A stretch of DNA of 61,366 bases, filler included, from Dugesia japonica (taxonomy: Eukaryota): the NCBI GenBank assembly GCA_001938525.1. It is 6 parts of 6 records of this genome, joined end to end, with 100 filler letters (N's around TTAATTAATTAA, not from the genome) between each part and the next. Parts side by side here need not be neighbours in the genome. Positions count along the whole stretch, not along the records: positions 11,407 to 21,150 come from MQRL01498290.1; 5 more parts are not named here. One strand, written 5' to 3'. Shown here piece after piece: positions 1 to 61,366 of the stretch (within the stretch, counting starts at the first letter, position 1; every line of letters starts with the position of its first letter). Position numbers and translations under genes: made by a program. The notes below the pieces were generated by a model, which was given only the letters and a program-made list of their open reading frames with translations, was not told where the DNA came from and ran no database searches.

Positions 1-2289
1 ATTCTTCAAGTAGTTACTAAATAAAAATTTCAAATAAATTCATAACGTTAGATTATTTGATTGAATTAGAGTTTTATTTATTTCGAGTCAAAATTTAAAG
101 TTTAATTTAATTGATGTCTTATCAATTATTTAAAATAAAATAAAATAAATAAATTTTTACATGTTTTCATTTGTCATAAAATTTCTATTAAACACAGTTA
201 AATTTATTATATTATTTACATAAAAGCAATTTAAATTAATCATATTAATTTCATAAAACCATATAAATTTAAATAAGTAAAAAGATTAAAAACTAAAGAT
301 TAAATAAATAAAATTTTGATATATTTTGACGGATCAATATCAGACAAAAATGAAAAATAATGAGTTTATTCAGTCGGTATTATTTAAACAAAGATTCAAC
401 CAATTATACTGATCATAAGATGGCTATAATCATAATTTTTAAAAATTTTTAATTGTCTATCAAATGGTATAGGTTTCAATACAAAATATTTCAAAATGGC
501 AGCTGTGTCGGCTTATTCAATTCTCAATTTTTATTAACTTTTTCTCCATGCGTCACTTAAAAATAGTAAATAGACCATCCAATAAAGCATTTGTTGCAAT
601 AGAATATTTTTACTTCAATGTGGCCTCAAAGAATCATTTTCTTTTTACCACGATTTTTATGGGAAAGAAATATTTTACGATACAAGTTTACGAGAGAATC
701 CTATCTTACGTTTTAATTTTCTATATAAGTTTAAAATTTAATAATATTGTTAAAAGTGGAGGTTTTTCTTTGTTCTATTGGGTTTNNNNNNNNNNNNNNN
801 NNNNNNNNNNNNNNNNNNNNNNNNNNNNNNNNNNNNNNNNNNNNNNNNNNNTCTCTATCGAATGGTATAGGTGTCAAAGCTACATGTTTCACAATGGCTG
901 GTGTTTAACGGCTTTATTTTTAAATCTTTTTACTAATTTTTCTGACTAGAAATTTAACTAAATCATATTTTTTGTCTTCCTATTCAGCATCTAATGATAC
1001 TAACGTTGTATTGATGAGATCAAAATTACACACTAGGTCTGAAAAACTCAAAAATATATTTTAACATTTATTGATTTCAACAATGACTCATCATTCCTTT
1101 GATGAATCTGAATGGCTCATTATGCATTATTCATTTAGGCAAATCATCATATATGACTCAGGACCATAGGAAGATCTTCGTTATCATAGTGTTCTTTTTT
1201 ATCCAACACATTATGACACATACATGGTGACTCATATAAGGTATTACTCATTGCAAACTGGTACCGTGTATAACTTATGGAGTTGATTCAAATTCAGGAC
1301 TCATATTTTCGAACAAAGAATCTATGTCTAGGATGTGAGGTCCATTTTTTTCTACTGACTCTCGGTTAAAAGTCATTTTTTTCCATGATACTAGTTCTTT
1401 AATCTATGTATAGATAGTATTTAATTGTTTATCAAATGCCACAGGTTTCAAAACAATATCCTTAAAAATGGCGGCTTTAATAACCTTTTATCCTGTTGCC
1501 CGATTGTAAATTTAACCACATCTAATTGTTCGTATTTCTTAGCGCATACAATGACACTAAGAGAGAGAGAGAATTGAAAGCATTAAAATTTCTTTTTCTA
1601 AATTTGTTGGGCTAGAACTTAGAGGAAGCGTGAAAAGTAAGAGACATGAGCCTGAGCAACAGATGAGCTTGAATAAGAAAATTCTAAGACATGTTTAAAA
1701 CCGCAAAGAAATTATGGGAGCTCGAGAGACAAACGAACAGAGAAAAGCGAGTGATGGCCCATGATATTTGTATGTTTGATGATGGTCAATTCCAATTGTT
1801 AATCTCTTCAGAATTTTCTAATTCTGTTTTTTGCTTATTTTTCTGTTTTTATTTGATGCAATTATTTTTTTGTATTTATCTAAAACTCTGATTTTAAGTC
1901 GTACTCGTTGAATACTAGTTCTATTCTTTGTTTTTTTGTTCGGTTCGTTGATGTTTGTTTTGTGTTTCTCAATTTTTTTGCTTTACAATTACATTTTTAT
2001 TTGACTTTTGCTGAAAATATTGCTGATTGATTTTTATAGTTTTTCGTAAACTGATTTAATTTATTCTGTGCGTCTACCAATCATGTCCCTCCATGATTTA
2101 CCTGGAAGCCCTGTAAGCGACTTCTTCGTGGCATTGGTAAATTTTATTGAAAGAGTGTGTTTAATTTTTGTACAATTATTTTTATTTATAATAGTTTGTT
2201 TTTGCACATTGAATATAAAAAACCAGATGTAATAATAAAATAGTTATTTTCTACTCTTAAAATTAATTGAATAAATACTGAAAATAAAC

Positions 2290-2709
2290 CTTTTTGCATC
2301 TATGCTGAATGGCAGCAACCAGATGATCCTGTAAATTTTTCCCAACATTGGGAACATGTTCTACAACTTTTATCGATTGAGTTTTCAATTGATTTCCATC
2401 ACCAACTCCACTGAGCATCAATAATTGAGGACTTTTGATAGAGCCTCCACATAATATTACCTCTTTATTTGTCATTATCTAACTAATTTAGTAAAATATT
2501 TAATATACAATAATAACCTTTTCTAATTGCTTTCTATTATTTAATACTTCAACACCAATTGCTCGTTTACCTTCAAATAATATTTTCGTAACTAGAACAC
2601 CAGTTGTTACTTTGAGATTATTATTATTCATTGCAGGTTTCAAAAAAGCTTTTGCTGCAGACCATCGTTCACCATTGTGAGTAGTACAATCAAATTCACC
2701 GATTCCTTC
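2290..2709 (-). CDS. Host GMC oxidoreductase (choline dehydrogenase-like), two internal exons (2518-2709, 2290-2478)
   Basis: The exons translate without stops as EGIGEFDCTTHNGERWSAAKAFLKPA...VTKILFEGKRAIGVE and KEVILCGGSIKSPQLLMLSGVG...PNVGKNLQDH, which are GMC motifs. They are joined by a 39-nt GT-AG intron (2479-2517), with an acceptor at 2710-2711 and a donor at 2288-2289. Confidence 0.92.
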
Positions 2710-2818
2710 CTATATAACATTGTAAAATGCAATATTATTTATAATATCAAAAATTTTAAAACAATAAAATTAAAAACCTTATGTTTCATTAAATTAGTTA
2801 CACTAAAACTTGTTTTTG

Positions 2819-3306
2819 CAGAGGCGTAGCTAGTGTGTTTGGCGCCCAGGGACAAGATTCATATTTTGCGCCCCCACTGAAAAATTAAGAGTCATCCAAT
2901 GTAACTGCTACTAAAGTAAAGACTAAAAAAGAAACTGATGCAGACGAAACATNNNNNNNNNNNNNNNNNNNNNNNNNNNNNNNNNNNNNNNNNNNNNNNN
3001 NNNNNNNNNNNNNNNNNNNNNNNNNNNNNNNNNNNNNNNNNNTAAGTCCAACAATTATTCTCACAATAATTGTAATTATAAAATTCTATAGACTAGGTTT
3101 AGCAATATTAAATTCAAACAATAAAATTGATAGTTCATAACAAAAAGTTGACTGCAAGAGAGTGACGAACCTTCAATCTTGATAAATATCATATTAAAAC
3201 GATACATAAAATACACAATATAAATATTTCAAACCCCATTTTGGCGCCCCCTGGTCTGGCGCCTTAAGACACTTAACCTCCATGCCCCCTCCTAGCTACG
3301 CTTCTG
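2819..3306. mobile_element. Non-autonomous hAT-type element (MITE)
   Basis: TIRs CAGAGGCGTAGCTAG ... CTAGCTACGCTTCTG. Flanking 8-mers TGTTTTTG / TTTTTTTG match 7/8, consistent with an 8-bp TSD. Confidence 0.75.
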
Positions 3307-4490
3307 TTTTTTTGTGGTTTATGAATACATGAAATTTTCATATACCGCACAAAAACAGGTTTGAGTGTAATTAATTGATTGCTTTATATCTTAAAGTAGA
3401 TGTTTACTTTTTATAATTCAACAAACGACAGTATAAAATAAAAAGCAAACATGATATACTTAGAAAACATACATGTAAAGACATGGAAATTATATCAGCT
3501 ACTTTCTGTTAACAACATTTATTAGTAAAATACGATATTTCTTTCTCCATTCAGTGACGTAAAATACTCGATAGGTGTAAGAAGAAATACAGAAAAAAAA
3601 ATACAGAGAATAATTTTTGAACTATTGATCATAATTTCATTTTCTTTTTTGTATTATATGAAATAACTTGTCGGTTTCATTAAAATATATAGACTTACAA
3701 ATATAACTAAATAAAAAATAAACTTATTTGCTGACTATTGTACAAGTTATGTTCAAATAAATACATAATTTTTAAACCTTTTATACACAAATCATAATAT
3801 GTTTGCTAAAACACAGCAACTTCATACAAAATATGTACTGATTTCGTTAAGTTATATACAAATCTACATAAATATTATATGTAATTTATCAAATTCATAG
3901 AAACATTTACAATTATTTCATATAAATATACTACATTTCGAGAAAATTTGGACCAATTTCATTATCTCATTTAAAATTACATGACAAATATATACAATCT
4001 TTATAATTTTTCATGAGTAATAAATTACATATAAAGTAATGAGACATACACAAACCTTATTACATCATAAAAATATGGTTTTCATTAAAATATGCAGCAA
4101 CTTATTGAGAATATACCAACATTTATGAAGTAATTTATCAGTTTCATTAAAATTATTAAATTTGGTTTTCGTATCCATATCATTTTACATAGTATTGTTT
4201 ATTCTTTCAGTTCCCTGTGATTAAAATAGAACAAATCTTGAAAATCTATTGAATACAACGATAAAAGACAAAAATATACTTGTAAAATTTATTAATCTTC
4301 AAATATGGAATCATTTCCATTAGATAAATTTACAATAGATCATCAATACCATGTCACTTATATGCTCTTGTTGGAAATCCTTTCAACATTGACTTGTTCA
4401 GACTGTACACTAGATGATCAGATAACCACTTTTTCGTCTTTCTTTTAGTTTTCTTTAACTGCTTTCATCAATTTTTCTACGTATCAACAT

Positions 4491-4585
4491 GAAAACTAGT
4501 AATACTAGGGCTTAAAAATTTGAATTTTCAAGGATATCTGAATAACATTACTTCAGATTTCTTTAATTTGCTTGAAAAAATTTAG
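4491..4585 (+). pseudogene. 3' end of Polinton TBP-like gene (5'-truncated)
   Basis: Translates KLVILGLKNLNFQGYLNNITSDFFNLLEKI*. DNA is near-identical to the reverse complement of 36341-36436, the end of the full TBP-like copy. Confidence 0.75.
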
Positions 4586-4695
4586 AAAATTCGCATGTTC
4601 AAATAATTAATATATTACGTTGTGGTTTTTTATTATGTATATATATATATATATATATATATTGTGTTTCGTTATTATTTCTTGTAAAATTAAAA

Positions 4696-4996
4696 ATGAA
4701 TTCATAAAATATTAAAGAAATACAAGAAAAATTCATGAAAACAGGTTGACTATTTATTAATTTGTAATTGTTTTTTAATTTTATATTTAGGAATGCTTGT
4801 TAATATATGTGAAGAACGTAGGATCCTAGACGAAGAAAGACAATTGTTCCTTCCGGAAGTAATGGAAAATCAGTATATGGCAGCTGATTTTTTCGCACCT
4901 GATTGTTTCGGGTGTGCAAAGTTTAATCTTATAATTGCTATGGAGAAGCATCTGGCTGAAATGAATGAATATATTGACCAATTTTGTTACCAATGA
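4696..4996 (+). pseudogene. Cassette gene A (small Cys-containing orphan), two exons
   Basis: ATG at 4696 with a stop at codon 4. 46-nt GT-AG intron at 4745-4790. Exon 2 reads MLVNICEERRILDEERQ...FAPDCFGCAKFNL. Homologue at 35718-36198. Confidence 0.75.
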
Positions 4997-5176
4997 TTTT
5001 TATTTTGTTAAACAAATAAATGTATTGTTATTTAGTTTTATGATTTATTTTTTCTTGATTAGTTTTTTATTTAGTTTTTTCAAATAATGTATTTAAAAAT
5101 TATTATTTAAAGAAAAATAAACAAGATTTATTTCATTAAAAAATAACACCAAGTAAACATTAAGTTCTATAAAAAT

Positions 5177-5611
5177 TTAGATCTGGTTTTCGATGTTTTT
5201 GACTTTCCATATAACTCCTACCGAAATAATTCATTTCTTGAAGTCTTTAATATCCCCTCGAATCATATATTGACTGTCATCTTCATATTGGTTCTCGTAT
5301 CTTTCTTTAAAACTTATACAAATAGCTTCACTGGCTTCAATTTGTCTGCTTAATCTTGCAAACAGAATTTCCAGAATATTCCTATCCTTCTCATGAATTC
5401 CAGATAGAAGAAAACTAAATTTGGATCTTTTTATTGAAACTGGTTTCTAAAATAAAATATTAATTTATAACATTTAATAAAAAAATACTTTGAAGTCATA
5501 GATAATCGGTGTCCTCAAAAAGAACAACTTGTAATTGTGGAAATCAGTAATTTCCCCTAGTTCCACAGTTATTGTTGATACGTTTTCCTTAGTTAGTTGG
5601 TTTTCTTGCAT
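5177..5611 (-). pseudogene. Cassette gene B (~130-aa orphan), two exons
   Basis: MQENQLTKENVSTITVELG...IIYDFK | 42-nt intron 5447-5488 | KPVSIKRS...GIHEKDRNILE...SVGVIWKVKNIENQI*. One internal TGA. Homologues at 33590-34025 and 49370-49806. Confidence 0.8.
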
Positions 5612-5887
5612 TTTTGAAAAAGTGATAACTTTCATGTAAACATTTGCTTATATACTAGTTGTGATACACACATTCTCATTATTTGTGAGTTCCTATTAGT
5701 TAATATTTGCTACAATTGATATGATTTATTAATATTTCTTTTAACTGTTGCAATTAGGTAATGTTTGCTAAAATTGATATGATTCGATAATTATCGTTTT
5801 AATAGTTATGATTGGTTACCAGGTTTATATAAATAGAACCTGTTTTTAAAATTAAATTCACTTTTACAAAAGATTCCTTTTAATACT
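5612..5887. promoter_or_regulatory. Putative bidirectional TATA/Inr promoter between genes B and C
   Basis: TATATAAG on the minus strand (~5647-5654), TATATAAATAG on the plus strand (~5826-5836), TCACTTTT Inr-like motifs ~25-30 nt downstream of each, and an ATTGG box. The layout is conserved at 34026-34230 and 49807-50050. Confidence 0.55.
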
Positions 5888-6437
5888 TTGGTAAATTGTT
5901 TTGAAAATCTCGATCAACATGGAAGAGATCTTGAATATATTGCTAACCAGGAAGTCATTGATAACGGAACCATGCATATTAATGAAGAAGAAATAAAAAA
6001 GCAAACAATCATTCAAGATGAACAAATACCGGATGATGAAAAGATGGAAAATACATTTCATGATGAAGATGAAGATGATTGTTATACTGAAATTGGAGAC
6101 AAAAATTATNNNNNNNNNNNNNNNNNNNNNNNAAAATTATGATGGTAAGAGTTTAATTTATTATTATTTTATTTAATTTTCTTTTTCAGAATTACTGTTG
6201 GAGATATTACATGAAGGGTTTCCAGAATTTCTTCATGAATATATGCTGTTGATGATGAATGAATATTTTAATCATTTATTGCAGACAACAGCAATAGACA
6301 TGAATATATTTTTGAACAATTTCATTATGGAACTTCAATCGGATTTTCCTTTCAATGAAAACAAGAATCATTATAAAATCTTAAAAGAAATAATTTTGAA
6401 AATAACTGAAGAATATGAGAAAGAAATGTTGTATTAA
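5888..6437 (+). CDS. Cassette gene C (acidic N-terminus plus helical C-terminal domain), two exons; start uncertain
   Basis: Acidic exon 1, a 45-nt phase-1 intron at 6145-6189 (GTAAGA...TTTTCAG), and exon 2 ELLLEILHEGFPE...QTTAIDMN...HYKILKEIIL. Three further homologues occur in the window. Confidence 0.72.
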
Positions 6438-6779
6438 TAAACGTTATATTAATAAATGTTTCATTGGATAATTGTTTTCTTTTATTTTTTTTATAATTAG
6501 TAAATAATTTTATTTAAATACTATGTAAACAAAAAACAATATTTTGAATAAATGAATGTATGACAATTAATTTCATGAACATACATTTTGCATGGTGAGC
6601 TCTTATTACANNNNNNNNNNNNNNNNNNNNNNNNNNNNNNNNNNNNNNNNNNNNNNNNNNNNNNNNNNNNNNNNNNNNNNNNNNNNNNNNNNTTTGCTAT
6701 TTAAAAAATACAAGGTAACTACGCAAATAATACACTCATTAATCTTATTTAATCATAAAAATATTTTCTTATAAGTTTT

Positions 6780-7905
6780 TATATAGACTTATAAGTTATA
6801 TGTGGAAAGGTTCTATGAATTTATGATTTTTATAAAATAAATTTCACTACTAATATGTTTTTATGAAACATTACATTACTACAAGAAAATTTCATCAACA
6901 ATATGTTTTTTATAGAAAATTGTGACTAGTAGAAATTTGTGACCAGGTTTTTATAGAAAATTACCTAGCTACTATTTTTTTATGAAAACATTTCTGTTTT
7001 TATCATCTTGTAAAGATAAGTTTTAATTTGAATATTTTATCATTTAAATATCACAAAAACTCCCCTCTTTNNTTATTTTTAATAGTTATATTTTATCATG
7101 TAAATATCACATCATTCCCTCTTTGATTATTTTTAATAGTTATATCTTATCATGTTAATTAAATTTAAATTTTAGACTGCCCAATTTCTTGCAATAATAT
7201 CAAGACTGACAAATATCTTGTAATAATATCAAGACTTCAAAAAAAATCAATACTGACCAATCTATTGCAAAAATATCAAGACTGACCCGTATACTAAAAA
7301 ATATAAAGACTACCTCAATGTTTTTAAATAATGAAATAAAAAATTCTTTCACAATCGACATACAAAATCTCCTCCATCACATTACCTTTCAAGCAACCCA
7401 TCAACCACCAAAGTACAACAACCCCCTACAAGCATACACCCTCCCAAAAATCCCTGCACGAAAACTTATACGCCTGTGACAGTGCGCTACTACACTTCTA
7501 GGACAAACCATCCATCCCACCTCATAAGTTTTTTATACAATATATAGACCGAATTTTCGTCCAACCACAACCAAATATTAAAAACAACCAAAAAGTTATT
7601 TCCAAGATCTCCACACCTCCCTCGAGTCCAAATTCACTCTTTCACACACACAGACTTTCACACAAACTCAACTTGACCTACTTTAAATTAACCCCCTTAA
7701 CAACCCAAGCACACACAAATTTTAAAAATTTAAAATACACACATACAACCAGGATAAAAAAAGTGATCCGATCAAAAAAAAAGTGATCCCAAAAATCTTT
7801 AAAAAAAAGTATCACAATCGTAAGCAGTTGTCCACCCCCCCTCACCCCCGGTGGGAAGAGAGGTAAGAAAAATAAATTGTGACAGTCCGCTACTATCTAC
7901 CTACT
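6780..7905. mobile_element. Polinton subterminal repeats and right terminus
   Basis: Short degenerate tandem repeats. 7330-7810 matches the reverse complement of ~31500-32050. A C-tract precedes the end CCGCTACTATCTACCTACT (5'-AGTAG on the other strand). Confidence 0.65.
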
Positions 7906-8314
7906 AATTTCATAAGAATATACTTCTGAAACTTACTTGCTTTATACACAAAGTTTTAAAATGTATACTAAATCATGCAAAATATGTACTATATTCATAN
8001 NNNNNNNNNNNNNNNNNNNNNNNNNNNNNNNNNNNNNAATAAAACTAAATAAATCGATACTAGTCCTTAAATCAATATACAGATAGTTTTTAATTCTCTA
8101 TTTAATTATATCAAGAAATTTATAGCTGTAATGGAAATACTTGTCTGTATAGGTTTTTGATAATCATTGATTTTAATATTGATTTGTCGATTTTATAAAT
8201 ATCTTAGAAATATCAGTCATCACATTATCTATCCAACAATACCTTGCTTTACTCAGTCGGATAAGAATTACAAAAACCTTAGGACAATTTTACATAAAAT
8301 ATTACATAATTAAT

Positions 8315-8472
8315 TCATTAAAATAAAGGTTTCGATCAAATGTTTTTTGGTTTTTAATAATAATTATCTATTTCGACTTTGTCTTCGCCAGGAATTGACT
8401 TTTGAATTGACATATAAAATTATTATCAAAAACCGAAAAAACAATTTTGATCGAAGCCTTTTATTTTAATGA
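8315..8472 (-). repeat. Penelope-type terminal repeat with mutated hammerhead core, folded as an inverted repeat
   Basis: Minus strand AATTC-CTGGCGA-AGACAAAGTC-GAAA at 8362-8396 (A6 changed to G). Arms 8315-8365 and 8418-8472 are inverted copies. Confidence 0.6.
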
Positions 8473-9269
8473 TTTCGGAAAATGGTTACTTTCAACAATT
8501 ATTCTCGCAATAATTGTAATTGAGTTAATTAAAACAATAATATAGTAAAAATATGATAAAAATAAAAATATGAGATTGTATCATGAAAATAAAATAAATC
8601 GACAATAGTCCTTTAGACAATGTATAGGTAGTTTTTAATTCCTTATCAAATGGTGTCAAATTCTAGAACTCTGTGATAGAAAAAGTTTGCTGTAGACGTT
8701 TTTAAAATCTTTCTAAAACAGATGTTGCCAATTATTGATTAGAGTATTGATTTTCTTGACTTTGAAAATATTACAGTAATATGTGTCATTTTATTACACA
8801 TTTATCAATACCAATTTTGACCCAATCGGACTAAAACTATAGGAACTGGAACACTTTTTTTGNNAATATGCGATAACTCATCAGGTGAGGCAGTTCTGTG
8901 CTACCCTTTATATCGAGAACGAAGCACTTTACACCAAAAGTCTGTTAGGCAATGTATAGATAAAATTTGATCCTACGTCGTTAGCAATGGTTTCGATTTC
9001 AAAAGTGAAAATCGACACAGTGCCGTTGAATGCTAAAAGTGTTTTTCGTGAATATCGATTAGCACATTTAAATGAAAATAGCAAAAAAAATGTGCAAGTG
9101 TACATTCCTCGTGTTTAGATACCAAATTTGATTCTATCAAAGAAATTGCAACCTGGTTTTAAAAATATTTTAAAAATTTTTTCGATCCTATTTTAAATGT
9201 TTTTAACCAATAAAACAAAAAATTATTTCCATCACGAAAATATATATCCTCATCTGTTACTTCTTTTCG

Positions 9270-9318
9270 CAAGAGGGGAGGGGAGGGGATTGAGTTAGTG
9301 CTGCCCTATCTACCTACT
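9270..9318. mobile_element. Isolated Polinton-type terminus
   Basis: G-tract followed by CCCTATCTACCTACT, the same terminal motif as 7905 and 52054. Confidence 0.5.
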
Positions 9319-9419
9319 GTTATCCAAATTTTTGATAATCTAAAAAAACACCTATTTAAATGCATCAGTGTATATAAAATAAACTTACAAATAAACTTAA
9401 TTTTCACGTTGCCGGCCAT

Positions 9420-10500
9420 TTTAACTAAACTGATTCACCTAACAGCAATTTGACTAAAACTCAATTCGACTAAAACAATTCAACTAGATAGCAAATGAAC
9501 TTTAAATTGCAATATATTTTAATGATTTAATTTTTTAAAAATGGAATACAAAATTTTGAAAACAGAAAAAGGCAAAGATAGTTTATTGTTATATGAGCTC
9601 GTGTTTTACTAAAATGGTGAAGGTTCAATTACAAAAGCATATTGGAAATGTTCTAATTATTACACAACTAATTGCTGTGCACGAATTAGCATTGGTAATA
9701 AAATGATTTTTAACCAATCATCTGAAAATATTTTTAATTTCTTTTGAAGTAAATGTTTTTGGAACTCTTCGACTAGAGAGAGTACGTAGGGATGCAAGAC
9801 TGCAAAAAGAATTGTAGAATTCTTACAAAGAAGCTCTACATAAAAGATAAAACAAATAATATTTCAACACTGCATTAAAAAAAAATAATGAATATTTGTA
9901 ATCCAGATGTATGTAACTAATCGAAAAACATAAAAAAACAGGATGAAATGAAAATTTAAATGAAATACTATAATGAAAAGATATACTATAAGATACACAT
10001 GTATATACATATATTCTAAGACGAATGGGTGTAGTTATTATCGTGTTAATTACGTTTGTCGTGTACTTATTTTAATAATACATTTTTACCATTTAAAAGC
10101 ATGCATTATATTATAAAATAAAGGAGATGAGGCACCAAGATTCGATTCATTTTTAATGGATGCGTAGTAACAAAAAGTTTGAAAATTCCTGACCTAATGA
10201 ATTTTATTTATGAATTTAGTTATTCCTTTATTTTTTGTAGATCTATTGATTTCTTCAAATAAATGATGCTAACTTAATAGAAAATTTGTATGTTTTTCAG
10301 ACTTCATTATTATGCACAATTTTCAACAGTTGACAACGTTTTCATAAAACAAATTTCCTATTTAATAGAGAATTATTTCAGTTTATAACTATGATGAAAA
10401 ATCGAATTTTTTTAAAGCACTTAGGACCTGATTTTCTTTTGTCAGAGAATTTTTGTTTAAAGAACGCGTAATATGCTAGGCAGGTTTTTGATTTCTTTGT
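9420..10500 (+). mobile_element. Decayed MULE-like transposon (FLYWCH zinc-finger N-terminus)
   Basis: 9541-9700 translates MEYKILKTEKGKDSLLLYELVFY*...KAYWKCSNYYTTNCCARI, a FLYWCH pattern. Short ACTAAAAC repeats lie upstream. The 3' extent is uncertain. Confidence 0.55.
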
Positions 10501-10547
10501 GATTGCAAGATTATTTTGACTTATTTTGATTTAATTATTTTGTTATA

Positions 10548-11240
10548 CAGGTAAAACTCGATATGACGTCTTTGGATTAGACGTATTCCTCGATATAACG
10601 TACGGTTTTGCCTGTAAATTGTACGGTACAAATTATTTTCCATATTAAAATGTGAAATTTCTCGATATTATGTACATCTCGATAAAATGTATGTTGTTCC
10701 GGATAATTTTAGAATTTTTTTAAAAAAATTGGTTTTAATATTATTTTTTTTTAATAAAAATAAACAAAAAATATAATTTTCAAAATCTATTTTCAATATG
10801 CTACGAAATGAAAGAAAAACAAAATTGTTTCGAAGATAATTGAATATAAGAAAAATCATCCAAACTCAGTATATGAAAATATTTCAGTAAGGAATATCAA
10901 GTATATCTACAATAATTTATTGATTTTAACTCTAGTATAAAGACTACTGAAAAATTAATAGTTGAAGAAATAATTTCAATGGTTAGAGAAAAAAAATGAT
11001 TTGTCATCTGAATCTGGGAAAGAAAACGAAGATATGCCCATTGCTCGAAAAACTATTTGTCCAACAGTGTGTCAGTTAAATTAAGCATTGGATACTATTA
11101 ATAGATTCTCAATGTTTTTGTCAAAGCAGTACCTAGAAATATCAACAAATTTTTTTCTATCCTTTCAAAGCACCATTCAAAATTCATTGAAACTAACAAG
11201 AAAACAAACTTCAATAATATACTTTTTAAAAAAATAAAAT
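10548..11240 (+). mobile_element. pogo/Tigger-like transposon remnant
   Basis: TA-CAGGTAAAACTCGATATGACG TIR-like start with repeated CTCGATAT. Degraded transposase tail ...EEIISMV...ALDTINRF...KQTSIIYF. Confidence 0.55.
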
Positions 11241-11306
11241 TTTTTATCTCAGAGTGTTTTTATTCATTACTAATGTGCTTTTAACGTGAAAATTATATAC
11301 AGTATT

Positions 11307-11406
11307 NNNNNNNNNNNNNNNNNNNNNNNNNNNNNNNNNNNNNNNNNNNNTTAATTAATTAANNNNNNNNNNNNNNNNNNNNNNNNNNNNNNNNNNNNNN
11401 NNNNNN
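11307..11406. other. Artificial contig spacer
   Basis: N44-TTAATTAATTAA-N44 (stops in all six frames), exactly 100 nt. Confidence 0.95.
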
Positions 11407-11469
11407 CATAATTTTTCTTAATAATTAATTTGGTTGATTTAAACAAATTTCCACATATTTTTTGATTTT

Positions 11470-11891
11470 TTTGATAATTTTATGATGATCCAATGTTCCA
11501 CTTTTCCACTGGCAAAAACATTGAGACATAATGGCTTGTATTTGTTGACTCGTAATTATGGAAATAATTCTGGTTCGAACCATCAATCTAATACACTGCT
11601 CCATCTATATAAATTTACTCCCCGTCCAAGATCACATGTTACAGTAATTGATTGAATACCATCTATTTGGATATTGATATTTTTGCAAGTAATTGGTTTA
11701 TACGTGATTGGTTTTTTGCATCCCATGATTTGACATTTTCTCTATTCAAAAATAATTATTGAATAATCTTTTATTTTCTTTACACACTGTCAGGGTTTCT
11801 TCCAGGTATTTACTTGGAGATCTGAAGGTGAATCAATTAGATGATAAATTAATATTTGATAACATTGTTTGACAAATGAGCAATATTCATG
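11470..11891 (-). pseudogene. Polinton-encoded TBP-like protein
   Basis: Pieces across frameshifts: LSNINLSS, DYSIIIF..KCQIMGCKKP, IQSITVTCDLG.VNLY, WFEPELFP*LRVNKYKPLCLNVFASGKV. These match the TBP second-repeat motifs YEPELFP and IFxSGK. Confidence 0.78.
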
Positions 11892-11926
11892 AGCTTATAT
11901 ACTTTTTTTGTATAAAAAACCATTTC

Positions 11927-12564
11927 TATGGTTTTTTTAAATTGTTGCTACAAAACAACGCAGTTTTTCAAATAGTCGACCTTAATGGAAGCGTCAAAAC
12001 ATTATTTGTTTGCAAATTATACAAAGAAAACTGTTTCGGACAAAGTTTAAACATATTTATTGGAATCAAAGTGGTGGATATGAAACCTGATTGACTAATG
12101 GTGAATTTTGCAAGTTGAGAAAGATAACGATAATTAATAGATTCGATGATGCTTGGTTAAAGAGATTAAATACTGGGGATTTTATTGTAATCGATGACTT
12201 GTTTGAAGAGGCAAATAAGCAGGCTGGTTTTAAGAATCTTTTTACAAAGACTGCTCGACATGGTAATGTAACTGTCATCTTTATCACCCAAAGTCTTTTC
12301 CATCAAGGTGGTATGCATCGTATATGTACTCTAAATGTTCATTATTTGGTTTTATTCAAAAATCCACGAGATCAAACTGTGGTTGATTATGTTTCTCGTC
12401 AAGCATTTCCTCACAAAAAAGGATTTTTATCTGATGCATTTCGTGATGTTAAGGCACATGGATATTTATTTATTGATTTTTTCCAACAATGTACTGATGA
12501 TGAAAGAGTAAAAACCGATATATTCGATTCGGAAGAAATAACAGTTTACAAACCATTGCTATGA
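11927..12564 (+). pseudogene. Polinton packaging ATPase (A32/FtsK-like)
   Basis: Degenerate Walker A (IVDLNGSVKT), Walker B IVIDD, ARHGNVTVIFITQ, YLVLFKNPRD, HGYLFIDF. Confidence 0.9.
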
Positions 12565-12599
12565 ATAAAATTAGTACTTAAAAATAATAAAAATAAGAA

Positions 12600-13093
12600 A
12601 TGAATCAATTTAAAAAATTATCATCAAACAAAAGGGTAGCGGTGGTAGTAATTTAAGACGATTCTCAAGAATTATTCCATACTTAAAAGCAATTTTAAGA
12701 GCTCCATCAAATTCTCGATGGCAAATTATGCACTCAACGCCGGTATTTGTCATGAATGATTTCATTAGTGTTTTGCAACAAATTGTTTTGGGCTGAGTCG
12801 ATGTTGGTCATAAAATTGGAAAATATAGGTTGAAAAAGTATCAAGAAGCTCTTTTAGATATGGCAAAAGCAATGAATTTGGCAGCAAAGAAACGAATACT
12901 TGAAAGACATTTTCTTATACAAAAAGCAAACAAGAAGAAGGACAAAAAACAAGTTTATTATGGACAAAATGGAAATGGATTTTTTTGGGCTGCACTTTTA
13001 CCAATTCTAAGTTTGTTGGGTAAAGCGGCTGTAACCGGTGCAGTTGGCGCTGCTACAGGATATGCTACAAAGAAAATTATTGATTCTGTATAA
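12600..13093 (+). pseudogene. Conserved small Polinton virion-type protein
   Basis: IPYLKAIL...IVLG*VDV...QNGNGFFWAALLPILSLLGK: a QxGxG|F motif followed by an amphipathic segment. Homologue at 47625-47944. Confidence 0.65.
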
Positions 13094-13199
13094 ATAATTT
13101 AAATTGATTTTGATATTGCAATATAAATAGTTGTTCCACCTTCTAATATATCAGACATTTCACTAAATTTTCGTTGTTGTATTTTGCTCGATTAAGTTA

Positions 13200-14203
13200 A
13201 TGGAAAAACTATGGTTTAATCCAAAGGACCCGGTTGAATACACCGGTATTTCAAAGCTTGCAAATGCTTCAAATGTTTCGGTAAAAGAGATGAAGAAATT
13301 ATTAGGCAGCCAATTGGCGTATAGTTTAAATAGATCAATGTGAAAACGGTTTCCAACACTGAAATATATTGTTGCTGGGGTTAATAGACTATAGCAAATG
13401 GATTTGATAGAAATGATTCCATATGCAAGCTTAAGTAATGATTATTGATATATTTTGACATGTGTTGATGTATTTAATCGATTTGCACATGCAGTTCTAG
13501 TAAAACGGAAATCTGGTAAAGATATTTTGTTGGCTTTGACGGCAATGTTCAAAGATGCTCACCCAAAAGCTATTTAAACCGATTTGGGTAAAGAGTTTTA
13601 CAATACTCAGGTCAAATCATTATTGATACAATATAGTATACTGCACTATTCAGTATTTTTTCAGTACAAGACTGCTCTAGTTGAGCGATTTAATCCAACT
13701 CTACGCACACGATTAAAGAAGTTCTTTACCAAAAAGGTAGCAAAAAATGGAAACATGTTTTAATAAAAAATTTATGCATACAACCATTCTGAGCATAGAG
13801 TTATTGGAGGAAGAGGAAAGAAACCAGTTGATGTTACAGATGATGATTCCATCAATAAAAAACTAAAACCAAAATATAAAATTTGACAACATGTACGGAT
13901 TTCCAGAATTAGTACTACGGCATTCATCAAAAACTTTGAAAATAATTGGAGTGACGAAGTCTTTAAATCTCAGAAATCAACACGAGATAGTCACCAATCA
14001 TGCATACAATACGTGATGAAGATGATAATATTATTCAAGGCAAATTTTATGAGCAGGCTATACAAGTGTTATTGAAAACCCCAAGTTTAAATAGAATCAA
14101 ATCAATTCTCAAAACCAAAGATCAAGAAGAATATAAACAATATCTAGTTGAATGGCATGGGTGTTTAAAGCTTACGTGGATTCAAGCATCTCAAATCCAA
14201 TAA
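13200..14203 (+). pseudogene. Polinton rve integrase with C-terminal chromodomain
   Basis: QMDL, YILTCVDVFNRF, TDLGKEFYN, VERFN, NWSDEVF, IQGKFYEQ, QYLVEWHG. Multiple stops. Confidence 0.92.
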
Positions 14204-15543
14204 TGATTTTCTATATGATTTTGCCAAGCAATAGTTGTCCAAGAACTCGACCTGATAATAATGTGAGCAAGTATTTGGTTGACAATAAGAATGCCAACAA
14301 TTTAAAAGATGACCATTGGGAAGTTGTCATGACAGAATTTGTTTTCAATTATTGTCCACAATATTCAGAAAAGTTCAAAAATTGAATATAAAATAAGAAA
14401 GGTGATGGAAATTGAAGATAAATTTCAATTAAATATTGTAAATGGTAGTCTTCAACTTAATAATACAGTACATATCAAAAATTTTTAATTGGTATATATT
14501 TTCCAATAAAAGGAAAGTAATATTAAAAACAGATTGACAAGTAGAAATGGAGTTTAAAACGTTATCAGATGCTAAAAACTTTGGTTTCAATTTAATCAAT
14601 ACCAAAAATAAGAAGCCATAGTTTCAGTTATTGATGAGCAGTTGATTCTTGCAAATATTCCATCAATACCTTTAAAATTAAAGTTTAATACTATTGAGGA
14701 TGGAAAGGTTAAATTAAAGGAAATTGGAGAAAATATAAAATTTGAGAATAAAAATGGAAAACATGTTGTCTCTGGATTGAAAAATAAAACTAATTGCGAA
14801 ATCAGTATTAACTTTGAAAATAAAATAATTATCAAATATGATTGCAATATGGAATTGGAGTTTAATTCATTGTTTGATGCTTGGTTACTGGGGTTTAATT
14901 CACAAATGACGAAAAACCAACCAATGGATTCATTTATTGAATTAGATACTAAAATGTTGGATAATATCTCCAAAACTGATGTTAAATTAAAATTTACTGA
15001 AATCAAAACAGAAATAAATTAATTTGAATTTTAAAGTTATTTAATGGTTACGGATCTAGATAATCTAAATACATCATTTATAAAATTGTGCCATAAAATA
15101 TTTAAAGAATTTGTTTTAGATTCAAATTTTGGACTGGTCATGTTTAAATTACTTGATAATGTTGAATGTATCATTTGATGAGTCTTTCGCTAATACTCGG
15201 TCTTCCTTATGAGTAATTCTACAAATCTTCAGAACAAGTAAAGGGTTTACATAAACCACTATTACACGGTGGTATCAGACAACTNTATATTTACTTATCA
15301 ATAGTCTATCAAATTTAGGTTGGTGATGTACGCGTGCTACCTTTGAGAAGTATATAGGTTGATAGCAACAAGCATTCATTTGGTGATGTTGTACATGTAA
15401 GACTTGAAAATCAAATGTATTTACCTGTACAATCATCTTCCATCAACAAAATTGAAGTAAACATACGTGATGATACGGAAAGATTGATTGATTTTCCATT
15501 TGGATAAAAAACAAGTTTAACCCTACATTTTCAACAAGTTTAA
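14203..15543 (+). pseudogene. Polinton minor capsid protein (penton)
   Basis: N-terminus FYMILPSNSC...DNNVSKY...WEVVMTEF. C-terminus MYLPVQSSSINKIEVNIRDDTERLIDFPFG...LTLHF. A long variable middle includes ORF 14642-15022. Confidence 0.8.
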
Positions 15544-15599
15544 ACAATTTGATTACCATGTGATTCAATATTGAAATGGTTGATCGAGCTATTATCATA

Positions 15600-15980
15600 A
15601 TGTATAGTCGTCTACAAATGGGTGGAGACTTGCCAAATTTTATCGGTAGCCAGCAACAGCAAGATAGTGGAAATTGGTTGCATAGAATTTAAAGTTTTTC
15701 AATTCCAATTTTGCTGAAATTTGGACTTCTAATTGCAAAGTCAGTGTGGCGAGCAGCACTAAAAACTGTTGATGATGTTATAAGAAAGAAGCAGTCATTT
15801 AAAGAATCAATCAAAAACCAAGCACTGGATATGTTGCCGGATGTGAAGGAAAATATACTTAATGCATTAAAGGAGGTTGCTTTTGGACAGCATGGTAGTG
15901 GAATACTTAAACTGAAAAATAAAATAACATCAACTATAAACAAAGGACGACGATTAGATGGAAGTATCTTTGCAAAATAA
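15600..15980 (+). pseudogene. Second small Polinton virion-type protein
   Basis: QMGGDLPNFIGSQ...IPILLK...ALKTVDDVIRKKQSFKESIK...GQHGSG; carries MGG and QxGSG protease-site-like motifs. Confidence 0.6.
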
Positions 15981-16139
15981 GCATGTATGCCGGAAAAACT
16001 AAATTATAGGTTGATAGAATTGAATTCAATATAATTGGTTAATATTAGTATTAATAAAAATAATAATAATAAAAATTATTATTATTTTTTTAAAAAAAAT
16101 AATATTTAAGGCTTATCATTCTTTATGAAAAATTGTAAA

Positions 16140-16640
16140 GGTTAGGGTGTGAAAGTTCATGCCAAAGGTGTGAAATTTCATAGATTACATTAAGATGTAA
16201 ACGTTCACACCTTAAAACGTTCATTTAAATAACAATAATGATGTGCTTTTAAATATGCTCACGACAATAAAAAAATAGAAAACTTTTCGTTGTTTTTATA
16301 AGTGCGAAAGTTTACGTCAAATATGTGAAAATTACCACCTATAAAAAATTTTAATTATAATAATAAAACAATAATGTTTGAAAATTTGATATGTGATTAC
16401 AAAATCGTTGTTTGCATTTGTCCTTTGAAATTGGCATTAAAGGTATGAAAATTTGCACCTATAAAAAACATTTAAATAATAACATTAATATTAATTTTAT
16501 GTATTAATGTTCAATCCACAACACTTAAAACAAAAAATAATAAAATTAATTGTTTACATTAATTGTGATTAAAAAAATTAAGTTTTCAGGTCAAAAAATG
16601 TGTGAACATTCACACTTATTGTTGTTTATATTATGAGGAG
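16140..16640. repeat. Dispersed repeat built on the palindromic motif GTGTGAA-NN-TTCACAC
   Basis: About 7 degenerate copies of the motif. Reverse-complement homologue at 42565-43030. Confidence 0.65.
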
Positions 16641-16679
16641 TGAACAGTGATTACGTCACATCCTGTTCTAGAAATTGTC

Positions 16680-18875
16680 TAACCACCTAATTATATGACC
16701 CACATGCAATGACTTGTTCTAAATTTCTTTCATCTATTTGCGATAGAACTATCCCGATGACATCAAAATTCGCATCTGTATCTAATACAAACATCTTTTT
16801 TATATCTGGAAAGCTGAATATCGGTGTTTTTGTTAATGCCTCTTTCATCTCATTAAAAGTTTTATCACAAATTTTAGACTACACAAGTTTTGTATTATTA
16901 CTTCCACGTGGCTCGTTCAAGCTTCTAGCTTTCTTTGAGTAATTATTGATAAACCGTCTATAGTAATTGCATATTCTCAAAAAGCTTCTCAAGTTCTTCA
17001 CACATTTAGATCTTCCGAAAATTTTCATCACTTCAATTTTTGTTGGATCAGTTCGAACTTTATTCTTGTCTATGACATGTCCTAAAAATTTGACTTCTGC
17101 TCACAATAAATGGCATTTTCCCGGATTAATTCGCAATCCAGATTCTTGAGTTCTTTTAAAAACTTTGTCTAAACTTTTATAGTGCTGCTCTAAATTTTCT
17201 GAAAATATTACTATATCATCCAAGTATACCATCTTTTCTCTCGATCTTCATAATACTTTTGTAATTAATTCTTGAAACGTTCCAGGTGCTGCAGCTATAC
17301 CAAAAGGCATTTTTGTGAAATAATACTGTCCATTTTTCGTAAAAAATGCTTTAAGTCTTTGTTTAACGGAACTTAGTATGCATTACCCAAATCAATAGTA
17401 CTAAAATATCTTGAACCACTCAAATTGTCTAATATTTCCTCTACATTGGGCATCTGAAATGCCTGTCTTTCTGTGATTGCATTCAGTTTTCTAAAATCAA
17501 GACATAATCTTTCCTTTCTGTTCTCCAAATACATATTAATGGAGTGTTCCATTGTGAATTAAACTTCACAATAATGCCATTGTCAAACAAATTCATTATA
17601 GCTTCATCTATCCTATTCTCTAAAGGCATTGGTTGTCTCCTTGAATTCGTATTTATTAGTTCTCCATTTGTGATTATTTTATGTTTTTCCATTGTTGTTC
17701 TGTCGATAGTCTAGTTTTCTGACATGAATATACCTTTATGAATCATTATAACTTTCTCTAAATTCTCATTTGGCTTGTTAATCAATATTTTTATTGCTCT
17801 CTGTACTCTCTCTATATTCGCTGTATTGTATCCATACTTTAATTCTATATTACAAAGATACATTTCATTATCCTCACATTTAATCTCACTCAGCCGTTAA
17901 AATCCAAACTTTTTGTAATTCTATTCCTTCTATTAAATCAGGATATATCAGTTTCACCACAATGTACTTAACTGTTTAGTTTTTATTCCTGAATTTCACT
18001 TCTACCTTTAACGTACCTACGATTTCGAGCGGACTTTTATTAACACAGCATAAATTGTTTTCACATTTTAATATATTGACTTTACTCAATATATACAAAA
18101 TTTTCAAACTCATCACATTAACTCTTGCTCCAGTGTCTAACAAGCAATCAACTTTTACGCCCTGTATTTCAACCATTATACTTACTCTACCTTGCATCTT
18201 GTTATAACTTATATCTTGTCACTTTATCTCTTCTATCAACAAAATTTCACAGTCATCTTCTCCATTTATACCATTGATAATTTCCGGTTAGCTTCTAATC
18301 AATTCTTCCTTTTCAAACTTGTGAACCTTTTCTTTTACATCATTGTACTCTTCTAAACGTTTATCTTCATTTTTTATTTATATAACAATTTATACTACTT
18401 TTACTATAATTAACAATACTGCCATTTTTTGGGAAACTTAGTTCAATGCTCCGAAAATCTCAACTTCGGTCAGATCTTGGCCATTTGGGTATTCATCTTG
18501 ATAAATATTTGATCATTCATTACAATAGTGGCTTTTGTTTTATCTACACGCACAATCTTTACCATAACTTAATCTTAACGTTACTTTCATTCCTCTTTGT
18601 GTAATTATTCGTATGTTTTGAATAATATCTTTTTTGCCATTTCCGAATTCTTTTCTGGTCTGTTTATTTTTGTTTTGGTAACTAAACTGTTTTTTTCATA
18701 TTTGTGTGATAAGTCCTCTGTGTGGTGGCCTTTCTTGTTGCATCTTGAACAACTAACTTTGGTACAGTCTCTTCTTAAGTATTGTTCAGATACACAAGCA
18801 TAACACTTACTTTTTCTTTCTTTAAAATTTCTGTTTACATGAACTATTTTGTTACAGGTCCAACACGTAGTTTTT
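16680..18875 (-). mobile_element. Decayed Ty3/gypsy gag-pol (Zn knuckle, protease, RT, RNase H start)
   Basis: CSRCNKKGH knuckle, CLLDTGA protease, MPFGIAAAPGTFQ, VYLDDIVIFS, VKFLGHVI, FVLDTDANFDVIG. Confidence 0.9.
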
Positions 18876-18922
18876 GTACATTAACATAACATTAAAATTT
18901 AACGAAGCAAATTTTTTTTTAC

Positions 18923-19310
18923 CTGATTTATATATGATATCCGAAGACATATACATTCTTCCTTCATACTTTGCATAACAAGCAATCTTAATATCTTGAG
19001 GTACGAATTCTATATTTATTTTCAAAAACTTTGAATATTTTCCATCATGTATCAGTCTCGGCAAAATATATTTGTTCGCATATTCTGGCAATTGATCATT
19101 TCCTTTGCTTGGTATAATTGTTTCGATATTACCAATTATCAAAGTAAATTGGTATTCAATGTAAAAAATAACGTCATCAGATTCACATGATGCATTACTC
19201 ATAAAGTAAACATTTTTTATAGTTAATTTCCATGAGTCTATTAATTTTATTTGTATTTCAACAAAAATTATTACAATAAAAAAAAATCTTACTTGTTTTG
19301 ATAATTTCAT
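18923..19310 (-). CDS. First exon of an orphan putative secreted or membrane protein
   Basis: Open 129-codon frame with an ATG and a signal-peptide-like stretch (MKLSKQVRFFFIVIIFVEIQ), ending at a CAG|GTAAAA donor. Confidence 0.5.
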
Positions 19311-19929
19311 TAGATAGTAAAACAGTATAAATAAAAATCGTGTTCAATTCATAATCCACTAACATAATCGAATGAAACAATCAGACTAATAATCAATTTG
19401 TTATAAGAAATTTTCACTTAAAATAACAATAGGAAATTATTAAAATGGTTTTCTTTTCAATTATTTCAAGTGTAGATTTCTCAATTAAAAAAATGCTATT
19501 TTTCAAAGAGAAATTTAAAGAGAATATCGTTTAAATTATAACAAATTTTATTATACATATAACATTGATTTAATTATTCAATAATGAATATTGATTGTTT
19601 AAAATGTTTAATTAAAGTCATAATATTTATCACAGATTTCAATTTATCACGATGTTCTTCGTTTTCTATTTGCTAGCTGCAAATTATGATTAAATGATTT
19701 CCTAAAATATCGTTTAAAACACAACTTTTACTTTCATCTGAAAAGATTTTGATAATTCTTTAGATTTCAGAATTTGTTGATATTCGAACCCATTTTCATA
19801 CCATTTTCATCCTGTTTTACATTTATTAAAATTTGAAAATATTTAAATAAAATTTTAGTATTTAGTTAATAGAATGATGAAAGTTATTATTTTTTTGAGA
19901 AATAAAATTATTTTTAAATGTAAACCAAT

Positions 19930-20500
19930 AAGTTGCTGTCAGTTTTTCATATATTGTTGATCATGATCGAAACAAGTGTTGGATTTGAAAAGTTAAAATC
20001 TTTTCTATCCATTCCAATGACAAAGCAATTTGGAAAGATCATGATTTACAGTTTGTTGAACTTTGATTCAAACTTGCATTTTGAACTTACACCGCATTAT
20101 CGCGCCATAAACGCTTAACTGTATTGAGAACTCATTTTTGCGTCTATGAAGTCCTGGTTGAAAACTACATAAATCTTGTTCGTAGAAAAATCGTTTTATG
20201 TGAACAGGGCAATGCAAACATACACACTATCGGAAAGACTTGGAATTAGTTTGAAAAACTGGATGGTATCGAGGTTCTGCCGCATCAAATCTATAGTCAA
20301 GCCTGTGCTCCATATGACCATTGTCTCTACTGACCAATGCAGCACTTTTTGTAAGAAATAGTACTTGAGTTATTTTATGAAGTTTAATGAGCCTTGTCAA
20401 AAATTATTCAATAAAACCGAATGATTGGTACTTTGACAACATTTGGAAGCTTAAAGATCGTAAGCAGAAGGTCGGGAAGGTCTTTGTTTTGATAAATAGC
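19930..20500 (+). pseudogene. mariner transposase remnant (catalytic domain)
   Basis: EVLPHQIYSQACAPYDHCL..PMQHFL resembles the mariner EVLPHPPYSPDLAPSDYHLF..MQHFL motif. Confidence 0.75.
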
Positions 20501-20969
20501 TAATGTTCTTGAATAAGTTCTTACATGAAAAAATCGTTACTTTAACATGGCGCACGAATTTTTTCCTCCACTTACTAAATTATTGTATCAATTAAACTAA
20601 CAAAGAGGTACTAAATAAAATTTGAAAAACAAAACCCTACTGTTCAAATATCTTTTATCTCGAAAATTTTGTTAATAAAATGATATAATCCACCGTCTGT
20701 CTAAAACTAATAGTCAAAGTATAGCCGATTCATTTGGGATCTATCAAAGATTTTTTAAAAAACTATTTTCAAACAACTATTGTTGTTGAGATTTTTAACA
20801 GAAGCGGATTTAATTATTTTGAAATTTGAGGTGAAATTTATTAAAATTGAAAATGTTTTAAATTAAATTAGTAAAATATATTTATGATAAATATTAAATT
20901 TATTTTAAAAAACTTATTTAATTTTGAAATCAAATAATTCTATTAAAAAGTAATTTAAAATTTATTATA

Positions 20970-21010
20970 CACCAGTCATACCCGGCCACTTGTGGCTGCG
21001 GCTCAGTTTG
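20970..21010 (-). mobile_element. Possible Helitron-like 3' end
   Basis: Minus strand has a GC-rich hairpin GCCACAAGTGGC followed about 10 nt later by CTGG-T. Confidence 0.35.
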
Positions 21011-21150
21011 GTTCAATGAAACAGAAAAGAAAAGAGAATGAATACGTTTTCTAATTATTTTACTTTACAATGCTTGTGGATATACAATATTTTTTGTTGT
21101 TCCATTGTTTGTGTAGATATAATTGAACGAACATGGCTTATATATCTATT

Positions 21151-21250
21151 NNNNNNNNNNNNNNNNNNNNNNNNNNNNNNNNNNNNNNNNNNNNTTAATT
21201 AATTAANNNNNNNNNNNNNNNNNNNNNNNNNNNNNNNNNNNNNNNNNNNN
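21151..21250. other. Artificial contig spacer
   Basis: N44-TTAATTAATTAA-N44. Confidence 0.95.
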
Positions 21251-21449
21251 TTTTTTAATTTAATTGGGTATTTTACGAATCATTGTTATTCTATTATTAA
21301 GTAAATAATCGATAAAATCTCTATATATTACAAGGTTTCATATTACATTTCGAAAATTTCACAACGAGTTTGAAAGTTATAAATTATACAATTTATTTAA
21401 TATTTGTATAGTTATAATTGTATCAAAAGGACCAGAATTATTAATTTAA

Positions 21450-21660
21450 CATTCATTAAAATAAAAGCTTCGACCAAAATTTGTTTTCTTTGTTTTTGAT
21501 AATAATTCTTTATTTCGATTTTGTTTTCAGGAATTGACTTTTTGATTCATTCAATATTTATGTTTACAATAGTAATTTTGTTTGAATTAATATATTTTTA
21601 CTAAATTTTAATTGGTTAATTTTTTAAATTTACTTATGATAAATTACATTGATTTTAGGA
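21450..21660 (-). repeat. Penelope-type terminal repeat, hammerhead core eroded
   Basis: Colinear with 57915-58160 and 8315-8400 (AAAGCTTCGACCAAAAT...TATTTCGA...CAGGAATTGACTTTT). Confidence 0.6.
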
Positions 21661-23249
21661 TTGTCTTTAGGATTTAAAATTATATAGTTTAATATTATTT
21701 GATTAAATCTTCTAAGAATATTGGTAGGTGTTTGGCCTGCATACCTGCCATTTAAAAGTAAATAATTTTTTGGTAACATTTATTATAATTAAATAGTACG
21801 AGTTGAATATTATAAAATTGCAATTAGAAAATCAATTAATCAAAAAAAATTATGAGAATTGCAACTATTTATCGAAATAATTACAATAATAAAATTTGGC
21901 TAAATAAAAAAATAGAACAATCAAAAGCTTACGTATTCACTAACTTTAATAACAGTAATTTTTGAATTCAAATTAAAATTTGCAAATACTAAGATATGGA
22001 TGATTTTTGAGCACTTCTTTTTTAGACGATTTACAAAATACTACCAAAACAAACAATATTCAAACAGTTGATTTTCATTTAAAAAGCATATAAAATAATT
22101 TACATAATAATAAAATTCTTAAAACATTCAAATTCTCACAGATATATTAGTTATTAAAAAATTAATTTAAAATAATTTAGAAATAAAAAAGTGATTGAAG
22201 CCCTGAATTTATATGAAATTTATTTCGATTGGAATTTTTGATTTTTCCTGTTTGTATTGTGTTTGATTTCAAATGGTTCTATTGACAATAAATTGCTTCA
22301 TATGGTTGCTTATTTTTATGAAATCTACCACAAACTTCGTGTTTCTAGTTTTAGTTTTTTGTTTCAGTGTTTTATTCTTAATCACATGTCGAATAGATTG
22401 TTTCTTTTTAAATTCACGATAGAAAGAACACATTTAGACTAGCAATAGAGATAATATTGTAAATAATTTAAAATTATGATTTTGGAATTGATTGTTTTTG
22501 GGATTTTTTGTAAGTAATTTAAAAACTACCGGAATAGAATCGTTTAAATCATGGATAAACAAGTATTTATAACCTAATCTTGAGAATCAATCAATTATTT
22601 CAAAAATTTATTTTGTTTCTTATTGATTATGCACTGATGGATTATGTTTTATGAATGCTTGTAAATTTATATTAGTATCGAGACAAAGCAAACTATGTTG
22701 GTTCACCATCTCCTTTTCAGAAAAAATTACTTACCGAATCTGTGAAAATCTGTTTTTTTAGTAAATATGTACAGTGGCCAGTTTGGTATCCATGTTGCTA
22801 CTACTAATTAATGATGTGAAAAAATTTATAGTTAACACGAAACTTATTCATTTAATTAAAAAATAATTTAATAGAATCAATATATAGGATTAGAATTATT
22901 AGTAGAATAGATTAAAAAACCAAATTATCTGAATGATGCATATAAACGTAGTACATAATATTAATCTAGTAATATCTAGGCTTATTTTTTGCTAGTAGTA
23001 ATTTTAAGTTATCACTTTCAACTATTTGAAATTGATTTCTTTGAATAATATTAAATAATGATCCAAAAACTGCACAATTAAAATAAATGGTCTTAAAATT
23101 GAACATGCTAACAAGAAGTTACCTTAAATTCAAACATTTTTAAATAATAACCCTAAAATAAAACATGTTAATGAAGTGGCTCTTATATTATATCTGTCAG
23201 GTGATTATATCCTAGTGTAACAAGAGAACAGTAAGTCACTCATCAATAT

Positions 23250-24280
23250 GGATAATATTACTTGGTGCACATACTGAGAAATTATGGCAGTAAAGTATCA
23301 GGTACCACTTGCATTATTCCTCTAGTGGGAACATAACTGCAGTATACAGTTCCAAAAATCCATATTTGAGAATCTAAAACTCTACTTCGACGATACTCTT
23401 GCTTATGACAAAATAAATTTTCTTCAATCTGTCATACAACATTTCATGAGTGAGAAAATTTTTGGAGACATGTTTCCAAGAGTTTCAAAATCTTAATTAG
23501 CATAGGTGGCATAACCTTTATCGAGTTTTTAATCTGACAAATATTCTCGTTAACTATCTATTGATAGAGAATCTTCAACCAAGATATATGATCGATTTTT
23601 AAGTTTAAAATGAAAGTTACCTTATAAATTGTAGCCTTATGGTGACTACGGATATCTTTCTTACCGTCTTGGAGTTTCTCCTCATGAGGTCCTAGAAATA
23701 ACGTTTTGCAAAATATTTCATCGATACTGTTGGTTTTGGCCTCATGGTCTGTATTCTATTTTCCGTCATCACTGATTGGGTGTTTCTCATACTCTTTTTA
23801 TTGTCTATCCTCTTGCATTTTATTTATGTATGGTTTCACTACATTTGCATAACTCATTTTTTGGTATTATACAGATATCTTTCTTTTCAGCGATTCATTG
23901 ATAATGTTCCTTATCCTCGTAAATCTTAGCTAGGGATTTCATTTCCGTAATCTTGAAATCAGTCAATGTTTCTTTTAACTTTGTATTTTTCACTTTCTTT
24001 GAGAGTATGTAATTAATTATTTCATCCTTACTTAATCCTGAATTCATGACATTATTTTTCAGATTTCTTACTCTAATTTCGAATGTTGCGAATCTTTCTT
24101 CAGTCTATTGTTTCGCCGTTGTTAATTCTAAAATCAGCTCTGAAAACGATTTTGTTAATCATAAATATACTTGAACCATTTTTTAGCTTCCTTCACTAAA
24201 ATTGCTTTCCGTTGTCTTGTCACCACATGCACAATCCTGGCGTGGTTGCTAGTTACAATATCCTTGTCATCTACCATATT
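23250..24280. mobile_element. Highly degraded LTR-retrotransposon fragments
   Basis: Plus strand RLGVSPHEVL (integrase-like). Minus strand gag-like pieces (EERFATFEIRVRNL, SYANVVK). Confidence 0.4.
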
Positions 24281-24914
24281 TGAACAAATAACTAAATACA
24301 TAGAATATTTATTAAATATAAATTATAACGTTAATTCGTATTATTCAAATAGCATTATTTTGAATTTCCATAACTATGTCAATCTTTATGATTTCAAAAA
24401 GTTCTTCTGTATTTGTTGTTGAAAATGATCTAAAATTAGACATCTTGTATATATTCAAAATGTCTTCAAATATATGATTGAAATCATAATAGGTAGTATC
24501 CAAGGGTAATTATATCGCTATAATTATTTTTACCTTTTATTAATTGGAAATTTGCATAAATTCTCCTCGACCTAAATTTCGTTTGTACAAATATTTAATT
24601 CTTGTAATAACATTTAGGGTAATTATAAAGTTTCATTTTAAAATTAGTTTAAAGCATATTGATTTGTTAAATAATATTGCTGTTTGTAATTGGTGCAGGT
24701 TCTTTTCGTGTCGAAATGTAAATTTTCAGAACATATTAGAATTAAACTGTTTGAATAATAATCACGAATTCAATTAAGTTTAGTTTATCTAATCCTTTCA
24801 ATGTAAGAAAATCAGGATTAAGGAAGGTTTGTGTAGCTTGGAAGTATTTACTCACGGTATTGAGATAATTAACAATTGTATAATCAATGATGAACACAGA
24901 AATTTCAAAATATA

Positions 24915-25172
24915 ATAAAGCATGTTTGCCATAAGCCTCTATAATTAATTTATGCGCATCATTAGCCTTTTTCTTCAAATGAAATAATAAAAAGCAATGC
25001 TTCCCGCATATGTTGAAATTTTTTAAAAACGTATTTACAATTTCTTACATTGTTATAGATAGCGCTTAAAGTGTGTATTATTTAAACAAAATATAATTTA
25101 TATGAATTAAATTGTATCTAACTAAAATTATAATAAATACAAACGGCAAAGTCAAGCTTGTAGACCTAATAT
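24915..25172 (-). mobile_element. mariner 5' end (TIR plus transposase HTH start)
   Basis: TA-TTAGGTCTACAAGCTTGACTTTGCCGTTT TIR, followed by HMREALL..FHLKKKANDAHKLIIEAYGKHAL. Confidence 0.75.
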
Positions 25173-27179
25173 AAAAAATATAATGATTTCGCCAATTCAA
25201 AATTTGTACTGTTTTAATTAAGGTTGAAACAGTAAGAAAATTACATCATTCTACAAAAGAAAATTGGTATAGTAATTATAATAGTTAAATGAAATTAAAA
25301 TAAAATATATTGCCGACAAAAATTAGCGTGAATCATTTTTGTCAACTATTGTAACTTATTTCTTTTTATCAATTTACGCTAGAAAATTATAATGAAACAA
25401 TTATCACATTATAATATTTATAATTAGTATTTTCTATTTGTCATAAATAAATATTTACTTTTTCAATAATTGTTTTTCTTTCCAAGACTTGAATACATAA
25501 ACAAATAATTATTTTCCTATTGCTACGTATTACACTTATATGTATACATGTACAATATAATTATTTTTAATATGTTTTTCTTTGACGTCTCCGTATCAAT
25601 TAAAAATTTATAAATTCCCGATTATTTTATTAATCTAATGACAAATTTTCAATGATGTATTTAGCGTTAAATATTTATTGCATTTTAAATTATGATTCCT
25701 ACTAATTTATCTACAGTTTATATAGTATTTTCTATATAATAGTATGTTTACTTCTCCATTCACCTCTATTTGTACACAGATGAATTTGTTTACTATTTTA
25801 ATAAATGAATTCAATTTTTTATTACTTCATTTGCTTGTTGTGATCTTTGTGGCTTACTTATATAACTTATATAAATTTATATTTAAATTACTTATAAATT
25901 TTCACGAAAAAATTTTGTATTTGTTTATTTGGCTTATTAAATTCCTAAATTCAAACTGAAATTTAAAAAGGAAGCACCAACAAATTAGTAATTTTTTTAA
26001 TATAAATGACCTTAATTTTTGAAAGTTTATTATTATGGTCATCAAAAATAATTCCAGATTTACCGAGAATAAACGTTATTTTATTAATACAATGAAAGTA
26101 TGATGTCATGCTGATTTCAATTTAATTATACTTATTATATTCGGCAGTTTTTTGGCAATTTCAATAGTAGTTTATCAAGTTGCCCTGTATAGGCATTCAT
26201 TTAAATTAGTAAATTCATTTTTGGAACTTTATCCTCCTTATCTAGAGTTTAATAAGTTAAATAATGTTTCAATAATAATTTAAATTGATGGAAAATAAAT
26301 ATGAACACGAAATTTACGAAAAATGTCAAACATACATTTATTTGCAAAATAATGCATGATTAAATGACAAAATAATAATTCGATAAAAAATAATTCACAA
26401 GTGTCCACGAACTTATAGAATACCCTTTTAGTCTGAACAAGTGACATAAAAATAAACATGATAAAACCTTGTAAACTAAAGATTTCACTGGATTCGAACG
26501 TGTTATCTTACAAAGTTAAATATTACTTACTCATTTTTCCTTTTCATTTTAACAATATTAATATATTTTCGTCCTATTAATATATGTTAGAATCAAGTAT
26601 TTAGTGTGTCGTCAATGTGTAGAATAAAAAATTTAATTCTTTTGAACAATAAAATCTCGATCAAGAACATTTGTCAATTAATTTATCGGTTAAAAATATT
26701 AGTGAAATTTTAAAGAAATTAAATTGTATTTTTAATTATTATATATATCTTTATTTTATACATAAAAAATATAAAAAATAGTTTTTTATTCTAATGAAAA
26801 TCTAAATATATTTAATGTTCATTAAAAAGTCTTGTATTGATTTTCCCCACTTTGATAACATAGAAGCATTATCCGACTTTAATCAAGAATCTTAAGATAA
26901 TTATAATAATTACATTTTGCATTTATATATTTATTTTAAATAATATTAATTTTCATTTATACATTGCAACAAATCACAGTTACTGTTTACTATCAGAAAG
27001 ATGGTATTTTTGTGATTGAATTAATGGTTATTTGATCATATTAATCAAAATTTTCAATTTACGAATATTTCTGAGTTTATAAATATAATTATAAATATAA
27101 TTAAAATTATAATCAGTCTACAAATATAATTATAATTTCATATTCTCCAGATATTATTATCTACCTTTCACCGTTTTTC

Positions 27180-28634
27180 GATTTTGTATGCTTATTCAGT
27201 TATTCTGTTTATCAATATTTTTATTGCTCTCTGTACTCTCTCTTCATCCGTTGTACTGTGTCCATATTTTGCTTCTATATTACAAAGATACTTTTCATTG
27301 TCCTCTCATTTAGTCTCTCTCAGCTGTTGGAATCCAAACTGTTTCTGTAATTCTATTCCTCCTATTAGATCTGGATGTATCTGTTTCACGACTATGAATT
27401 TAACTGGTTCGCTTTTCTCGAATTTTTCTTCTACTTTTATCGTACCTACTATTTCGAGGTGACTATTATTGGCACATCTTAAATTGTCTTAAATTTTTAA
27501 TATATTGACTTTTATTTATATCATTATTTATACTACTTATTCTATAATTAACAATACTGCAATTTTTTGGGATACTTAATTCAACGCTTCGACAATCTCG
27601 ACTTCGGTCAGAGCTTCGCCATTTGGGTATTCATCTTGATAAATATTTGAACCTTCATTACAATAGTGACCTCTGTCTTCTCTACATACACAATCTTTTC
27701 CATTTTCTCAATTGAATTAACGTGACTTCATTCTTCTTGTGTAGTTATTCGTATTGTTCGAATAATATCTTTGGTTGTCATTTCCGAATACATTTCTGGT
27801 CTGTTCACTTTTATTCTGATAACTAAACTGCCTGATTATATTTGTGTAACAGTCCTCTGTGTGGTGACCTTTCTTGCTGCATCTTGAACAACTAACTTTG
27901 GCACAGCCTCTTCTCAAGTGTTTTTCAGATCAACAAGCATAACACTTTTTTTTCTTTCTTGACAATTTCTGCTTACATGAACTTTTTTGTTACAAGTCCA
28001 ACACGTTATTTCTCGTCTTTCATTGTTTCTGTTCTGTTACATTCCTTTATTTCGACTCCTGTTGAAATTTTTTTGTTCCAGGATTTCGGCGAACTGCATC
28101 TCTGTAGTTACGAACTACATTTATTTCTTCAGTTTTTACTTCGTCTTTTATGTCTTCCNNNNNNNNNNNNNNNNNNNNNNNNNNNNNNNNNNNNNNNNNN
28201 NNNNNNNNNNNNNNNNNNNNNNNNNNNNNNNNNNNNNNNNNNNNNNNNNNNNNNNNNNNNNNNNNNNNNNNNNNNNNNNNNNNNNNNNNNNNNATTAACC
28301 TTTCTACCAATCTTTCAATCTTCTTTTTATAGATATTTATATGCTCTCTATTCCTTCGATAATTTTGAACTTCCTCCATATCTTTAATCATTGTTGATGG
28401 CCGAAAAAAAACCTTTCTGAATTTTTCTTCAAATCTCAATGATTCGTCTTCATTTTCATAGATTTCACGCAGTTCTTTATCTATGAAAGATACTCTCCTC
28501 TGGTCTTTCTTTGTTCTAGTTATATCAAAAAATTTCGTGGTCTTCAAAATAAAATTTTCGACATCATCGCCCAATTGGAAAATTCCAGAGTTCATGGCTT
28601 CTTTTAGCAAATCCAATGATGCGTTGGGCGCCAT
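27180..28634 (-). mobile_element. gypsy gag/protease fragment, same family as 16680-18875
   Basis: gag ORF 28047-28634 and a CSRCSKKGHHTEDC knuckle. DNA aligns with 17790-18870. Confidence 0.85.
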
Positions 28635-30117
28635 GTTAGTTAAATTCAAACCCTGACAACTCTTCATAAATTTGTATTTATTATTACAAGTGTTTTTGAC
28701 TAAAATATAATAATGAAGAATAATTCATAATATTGAAACAAATAATCTGAGAAATCTTTCAATAAAATATTTTAAAAATATCGATTTTTAATTTTATGAA
28801 ATATTTCATTTTACATAAAAATTTCATAAAATATCTTACAAATATCGATTTTTGAATTTTTGAAATATTCTACTTTACATAATAATAAATTAAAATTTTA
28901 TTCAATAATTGTAAAGCTTCTTTAGTTTAAAATCAGTTTTCAGAGTATTATTTTGTTTTAATTGTTGAATTTTTTAAATTGGTAATAAAGAATAATCTGT
29001 TGCGTTTAACAAATTAAAGTTTTGTTACAAATATTCAAAATTAAAATATAAATTAGATATTTAAAATTATACCTTATTTTTTGATCAAATAGTTAAAATA
29101 AGAATAAAAAACAGTTTCTAATAAAAAGACGTGTTTAATTTTCATTAAATTTTATTTTAAAAAAATATAGTAAAAATTTATTAATTAATCAAATAATTTT
29201 TGATGAATAATTGAACAAATTTCTAGTTTTAGTTCTATCATATTTCCATAATTATCGGCATAAATCGTCTCATCAACACCGACGTTCATCTGAGATATTT
29301 TTATAAATGAACTAAAGAAACATTGAAATTAATTTATTAGCGCTATCACAGTAATTAAGTCCTAGTTATATTTTATTTTTTCCTATTTGTATTACGTAAA
29401 AAATTTTATTAAATTATGTTTTAGCAAATTTTAATTTTTACGTCTCCATGTATATCAGATACGACGTTATATAATAATAATACGAAATTTTTGTGTATTT
29501 TTATAACTCAAATTTTTATCAGAATAGTTCCAGTCTGTTGAAATTTCAATTAGATTTTCTTATATATCATTTTCATCTTTAAAAGTTGAGAGTAATGTTT
29601 TAACCCTTTTTATTTTAAGAGAATTCAAAATATTTTAATAATTACTGCCAGAAACTCGTTAAAGTCATGTTAATTTTTAAGACTAAAAAAATATATAAAA
29701 CTAAAATTTTGATTGGTCCAGTAGTTCTAATGTTAAATTTCTGAGTACTCATGGAAAATCCTGCCTCTAAACCGGTGTTCTACTTTCTTTTAACCAGGTG
29801 TTTCGTATCCCGAAATCGTGGGATTAAAAACTTTATAACGGTTATTGGAAGCTTAATTCTAATAAAAATATTGCGAAAGATCGGTTATTATCATTAATGA
29901 AAATTTAAATACATCGACAAGAAACTTTGCCAAATATCTGCCAATATAGTAGTCAACAATCAGAAGTACACAGTGATTTAAGAACAAATTTTACGTTATA
30001 AAAAAGGGCAATTCTTATCAGGTAAAAATTTTGAAAACTGTTTAATCTGATCAAAGCGTTTGTAGAACATAGTCAAACATCTTGATCATATTGTGAACAT
30101 TTTTTTATATAGATAAA

Positions 30118-30217
30118 NNNNNNNNNNNNNNNNNNNNNNNNNNNNNNNNNNNNNNNNNNNNTTAATTAATTAANNNNNNNNNNNNNNNNNNNNNNNNNNN
30201 NNNNNNNNNNNNNNNNN
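30118..30217. other. Artificial contig spacer
   Basis: N44-TTAATTAATTAA-N44. Confidence 0.95.
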
Positions 30218-33200
30218 TATATATATAATTATATTCATTCTAGTCATATTAAACCTCCTTGGTATTTCCATGATTATCATAGGTATTTTTATATTTTAAT
30301 ATGTATAAAACAAATTTTACTAATTTATCATTTAAAATATTGTTACATAAATATTTCATTTATTTATTTATTGTTTAAAATAATTATTTATTATTTATTT
30401 TTTTAAAAATAATATTTAAATAAGCTTTAATTGTTGATTGGAATAAACTTCATTAATTTTTAGATCTGGTTAGTAAATATTTGTAGAATAATAAATCAAT
30501 GTATAATCCATTTATATACAATGGATTCATAAAATCCATTTCTATTTTTTCGTATTTAATAAGAATAAAAATCATTTTTGAAATTTTCTATCTTATTTGA
30601 CGTTAGCAAACAAGTTCATTGAAACCAGAAAATACACTTCTCAAAAGGTTTTTCAAAAATTATTTGCATTTAATAGTTCTGTTACAAACCATATTTTATT
30701 TTGCATTAAATTTGATAGTACACAGTGTGACAATTAAGTTTTAAGACTGGGTCTGTAAAATCAAAAGAAAGCAAAATATAAAAAATTTATTAATTTCTTT
30801 TTCAAAATAATCCCATCCGGTGTCAATGTATCTGTTACACTGATTAAATAAAGATTGAAATGCCTGTTTCAGATTATGTTGATATTAGGTAGATACGAGC
30901 GCACTGGAACAGCAACCCCCCAGCCGTCGACTGTTTTACTAATTTCAGTGTTTTGACTGTTTTAGTATGGAATAATTTTGATTGGTCATTACAAAGACGT
31001 GAAAAATCTTTTCGAATTCGGGTTGGAACGGTCGAATGTTTACTCGGGAAGGTCGAAAATGCAAATTTTCGGTACAAAGTTTTTCAGCCAAATTTTATCG
31101 TGTGATTTCAAATTTGTTATTGATCGTCTTAGAATTGAAAGCATGGGAACACCCCCCTCCACCCAAGGGAAAATTAGTTTTTTTGGAAGATTTTTTTTTA
31201 TTTTTTCTTGTTTAAATGAGGTTAAATTATTTATTTTGTTTAAATGAAGTAAGATTATTGATTTTTTGTTTAAATTAAGTCAAAGTAATTATTTTTGTTT
31301 AAATTGAATGAAATTATTGATTTTTTATTTAAATTAACGAAATTAGTGTTTCTTTGTTTAAATTAATCGAAATTAAATGACTGTTCGTTTAAATTTAATG
31401 AAATGAATAATTTTTCAGTTTCTTCATGGAAAAGTTATTGAAAAGCTTGTTTCGTTTAATTAAACAAAAGTTATCAAATGTAATTTTATCCTCGGAAACA
31501 CATTACGCTTGAGCTGTGTTTTTTGTCATGATTTTTGTGCTCTTTTTTTTCTATTTTTTTCGAAAATTTTTGATCGGATAAAATTTTATTTTGATTGTAT
31601 CAGTTTTTTTGATCCTGAGTGTGTTTTTTTAAATTTTGTGTGTGTTTGGGTTGCTAAGGTGATTTTTAAAAAGAAGGTCAAGTTGAGTTTGTGTGTATGG
31701 TTGTGTGTGTAAGAGTGGAAAAACGAGGAGGAGGAGTTGGAGATCTTGGAACTAATTTTTTTGTAGTTTTAAGGATTTGGTTGTGGTTTGACAAAAATTT
31801 GGTCTATATATTGTCTAAAGGACTTATGAGTTTGGATGGATGGTTTTCGCTTCAAGGGTATTGACACACGCGAACAGTCGTATGAGTTATCGTGGGGTGT
31901 TTTTAGCGAAGCTGTAGGGTTGTATGTGGTTGATGGAATTTGTTTGTTGATGGGTTGTTGGAGAGGTAATGTGATGGTGAAGATTTTGGTTGTCGAATGT
32001 GCTTTGATTTTTATTTTAAAGGCTTGGATTCAATTGGTTTATTTTGTAAGTAGTATAAGTGTGTTAAAAGATTTTTTTGTGAGGTAGAGGTTGGTATGTT
32101 TGGAAAGAAAATTAATTATCAGATGTTTTAAGATTTATTTGAAATTTTTTTGTCACGTGGTTATGACGTCATAATTTTTTGAAGTCTTTACTTTGGTTAA
32201 AAATGCTGTATTTTGCTTAAATTGATGAGTTTAATGAAAGTAATGTTATTTTTGAGTATTTGATGTATTTTTGTTTAATTTTTTGGTATTTTTGAACAGG
32301 GAAGAGTTGTTTTTTTTAATATTTTTGAACGGGGAAGAGGGGAGTCAGATATTTTTGAAAACTTTTTTGGCGGGAAATTAAAAAAAATATTTTTGTTGGG
32401 AAATTCAAGAATTAAATATTTTGGTTGGAAAATTAACATTTTTCATTTCAATGGGGGGAAATCTTTTTAATATAATTAAATTTAATTATATTAAACTAAA
32501 TTAAAATAAAATAAATTAAATATTGAATGAGGGGCCACTATATTTAACATGGGGAGCCTCTATATTTAGCATATTATGGGACAGACTTGATATTTTTCAA
32601 AGTATGAGACAGTCTAAAATTCAAAGGCTCGTGATTTTCAGTGTATGTGTGTCGCAGCTTTAACGCTTCTGATTTACATGATAAAAATATAACTATTAAA
32701 AAAATCATAGAGTCTTTGTGATATTTGCATAATAAAAAATAACTTTTATTAAAATATTCTTTGAGACATTTACAAGATAAAAGTATATCTATCAAAAAAC
32801 TTCAAAGAGGGGAGTATTTTTAATATTTACATGTTAAAATATATCTATCAAAAAACTTTAAAGAAGGGAGTCTTTGTGATATTTTCATGATAAAAATATA
32901 TCTATCAAAAAACCTCAAATGGGAGAGTCTTTGTGATATTTACATGATACAATATTCAAATTAAAACTTTTCTTTACAAAATGATAAAAACATTGAACGT
33001 TTCTCATAAAAAAAAACATATAGGTCATGCAATTTTTCTAAAAAATAATATTACCGATTTCATTTTTAATAGAAAATCTCAATACCGATGTAATTTTTAA
33101 AAAAGAATCTCATCACCGATGCACCTTTTAATAAAAAATCTCATTAGCGATGCGATTTTCCGTTAGAAAACATAAAACATATTGGTGATGNNNNNNNNNN

Positions 33201-33589
33201 NNNNNNNNNNNNTTGGTGATACAATTTATACATAAATAAACATATTACTAGTGACAATATTTCTATAAAAAACATATAAGTCATGCAATGTGTCTATAAA
33301 CAAACATATATCCAGTGACAATATTTCTATAAAAAATATATTAGTCATATAATATTTCTATAAAAACATATTGGTGATGCAGGTTTTCTATAATAAACAC
33401 ATATGTACTGACAATTTTCTTATTATTTATTATTTGTGTAGTTACCATGTATTAATTACATAGTAACTGTGTATTAAAGGTTTCATGAGTGTATTATTTG
33501 CTATTAAAATTAAAAAGACTTTGTTTTCATAAAGATTTATTTCAGTATATAAAAAAACATGACACTAAGCAAACATTAAGTAAACAAAT

Positions 33590-34025
33590 TTAGATCTTTT
33601 TTGTAATATTTTTAACTTTCCATATAACTCCTACCGAATTAATGGACTTCATGAAACCTTTAATCTCCACTTGAATTATATATTGGTTGTTCTCATCATA
33701 TTGGTTTTCGTCTCTTTCTTTATAACCTATATAAATAGCTTCATAGACTTCAATTCGTCTGCTTAATCTAGCAAACCGACCTTCCAGTATATTTCTATCC
33801 TTCTCATGAATTCAAAATAGAAACAGACTAAATTTAAATCTTTTTATTGAAACTGGTTTCTAAAATAAAATATTAATTTATAATGAAATATAAAATAATT
33901 ACTTTGAAGTTATAAATAATTAGAGTCTTCAAAAAGAACAACTTGTATTTGAGGAAATCTGTAATTTTTCCAAGTTCCACAGTTATTGTTGAGACGTTTT
34001 CCTTAGTGAGTTGATTTTCTTGCAT
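33590..34025 (-). pseudogene. Cassette gene B, copy 2
   Basis: MQENQLTKENVSTITVELGK...YNFK | 43-nt intron 33860-33902 | KPVSIKR...QVEIKGFMKSINSVGVIWKVKNITKKI*. One internal TGA. Confidence 0.8.
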
Positions 34026-34264
34026 TTTTGAATTGTAAAAGTGATTAACGTTATGTAAACCTTTGCTTATATACTAGTTGCGGTACACGCATACTCATTA
34101 TTTTTGAGTTTCAATTTGTTAATGTTTGCCAAAATTTATATGATTTGTTAATATTTATTTTAACAGTTATGATTGGTTACCGTGTTTATATAAATAGGAC
34201 TCTTTTTTAAAATAAATTCACTTTTTACTTTTTTAAATGAAAAATTTTTGAAAAATCTTTTCAA

Positions 34265-34756
34265 TGAGAAAATGGAATTAAAAATGATACTAACCAAGAA
34301 GAAATAGAAAATATCATTGCAACCATCAATATTAATGAAGAACAAACAGTAATTCAAGATGAAAAGATGAAATATGCATACCCTGACGAGGAAGACGATG
34401 GTTTTTGGTTTGAATATTTAGATAAAAGATATGAACATTATTATGGTAAGATTTTATTATGTTAATAATAATAACTCTTATGGTAAGAGTTTAATTTATC
34501 ACTAATTTTTTTAATTTTCCTTTTAGATTTAGCCAAACAGATATTGAATAAAAGGTTCCCAGAATATTATAATGACTGTGAACTGTTGACTACCATGGAA
34601 TATTTCACTCATATCTTGCGAACAACTGGAATTGATATGGATNNNNNNNNNNNNNNNNNNNNNNNNNNNNNNNGATTTAATTTCCCGGCAAATGTAAACA
34701 AGACTCATTATGAAATTTTAAAAGAAAATATTTTGAGGATGGCTGAAGCATTTTAA
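34265..34756 (+). pseudogene. Cassette gene C, copy 2
   Basis: Acidic exon 1, intron 34446-34526 (donor duplicated at 34483), exon 2 DLAKQILNKRFPE...RTTGIDMD...HYEILKENIL. Confidence 0.72.
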
Positions 34757-35717
34757 AAGTAATTTAACAATGTGCTAAAAATAAATGTTTTACTTGATAA
34801 TTATTTTGCCTTATTTACTTTTTTAAATTAATAAAGTTCATTTTATTAGTGAAAGGTTTTTTATTAGTAAAATTATAAGTGGCACTTATTGAAAATAGTT
34901 TTTTATTATGAATGCAATATGTATGCAGTTCAGCAAAAAATACCTACTATATAATTATAAAAGGTAATTACACAAATAATAAACTCATAAACCTAATATT
35001 ATATGGTTGCTAACTCAATAAACCATGGTAACTATGATTTTTAATCTTAATTATATAAATAAACCCTATAATACAAGCGACCTATGCAAATAATACTCTC
35101 ATAAACCATATATTTCATGGTTGTTATGTAAATAATACAAACATAAACCTTATAATACATGGTTACTATGTAAATAATACACTTATTAACAATATATAGT
35201 CATGACAACATTTACTTATAAGTTTTATAAAGGTCTTTATGTATTTTTACAGTAATGTTCAGTAATATATATGAGAGATTGTCACTCTCACAAATCTTAT
35301 AATATAAATTGCTATGTAAATAATACAAGGTACCTATGCAAATAAAATCACTCATAAACCATATACACTCATAAACCCTATATATATCAAAATATTTACT
35401 TATAAGTCTTTTTTATATAGACATATTAGTTATATATTACAAGGTTCCATGAATTTATGATTTTTATGAAAAAAAGTCTGTTTTTTTAATCATTTTGTAT
35501 AGAAATATTCCCAGCTAATATTTTTTCATGAAAAATTGTCACTACTAATATGTTTTTTATAGAAGAAATTGCATCGCTAAAATGTTTTCTTTATAGAAAA
35601 ATTGACAATCTTTATTTTATTTAAATTCTAATTTTAAAATACATTATTTTTAAAAGAAAAACTAAATAAAATAAAACTATATCAAAAAAGACTCAATTAT
35701 AATACATTTATTTTTAT

Positions 35718-36198
35718 TTACCTATAACAAAAATAATTTGAATAATTGCGAAGATCATTCTGATGGTTTTCCATAGCTACCATCAGATTAAACTTAGCAC
35801 ATCCGAAACAATCAGGTGCACAAAAATCAGCTGTCATATAGTTAGTTATCACTACTTCCGGAAGAAAAGGTTGTCTTTCCTCGTCCAGGATCCCACGTTC
35901 TTCGCATAGATCAACCAGCATTCTTTACTTTCTTTAACGGATTTACCTCATTCTTTAAATAATTAGAATTTACAGGATCATGTTCATTACCTGGTCCTTT
36001 CTTTATTTGTAGAGGCGATTGCATTTTTAAAATAAGTATTTAGATATGCAATATTAACGGCATCTTAATCTTTCTATATCTAAACCAGCATTCCTAAATT
36101 AAATTTATTAATAAAATTTAAAAATTAATAAAAATCAAACCTTTCTTGCTAAACACCTCTTCGGTTTTCTTTAGATTCTTAATAATTGATGAAGCCAT
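35718..36198 (-). pseudogene. Cassette gene A, copy 2 (interrupted by a 159-bp insertion)
   Basis: Exon 1 MASSIIKNLKKTEEVFSKK, intron 36094-36140, exon 2 GMLVDLCEERGILDEERQPFLPEV...FCAPDCFGCAKFNL. Confidence 0.75.
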
Positions 36199-36340
36199 TT
36201 TAAAATTACAAGACAATAATAATGAAATACAATAAAACCACAAAGTTATATATTCATTATTTGAAATTTAAATATCTAAATTTAAATTTATATTTTTTAT
36301 ATTTGAACTGTAAATGTTTTGCATCCGTGTTACGAATTTT

Positions 36341-36815
36341 CTAAATTTATTTAATCAAATTGATTAAATCTGAAGTAATGTTATTCAGATATCCTTGAAA
36401 ATACAAATTTTAAGTCCTAGTATTACTAGTTTTCCTGTTGAGAACACATTTACCCATAAAGAGTCATATTTTATAAGTCTTAGTGCAGGAAATAACTCTG
36501 GTTTGAACCAACAGTTGACTATTCTTACTAATTTATACAGGTTTATTAAAACTCTTATATTTACGACAATAAATAGCTATTGTAATTGTAAATATTTTGT
36601 ATTATAAGATTCAAATCANGANGTTCCAAAGGTTTCGTACAACCCATTATTCTACATTTTCCTGATCTAAAGTACATAATTGTAAATTTATCACTTTTGA
36701 CTTTAAATTAACATAGTTTGCCTGTTGGAAAACTTATTTTCTTTGTTATTTCTTGAGTCAGTTTACTTCTGCAATTATTATTGGTTATCATAATTAATGA
36801 ATTAAATAGGACCAT
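36341..36815 (-). pseudogene. Polinton TBP-like protein, near full length (~155-160 codons)
   Basis: MVLFNSLIMITNNNCR...FTIMYFRSGKCRIMGC...INLYKL...CWFKPELFPALRLIKYDSLWVNVFSTGKLVILGLK: two TBP-like repeats with a few stops. Confidence 0.82.
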
Positions 36816-39661
36816 TTGTGTTATGATAGATTTAATTTAATTGATTCGTTAAANNNNNNNNNNNNNNNNNNNNNNNNNNNNNNNNNNNNNNNNNNNNNNN
36901 NNNNNNNNNNNNNNNNNNNNNNNNNNNNNNNAATACCCTCATAAGCCTTATATTACACAGTTATTAGAAAATAATACATAGTTGTTATGTAAATAATACA
37001 CTCATTAAACCTATATTACGTAGTTGCTAAGTAAATATACAAATATCACATTCCTAAACCCTATATTACAGGGTGACTATATAAAAATACCTTCATAAGC
37101 CTTATATTAGACGTTTGCTATGTAAATAATTCCCTCATAAGTCTTATATTTCATAAAACTTAAATTTCATGGTTGCTATGTACATAAAACACTCTTAAGT
37201 CTTATATTTCATAAAACTTATGTTTCATGGTTGCTATGTGCATAATACACTCATAATCCTTTTAATTCTTATTATATACGGTTGCATGTAAATAATACAA
37301 TGTAAATATACAAATATTACACTCATATATGTTTTTTTATAAAAAAGGTTCAATGTTTTTATCATATTGTAAAGAAAAGTTTTGGTTATTTTTAATAGCT
37401 ATATTTTTATCGTGTAAATATCGCAAAGACTCCCCTTACTAAAGTTTTTTGAGAGATATATTTTATCATGTAAATATCATAAAAACTCCCCTCTTTGAAG
37501 TTTTTTGATAGATATATTTTTATTAATGCAACTCAGAAGCATTAAAGCTGCAACACACATACACTAAAAATAACGTGCCTGGGAATTTTTTAAATAAATG
37601 CAATAGGTATGCAACTCAGTTGCAACTCAGATGCAACACACATACATTAAAAATCACAAGCCTATGAAATTTTATTGATATTTTAAATAAATGCAATATG
37701 TATGCAGCTCAGATGCAACTCAGATGCAACAGACATACACTGAAAATCACGAGCCTNNNNNNNNNNNNNNNNNNNNNNNNNNNNNNNNNNTCAAGCCTGT
37801 CCCACATCATGCTAAATATAGAGGCTACCCATGTTAAATATAGTGGCTCCCCATTCAAAATTTCAAGACTGCTCAAAACTATGCAAAATAACAAGACTTA
37901 CCATACCATGCACAAATATATAGACTGCCAATACCATGTAAAAGACGAAGACTGCCCATACCATGTAAAAGACGAAGACTGCCCGATATCTTGTATTAAT
38001 ATCTTACAAAATATCAAGACTGCCCGATATCTTGTAATAATATCTTACAAAATAGTTTGTATTATTTAAATAGTTACTATTAGATTATTGCTCCATTTCA
38101 GTGGTTTGAGTAGTTTTAAAATTTTTCAGGCACGTGTTGGTGTGTTGCAATTGTATTACATACTTATTGCATTTATAAAAATTTCCAGGCATGTGTTACT
38201 ATATTGCATTCGCATTGCATACCTATTGCATTTATTTTTGGAGAGAAATTTAAAAAATATTATTTTTGGCGAAAACAATAAAAAATTAATTTTTGGCGGG
38301 GGAAAATTTTAATTTAATTAGACTTAATTAAATTTAATTAAATCTCTTTAGAAAAGACATTATATTTATGTATGAGATGAGACAGTGTTGATATTTTGCA
38401 TGAGCTGGGTGGAGTCTCTATATTTTGTAAGATATTATTACAAAATATCGGACAGTCTTGATATTTTACATGGGGAGGCACTATATTTAAAATGAGGAGT
38501 TTCTATATTTAACGTGGGGCAGTCTTGATATTCTGAATGAAGAGTCTCTATATTTCGCATTGGATGGGGCAGATTTGATATTTTCCAAGGCATCGAGCAG
38601 TCTAAAATTCATAGGCATGAGATTTTCATTGTATGTGTGTAATGTAAGAATAATTATATAGTAGGTATTCCTCTTATTAATTACATCAGAAATTAATTAA
38701 TCTGATTTAAATAAAAATTCATAAAATTAATTTCATTAAATTTGAATTGAACATTTATTATATATAAACAATTTTTACATTTGGCTTGATAATTTTCCCT
38801 TCAATATTTAATAAATACAAATTGTTTTACTCTTCAAATCAATCAATAATAATTGTTATTTATTTTAGAAATCAACATTCATGGACGGAGATTATTTTGT
38901 AATACACGGCCGAGGGATTCAAGTATTCTTACAAGCAATTTTGAATTATTCATTTAATATCTAGTGATATAATTAAGAATCAATTTTAATTAACAAAATA
39001 TATAAAACTTAAAGTGTTTTTTTCAGAAAAAACATGAATATAAACAAAATATTCTTAAATGTTTATTATATTTTATTGATAATTTTTTATTTTAATATTA
39101 CATCACTCACTTCTCAAATGAGTGAGCATATAGTATAAAGCCCAGATGAAGTTAGACTATACAAATCCATTCTGCTAGCTCGTATCGAGTTACTTCGATC
39201 ACTTTACCGTCTTCATTACTCCATGTCACGAGACTTGGACCTTCTTTAACAAATTACAATGGCTTTCTTAATTCGTGTTTGACCTTTATAAATTTGTATT
39301 TATCATTGTGGTTTGTAGTGAATATTTTGTGACGTCGCTCTTTTGAAATTATTTTGAAACATTTCCTTGTTTTCAAAAGTACGATGTGCGAGCTTCAAAA
39401 TCAGATGAGTATAATAAACTAAAGTTTTCACACAACTATATTTATCTGACTCCAAACAGTTCATTTACGTTGCTGTTATTAGCCTTATTACTTTTGTAGT
39501 GGGGGTTTAATTCAGTAAATAATTATATGATAAATATTAAAAATAAAACAATATAAAACCCTTGAAGATTTATAAAATAAAAAGCAATAACGTTATAAAC
39601 TCAAAAAATAATTATTTATCTTTTTAAATAAATAATTGACAACCATTTTTTAAAATATTTA

Positions 39662-39704
39662 TTTGCTATCAATTTCGACGGAATAACCGTCATCGTCAGG
39701 CAAT
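39662..39704 (-). ncRNA. Type I hammerhead ribozyme with intact core, in a Penelope-like 3' end
   Basis: UUGC-CUGACGA-U-GACGG(UUAUU)CCGUC-GAAA-UUGA-UA|GCAA. Stems I and II pair perfectly and stem III is minimal. Confidence 0.8.
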
Positions 39705-39789
39705 TAAACAATGTTAAAACAAACTTTTTACAAAGTTAAAATGATTATATAAATTTCAATTGTGCAGTCTCAATAAAAAATTTCAATAA

Positions 39790-39960
39790 AATAATTTTAA
39801 GAGTGATGTTGAATCCATCAACTGAACATTAATTTTAGGATTTAATGCCCTTATGAACAAAGCTTCGCACATCACTCTCTTCCAATAATTATTAAATCCA
39901 TTGCACAAAATTTAAAAATCAGAACACCCTCTGAAGAGCTCTCTGTCCAAATTATGTCTT
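39790..39960 (-). pseudogene. Penelope-like GIY-YIG endonuclease C-terminus
   Basis: ILCNGFNNYWKRVMCEALFIRALNPKINVQ (R...EAL.I...P.IN.Q), about 100 nt upstream of the hammerhead. Confidence 0.75.
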
Positions 39961-40534
39961 AGTCTCTAAAATGAAAACAAATACAATGAATTTATTTTTA
40001 AAATTTTTTGTCGGTAAGCTATCTGTCTTTAACTGTGATATCCTGTATTTAGAAAATATTTATTTTAATATTTTCATAATTTGTTTTTTAACTGATCAGA
40101 ATTAATTATTAAAATGCTATTATGAATTCTATATTTATTGATATTTTATATATTTTTATTTGTTAAACTTTAAAAAAAAATTTTTTAAAAATTTTTAAAA
40201 CATTTTAACTTATTTAAATTTATAAATTAATTATTTTTTTTATTTTTAAAAATAGAAATATTACACAGAAAATGTGTTTCTAAAGTAAATGTAATACAAA
40301 TTGCAAAAATGCAAAATATTATTGTACAATTCTATAATAAAATAAAAAATAATTGTTGCAAATCATAATATTATTAATTTAATTATATATAAAATAATAT
40401 TGTGTTGAACATCATTCTCAGTTTGTCATAATTAAAATAAATATTTTGTCAGTTAGTTATAAACAATCATTATAATTAATTTGTCTGTGTTCAATGAGAA
40501 TTTACAAATATTAATTTGAAATAATTTAAATTAT

Positions 40535-41430
40535 TTTGCATTAAAATAAAGAAATTTATTTCGATCAAAATAAAATTTATTTGTAAAGAAATTCAAATTT
40601 TCGACACACTTGTCTTCTTCAGGAATGATGACTTTCTGATTGATTCAAAATAACAATCGATCTTTGCAATACAATAATTAATCTTTTATCGAAATTTTAT
40701 TGGTCTATTAAATTATAATTTTTTTTTAAATGATATCTCAAAAATTCTTTTTAATTAAATTTAATTGAAAATTTTTTAATAAAATATTTAGATATGTATT
40801 TTTTTAATATTAAAATTTTATAATATTAAAACTCTAATATTTTTACTAATTTTTTTATTAAAAGTTTTTTAGTTATGTTAATTATTAAGAATCCTTGAAA
40901 AATGTTTATTTATTGAAACCTTTTAATTATTGTAATTATTTTAAATCTTTGAAAATGTTAATTATTTAACGGAATTTTTAATTATTGCAAAAAAAATTAA
41001 TAATAATTTAAAAAATATTTTTTTGCAATCATTAAAATTTTATCAATTATTACAATAATTAAAAAAAACTTTTTCAATAATTATCATTTTTTAAAGAATT
41101 TAAATAATTACAAATTTTAATATTAATAAAAAACTAATCTAAAGATTTTAATACTTTAATACATTAATTTAATTTTTGTAAAAATCATTTAAAATATTTT
41201 TAATTAAATTTATTTAAAAAGAATTTTTGAGATGTAATTTAAAAAAAAAATTATAATTTAAATCAACCAATAAAAGCTCCATTATAGATTAATAGTTTTG
41301 TAGCAAAGATCTATTGTCATTTTGAATCAATCAGAAAGTCTTCATTCCTGAAGAGGACAAATGTAGAAAATTTTAATTTCTTTACAAATACATTTTATTT
41401 TGATCAAAGCCTTTTCTTTATTTTAATGAA
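40535..41430. repeat. ~0.9-kb imperfect palindrome with hammerhead-bearing arms
   Basis: 40561-40760 is the reverse complement of ~41220-41410. Centre near 40990. Confidence 0.75.
40591..40626 (-). ncRNA. Minimal hammerhead ribozyme motif
   Basis: AUUC-CUGAAGA-A-GACA(AGUG)UGUC-GAAA-AU-UU|GAAU. An eroded mirror copy lies at 41344-41376 (+). Confidence 0.6.
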
Positions 41431-42564
41431 ATCTCAAATGCGATAAATGGTTAATTGTGCAATAATTATTCTCACAATAATTGTAATTATAATTTAAAAT
41501 AATTATTTTTATAAATATTTCAAATTTTTATTTATTTTTTATTTGAATTAATAATTTAGTTAATTATTATAAATTAATAAATTGATTAAATTTTATCTTT
41601 ATTAATACTCACTTATTCAATTAGCAAATGAGGATGAAATGCAAGTGTTTATTAACGATAATCAAGGTTTGCAAACTTTATTGAAAATATAATTATAAAA
41701 CATAAAATACTAAAAAATATTTAAAAGCTATGAAATATCCACACAAGGATGAATATAAATGATTTTCATTTAGAATGAATTATAAATAAAGTATTATAAA
41801 TAAATTATGTCAGATAAATCAAAATATTATATTTATGAAAACTACATTTGAAATATATTTCCAAACCCGTTTCTAAAATTCTATGTACACCAGTCTTCAA
41901 TATTGGAAGTTATTCTGCTATTTCTAATTCTAGTTTTATGGAACTTCTATATTTCTGATGAATATGCTATTTTTGATTTGGAGCAATCCTTTAATATTCA
42001 TTAAATTATATATATTTTTTCAATAACCTTTAGAAAAAATTCGTGTGGTTTTATTGATTTTGTGAAAATATTATAATTATGTGTCATTCAATGACGCATC
42101 CATCCATACGAAGTTTTGTGCGATCAAAGTATAATGAAAGAACTTAAAATATTCATTTGCAAATGCGCGATAACTCATCAAAAAATTAAAAATAAATTTT
42201 CTATTAAAAAACCGTGTAACATTTTCATCAGTAGGTGATTTCTGTTGGCGATTAGTTGGAGAGTGTTGCGGCAGTGCGCACATATCACCTACTGTCACAA
42301 CATTGATGTTGAACTGATCGATTATATTTGAAATAATGAATAATATATCTTAAAAAAGATTTTTGTATTTTATTTGATCTGTTTTCATTTCCTCTTAAAT
42401 TTTTATTGCAAAAATAAAATGGTAACCTCTAACTGTGTCATCCTGTTTTTACAAAATTATTTATTTTAATATTTTCGTTGTATTTTATTTTTGTTTTTTA
42501 ACTGATTAGAGTATGAGCTGTCAGAGATATGAGCTGTCTGGGCTAAGATGTTTACATTATCATT

Positions 42565-43030
42565 ATTGCGTGAACTTTCACAAATGTATGTATACATCGA
42601 AATCGATACACAATGTGTGACTTTTTACACCTTTGGCGCCTTTAAAGTAAACAATGTTAGGTGTGAATTTTCACACTTTTTTTGACCTGAAAAATTAAAT
42701 TTTTTTATTATTTTTCGTGTAAATTACACAATTTAATGTAAACAATAATTTCTTAATGTTTATTGTGTTTTAAGCGTTGCGCATTGAGCAATAATATATG
42801 AAATTATTAATAATAGTATTTTAAATGTTTTTATAGGTGTGAATTTCAGACCTTAAACGATTATTTTTTGTTTTGACATGTGATTTTTTACATAATATTA
42901 TTATAAAAAAATGTTTTTTCTTTCATAGGCGTGGATTTTGTACACACCTTGAGTTTTCACTATAAAAATGTTCACACAATAATGAGAAATTTCATACTTA
43001 AAACGTGAGCTTTCACAGATTAATTGTCAA
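42565..43030. repeat. Second copy of the GTGTGAA-NN-TTCACAC repeat element
   Basis: Reverse-complement match to 16140-16640. Confidence 0.65.
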
Positions 43031-43351
43031 ATTAATATTTTTGGTGAAGTTTAAAAAAAAATAAAGTTGAATAAAGACACTAATGAGTTTATTATTAAAT
43101 TTTTTTAAATGACAATTTTTTAAATATTACAATTTTTTTTTATCAAATACATTTTTAGTTTTATTAAAAATTTTTATAAAAAATTATTTAACAATTATTC
43201 AAAAAATATTATTAATAATATTAGTTTTTTATACAATCATTATGACTTTCTAAAATTTTTGTTTAAATGAAAATGAGATTACTTATTAATATCATTAATG
43301 AATTTATTATTTTTTAAAAATATTTTCTTATTAAATATACTGAAATAAACA

Positions 43352-43451
43352 NNNNNNNNNNNNNNNNNNNNNNNNNNNNNNNNNNNNNNNNNNNNTTAAT
43401 TAATTAANNNNNNNNNNNNNNNNNNNNNNNNNNNNNNNNNNNNNNNNNNNN
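43352..43451. other. Artificial contig spacer
   Basis: N44-TTAATTAATTAA-N44. Confidence 0.95.
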
Positions 43452-43514
43452 ATGTGTGCCACCGCCTATTTACATTAGAAAAATTAAAAAACAGTTATGT
43501 AATAATCCGATTAC

Positions 43515-43574
43515 GTATAGGGGGCGGGGGGGTACTGCATGTGTGCAGAGGTTCTCCGCTACTATCTTTCTACT
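43515..43574. mobile_element. Polinton-type terminus
   Basis: G-tract then CCGCTACTATCTTTCTACT. Confidence 0.55.
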
Positions 43575-43639
43575 ATTAAAACCTAAATTTTGATCAAAGC
43601 TTTTATATTAAATGAATATCCATCTAATTTATAATTACT

Positions 43640-44500
43640 TATTGCCTTTTCTCCTCCTCTTTTGGAATGTTGTATATTTAATTTGTTGATATAACTTAAC
43701 TATTCAAGCCAATGTAAAGATTTGGAGGAATAAACGTCATTAAAATCGGATAGTCTTAGAATTCCTATTGTATTATTATTTATTATAGACATAAACGTTT
43801 TGGCACATACTTGCGCAATAGTAATATATTGAAATGGGTCTAAATTCAATAAATTACCATTAGGCATCTTTATATTCATAAAAACATCTTTGTATATTAA
43901 ACATCCTTTAGTTAATATCATTACATCTGTTAAAGAATAATAAAATAATTCATTTTGAAAATTAAATATATCATTATTATTTATTCTCTCATCATACCAA
44001 GCTTTTAATTTTTCTTTATTAGTTAATTGATCGGTCTCTATCTTTTGCATTATTACTCATTGTTTCATATCTATAATAGTATAAAGCCGGAAAAGCACCG
44101 ATATAGTTTTGATTCGCTGTTGTATTTTCAAAATGAGATAATTCCCCTTTTGTTCCTTTAAAGCCGAATGTTTCGGGAAATGCTTTTAAAGCACATAAAG
44201 TAAAACATAATGAGCCAATGAATCTAATATTAAAATTTTTAACACGAATGTGTATAATTTTATTTCATCTAAAGGTAATTTATTTTTAATTAACCAACCT
44301 AATATTGGTTGATTATCGTATCCTTTGGAATAATATGCTATAAATGTATAATCTTTAAAAGTCATGCTAATAAAAAATTTGCAGAAAGTATCTTTTAAGG
44401 ATATTGAATCATTTATAATTATTTGGTTTATTGCTACACATTTAGCCATTATATTATTAACATTTAATTCATCTAATTTCAAATTCATTTCTTCTCTCGT
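43640..44500 (-). pseudogene. Protein-primed DNA polymerase B, exonuclease region (type 1)
   Basis: FIAYYSKGYD, ILDSL, FPETFGFKGTKG, NQNYIG, FNFQNELFYYSLTDVMILTKGC, DPFQYITIAQVC, SLHWLE. Confidence 0.85.
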
Positions 44501-44639
44501 TTCATCGTTAGAAGCTTCGGTAATTATTTTAAATATAGTTACAATATTTAATTGAAATTTCTAAAATACTTTTCTTAGAGAATCATACAGAATTTACAAA
44601 TAACTTTTCTTATCATGTACCGGAGTAAATAAAAACCAA

Positions 44640-45070
44640 CTATTGTATCAGATGAAATCGGATGGTCTGCTGGATTCAAGCAATTATCTAAACGATAACC
44701 CACTCTATTCCAGCAATGTGGCCAATAAAATTTGATTGTTTAAACATGACGGAGCAGGTGAATACTTTACTGAATGGGTATTCCTAAAGCCGAAATGTTA
44801 TAAGTTGAAGATAAAGGATTCTTGTACGATAATGAAGGTAAAGGAAATAAGAATAAAAAAAACAGATATCAATCATCAGAACTATTTAAATGCATATATT
44901 AAAGATGAAGACAATTAAGAAGAACAAAACAAGGTTATGCAGACTAGCTTTCGTTTGATAAGTCACCAAGTTTACACATTAGAGAGTAACAAACGCGTTT
45001 TATCATGCCTGGATGATAAGCGCATTTAGAGTGAAAGATATACTACTATGACCTATAGTAATTATAAAAC
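44640..45070 (+). pseudogene. pPolB C-terminus (type 2)
   Basis: LLDSSNY...HPLYS, LFKHD, EWVFLKPKCY, NKRVLSCLDDKR. Homologous to 53540-53920. Confidence 0.8.
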
Positions 45071-45767
45071 TATTAATAAGTATATATTTGTTATGTTTAA
45101 GGATCTTTGATTCTCAAAAGAAAAAGAAGAAAAAGAAGATGAAAAAACCGAGGGGTCCAGAAGAGTAAAATTTATTTATTCATTATGTATATTAATAATA
45201 AGAAAAGAAATATTTATTGTCTTTGATTTAATAAAAGTATTATGTCTCCTTTGATTTATTCTTAATTAGGTAAATAATAAGGTTAATAATAAGAAATATT
45301 TAGTCTTTCGTTTATAATAAAAAGTGTAACGACTCTTTAGATAAAACAAAATTGTAAATAATCAAAAAAGAAGTTTAATAATGATAATAATAGTTATTAT
45401 GTAACATAGTAATTGTGTATTGTAATACTAAATGTTATAAGCATGATTATGTAAGATGTCAAATGACACGTTTGCGGTGTGTATTCATTATGTAATAGAT
45501 TACATTTCATTGACAGGTGGCCTCGAACGTACCTATTCCTCTACTGTGATGATAACAGAAAATTAATCAAATTTGCAAAAGATTAAAAAAAACATGANNN
45601 NNNNNNNNNNNNNNNNNNNNNNNNNNNNNNNNNNNNNNNNNNNNNNNNNNNNNNNNNNNNNNNNNNNNNNNNNNNNNNNNNNNNNNNNNNNNNNNNNNNN
45701 NNNNNNNNNNNNNNNNNNNNNNNNNNNNNNNNNNNNNNNNNNNNNNNNNNNNNNNNNNNNNNNNNNN

Positions 45768-46050
45768 TAAAGAGATTTGAATTACCTATTCTTAAACATA
45801 TTGGTTCATTTGGTATGAAAACAGCTCAGGATGTACTAGCTAATGATAGAAAAATATTACCAACATTGAAATACAATGCATTAGCTGAACTTGGAAATGT
45901 AGTGTCTTCGTTACCTAGTGGATTAACCAGTATGATCCCAAAAGTAACAAGCATATTACCGCAAAGTAAAACAAATAAGATACCATTTGAATAACTAATA
46001 TGCTATAAAAATCAAGTCAAGACACAACAAACTCATAGAAAACGTCAAGA
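45768..46050 (+). pseudogene. Fragment homologous to the small virion protein at 15600-15980
   Basis: RFELPILKHIGSFGMKTAQDVLANDRKILPTLKYNAL. Confidence 0.5.
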
Positions 46051-46417
46051 ATCCCTCGCTTTCTTGATTTGATCCATTTTTTTATGTCGACCATTTTATG
46101 CAATTCATATCTTCTTATTTGACTCCGTTCTGATAAATAATTAAAACAATCTTAGTTAAAATTACCTAGACTCAACGGATCCTATAAATAATATAATTAA
46201 TATATAAATTTTTAAAGAAACATTTAATGTTTGAGCAGATATTTCTTGTCTTGAATTCATTATTGATATTTTAACAACAATAATATAATATTAATACAGT
46301 AATATCTGTATATTTAAAATCAATTTCAAAATATTGCATGNNNNNNNNNNNNNNNNNNNNNNNNNNNNNNNNNNNNNNNNNNNNNNNNNNNNNNNNNNNN
46401 NNNNNNNNNNNNNNNNN

Positions 46418-47020
46418 ATAGTTGTTAATTCATTAACAAAAACAATTATTTTATCAGAATTCAAAGTTTATTTCAGAAATCAAGTGATTTACTTAGTTGC
46501 TCTAATTTTGTTATGTATAATTCATCTTTCAACTGTATAGTATGATAATTTACTTTAGAATAAGTTATTTTAATTTTTACATTTTCTATTAAAAAATCAT
46601 CATTAAATGCTGAATATACAATATAAGTAAATCTAGTTTTCTCTTTGTTAGTCTTATATGGGTATCCAAATGTATATGCGATTTTTTCATCTTCAAATAT
46701 GATAACATATGGATATTCACAAGCAATATTTATCATCCTCCTATATGAAAAGATTGTCATTGTAATCGAATTTCAAGAATTTTCCTTTGTGATTAATAGT
46801 AACAGTCATTTCATTTAATATACTTTTTGATTACATGTATTGAATTTTAGAATTGCTATATAATAGAAATTTTTGATATACAAAGGTAAAACCTTACAAT
46901 GCTACTTCCCACTGACCATCCCTATAAATTGGATTTTGAAGGTCAACAATGAATTTATTAGCATTATTATCCAGATGAATAAGTGAACAGCTATTATTCG
47001 GTAAAAGTGTATAGAAATTA
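46418..47020 (-). pseudogene. Polinton penton, N-terminal part
   Basis: NFYTLLPNNSCSLIHLDNNANKFIVDLQNP...QWEVAL, homologous to 14203-14350. Confidence 0.75.
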
Positions 47021-47029
47021 CTTGATTTC

Positions 47030-47560
47030 CTCTGACGTTTCTTCTTGATCAACTATTTGTGATACTAATATCCTACTTGGTTTTTCATATTCATGCAACT
47101 TTACAAAGTATTTTTTATTCTTCCCAGTTCCATTTGATTTTGACAATTTTTTTATTCAATATATCTCTGGTGGTGGAATAACTTGTAATTCTTGTTCATA
47201 GAATTTTCCTTGCACGATATTATTTTCATAATTTTTATTAACATGCATGATAGAATTTTGTTTCGTGTTGATTTTTATTATTTGAAACTCTTCATCACCC
47301 CAATTACTATTGCAATTGTTGATAAATCGTGAAGCTATTTTTGAAATTCTCACATGATCACCAACTTTTTTACTTGGATTTTGTATTTGCTTTTGAATGT
47401 TTTCGTGATAACCATAACTTTAATTGATTGTTTGTACTTACGTCAACCGACCTTACTCCATTGAATTCCTTATGACCAGAATGATTATAACTATGAATAA
47501 AATTCGTTAAAACATTTATTTCAGTGTATCTCTCAATGTAATACAAATTTTAGGTCAAAA
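47030..47560 (-). pseudogene. Polinton integrase C-terminus and chromodomain (catalytic core deleted)
   Basis: FIHSYNHSGH, KVGDHVRISK, NWGDEEF, VQGKFYEQELQ, KYFVKL. Confidence 0.8.
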
Positions 47561-47624
47561 TTAGGCGATGATTGCAATCTACACATGGTTTATTTAAATA
47601 TTGCTATAAATCAGTAATTGTATA

Positions 47625-47944
47625 TTTGAAATGAGTTAATCCTAATGCTGCTAATGTCATTGCTATTAATGCTAAAATAAAATTAATCCTGATATTCACT
47701 ATTACTCGTCTCAATAATTTCCTATTTTTTGTATTTACAAGCGTTAATAATGTTTTTTGTTATGTTTTTTCAATACATCATTTTTAGCATCGCTCAAATT
47801 TACATTACCACGAACAATATTTACAATAATTTTAATTAAATCATCTATAAAATATGGTAGAAATAATTGCAAAATTTTCATTCTAGAAAATCTTGATGAT
47901 TTAATCAACGCGATAAAAAATGAAATAATTTTTTCTAATTTCAT
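47625..47944 (-). pseudogene. Small virion-type protein, homologue of 12600-13093
   Basis: FIALIKSSRFSRMKIL...IIVNIVRGNVNLS, then a hydrophobic tail (GLILFLALIAMTLAALG). Confidence 0.6.
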
Positions 47945-48229
47945 TTTTATTTCAATAAAACATACATACCAATAGATTTTTTATAATGATATCCATTTTT
48001 CGTTCATTATTTTTAGTTTCTTTTCGCTACTTTTTGCAAGTTTTCCAATTATTTAATTGCTTTTTCTTATTTGGATATGTTTTCTTATGCGATTGATTCT
48101 TATGTGATTTTTTCTTACAGGATTGTTTCATCTTTCTCTTAACAGCAGGCTTTTTTCGTTCTTTAAGATCAACATCAACCACAATTTTCTTAAATTTTGC
48201 CACATTATAAAATATTAAGAAAATTAACT

Positions 48230-48850
48230 ATTTTGTTTATACACTGTTATACCGTTTGGACTAAAAATATCAATTCTCACTCTATAGTCATCTAGACATT
48301 GTTGAGTAAAGTCAAGAAATAAATATCCCTAAGGATTTTCTGTTGCATCTTGAAATGATTCAATCAAATATTTTCTGTTATTTGAATATACCTGTCTTGC
48401 TAAAAAATCGATAATAGTCTGATCTCTGGGATTTTTGAAGAGAACCAAATATTGTACTTTTAAATTGGGGGTTCTATGACTTCCTCCTTGATGAAATAGA
48501 ATTTGAGTAATAAATATCACAGTAACATTACGATGTTTCGATATCTTTGTGAATAAATTATTGAAATCGCTATCTTTATTTTCCTCCTGATACAAATCGT
48601 CAACAACAATAACATCACCGGGTCTCAATCTTTTTATCAAAGCCATTTATAATTTTCATTTTAATATTACAAAACTCATATTTAGTCAGTTCATTCTCTT
48701 CATCTGCGCCACTATGCCAGTAGAGGTTTTTAAATTTCGATTTGAATAAATTTTATTTCAATAATTTACATAAAACAAAGTTTTAGCACTACCACTGGGC
48801 CCAACAATTTGATAGACTGCATCATTTCTTAATTTCTAAATCTTGTTTTT
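48230..48850 (-). pseudogene. Polinton packaging ATPase, second divergent copy
   Basis: YQIVGPSGSAKT, VIVVDDL, SKHRNVTVIFITQ, YLVLFKNPRD. Confidence 0.9.
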
Positions 48851-48883
48851 AAAATTTATTAATAATTCAGTAAATTAATTTCA

Positions 48884-49130
48884 TTGAAACCCCCAATTAA
48901 TTCATTAATTATTATTACTAATATTAATTACAGAGTGTCGCAAGAAGTAATAAAGAAAATGAGCTTTCTAATAGGTAAACCATGTCAATTCAAAGTCAAA
49001 AGTGACAATTTTACAATTATATTCTTTAGATCTGGAAAATATAGAAGAATTGGTTGTAAGAAACCATTGAAATCAAATGATTTGAACTCCTATGATATAA
49101 AAAATTTACAAAGATTTACCAGTCATTTCA
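48884..49130 (+). pseudogene. TBP-like protein, N-terminal repeat
   Basis: SLIIITNINYR...GKPCQFKVKSDNFTIIFFRSGKYRRIGCKKPL aligns with 36815-36600. Divergent from the ATPase. Confidence 0.75.
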
Positions 49131-49369
49131 GACTTGTAAGATTTCCGGAGGAAAACAAAGAATTATTTATTGAACAATGTAAAATTATAAGGTTTATTTG
49201 TAATTTTTGTTTGTTTTTTTTAAAAAAATAAATGTATTGAAATTTTATTTGTTTTTTCTTTTGAATTTTCATTTGAATTTTTTTTTTCATTAAATAAAAA
49301 TGAAAAGAAATAATTAACATACGAATATATTTTTTAATTAACATAAAAAACATCAAAATATTAAATAGT

Positions 49370-49806
49370 TCATTAACAATAAAGTTAATTCTTCTTCTTT
49401 TCCAAATTATTCCTGTAGAAGTAATTGATTCTTTTATAGCCTTTTATCTCTACCCAGATCATCCATATTGATTCATCACCATATAAGTTTTCATCTCATT
49501 CTTTAAATTTGATAAAAACTGCTTCATCCATTTGAATATCCATGCTCAATCTTGGAAATAAAGCTTCATGAATATTCCTGTCTTTTTCGTGGATTCCAGA
49601 TATTAACAAACTATCATTTGATCTTTTAATCATAACCGGTTTCTAAAACAAAATTAAATTATAAAAAAGTAATAAAAAATTACTTTAAAGTCGTAAATAA
49701 TCTGTGTCCTCAGGAAATGAATTTTGTGGTTGAAAAAATCTGAAACCTTTACTTGTTCCAAGCTAATTGTTGAAACAATTTCTTTATTCATCATATTTTC
49801 TTGCAT
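49370..49806 (-). pseudogene. Cassette gene B, copy 3 (divergent)
   Basis: MQENMMNKEIVSTISLE...IIYDFK | 41-nt intron 49643-49683 | KPVMIKRS...SGIHEKDRNI...VEIKGY...TGIIWK. Confidence 0.78.
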
Positions 49807-50085
49807 TTTGAATTGTAAAAGTGATTAGTTTTTGCGAAAACCGCGGTTTATATACTCGCTACCATGCATAACTACTCGTTTTTTAAATTTCTATTAGTTG
49901 TTACCTGTTTTAAAGGAAATTATTGGTTGTTATTTTTTACGATGGTCATTAGTCGATATAAGTAAAATAATTCGTTATTTTTCTTTATAATTGATATGAT
50001 TTGTTAACGGATTTATATAAATATGACTTGCTTTTAAGGAAATTTCATTCTTTTTTCGAAAAAATCCCTGTTTACAAATTTATCA

Positions 50086-50602
50086 ATGAATGAACCAAGA
50101 GTTGAAAAGAAGGATGCTGAACAAGATGAAAAATTATGGAAGATTTCCGGAATGGAAAACTGTATGTTATTGAAGAAAATCAAATAATAGAAGAAATAAC
50201 AAAAGAAATCATCAATCATGAAGAACAAATGCCTGATGATGATAACTAAATGGAAGTGACTTGTGATTCCGAACATCAGGAACCGTTTGAAGATATTTTG
50301 GAGTTAAAGGATCATTTTTATGGTAAGAAATTTAATTTATATTAATTCATTTAATTTTGTTTTTTAGAACTAGTAACTCAAATAGTGAATGAGAATTTTC
50401 TAGAAATATAGAAGAATGTATTAATATGAATTCAGAACAATATTGGCGACATGTTTTACAAACAACAAGCATTGTTATTAATGAGCCTTTAGATGATTTC
50501 ATTTTAGAATAGGAATTGGAGTTTCTATCTAACAGAAATAAGACTCATTATGAGATCCTAAAGGCTTCAATACTTGCAGCAGCTGAAGAATATGAAAATT
50601 AG
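50086..50602 (+). pseudogene. Cassette gene C, copy 3
   Basis: Acidic exon 1, 45-nt intron 50323-50367, exon 2 ELVTQIVNENF...HVLQTTSI...THYEILKASIL. Confidence 0.72.
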
Positions 50603-51049
50603 TTGTATTGTTTTAATAATAAATGTTTTTTTGGAAATTTGTTTTGTTATAAATATTTTAATTATGTAAAAATTTTTTATAAGTTGTAAATAAAAAAATG
50701 TAAAAATATTAATTATTGCAATATGGATGCAACTGAGATGTAAGACANAAGCAACATACAATCACCCTAAATTATATGTCAAATAATTTTTAATAATTTT
50801 TAATCTCATAAAACCAATAAATATACTTGAAACTCATTTTGGCAACATAAAAACTGCATTCATGCAACACACAATCATTTTAGCTCATAGTTACCTTTGA
50901 CTACCTATAGACAGATTTTGATGGCCAACTTAAATATACCATCGAGTACCTAAAAATTGTCTATCCGACACCCGCCTGTTGAGATTTTCATTTTAAAACT
51001 ATACCTTTTATACACACACACAAACACCATCACCTACAAATACAAAACA

Positions 51050-51632
51050 TTTAAACCATCACATGTCCCCGTGTTCCCTTTCATTCGAACCAAAAATTAT
51101 CCAAATCCAACAAAGAATCGTAAGACTAGACTTTTAAAACCGAAATCCAATAATACGACACTGTAACCAAGAGAAGCATTTCTGAAAAACGTTTCCTATG
51201 ACATTAGATGTAGATTTACAAACTCTGCACCAAAATCTCATCATAACCTAAAATAAATTTTAAAAAAAGATAAAAAAATAATAAAAGATAGAAAAAAGAA
51301 AAAGAAGAAAAAAAGNNNNNNNNNNNNNNNNNNNNNNNNNNNNNNNNNNNNNNNNNNNNNNNNNNTTTAAACCATCACATGTCCCCGTGTTCCCTTTCAT
51401 TCGAACCAAAAATTATCCAAATCCAACAAAGAATCGTAACACTAGACTTTTAAAACCGAAATCCAATAATACGTCACTGTAACCAAGAGGAGCATTTCTG
51501 AAAAACGTTTCCTATGACATTAGATGTAGATTTACAAACTCTACACCAAAATCTTATCATAACCAAAAATAAATTTTAAAAAAAGATAAAAAAATAATAA
51601 AAGATAGAAAAAAGAAAAAGAAGAAAAAAAAG
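51050..51632. repeat. ~266-bp direct duplication flanking an N gap
   Basis: 51050-51315 and 51366-51632 differ by only a few substitutions. Confidence 0.85.
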
Positions 51633-51800
51633 TTTTATATTTGGCGCCAAAAAAAATTTCAAAAAAAAATAAATAAATAAAAAAATAAAAAAAAAATTTT
51701 AATTTTCAAATTTCTAGCAATTTCCCGCTAAATGTACTTACTAATTAAAACATAAAAATTGAAATTCCTGGTAACTAGACTTAATTTAAAAAAAATATAC

Positions 51801-52054
51801 GGTAAATAGATCAGCATGACCTCACCAATTTAATTGGCCAATTAAAACATCCTCTTTTCCCGCCCTCCTCGTCCTTCTAGACCTTCCCTCCCCTCTCTCC
51901 AGCACTCTAAACAAACTTCTAAAATCAATAATCAATCAGATCAAATATCAATAAATCCAATATAAAAAATCAATATATTGATCTGTGGCGAGAGGGATAG
52001 AGAATTAAATTGACAAATCAAATAGGTGGGGTCATGCTGATCTATCTACCTACT
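51801..52054. mobile_element. ~255-bp mini-element with Polinton-type TIRs
   Basis: GGTAAATAGATCAGCATGACCTCACCAATTT ... AAATAGGTGGGGTCATGCTGATCTATCTACCTACT. Confidence 0.65.
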
Positions 52055-52630
52055 ATATGTATATGCATGCATTATGGTAAGTTCCTTTAGGTAGTGCATA
52101 GGTAGCTTTTACTTTCTGGATAAACGATACTTTAAGGAAATCATTATTTTATTTANNNNNNNNNNNNNNNNNNNNNNNNNNNNNNNNNNNNNNNNNNNNN
52201 NNNNNNNNNNNNNNNNNNNNNNNNNNNNNNNNNNNNNNNNNNNNNNNNNNNNNNNNNNNNNNNNNNNNNNNNNNNNNNNNNNNNNNNNNNNNNNNNNNNN
52301 NNNNNNNNNNNNNNNNNNNNNNNNNNNNNNNNNNNNNNNNNNNNNNNNNNNNNNNNNNNNNNNNNNNNNNNNNNNNNNNNNNNNNNAGTTTTTTGATATT
52401 TTATTTCAAATGTTTGTAATTGCCATATTTAAAACTATTTCCAAAAAATTATAATTTTGAAATCATTATGAAAAGATATGTTATAATATTATTATTTAAT
52501 AATTTAATAATTATTTAAATAATTATTTAATAATTATTATTTAATAATTTAAGACAATAGAAAGTGATTAAATTGAATATTAAAATTTAATCAATTCTAA
52601 TCACTTATATATTTATCTTATCAAGTATGT

Positions 52631-52730
52631 NNNNNNNNNNNNNNNNNNNNNNNNNNNNNNNNNNNNNNNNNNNNTTAATTAATTAANNNNNNNNNNNNNN
52701 NNNNNNNNNNNNNNNNNNNNNNNNNNNNNN
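52631..52730. other. Artificial contig spacer
   Basis: N44-TTAATTAATTAA-N44. Confidence 0.95.
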
Positions 52731-53926
52731 ACATCAACAATCTATATGGATGGGCATTAAGTCAGAAATTGCCCTATGCTGATTTCTAATGGGTATATAC
52801 TGGATTAGATTCAGTTTTGGAAGAATGCAGAATAGGAGATCTCGAATCGTTATCATATGGATAAACATAAGAAGTAGATATGGTTATACCAGCAGAAATC
52901 CAAGATGAACTGATTGATTTACCTGTTGCAGCAGAACATCAAAGTGCTCCAGGTAGTTAGGTGATAAAATTAATGCTGACTCATTACCCTAAAAGAAATT
53001 ATGTCATACATTGGAGATTGCTGCAAATTTATTGCAATTGGGTGTAAAAATAACAAAGGTACATAGAGGTGTAAAGCTCAGCCAGGCATCTTTTTTCAAA
53101 CAATATATAGATGTTAAGACTAAATTAAGATCAGAGTGTAAATCAGAGTTGGAGAAGAATTATTATAGGCTTTTAAATAATAGCCTGTATGGTAAAACAG
53201 TTGAAAATTTAAAGAAAAGAATGAATTTAAGATTGTGTAATTCAGCTCAAAAATTGATGACATATACATCAAAAGCTGGATACAACCAAAATTGATGATG
53301 ATCTAATAGCTGTTTGGTTGAACAAAGAAATTGTTTGTTTGAATAGACGAGCTACATCGGACAACCTGTACTTTACTTAAGCAAGCTAAGAATGTACCAA
53401 TTGCAGTACATTGAGCTTGAAAAGTACAGAAAAGAAGAAACTTGTGAGATAAATATTGTAGCCGGTGATACGGATAGCTTTTTCTTGGAGATTAAGAACA
53501 TAAAAGTGGAAAAACTAACCGGATTAATGAAGAAGTACCAGCTATTGGACACATCCAGTTACAACACAACCCATCTCTTTTACAGAAACAATTTAAATTC
53601 AGTAATTGGAAAGTTCAAGGATGAGAGTAAAGGGAAGAAATATCAAGAATGGATATTTTTGAGACTAAAGTGTTATAGCCTATTTAGCTATAGAATCAAT
53701 GAAAGCTAAGGGCATAACATTAAAAGGTACTGACATTTGTCATCAGTCATACCTTGATTGTTATAATAATAATGAAACGGTTTAAGTAGAGCAATTTCGA
53801 ATAACATAAAAAAATCATCAGCTCTACAGTATTAAGAATAAAAAGATAGTTCTTTCCAATAGTAATGATAAGCGAGTATGGATATGGAAAAATGTAAGTT
53901 TACCATATAGGCATTACATATTGTAA
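52731..53926 (+). pseudogene. Protein-primed DNA polymerase B, polymerase domain (type 2)
   Basis: INNLYGWALSQKLP, NYVIHW, RLLNNSLYGKTVEN, AGDTDS, VIGKFKDE, LRLKCYS, NDKR. Confidence 0.92.
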
Positions 53927-54424
53927 TACTTTTCCTCAATCAAGATCAAATCAACTCAATCACGCTCAATCCAATCTACCTCAAAGTATGACTTTATTTT
54001 ATATTAGATAATACATTAAATTTTCATATTTAGGAAAAAGAAGAAAATTGTATATATGTGAACGTGTAACGGTTCTCTTTAGGACCACAAATATTGATTG
54101 AGATTATAAAAGTCCTCATTAGAGCTCAAAATTATAAGTTCGATAAAGAAATTTAAACAAAGAACATGCAATACAGATGCAATTCAAGAAAAACTATGAG
54201 TCATACTTGTGCAACTTAAATGCAAGTTAAACAAAGATATTGCAACACGAGTGCAACTAGAAAAAAGAGCAGGAGTAATACTTGTGCAATATGAATACAA
54301 TTTAATCAAAGACAATGCAACATGAATGCAAGTATACAATGAGGATGAGTAATTTAGGTGCGCTCTAAGAATGCAAGTTAAACAAAGAATATAAACAAAA
54401 TCATCATTTTTCGTTTTATCAACA

Positions 54425-55039
54425 ATGAATTTAGATAAAGTTATAGATGATATGGTTGAATATATTGATATAAATTATACTCATGAAAATAAAAAAAATG
54501 TTGTAGAATTGAATGAAGAAGAATGTACTTCATTGATATAAGTGGAGAAGGAAACATTTGTTGAAGTTATAGGTAAGATATTTTTATTAATTTATTATTT
54601 AAATAATGAATAACTTAGAAAATATTCAAGGGGATGTTGAAATGATAGTCGATGTACAAACAGTCGAAGATCTATCAAAGATGGAAGAAGGAATAATGAT
54701 TAATAAATGCACAGACCTTTTAGAAAAATCAACCGATATATTTGATAAAGGTTTCATTTAATTTAAATTAAATTATATAAATTATTTTCTAGAGTTGTTC
54801 ATCGAATTACTTGAAACTAATTTTCCAAAACTAAAAAATAAATACTATTCTGCGCACCAGAATTGTTATGGTTTAAAATTAAACATATGACTGGAGTTGA
54901 TATCAAAAATGTTATGAACATATTCAACGAATACTATAAAGAAGATATTGATTGTGAATATTTTTCTGGAAAGAAAAAAGATTTGAAAAGAAAATTTATC
55001 GACTCTATCTATCCTGAGTCTAATAAAAGACAATGTTAA
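54425..55039 (+). pseudogene. Cassette gene C, distant homologue with two introns
   Basis: Introns 54573-54618 and 54751-54792. The last exon ELFIELLETNFPK...HMTGVDIKNVMNIF starts at the same phase-1 junction as the other copies. Confidence 0.62.
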
Positions 55040-55147
55040 TAAATTTATGTTAATTAATTTAGTTTATTATTAAATAAATGTTAATTTAAATTTAAATTTA
55101 TTTATTCTTCATTACTGTATTAAATACTTTTTTGGAGATAAATAAAA

Positions 55148-55270
55148 TTAAGTCTTGCTCGGAGAATTTTAATATTAAGTCTGCCTGGAGAATTTTAATA
55201 TTAAGTTTACCCGGAGAATTTTAGTATTAAGTCTGCCCGGAGAAATTTAATAATAATTCTGCCCGGATAA
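55148..55270. repeat. 26-bp tandem repeat (~5 units)
   Basis: Unit TTAAGTCTGCCCGGAGAATTTTAATA. Confidence 0.85.
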
Positions 55271-55324
55271 TAGTTGACATTGACCTAATAAAGATTGTCA
55301 TCAAAATGTTCTTGACCTACATTA

Positions 55325-55733
55325 ATTCGACCTTCAAATATTCCCTCAATCAGAACTGATTATACTAAATCAATCTGACCTTGAAAATTCGACCGTGAAT
55401 CATTGCAACCAATCTAAATCGACTNTACTAAATCACTTTGACCTTGAACATTCAACCTTGAAATTTTTCACCAATCAGAATCAAGTATAATAGATCACAA
55501 AATTTGACCTTGAATTTTCAGCCAATCAAAATCGAGTATACTAGATCACTGACCTTGAAAATTCGACCTTGGATGTTTTAAACCAATCAGAATTGAGTAT
55601 ACTAGATCATTGACCTTGAAAATGTGAACTTGAATTATTTTAGCTAATCAGAATCGAGTATACTAGATCACTGAACTTGAAAACATTTTCTTCTGGGGGG
55701 GGGGGTGACCCAGTGCGCCACTATCTATCTACT
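55325..55733. repeat. ~60-bp subterminal tandem array and Polinton terminus
   Basis: About 6 units of TGACCTTGAA...CCAATCAGAATCGAGTATACTAGATCAC, then a G-tract and CCAGTGCGCCACTATCTATCTACT. Confidence 0.8.
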
Positions 55734-57973
55734 AACATTCTGGATAGATCATGTAGTGCCAAAAATTCAAAAATTAGTGAATCTAAATGNNNNNNNNNNN
55801 NNNNNNNNNNNNNNNNNNNNNNNNNNNNNNNNNNNNNNNCTTATTTATAACCAATTAATCTGATATAATTGATTTTCTTGTGCTAGGAAATATATGTGAA
55901 AATATTACGAGTTGTATTTAAAAATGGTAACTGTTAATAATGCGGCCAATATTTATCAGTGATAAGTTAGATCGCTACTTACTATTGAAACTGTTCTTTC
56001 AGAGAAATTTTTTTATGGTAATTTGTTTCATAGAAGTTAACAGTGATAATATAGATGTCTCAAATTTCATAGATATCAAAACATAGGAATTGTATGTGTG
56101 TGTGTTCATAAATTATAATTAAATGCACCATAAATAATTTTTAAATAATTTTAACTACTTATAATTTTTAAGTAGTTAATTTATTCATTTTTTATTCATG
56201 TTTAAAGTTTAAATGACGAATTTCTCGCTACCTATTAGTCAAAATGATTTAAAAACATGACCGTTGTATTTTTCATCTCATTACTATTCTAATGAAATAA
56301 CGTTTGATACATTTTCATTAAAAATGGTACCAAAAACTCATTTTTTAAATATTTTTAAAGTCATTTGTTCATTTTTATAAGATTATCTCGTAAAGTATGC
56401 ATTTTTTCATACGTATCATTAAGACAATATATAAGTAGATTATAATTTTCTTTCTGACAGTATCAAGTTCAAGTCTAGATGACAAAAATTGGAGTCTAAA
56501 CGCGATTTTTAAACATTAACATTTTAAATCTTTAATAACTCAACACCAAATACGTCAGATTGAAATTCCAAGATAGCAGATATGTTTATCAAGCTTTTAC
56601 AAGGCCAACAGTATCAAGTTTGTTATCAAATCATGTATGTACGTGATTTAATCTTGATTTTAAAAGTGATGATTTTACGTGGTTTAGTGCTGACATGTCT
56701 CACTACTCTATTGTTCTTCATTTTTCGATATAAAGGAAGCATTTTTCGCTATAAGTTCTTTAGATGATGCATAGATGGTTTTTGATTTTCATCCAGATTA
56801 TGGCTATTTCAACTCAAAAAATTGGAACTGCCAACCGTAGGACCAAATATTTTGTTTTATTGATATATCTGTTAGTAAAACCATTGTATTTACATATTTA
56901 TACGTGAAATATGTTCTCCTTTAAATTTACTATCATTTGGTATCAAATTACTAATGAGTGTAAATGAAAAATTATGACAGAGAATGATTTTTTAAAATTT
57001 TTAAATTTTAAATCTTTAATATCTTTTTACCCTTAACTTCAACTAAAATTAAAACAACACTAGTGTGTTTATAATCTCATTACGCATCCAACAATATCAT
57101 TTAAAATGGACTTTGACCTATAAATTCAATATGTACGTTTATCCGCCATTTTATGGGAACGAGTCATTTTCATAAATTTTGTATGGATGCATTCCTATCT
57201 TACTTTTTAATTTTCTATCTAACCATATATTTTGATCCTTATCGGTCGTCATCAAAAGTGGTGGTTTAGCTCTGACATACTTTTTGCATCTAACGGGATC
57301 ATTTTTCGATACAAGTACTTTAGGTGATGTATAGGTAGTTTTTAACTTTAGGAAGACCTATAAAAATTTCGAGTCGATATCTTTCAAAATAGCGGCGATT
57401 TAATCTTGAATAATGTTTTAGGGACCTGTCCGATAAGGAATTTGAATGCATAACATTGCGCGGCTTAATTTTGCGCATCTAATGATACTACAATTGTGAC
57501 TGTCCGTTAAGAACTATTAATAATACAATAAGAAAATGGCTGAACTTTAAAAAAAAATCCCAAAAAAAATTGTCTTTAAAATGAAAAAGAAATTTTACTG
57601 TCAGGGGGCGTGTTAAAAATCTAAAAGTACAAAAGGGGTTTAAAAAATATAAAAGTACAAAAGTGGTTTAGAAAATATAAAAGTACAAGTATTTTAATAA
57701 AATTCGATGACCTTGTAAAAAAAATTTGATGACCTTGAACCAAAGAAAAAAATTTGAATGACCTTGAAAATTTTTCGATGACCTTCAAAAATTTCTCAAA
57801 AAAATTCTTAACGGAGGGGGAGGGTGGTTTAGTGCTGACGTGGTTTAGTTCCGACATGTCTTATTTCTATTGAGAGAATAATTGTTGGACATAACCATTG
57901 ATCGTTTTATAGAATTCATTTTATATAAAAGCTTTGATCAAAATTTTGATTTTTTCTATTGATATTGGATAAC

Positions 57974-58008
57974 AGTTCGATATTTCGACCTTGTCTTCGT
58001 CAGGAATT
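57974..58008 (-). ncRNA. Minimal type I hammerhead ribozyme motif
   Basis: AAUUC-CUGACGA-A-GAC(AAG)GUC-GAAA-UA-UC|GAACU. Core intact, one mismatch in stem I. Confidence 0.7.
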
Positions 58009-58329
58009 GACTTTTTTAATTTATTCAAGATTTATGTTTATAATAGTATTCATTTTTGGAATAATTTATTTTTATTACATTTTAATTGGTTAATTTTAAT
58101 TCTTAATTTATATTTAATTATTTAATTTAATTATTGTAAAATATATTTATTTTAGGATTGTTTTCTTTGATTAGTATTTCTTTACGTTTTTTCTATGTAG
58201 TGTAGAAATGTAGCTTGTTCCTAGTGTTTTCCATGTTGTTCTGGTAAAATTTTATGTTTGTGTTGAAAGTGTTTGAAAACTTCAATTTGTTTTGTTTCAA
58301 ATGTTCCTAAACTCTTGTTCTGACAAAAT

Positions 58330-58908
58330 ATCGTGTCAGACCGTAGTTAAGTATTTGAAGGGAAATTATTACAAAATTTAGCTATTAAGCTTAATATTTC
58401 ATGGATCTTTACGTCTCCATATGAACATAAATCTAATGAATTTGCTGAATGAGCAATCAAAACAGTTTGAGACCTGATAGTGACTTCAATAAAATCGAGA
58501 GAGGAGGAAAAATCTTGGGATGAGATTCTTTCCAGAGTAGAGTTTGCATTGAATTGCACTGTATCAAAGTCAACGGGATTCTCACCAATGGAAATCATTT
58601 ATAGGATGAAGATAAATATTCACACAAATAAGGAACACAACTTTAGAGAGGACAAAATTATAAATAAAGCTTACGATAATATTAAACGAGCATCGCAGAC
58701 AATGATAAATCAAGGAAAAAACCATGTTAGTCGCAAATTTGAAGTAGGTGAAGACATGGTAGTAAGAAAAGACCCTCAGAAACGGAAGAAGAATGATTTA
58801 CTCTATGAAGGTCAATATAAAATTAATGAATTTCTAACACTTCACCAAGTCCAGTTAGAAACTCCACAAGGTTCCAGATTTAGGAGAATCAAATGGTTAA
58901 AGAGGGGA
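58330..58908 (+). mobile_element. gypsy integrase C-terminus with polypurine tract
   Basis: SWDEILSRVEFALNCTVSKSTGFSPMEII, FEVGEDMVV, YEGQYKI, followed by AAAGAGGGGAG. Confidence 0.85.
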
Positions 58909-59034
58909 GTAGTTGAATATTTAAAAAAACTGAATATTTGTTTAAATATTGTTTTTTAAGATTCAGTTATATTTTGAACTTAGTNNNNNNNNNNNNNNNN
59001 NNNNNNNNNNNNNNNNNNNNNNNNNNNNNNNNNN

Positions 59035-59250
59035 AAATGGTGCATGTTATTTTATAAGTGACATTTTTCTTATTGCATATATTTTTACCATCACAAATGC
59101 ATTTGGAATCACAAAAATTTTGTCTTGGTTTCTGTAATTGGATGCCCAAAGGTGCTTTCGTTTGGAAAATAATTCTTGGATTATGTTTGAGTTTAGCATT
59201 TTTTTATTATATTCTGCATGATTTGGCTACATTTCTCATTAATAAAATGT
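59035..59250 (-). pseudogene. Penelope-like GIY-YIG N-terminal fragment
   Basis: CDSKCICDGKNICNKKNVTYKITC: a Cys-rich linker plus an NVxYKITC motif. Confidence 0.65.
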
Positions 59251-59639
59251 AATTTAATAACTGTGTTTGTTTTNNNNNNNNNNNNNNNNNNNNNNNNNNN
59301 NNNNNNNNNNNNNNNNNNNNNNNNNNNNNNNNNNNNNNNNNNNNNNNNNNNNNNNNNNNNNNNNNNNNNNNNNNNNNNNNNNNNNNNNNNNNNNNNNNNN
59401 NNNNNNNNNNNNNNNNNNNNNNNNNNNNNNNNNNNNNNNNNNNNNNNNNNNNNNNNCAAGGTAATATATGTACACTGTGAAATGGTTTCATATATAATTG
59501 GGTAGTTAATATTCTCATATCAACATTTCATAATAGACTATTCATATAAAATACTTTGTCTCTGAAATTCAAAAATAACAATATATTTTCTGAATAAAGA
59601 AAAACGATATAAAAATGGGAAATCCCAAAATTTCACCAA

Positions 59640-60500
59640 AAAACTATTCCTTATTACTGAAATGCCAGTCAATGCCATCAAGTGTTGAAAGAAGCTTTTT
59701 GATGCCCAATAAATTGCTAGCTAAATTTCCAAAACCTTTGCCCTCAAAATTTGGAATTTGTTATCGGATCAAGGTTTAATTAAAAATAATATTTTATACT
59801 TTTATGTTATATTTGGTAATAAATTATGATCANTTAATTTATTTTAGAACGATAAATAAAATTCCTATTAAGAATTTAAAATTGAATTGTTGGGAAATTT
59901 TTAAAACTTTGACTTGAAAGATATCTTTAGTCAGAAACATTATTGCGCAAGTTATTTGAATGCACTGGCTGCTCAATTGTTTTTCAACAACTTCATAAAA
60001 ATCGAAAAATTGATCCAATTCGAATAATATGTGCACGCGTATTATACGCGAAAAAACGGTAGTTAATGCAGAAAAAATAAGGATAAACACTAAATAAAAT
60101 AGATATTTTTATCTTATCCAGAGTAAAAACATGTCAAATAATGAAGCAAAACAATGTTAAAGTGACGATAATGTAATCATTCACAGGTTAAAGTAAGGGT
60201 GTCCAACCCACGACACAACACACCTTATAGGCTTGATGATTAAAACTCAGTGACCATTGATGTTATTTCGTTTTCTAATGAAATGCATAGAATTAAACTT
60301 TGACATTGAACTTAAAGAAAAATTTAACCGTGTCTTTTTAATGAATTTTCATAAGATTATCTTCAAAAAAAACCATATCATTCACGATCATACATAATTC
60401 ATGTCATCGTTGAATGAAGTATATAAAGAGTAAAATTAGAAAAAACCAAACAATCTTATAAACATCTTGAAATCTCATTAAGAATTATAACCTTGTCAAA
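59640..60500 (+). mobile_element. hAT transposase C-terminal remnants (two pieces)
   Basis: LKCQSMPSSVERSF at ~59657-59700. IELNFDIELKEKF...FMSSL...HLEISLRI at ~60287-60490. Confidence 0.5.
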
Positions 60501-61292
60501 AATGGTGTCAGCTTTGGTGTCTAAAAAATTATGTCAAACATCTCACAAATTTCATTTAAATTCCTGAGTTTAGGGCTTCTCGAATGAGGTCTATTGAAGC
60601 GTATGTCGTCATGTTAGTTACAGATAAATTTTCTGAAAATTCAATAAAATTTTATTTATGAAACGAAATTTCAAATCTTCAAATCCTTTTTTAAATACTG
60701 AACAACTTAAACAACGTTTTTAAATATTTTAAAGAATTCTTTAAATCTTTTTATAATATTTTCGTCTTCAATTTCAAAATTTTAATCCTTAAACTCAACA
60801 TGTACATTAAAAATTAAAATAAAGTTAATATTAATTTAATAATTCATAATTGACGATTTAAATTTTAAAAATCTTTCAAATTTAAATTAAAACCTCCATC
60901 CAGTATTTAAAAAAAATTATTTTAAAACTCAATATTTTTANAAAACAGCTAAAAATGAAACTTACTTCAATATATTTCAGCTTATCGTTATGAATTTAGT
61001 TTCAGTTTATTAAAAATTAATCCATTAAAAACATTCAACTATCTAAATCTTTTTAGCTTTTTTTCTCTGGCCGTATATTTATTTTTATGCTCAATAATAA
61101 TTCATCATATTTCAAGAAAATAAATAATTGGTGAAACCGACTGGATTTCTATTTGTCAAATCATGAACAAATAACATTTGGTTATTAAATTTATAAATTA
61201 AAAAAAATCTAAAAATTAAATTATTGGTAAAGATACTAAATTATGGTTTTGTTAACAACTATTTTTCAATTAATTTTCGTATTATTTTCTTT

Positions 61293-61314
61293 TAATAATA
61301 ATGATAATAATAAC

Positions 61315-61366
<52 letters not shown>
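61293..61366. repeat. (AAT)n microsatellite
   Basis: Direct reading of the sequence. Confidence 0.95.

Follow-up and report, generated by a model that had tools for sequence, protein, structure and literature searches.

The question raised by this locus is whether three small genes, here called A, B and C, which recur next to a TBP-like gene near the ends of Polinton elements of Dugesia japonica, form a genuine and spliced part of these elements and, if so, what they may do for them. Our analysis considered a window of 61,366 nucleotides with a GC content of ~25%, consisting of six scaffolds joined by N-linkers and interrupted by many inner gaps, in which no complete element is visible. Polinton pieces or element ends were found on five of the six scaffolds. 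It should be noted that decay was seen in every gene and that all copies in the window are broken relics. With this in mind, the genes appear to be a real and conserved accessory module of a Polinton family, and one that is probably spliced. ORF-based annotation overlooks accessory genes of this kind, as their single exons span only 16–90 codons.

The Polinton family itself is recognized by its ends and core genes. Six element ends sharing a ..TATCT..CTACT-type motif were identified (at 7905, 9318, 30886, 43574, 52054 and 55733). Both ends are never visible on one element, and hence TIR pairing and the 6-bp target duplication are unreadable. The integrase (13302-13454) matched Pfam rve with 38.7 bits, above the cut-off. 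The pPolB (52993-53292), which lies on a different scaffold from copies 1 and 2 of A, B and C, matched DNA_pol_B_2 with 25.9 bits, against a cut-off of 25.8, and is in turn matched in tblastx by pPolB-like pieces that share a scaffold with copy 3. For the ATPase, the Pox_A32 match (E 0.036) was below the cut-off and the Walker motifs were recognized by eye, and the two ATPase copies are 59% identical over 99 aa. The best-preserved TBP-like gene (11451-11930, minus strand), overlooked in the preliminary description of this DNA, matched Pfam TBP (PF00352) over 11451-11801 with 25.6 bits (cut-off of 22.9). Its top PDB matches are TBP chains, the best having an E of 0.003, and it forms a head-to-head pair with an ATPase gene, a layout that is also found in copy 3. 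When 15 frames from the core stretches were compared to Pfam, neither a major capsid protein nor a protease was matched, although the scaffolds are fragmentary, so that this absence says little. Just past the element end at 43574, two opposed pPolB-like pieces (43620-45050) join near 44550, pointing to a nested or rearranged insertion at this position.

The preliminary description had given the cassette order as TBP-like gene, A, B on the opposite strand and C, an order that is complete in copy 1 only. The left edge of what survives of this copy is an integrase N-terminal remnant at 4273-4425 (minus strand; ~4200-4480 by eye), identified by tblastx (E 1e-13), where 51 aa match 13302-13454 with 47% identity. 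The remnant abuts the tail, of ~35 codons, of a TBP-like gene (4484-4600, plus strand; 81% over 26 aa to the TBP-like tail of copy 2). Copy 1 is thus linked to a core gene, and an internal deletion between integrase and TBP tail seems to have taken place. A1 (4696-4996, plus strand) comprises exons at 4696-4744 and 4791-4996, with a stop within exon 1. B1 (5177-5611, minus strand) comprises exons at 5611-5489 and 5446-5177, with one stop in exon 2 and a TATA box at 5654. C1 (5826-6437, plus strand) has its TATA box at 5826, its start at 5919 and its second exon at 6190-6437; the frame breaks soon after the start and an N gap lies at 6110-6132. Sub-terminal repeat arrays and the element end (..CTACTATCTACCTACT) follow at 6829-7905 (plus strand), with 7350-7808 being 76% identical to 32001-31554. 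The flanks of copy 1, at 3780-3840 and 7941-7990, are alike (70%, 61 nt), as if the element had been inserted into a host repeat.

In copy 2, the element end and sub-terminal repeats (30886-33200, minus strand) are followed by B2 (34025-33590, minus strand), C2 (34264-34756, plus strand), A2 (36198-35720, minus strand) and a TBP-like gene (36815-36330, minus strand), for which the Pfam TBP match (E 0.006) is below the cut-off. The block of B2, C2 and spacer (33590-34756) is inverted relative to the TBP-like gene and A2, and each breakpoint is marked by inverted repeat units; this flip could reflect recombination or misassembly. At the start of exon 2, A2 contains 170 additional bases (36093-35923, minus strand) between two 11-bp direct repeats, so that either A2 gained an insertion or A1 underwent a repeat-mediated deletion. 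Copy 3 (48235-50602) consists of the ATPase (minus strand), the N-terminal half of a TBP-like gene (plus strand), B3 (49806-49390, minus strand) and C3 (50087-50602, plus strand), with the element end at 52054 and with A absent. As had been described, B and C share one contig with ATPase and TBP, in a gap-free stretch (46418-50747) which also carries further core-like genes. Every copy of A, B and C in the window adjoins a core-gene remnant, a TBP-like gene or an element end, and profile searches of the six frames of the window revealed no copy outside Polinton stretches. The placement of the genes within the Polinton was thus borne out, and the window gave no sign of a host family located mainly away from such elements.

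As to what the genes encode, all three proteins are short (85–170 aa), and the GC content of the genes (0.24–0.31) is like that of the core genes. A is an acidic protein of ~85 aa with one conserved CxxC, B (~130 aa) is the most conserved of the three, and in C the first exon is acidic and the second probably helical. Profile searches, as suggested earlier, were run and assigned no family or homologue, and in Pfam, PHROGs and NCBIfam no match of A, B or C exceeded the cut-off. In a word-indexed protein search, no homologue was found for B, for the TBP-like piece from copy 3 or, among longer proteins, for the alignment of C exon 2, a blank that is weak because even the TBP-like piece drew one. 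Locus searches likewise yielded no confirmed relative of B (viral, metagenome) or of the ATPase, TBP-like or integrase genes. As the same searches fail for these core genes, the collections do not cover this family and the designation of A, B and C as orphans is provisional. Predicted folds had a mean pLDDT of 31 for B and of 56, with four helices, for C exon 2, and Foldseek returned nothing under E 3 for the latter; these models carry no evidential weight. A by-eye resemblance of B to a TBP-like half domain was rejected, as no TBP appeared among PDB matches to E 10 and hhalign gave a probability of 0.1.

Comparison of the copies indicates that these are, or were, protein-coding genes. For B1 and B3 (111 codons), pS was 0.72 and pN/pS 0.32 (interval 0.23–0.46), with shifted-frame controls of 1.08 and 1.16 and with values of 0.26 and 0.37 for the separate exons. 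The corresponding ratios were 0.48 (0.28–0.83) for exon 2 of A1 and A2 and 0.47 (0.29–0.80) for C1 and C3, while for C1 and C2 (0.60, 0.37–1.02) and for exon 2 of B1 and B2 (0.64, 0.34–1.32), the interval spans 1. Purifying selection on this basis is clear for B and weaker for A and C. Selection thus acted on the genes as the subfamilies diverged, and neutral decay was added afterwards.

Such genes might nevertheless be captured host cargo, namely host genes with their own promoters and introns and with no part in the element cycle, an explanation that we consider rather unlikely. According to the accessible text of a study of nematode Mavericks (bioRxiv 10.1101/2022.07.12.499685), an intronless core is accompanied there by a region of 2-5 kb beside the terminal repeat with intron-bearing genes, and the cargo (wasp proteases, krma kinases) is GC-rich, poorly conserved, made up of large enzymes and thought to be host-derived. 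The site of the present genes beside the terminal repeat, together with an intronless core, matches the nematode case, the block is rearranged or partly absent between copies, and the intron size is near that of a host intron. However, no host-type domain or homologue was found for B or C (weak evidence, as it comes from the word-indexed search), B is constrained across copies with synonymous sites near saturation, and no copy lies away from Polinton sequence within the window. The GC content is core-like here, where that of nematode-type cargo is high. An ancient host origin would, in addition, be compatible with the genes having come to serve the element later. Were the genes mere captured cargo, the finding would be less important, as the nematode precedent would only be repeated in another host.

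A second alternative, which we find improbable, is that the cassette is now propagated chiefly in a non-autonomous form (ends plus TBP-A-B-C), in which case its recurrence would reflect copying of a deleted element and not conservation of a module in the full one. Copy 1 lost everything between the integrase and the TBP tail, and in copy 2 (30886-38640), a possible non-autonomous element, TBP is the sole core gene and inverted sub-terminal repeats flank TBP-A-C-B on both sides. The right arm of copy 2, however, lies past an N gap and is missing its outer end, copy 3 presents B and C in gap-free sequence with the ATPase and further core-like genes, and selection on B implies function during the divergence of the copies.

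Each gene of the module carries one short intron-like segment. As previously described, A, found twice, contains a phase-1 GT..AG segment (4745-4790, 46 nt, in A1 and 36140-36094, 47 nt, in A2), while B, found three times, contains a phase-0 segment at FK|KPV (5488-5447, 42 nt, in B1; 33902-33860, 43 nt, in B2; and 49683-49643, 41 nt, in B3). C, for which four copies had been claimed, contains a phase-1 segment in C1 (6145-6189, 45 nt, where the phase is read from only the 10 nt that follow the N gap), C2 (34483-34526, 44 nt) and C3 (50323-50367, 45 nt). In C2, 29 nt of the donor region (34441-34506) occur twice at a distance of 37 nt, such that use of the alternative donor at 34446 would yield an intron of 81 nt instead of 44 nt. 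All segments start with GT and end with YAG after a pyrimidine-rich 3' end, the GT and AG are kept in 8/8 copies, and codon position and phase are constant within each family. The interior GC content of the segments is 0.02–0.15, against 0.24–0.38 for the exons. Nucleotide identity of introns and exons is uninformative in this respect, since the AT-rich introns align at 80–89%. The most telling case is B, where the lengths of 41, 42 and 43 nt cover all residues modulo 3 and yet exon 1 measures 123 nt from the ATG and exon 2 opens with KPV in 3/3 copies, with excision of the segment restoring the exon frame in each. The sizes of 41–47 nt are close to the 39 nt of the host GMC intron (2517-2479), as had been noted; this intron belongs to a GMC oxidoreductase fragment (2280-2720; Pfam GMC_oxred_N, 90 bits).

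When all genes were passed through one filter (GT..YAG, 38–49 nt, GC≤0.16), matches were obtained for 9/9 accessory coding strands and 0/9 accessory antisense strands, as compared to 2/17 core segments and 1/17 core antisense strands. As both core-segment matches are purine-rich and unconvincing, core genes show no obvious introns, again in agreement with the preliminary description. Counted by family, the contrast is 4/4 accessory to 0–2/7 core (Fisher p of 0.003–0.06), with related copies being non-independent trials. A stricter scan of the whole window gave 14 matches, of which only 6 are at known sites and ~8 are unrelated GT..AG AT-rich pieces, and single-copy candidates are thus unreliable alone.

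Transcription signals were considered next to the same genes. We defined a promoter pair as a TATA box followed 24–34 nt on by TCA(G/T/C)T(C/T), an initiator pattern that derives from insect promoters and was broadened after the sites had been seen. In the window, 16 matches at 11 distinct sites were found, 6 of these being the starts of B1-3 and C1-3, while 0/8 core or TBP starts examined matched. It should be considered that the six matches represent two homologous families only and that A and the gene at 54425 fail the pattern; the TATA box of A2, 54 nt upstream, did not satisfy the strict pair, and A1 has a (TA)n run at this position. In B and C, the promoter lies only upstream of exon 1. 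AATAAA occurs ≤50 nt from the stop in 8/8 copies examined (B3 not among them), a weak signal in AT-rich DNA. Of the spliced, early-type module that was originally proposed, the part describing protein-coding genes with intron anatomy is thus supported by the frame test, pN/pS, TATA/initiator pairs and AATAAA.

RNA reads added less on splicing. Raw RNA runs with the same species label were aligned to copy 1 (65, 356 and 92 reads, and 531 contigs from a run of uncertain kind) and to copy 2 (626, 573, 746 and 92 reads, three of these four runs belonging to one study), with 6–26% of each run being read. Nearly all reads come from other paralogues and are mostly <90% alike, so that the power of these alignments was low. 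The junction reads that had been anticipated at 4745-4790, 5447-5488 and 6145-6189 were absent from the 13 joints listed on copy 1, all of which came from one contig set and none of which is GT..AG. On copy 2, the 15 of 20 joints listed all fall within the repeat spacer, with none at a predicted intron. Reads of run X16 also cover the B1 intron at 5485 (8 reads) and position 6141 (12 reads), the latter implying that reads enter the C1 intron. As the reads are diverged and first exons span 16–58 codons, junctions are hard to see, and splicing is neither shown nor excluded by these data. Assuming the usual stranded-library convention, the sense fraction was 0.84–0.99 for A2 exon 2 and 0.62–1.0 for C2 exon 2 (4/4 runs each), mixed for B2 (0.46–0.85), and 0.65–0.79 for TBP in the three runs of one study, but reversed (0.24) in run X20. 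Read-through from host transcripts could be a source of such reads. Over the integrase remnant (4281-4442), run X16 has reads on both strands, with antisense in excess. That the segments are not introns but AT-rich insertions or decayed linkers, and that the two halves of each gene are individual small ORFs or a single decayed ORF without splicing, is very improbable. In favor of this reading, no junction read was listed, some reads enter the segments and ~8 unrelated pieces pass the stricter filter. Against it stand a codon position and phase that are constant in every copy, lengths covering all residues modulo 3, GT and AG in 8/8 copies, restriction to the coding strand and, for B and C, a promoter ahead of exon 1 alone.

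The gene that had been taken for the fourth C, following pPolB at 52731-55733, does bear introns but is not detectably a C. This acidic orphan gene (54425-55038, plus strand), with two phase-1 introns (54573-54618 and 54751-54792), sits between pPolB and the element end at 55733, and its relation to C is not supported, with a score of 4.2 bits against the C1-3 exon-2 profile where the best shuffled sequence reached 11.4. Intron-like segments were also seen in small ORFs of Polinton stretches at 46221-46182 (minus strand, 40 nt) and 53986-54033 (plus strand, 48 nt), each in single copy; these are possibly further spliced accessory genes, though within chance for single copies.

Considering these observations together, we favor, with reasonable confidence, a reading of A, B and C as host-style polymerase II units, spliced once and kept near the element end. 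Each gene would be read by host RNA polymerase II as a stand-alone unit, its single short intron would be removed by the host spliceosome, and the module may have been retained through subfamily divergence because it is useful to the element. As only host machinery would be needed, A, B and C might be expressed first from an integrated copy, and the small, mostly acidic proteins might influence transcription of the host or of the element. Such an early, regulatory role is a tentative suggestion drawn from their anatomy. The intronless core genes may be read later, perhaps with the TBP-like protein of the element. The full two-tier program, like that of a nuclear DNA virus, in which terminal, spliced, TATA-driven A, B, C and relatives come early and the TBP-like factor then activates intronless replication and virion genes, seems unlikely. 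Conserved host-style units beside a TBP-like gene of the element offer a concrete, testable model of Polinton temporal control.

Adenovirus early units, to which the cassette had been likened, are spliced, TATA-driven and close to the genome ends. The introns here are, in contrast, single and tiny, with no evidence of alternative splicing, and no sequence or motif link to adenovirus was found. A nearer published parallel is provided by nematode Mavericks, with their cargo region of intron-bearing genes. Both combine an intronless core with intron-bearing genes near the element end, an arrangement that is already published and of which the TBP-A-B-C cassette is a variant. The present cassette differs in being AT-rich, in comprising three orphans of 85–170 aa in an arrangement common to diverged copies, and in adjoining a TBP-like gene and not directly the integrase. 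In vertebrate Mavericks, according to the accessible part of PMC8097293, which also relays the no-intron statement of the 2006 Polinton paper, core modules lie between accessory regions and ends are of the AG..CT type; the elements described here share the former and may resemble them in the latter.

The 'Oncoid' genes of adintoviruses, in the part of PMC8502044 available to us (section 3.2), are similar in being small accessory ORFs and in view of the conserved CxxC of A. They differ from the present genes, in which LxCxE and CR1 were absent from 13 exon translations (C1 exon 1 in the wrong frame) and CxxC was found in A only. In the same main text, as far as available, spliceosomal introns are unmentioned, and TBP-like genes are confined to the legends of figures on viruses from hosts other than animals. 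Dinoflagellate Maverick-Polinton-like elements also contain spliceosomal introns, although there, according to the accessible text of PMC11957031, recent and repeated introner insertions occurred mostly post-integration, while here each gene has an old intron at a fixed site and only accessory genes are concerned. The consulted parts of further reports (bioRxiv 2023.08.22.554363, PMC11071296, 2026.10.13.758929, PMC12220804, PMC11131425 and 2025.02.07.637071) make no mention of accessory genes with spliceosomal introns. The cassette is not described in the openly accessible main texts searched; genome maps in adintovirus or nematode supplements could hold similar genes.

Two further kinds of mobile element were noted in the window. 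Decayed LTR-retrotransposon gag/pol-like pieces were recognized by eye at 16700-18900, 27200-28720 and 58350-58960, two of them being 83–85% identical, and a short MITE-like element with inverted ends (GGCGTAGCTAG..CTAGCTACGC) lies across an N gap at 2820-3310.

Follow-up and report, generated by a model that had tools for sequence, protein, structure and literature searches.

Polintons of one lineage carry a gene for a shortened TBP (the mini-TBP), and the structural genes of these elements are mostly preceded by a (C/T)ATAAAC box. We propose, with a probability of about 0.6, that the mini-TBP is a late-promoter factor that reads this box before the packaging and putative capsid genes and so operates an early-to-late switch. 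The gene, its conservation, the selection acting on it, its residues and the distribution of the box are directly visible in the DNA of the elements.

The Polinton copies in the window

The window is the whole stretch of 61,366 nucleotides (filler included) of Dugesia japonica DNA analysed here (assembly GCA_001938525.1): AT-rich eukaryotic DNA made up of six contigs, here named s1 to s6. Artificial spacers of the form N44-TTAATTAATTAA-N44 occupy 11307-11406, 21151-21250, 30118-30217, 43352-43451 and 52631-52730, and features on either side of a spacer are not neighbours. Two TBP/ATPase copies lie on separate contigs, s2 (11407-21150) and s5 (43452-52630), so that their orientation relative to each other carries no meaning. 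All four mini-TBP copies in the window, two of which (on s4 and s1) the earlier sequence-only reading had overlooked, are broken by stops or frameshifts; the window copies are likely to be decayed members of a Polinton lineage encoding its own shortened TBP.

On s2, the mini-TBP gene (11445-11865, minus strand) has both lobes, with four in-frame stops and a start that is out of frame with the main frame; it matches PF00352 at 25.1 bits, above the cut-off of 22.9, and solved TBPs in the PDB. A divergent spacer of 62 nt (11866-11927), probably with promoter function, separates its ATG from that of an A32/FtsK-like packaging ATPase (11928-12564, plus strand; tblastn), which is frameshifted near the 5′ end and has 148 homologues, mostly PF04665. 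The plus strand continues with a small basic gene of cluster C5 (12659-13009), a broken RVE integrase (13182-14185; the cluster representative has rve and Chromo), a broken penton-like gene of cluster C8 (14152-15537) and a cluster C20 gene (15591-15977), placed by homology, which in relatives precedes the putative major capsid gene. On s5, the mini-TBP gene (about 48905-49111, plus strand) comprises the first lobe only and stands about 75 nt from a packaging ATPase with five stops (48233-48832, minus strand). Homology places fragments of the small basic, integrase and penton-like genes beyond the ATPase (46744-47989, minus strand), and the contig also holds the 3′ piece of a protein-primed PolB (44604-45065, plus strand; the cluster representative has DNA_pol_B_2). 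The s5 TBP piece alone gives no match in a Pfam search; it matches the mini-TBP family by tblastn (E 6e-11), and its DNA is 80% identical to the Pfam-positive s4 copy. Contig depth on s5 drops to single-copy level from 49130, which argues that the truncation is private to that copy.

The sequence-only reading had described both copies as head-to-head pairs with starts less than about 100 nt apart, running on to a small virion protein, an integrase and a penton, and as substantially different in protein. Each of these points is borne out. The gene succession is confirmed by homology, while the ‘virion’ label of C5 and the ‘penton’ label of C8 follow the gene order usual in Polintons; a Pfam search gave no match for either family. 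Identity between s2 and s5 is 59% for the ATPases (79/134 aligned residues) and 36% for the TBPs (16/44 residues).

The third mini-TBP (s4, 36358-36821, minus strand) is frameshifted, and its second lobe reaches 27 bits with PF00352 (cut-off 22.9); the s4 contig has no ATPase match beside this copy and no ATPase, integrase or PolB match anywhere along it. The fourth (s1) is a C-terminal tip (about 4484-4590, plus strand) that adjoins a 5′ piece of an integrase, assigned by homology (4267-4428, minus strand). With the divergent orientation kept, this pair is best read as the product of a deletion.

Among the traits of Polintons, the RVE integrase and the A32-like ATPase are present, and PolB is represented by the piece on the s5 contig and by DNA_pol_B_2 in the related locus L059, with no PolB match on the s2 contig. 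Clusters C11 and C8 stand in the order expected for major and minor capsid genes; neither has a Pfam match, and C11 is without a match in the window. Shared terminal-type repeats are present, in addition to an inverted pair in s4, and no true end or 6-bp target duplication was identified in the window.

Several further features of the window deserve mention. The s4 stretch at 31554-37523 resembles a rearranged, possibly non-autonomous element, in which TBP and gene A and an oppositely oriented block of genes B and C stand between terminal-type repeats; these include an 89% inverted pair (32777-32911 and 37389-37523). A C20 gene piece on s5 (45773-45991) lies on the plus strand, opposite that copy's other structural pieces, which suggests another local inversion. 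One more Polinton copy is seen on s6, as a larger PolB piece (52733-53917) 41-48% identical to the PolB of locus L008. LTR-retrotransposon remnants, recognised by eye (gag zinc knuckle, protease, RT, integrase end), occupy 16690-19310, 27100-28000 and 58350-58960, and one of them interrupts s2 after the C20 gene. Exon-like pieces at 2266-2709 (minus strand) presumably belong to a GMC oxidoreductase-type host gene.

The arm on the TBP side had been called regulatory, with the order TBP-A-B-C-terminus. This proves too narrow: gene B is predicted to encode a ssDNA-binding protein, neither gene A nor gene C matches anything in the related loci, and the termini were not located. Gene A (4793-4996, plus strand; 35718-35921, minus strand) was traced by tblastx and has no match in s5. 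Gene B, likely of two exons, matches the cluster C4 profile in three window copies (5234-5647, about 33593-34073 and 49430-49824, all minus strand; E 4e-6, 5e-5 and 5e-3), and has no match in the Atlas or PHROGs. The C4 model (pLDDT 92) aligns best to the SSBs of Enc34 and T7 over about 104 residues (rmsd 2.8-2.9), with Z scores of 8.4 and 8.0 that are barely above the tool's stated background of 7-8; Foldseek returns no match for the model at E<=0.001, although the T7/Enc34-type SSBs ranked first all the same. The predicted product is a T7 gp2.5-type OB-fold ssDNA-binding protein. As gene B would fold like a phage ssDNA-binding protein, the arm may be better called early/replication than purely regulatory.

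Gene B is seemingly spliced, with cluster C10 as its possible first exon in relatives (C10+C4). In other lineages, clusters C14, C17 and C21, which lie near TBP, resemble additional proteins of the ssDNA-binding type when judged by eye. Cluster C2 (24 loci; for example L030:2913-3404) is a conserved gene of about 160 residues, often beside TBP and sometimes duplicated, with no Pfam match; we take its N-terminal D-x-E motif to be nuclease-like. TBP-bearing Polintons also carry accessory genes of the PLA2-like, KilA-N, C2H2 zinc finger, RING and LRR kinds (L059-L080 group; L035:1918-3327; L064:13315-13893).

The mini-TBP and the (C/T)ATAAAC box

A profile of the window pieces finds 89 proteins, most of about 145-165 residues and 88 of them with PF00352; a word-free search yields 65 clusters at 50% identity (E up to 1e-30). 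The locus set is the best 80 of 174 confirmed metagenomic matches, with L081, a weak viral match, excluded from every count. A Polinton hallmark gene is found in 38/80 loci and a hallmark or shared accessory gene in 75/80. Further divergent TBP-like proteins have a short first lobe (P0277, P0296, P0303, P0313, P0319, P0344 and P0346), and the family may reach past the sampled loci.

The model of an intact relative, P0134 (pLDDT 94), superposes on solved TBPs with TM 0.68-0.78 at 18-25% identity, and predicts a two-lobed, pseudo-symmetric saddle with a reduced first lobe. The second lobe is full length, with a spacing of 50 residues against 51 in cellular TBP. Spacings in the first lobe are 40 and 27 residues against 50 and 39, so that it is about 10 + 12 residues short (about 22), and the model has no helix of at least four residues there. 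F39, F98, F114 and E96 occur in 68/68 sequences and E94 in 65/68 (D otherwise), the glutamate counts being inflated and partly circular because the pattern EPE(L/I)FPA served to fetch the loci; in a word-free check, with cellular TBPs mixed in, E occupies the two positions in 122/148 and 140/148 stretches. From their alignment position, F39 and F114 are probably the DNA-contacting Phe L5.1 of each lobe.

The article of Ravarani 2020 (PMC7221094) assigns the two C-lobe glutamates to the TFIIB contact and the basic cluster of helix N.H2 to a regulator-binding patch. That N-lobe H2 patch is absent from the mini-TBP (spacing 27 against 39 residues, no helix in the P0134 model), which argues that it is not a canonical eukaryotic TBP. 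Judging from the alignment and the model, the mini-TBP family appears to retain the TFIIB-contact glutamates and to be without the regulator-binding helix. Viral TBPs, as the article text has it, generally lose both the TFIIB signature and the regulator site and are often paired with a viral TFIIB (PMC7221094). A Pfam scan of 39 representative ORFs found no TFIIB or RNA polymerase family.

The box was sought de novo in 120-nt upstream regions, with near-identical regions collapsed. ATAAAC is the top 6-mer, found ahead of 72/77 structural genes against 52/182 other genes, in loci that were selected for carrying TBP and are related, so that the box counts are not independent. Within 120 nt upstream, (C/T)ATAAAC precedes 68/77 genes of the structural set (shuffle mean 3.2, maximum 10), and no antisense occurrence is found in these regions. 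It stands ahead of the ATPase (24/25, and 23/24 where the start was placed by profile), C5 (14/17), the penton-like gene (11/14), C20 (6/6), the putative capsid gene (9/10) and the protease (4/5), and also ahead of integrase (11/15), C2 (15/20), PLA2 (10/12) and LRR (5/5) genes; counts for TBP (1/64), C4 (3/20), C17 (1/7) and PolB (1/3) are low. For the ATPase, the box lies 7-72 nt ahead of the next in-frame ATG, mostly 32-38 nt. Where it falls within the C-terminal codons of the ATPase it is spelled alike in 20/20 cases (24 genes examined, four without a box there), yet synonymous use is 71% for TAT and 66% for AAA. In the window, intact boxes lie at 14132-14138 (plus strand), inside the 3′ end of the integrase and ahead of the penton-like gene, at 15935-15941 (plus strand), within the C20 gene, and at 48235-48241 (minus strand), in the 3′ end of the s5 ATPase. 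An exact box ahead of the ATPase is absent from both window spacers; in that of s2, TATATAAG (11894-11901, minus strand) faces TBP, 36 nt before its ATG, and a TATAAA run (11911, plus strand), an inexact match to the box, faces the ATPase, 17 nt before its ATG. Upstream of gene B, TATATAAAC occurs in all three window copies (5829, 34190 and 49852, all minus strand) and fits a host TATA and a late box alike.

These elements suggest a sequence of events in which binding, partner and timing are what we infer. The mini-TBP and ssDNA-binding genes would be transcribed early by host TBP and Pol II from ordinary TATA promoters. The mini-TBP would then bind the (C/T)ATAAAC box, and its two retained stirrup glutamates would recruit host TFIIB, hence Pol II; through the loss of the first-lobe basic helix it would escape control by TFIIA, TAF1 and Mot1. 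Late genes would be expressed as a result. In this host, the head-to-head layout would set early and late promoters back to back after a local inversion. Upstream regions of TBP genes contain TATAWA[ATG] in 31/64 cases (shuffle mean 16.6, maximum 24) and a TATA plus initiator-like pair in 9/64 (shuffle maximum 5): TBP genes avoid the box and use an ordinary TATA, as an early activator would be expected to do.

It is unlikely, in our estimate, that the reader of the box is instead a host factor or a large DNA virus acting as helper, with the mini-TBP otherwise employed as a TFIIB/TATA decoy or in end-binding during replication. TATAAAC does resemble a host TATA box, TBP frequently stands beside ssDNA-binding genes, and the literature, as far as it was covered, reports helper-virus promoter sharing for virophages and PLVs. 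A host or helper factor would account less readily for a C-ending box, with its C-starting variant, that is invariant across divergent lineages and even within codons, or for TBP genes that avoid the box and have the ordinary TATA of an early activator. The box data come from TBP-bearing Polintons alone. Searches for TBP-less Polintons through the ATPase gave none, or three weak loci, in viral contigs; the putative capsid gave none, phages none, and prokaryote genomes only 17 weak P-loop matches, which were left unused. What ties the box to the protein is a correlation inside TBP-bearing, related elements, and Polintons as a whole may have the box.

Improbable, too, is that (C/T)ATAAAC serves the gene before it, as a signal for polyadenylation or termination, and is not a promoter. 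In tandem arrays the box is often found within the 3′ end of the gene upstream, and it resembles AATAAA; against this, ATAAAC follows a T or C in 67/74 cases and an A in four, and AATAAA itself is not enriched (18/77 against a shuffle mean of 16.4). TBP genes likewise follow genes on the same strand but have no box, which argues that the box tracks the downstream gene.

Of the public runs listed as containing the window sequence, none is recorded as RNA. Poly(A) reads placed at 80% likeness are few (842 and 105 on s2, 677 and 90 on s5), and none is 99% alike. Those over s2 fall on both strands; those over the s5 TBP are skewed to what would be the sense strand if the library were of the dUTP type, and over the ATPase two runs, of unrecorded strandedness, disagree. 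Loose poly(A) ends near 12580-12617 were set aside as artefacts of an A-rich stretch there.

The wider claim, that in a broad lineage of Polintons the early-to-late switch is self-contained and works through one TBP of 150 residues, with its own (C/T)ATAAAC box, host TFIIB and no surface for host regulators, we regard as evenly balanced between true and false.

Gene order and inheritance

The sequence-only reading can be taken to mean that the head-to-head TBP/ATPase pair is ancient and fixed, and marks the point where a structural arm meets a regulatory one. The pair is indeed present in two window copies whose ATPases differ as described above, and a third keeps the orientation after deletion. 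Public DNA contigs were placed on the window at 80% likeness to check the layout in the host. Among the 15 of 159 joints listed for s2, three stay on one strand from the TBP side to the ATPase side or past it, and their shorter flank measures 34 to 82 letters. Among the 15 of 86 listed for s5, eight skip within the spacer, three with at least 31 letters on the shorter side; the listed joints of both contigs include no change of strand. The listed host contigs span the junction without switching strand, and the divergent layout is therefore common to other copies of both subfamilies in this host.

Elsewhere the picture is different, and an ancient fixed junction becomes highly improbable. Among the 28 of 80 metagenomic TBP loci that also hold an ATPase, none is head-to-head: TBP stands upstream of the ATPase on the same strand in 25 (within 450 nt in 17 of these), the two genes are divergent at 385 and 1700 nt in two, and TBP is at the far end of the structural block in one. 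Additional loci carry TBP at the far end, past the protease and gene C2. Upstream of TBP at least 250 nt are available in 68/80 loci, and an ATPase start lies within 150 nt in none of them. The s4 contig is without an ATPase, and s2 and s5, which fall into different TBP subclades in a quick version of the tree, are not placed as sisters, a placement that is weakly settled; the trees would be compatible with one inversion or two. Hence the adjacency claimed as fixed is kept by the host's other copies and fails as a general trait: as such the head-to-head junction is refuted, and it survives solely as a trait of this host's subfamilies.

A likely origin is close at hand. In locus L011, B, TBP and ATPase follow one another on a single strand; turning TBP round where it stands reproduces the order of the window, which makes a local inversion the simplest explanation. 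The proposed mechanism does not depend on the head-to-head layout, which is likely one among several that are tolerated; the layout in itself is of little importance.

The gene, in contrast with its orientation, is an old and fixed part of the element, as had been claimed, on the evidence of the 89 family proteins, the 80 loci, purifying selection and distances that track those of the ATPase. Median dN/dS is 0.20 (maximum 0.42) over 43 unsaturated pairs among 68 intact ORFs. Selection between subfamilies is also seen in the window, where s2 and s4 differ by pN 0.32 and pS 0.74 over 75 codons; the pN/pS intervals are 0.31-0.64 for s2 against s4 and 0.29-0.82 for s2 against s5, and reach 1.0 for s4 against s5, with synonymous sites near saturation. 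Of the two outcomes that the sequence-only reading named as refuting it, a general lack of the adjacency is what was observed, and a lack of purifying selection is not.

ATPase and TBP trees were compared over 21 loci and the two window copies, after removal of L021 and L023, which are near-duplicates, and of ORFs that are short or partial. The distances correlate (Mantel rho 0.65, 0/2000 permutations) and one deep split is common to both trees, but of six well-supported ATPase splits only two recur in the TBP tree and two conflict. This points to long co-inheritance of TBP with the ATPase, probably with some exchange or weak signal.

A single captured host TBP, since decayed, would fit the broken state of all four window copies, and is refuted by the family, the loci and the selection and by the nearest relatives (closest P0126, P0130 and P0006), which are mini-TBPs from other datasets, 40-67% identical, against 18-25% identity to solved cellular TBPs.

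Known systems and implications

Cellular and archaeal TBPs (PF00352) share with the mini-TBP the two-lobed saddle, the Phe in both lobes and the EPE stirrup of the C-lobe. The mini-TBP differs in its size (about 150 residues), in a first lobe about 22 residues shorter and without a full helix, in its identity of 18-25%, and in being borne by a mobile element. Nucleocytoviricota, which are dsDNA viruses, also have TBP-like proteins with this fold (22 matches in BFVD at E<=0.001), but at 9-18% identity; these viruses mostly encode their own TFIIB, according to the article text (PMC7221094). The herpesvirus vTBPs (KSHV ORF24, EBV BcRF1) are functional analogues only, viral TBP mimics that steer host Pol II to late promoters (PMC12529657). 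In the account given there, ORF24 is a large multi-domain protein within a viral complex and is predicted to be incompatible with TFIIB (PMC12529657), whereas the Polinton protein is a bare, stand-alone TBP core of about 150 residues that keeps the TFIIB-contact residues; it is not a member of that family, and BcRF1 is a weak fold match (E 5e-3).

The elements themselves resemble Polintons/Mavericks (adintoviruses) in their PolB, RVE integrase, A32-like ATPase and adenain protease, held in a conserved block. For these, the abbreviation ‘TBP’ appears in the legend of Fig. 5 of Starrett et al. 2021 (PMC8502044 and preprint), for at least one MELD virus; section 3.4 and one supplement of that paper (PMC8502044) contain no TBP family, distribution, structure or promoter box. 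The main texts of the Polinton papers PMC10748475, PMC8097293, 10.64898/2026.06.19.733378, 10.1101/2024.03.25.586562, PMC11131425 and PMC8363768 do not mention TBP or TATA. The published trace of a Polinton TBP that we found is thus a legend label; the gene could yet appear in Repbase reports, in journals behind subscription, in figures or in the bulk of the supplements, among them those of PMC7221094 and of the bioRxiv papers. The literature searched gives no account of how the structural genes of Polintons are timed. Polintons are not known to have an RNA polymerase of their own.

A dedicated TBP with a matching box would offer a concrete and directly testable mechanism for this timing, and would amount to a herpesvirus-like late-gene strategy in Polintons. 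A bare TBP that keeps the TFIIB contact and has lost the regulator helix would be a natural experiment on the minimal TBP. If the proposal is true, the protein and its box form an orthogonal TBP-promoter pair, a candidate promoter tool, and would supply a missing control point in explaining why integrated Polintons rarely make particles.

Follow-up and report, generated by a model that had tools for sequence, protein, structure and literature searches.

The window, by which we mean the whole stretch of 61,366 nucleotides of Dugesia japonica DNA analyzed here, consists of six spacer-joined contigs, and pieces of a gene for a TBP-like protein were found on contigs 1, 2, 4, and 5 (Table 1). The gene is ~150 aa long; all four copies are broken, and they are dead. 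The contig-4 copy is spread over three frames (repeat 1, 36591-36791; repeat 2, 36409-36609; tail, 36368-36409), with a stop inside repeat 1 and two Ns; in Pfam, its repeat 2 matched PF00352 with an E value of 3.8e-6 and 27.1 bits (cut-off, 22.9) and its repeat 1 with an E value of 0.0048. The contig-2 copy, which has in-frame stops and a frame break close to its start, passed the Pfam TBP cut-off as well (PF00352, E 1.9e-5). When a family profile made from intact relatives was used, the contig-4, contig-2, and contig-5 copies scored 42 to 126 bits, compared to 13.7 for the best of 10 shuffles; the contig-5 copy, for which Pfam gave no match by itself, scored 43.9 bits. The profile missed the contig-1 tail, which was found by tblastn alone (63% identical to the intact relative P0011, E 1e-8).

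The initial annotation had read these four loci as pieces of a protein with both TBP repeats and had quoted several motifs. FFRSGK was found in the contig-5 copy and YFRSGK in the contig-4 copy, while F[EK]PELFP and NVF[SA][TS]GK were both present in the contig-4 and contig-2 copies. The presence of TBP-like pieces on four contigs with the quoted motifs was therefore confirmed by the PF00352 and family-profile matches; as TBP pieces, three of the loci stood by the family profile, and the fourth is a 30-aa tail with no quoted motif intact. At the nucleotide level, the contig-5, contig-1, and contig-2 copies were 82%, 92%, and 68% identical to the contig-4 copy, and the window copies represent two lineages.

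Table 1. Positions of TBP-like copies, Polinton genes, and promoter boxes along the window
Feature	Position	Strand	Remarks
TBP-like, last ~30 codons only	4493..4582	+	Contig 1; integrase fragment adjoins on the other strand
c1 remnant, predicted OB-fold ssDNA-binding protein	5330..5542	-	Accessory cassette
TBP-like, near-whole broken copy	11499..11906	-	Contig 2; head-to-head with ATPase
Canonical TATA box TATATAAG	11894..11901	-	Contig-2 TBP-like gene; 36 nt ahead of its likely start codon (placed by homology)
A32-type packaging ATPase remnant	12004..12552	+	tblastn E 1e-75; Pox_A32
c6 gene, small basic protein with amphipathic C terminus	12659..13009	+	
rve integrase remnant	13182..14021	+	
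TATAAACA box	14132..14139	+	Integrase 3' end, before the putative penton gene
Putative minor capsid (penton) remnant	14152..15537	+	Assigned from gene order and size
c9 gene	15591..15977	+	PW-like position; precedes the major capsid gene in relatives
TATAAACA box	15935..15942	+	c9 3' end; the relatives' box before the major capsid gene stands there
TBP-like, broken copy with both repeats	36341..36815	-	Contig 4; end adjoins an assembly gap
Protein-primed PolB, C-terminal fragment	44604..45065	+	Contig 5
c6, integrase, and penton fragments	46744..47944	-	Contig 5
A32-type ATPase remnant	48233..48832	-	Contig 5; tblastn E 1e-68
TATAAACA box	48234..48241	-	Contig 5; ATPase 3' end
TBP-like, repeat 1 only	48911..49111	+	Contig 5; head-to-head with ATPase
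Protein-primed PolB fragment	52733..53917	+	Contig 6; PF03175 E 5.8e-6

We confirmed that the window copies sit in Polinton (Beta-adintovirus-type) remnants. On contigs 2 and 5, the TBP-like gene and an A32-type ATPase stand head-to-head; after the ATPase come c6 (whose product is presumably cupiennin/PM-like), integrase, and a putative penton. On contig 2, c9 is next, and pieces of PolB were found on contigs 5 and 6. Behind the TBP-like gene comes an accessory cassette, whole on contigs 1 and 4 and in part on contig 5, and DNA homologous to the c1 remnant was found at 33532-34168 and 49399-50072. Protease and major capsid genes were not found within the window. The order integrase, minor capsid, PW, major capsid, protease is that of vertebrate Mavericks, for whose core genes no TBP is named in the excerpts of the same paper (PMC8097293). 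The Polinton context proposed for the TBP-like gene was thus borne out, both by the ATPase, integrase, and PolB remnants of the window and by the core genes beside intact relatives.

A search for sequencing runs with this DNA listed 20 rows in 8 studies, all from organism A and none of them RNA. RNA reads were examined over 34674-36618, a segment with no late gene, and no RNA start or end sites were called there. In the poly(A) run X22 of organism A, coverage was about 24-43x over 36364-36558, compared to at most 3.4x per strand over 35649-36038, and a repeat at 35129-35193 was deeper (85x). None of 331 reads was 99% alike and 314 were less than 95% alike to the window; since most reads fell below 95%, they probably come from other copies, a weak hint that other TBP-like copies are transcribed.

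Several other features were noted in the window. The Polinton module of contig 2 stops after c9, and retrotransposon-like protease/RT fragments lie at about 16100-19350, a stretch partly repeated at 27206-28006. An imperfect palindrome of ~900 bp at 40536-41431 (74% self-match on the opposite strand) is possibly a MITE or foldback element, and a Mos1-type transposase HTH match lies at 24742-25044 (PF17906, E 5e-4). Degenerate short repeats, possibly sub-terminal, occur near the Polinton remnants (32500-33450, 35050-35480, 36950-37900, and 6700-7160); they are common to contigs 1 and 4 and are covered by RNA reads.

Intact relatives, fold, and residue pattern

With an X-read version of the contig-2 copy as query, 20 proteins of 127-174 aa were retrieved, and the family comprised 126 representatives at 50% identity clustering, a few of which may be repeat-driven or canonical TBP matches. 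When 85 members were made into a profile, it matched 2258 of 3364 candidates, a number that will include host TBPs. A metagenome scan yielded 39 loci with a TBP-like gene; a core Polinton gene was present in 15 of them (9 of 13 among loci of at least 3 kb) and some Polinton-cassette gene in 33. In L004 and L016, ATPase, integrase, capsid module, and PolB were all found beside the TBP-like gene. The adenain-type protease of L012 matched Peptidase_C5 (E 1e-7), and the L016 capsid protein had a double-jelly-roll-like cluster score of 0.98. The putative penton, c3, had no Pfam or NCBIfam match and was assigned by gene order matching that in the excerpts of PMC8097293, the major capsid alignment had no PDB sequence match, and NCBIfam gave no support for capsid, penton, c4, c6, or c9. 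In scans of IMG/VR, no relative of the TBP-like protein, major capsid, ATPase, or integrase was found, and these scans thus yielded no Polinton lacking the TBP-like gene for comparison. One bacterial match in GTDB, L040 (E 8e-4 over 56 aa), was weak and was discarded as chance. For P0009, the ESM Atlas returned TBP clusters only, with a recognition of 2063 (below the 2300 mark) and uninformative taxa.

The AF2 model of the intact relative P0005 (pLDDT 94.6, pTM 0.85) showed a full TBP saddle, matched TBP in Foldseek with an E value of 1.6e-9, and superposed on human TBP with a Z of 14.3 and an rmsd of 2.6 Å over 152 of 155 aligned residues, while identity to solved TBPs was only 18-25%. Two PF00352 stretches were also found in the TBP-like proteins of L004 and L012. 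The TBP fold expected from the initial annotation was recovered for an intact relative. In the tree, the nine host TBP/TBPL2 rows (of 18 intended, the other nine having dropped out at the core-cutting pattern; the rows included no animal TBP proper, TRF2, archaeal, or viral TBP) formed one clade on a branch of 2.41, and the window copies nested with P0005/P0004 and with P0011, that is, among intact members and separate from host TBP. Since TBP fold, Polinton context, and separation from host TBP all held, we found neither a missing TBP fold nor a grouping of the copies with host TBP outside Polintons.

Residues were counted over 85 aligned members, using yeast TBP numbering. The initial annotation had placed the TATA-intercalating phenylalanines of TBP in the quoted motifs, and three of the four were kept (F116 in 85/85, F190 in 84/85, and F207 in 85/85); there was no conserved Phe at F99, where P, K, R, T, or S stands instead. 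The lack of a YxPxxF motif in repeat 1 proved to be a family trait and not decay. On the C-lobe, the E-P-E stirrup was kept (E186 in 80/85 and E188 in 84/85). At five further positions, all of which face DNA in TBP structures, we observed substitutions in nearly fixed form: V71 to N in 72/85, V122 to R in 83/85, T124 to M in 84/85, N159 to S or T in 84/85, and L205 to N in 84/85.

The protein has no N-terminal extension and its N-lobe stirrup is missing. The G125-Q158 spacer (the H2 region) had a median length of 21, compared to 32 in the host, and the P0005 model had no helix there. However, because 28 of the 85 members have a spacer of at least 24 aa (23 aa or less in the other 57), loss of the N-lobe H2 is not universal. 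A subset within P0087-P0145 (e.g., P0093, P0104, P0119, and P0136) has a longer H2 region that looked acidic by eye, and since the long-H2 subset lies nearest the host TBP branch, a stepwise loss of H2 is suggested. According to the excerpts of Ravarani 2020 (PMC7221094), the two stirrup glutamates (C.L3.2 and C.L3.4) bind TFIIB/Brf, and a cluster of basic residues in the N-lobe, most of them in H2, binds TFIIA, TAF1, Mot1, and Brf.

The TATAAAC box and gene classes

For the promoter analysis, the 39 loci, all chosen for carrying a TBP-like gene, were collapsed to 23 groups, and boxes were scored at -120 to -20 against 200 shuffles. The box TATAAAC[AG] stood ahead of 33 of 47 module genes (ATPase, c6, integrase, penton, c9, capsid, protease, and c4), compared to a mean of 0.6 and a maximum of 3 in the shuffles, but ahead of 0/23 TBP-like genes and 1/20 other accessory genes. 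Canonical TATAWAWR was present at 10/23 TBP-like genes (shuffle 2.5, max 7), 13/23 being without it, and at 9/47 module starts (shuffle 4.0, max 11). The exact box was missing at 14/47 module genes, and integrase had it in 1/5 (ATAAAC in 4/5) and protease in 2/4. The TBP-like gene of L004 begins 5 nt after a gene that has the box, a point against the role proposed below.

Over the 39 loci without de-duplication, TATAAACA lay 25-100 nt upstream of a same-strand start at 41/73 sites, compared to 0/73 for its reverse complement, and box-to-start distances peaked at 29-48 nt. About one box per gene was seen in L004, L012, L016, and L033. The box often lies inside the preceding reading frame, in differing frames, and Ile-Asn was written as ATA-AAC in 25/43 cases within the last 40 codons of genes, compared to 13/120 elsewhere (p 3e-9); the box thus constrains synonymous codons. 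Within the window it was not intact ahead of either ATPase. Poly(A) signals after module genes showed no clear pattern.

Two small genes near the TBP-like gene were also noted. c4 (L012:5870-6352 and 7 related ORFs) is a conserved gene of ~160 aa after the protease that carries a TATAAAC box; its product begins with a D-x-[EQ] motif and contains Cys/His clusters, with no Pfam match, and in several loci the gene lies directly upstream of the TBP-like gene. The commonest neighbor is c1 (L016:1788-2135 and 18 related ORFs), whose model resembled the OB fold of T7 gp2.5 and Enc34 SSB with a Z of 8.0-8.4, a borderline range; ASFV CP312R was also among the OB-fold matches (overall Z 8.4-6.7). On the basis of this model, c1 is a candidate Polinton ssDNA-binding protein.

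Proposed role of the TBP-like protein

We consider it probable that the Polinton TBP-like protein is an early-made factor, which likely reads the TATAAAC box and recruits host TFIIB and Pol II. The fold model, the Polinton linkage, the residue pattern, and the split of the box between gene classes were directly observed; from there we infer the DNA binding, TFIIB binding, and timing of the protein, and the module genes are called 'late' by gene function. The TBP-like gene would have an ordinary TATA promoter and be expressed early through host TFIID, and its product would bind the TATAAAC(A) box ahead of most packaging/capsid-module genes, favoring TATAAACA over TATAAAAG. The C-lobe, with both Phe and the E-P-E stirrup, would dock host TFIIB and then Pol II, while on the N-lobe, where one Phe is lost, the invariant Asn, Arg, and Met on the DNA face would fit C at box position 7. 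With the TBP N-lobe taken to face the 3' half of the box, box and protein would both diverge on this side. As the N-lobe H2 is lost in most members, escape from TFIIA/TAF1/Mot1 control is predicted, and packaging and virion genes would be switched on beyond the reach of N-lobe regulators. The initial annotation had suggested that the protein may redirect host Pol II to the element's own promoters, and the box ahead of packaging and virion genes lends this role indirect support.

Taking the family as a whole, we lean slightly toward a widespread Polinton lineage with a one-protein, orthogonal late switch, in which the smallest viral TBP would have shifted its specificity to TATAAAC, shed the host regulator surfaces, and linked up directly with host TFIIB. 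If true, Polintons would have their first defined early/late transcription program, an independent counterpart of herpesvirus vTBP. This bears on how Polintons regulate their genes and on whether they go through a true viral cycle; a dedicated factor with a 7-8-base box ahead of most packaging and capsid genes makes a temporal program directly testable. The protein would also offer a natural altered-specificity TBP for studies of TATA recognition, and such copies may be mis-annotated as host TBP paralogues.

The closest functional parallel appears to be KSHV ORF24. Like the Polinton protein, the herpesvirus vTBPs (KSHV ORF24, EBV BcRF1, and HCMV UL87) are TBP-fold proteins of a nuclear dsDNA virus with a polar DNA face; in the excerpts of PMC12529657, a one-base-variant TATA box marks late genes and canonical promoters mark early ones, and ORF24 has a polar, Asn-rich face for TATTWAA. 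The TATAAAC box, nearly confined to genes called late by function, resembles this arrangement. By the same source (PMC12529657), however, ORF24 is a large protein that contacts the Pol II CTD directly and depends on five partners, and it keeps four Phe without the TFIIB-binding acidic residues. The Polinton protein, in contrast, is a bare core of ~150 aa with three Phe and an acidic stirrup, for a box TATAAAC instead of TATTWAA; the family (~145-175 aa) keeps E-P-E and is without the large Pol II-binding N-domain of herpesvirus vTBP. A search for longer proteins gave 73 matches, the named ones being host TBPs/TBPL2, and BcRF1 was matched in Foldseek with an E value of 7e-3, with no ORF24-specific homology seen. 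We conclude that this is a real Polinton gene family and probably a new form of late transcription driven by a viral TBP.

Nucleocytovirus TBPs were also matched in Foldseek (best E 1.8e-9). In the excerpts of PMC7221094, these two-lobe viral TBPs have likewise lost the N-lobe regulator surface, but they keep the stirrup Glu in ~40% and bring their own TFIIB; no TFIIB Pfam match was found in 62 locus ORFs (36 + 26) of incomplete Polinton elements. Cellular TBP and TRF2/TBPL1 (PF00352) share the saddle fold and the C-lobe EPELFP, whereas the Polinton protein is ~20% identical to cellular TBP, lacks the N-lobe stirrup and usually H2, and is Polinton-borne. TRF2 has also lost intercalating Phe, as stated in the excerpts of PMC10005294.

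It is conceivable that host TBP itself reads TATAAAC as a weak box (e.g., after template replication) and that the Polinton protein serves as decoy or repressor, tying up TFIIB or blocking canonical TATA promoters, whether those of the host or those of the element's early genes. Antagonism of host TBP, the other role offered by the initial annotation, thus stands as a rival. We take the C(-25) variant of 1qn3 to be TATAAACG by AdMLP numbering, and host TBP has been crystallized on this variant. In the excerpts of PMC10005294, the kinks of a TATA box fall at steps 1-2 and 7-8, and by Table 4 there plant protoplasts retained 27% activity with TATAAACG, so host TBP binds and partly uses the variant; a kept TFIIB stirrup with lost regulatory surfaces would also suit a dominant negative. 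However, C is fixed at position 7 even where synonymous drift in AT-rich DNA would work against it, which favors a sequence-specific reader over a merely weak box, and the invariant polar substitutions on the DNA face exceed the needs of a decoy, which makes this reading unlikely to us. Less plausible still, another factor might read the box and the protein serve some purpose other than Pol II late transcription, be it together with Brf1/Brf2 (Pol III), in integration targeting, or at the element termini. The same two Glu do contact Brf proteins in the excerpts of Ravarani 2020 (PMC7221094), and the small genes c4, c10, and c8 travel with the TBP-like gene, but a box about 30-48 nt before the starts of protein genes fits Pol II promoters with short leaders, and Brf1 also needs the N-lobe surface (PMC7221094, same excerpts), which is mostly deleted here. 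That the copies are decayed host TBP/TRF pseudogenes lying among repeats by chance, as the broken state of all four and a C-lobe EPELFP resembling eukaryotic rather than archaeal (EPEQFP) TBP might suggest, has a negligible chance of being right given the 18-25% identity to solved TBPs, the long host branch with window copies among intact family members, and the Polinton genes of the metagenome loci.

A TBP-like gene was presented by the initial annotation as foreign to the known Polinton gene set, with its novelty left to a search, and this stood in part. A 'TBP' label on a MELD virus was already printed in 2021 (Starrett et al., Fig. 5 legend, PMC8502044); that virus, a midsize linear dsDNA virus with adintovirus-like PolB, has a TBP-similar gene, but the label stands in the legend, and the excerpted text names no element, family, promoter, or function for it. 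The 2021 supplement text, possibly incomplete, had no TBP match. The Starrett legend was the only hit for Polinton/Maverick/adintovirus with TBP, TATA, or late promoter among the matches listed from openly readable text, and no paper among the matches listed had TATAAAC together with Polinton/Maverick. Lookups by TBP in excerpts of PMC11161782, 10.64898/2026.10.13.758929, and PMC11131425 found no TBP gene, nor was one seen in excerpts of PMC10748475 and PMC8097293 looked up by transcription terms; the excerpts of the Polinton papers searched had nothing on Polinton promoters.

Finally, some features of the relatives' genes were noted. AT-rich GT...AG stretches of about 45-60 nt, intron-like in appearance, lie ahead of the c7 to c1 and c8 genes (L013:1140-1838, L010:2374-3082, L018, L032, and c8 genes); vertebrate Mavericks are described as intronless in the excerpts of PMC8097293. 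Host-like accessory domains (E2 ubiquitin-conjugating enzyme, RING finger, dual-specificity phosphatase, and LRR) were seen, with such genes at L004:225-719, L033:1710-2168, L013:4008-4316, and L027:1618-1971. The PolB of L004:10212-12848 and of L016:9125-12391 had an Endonuclease VII-like match, with E values of 5e-5 and 8e-5.
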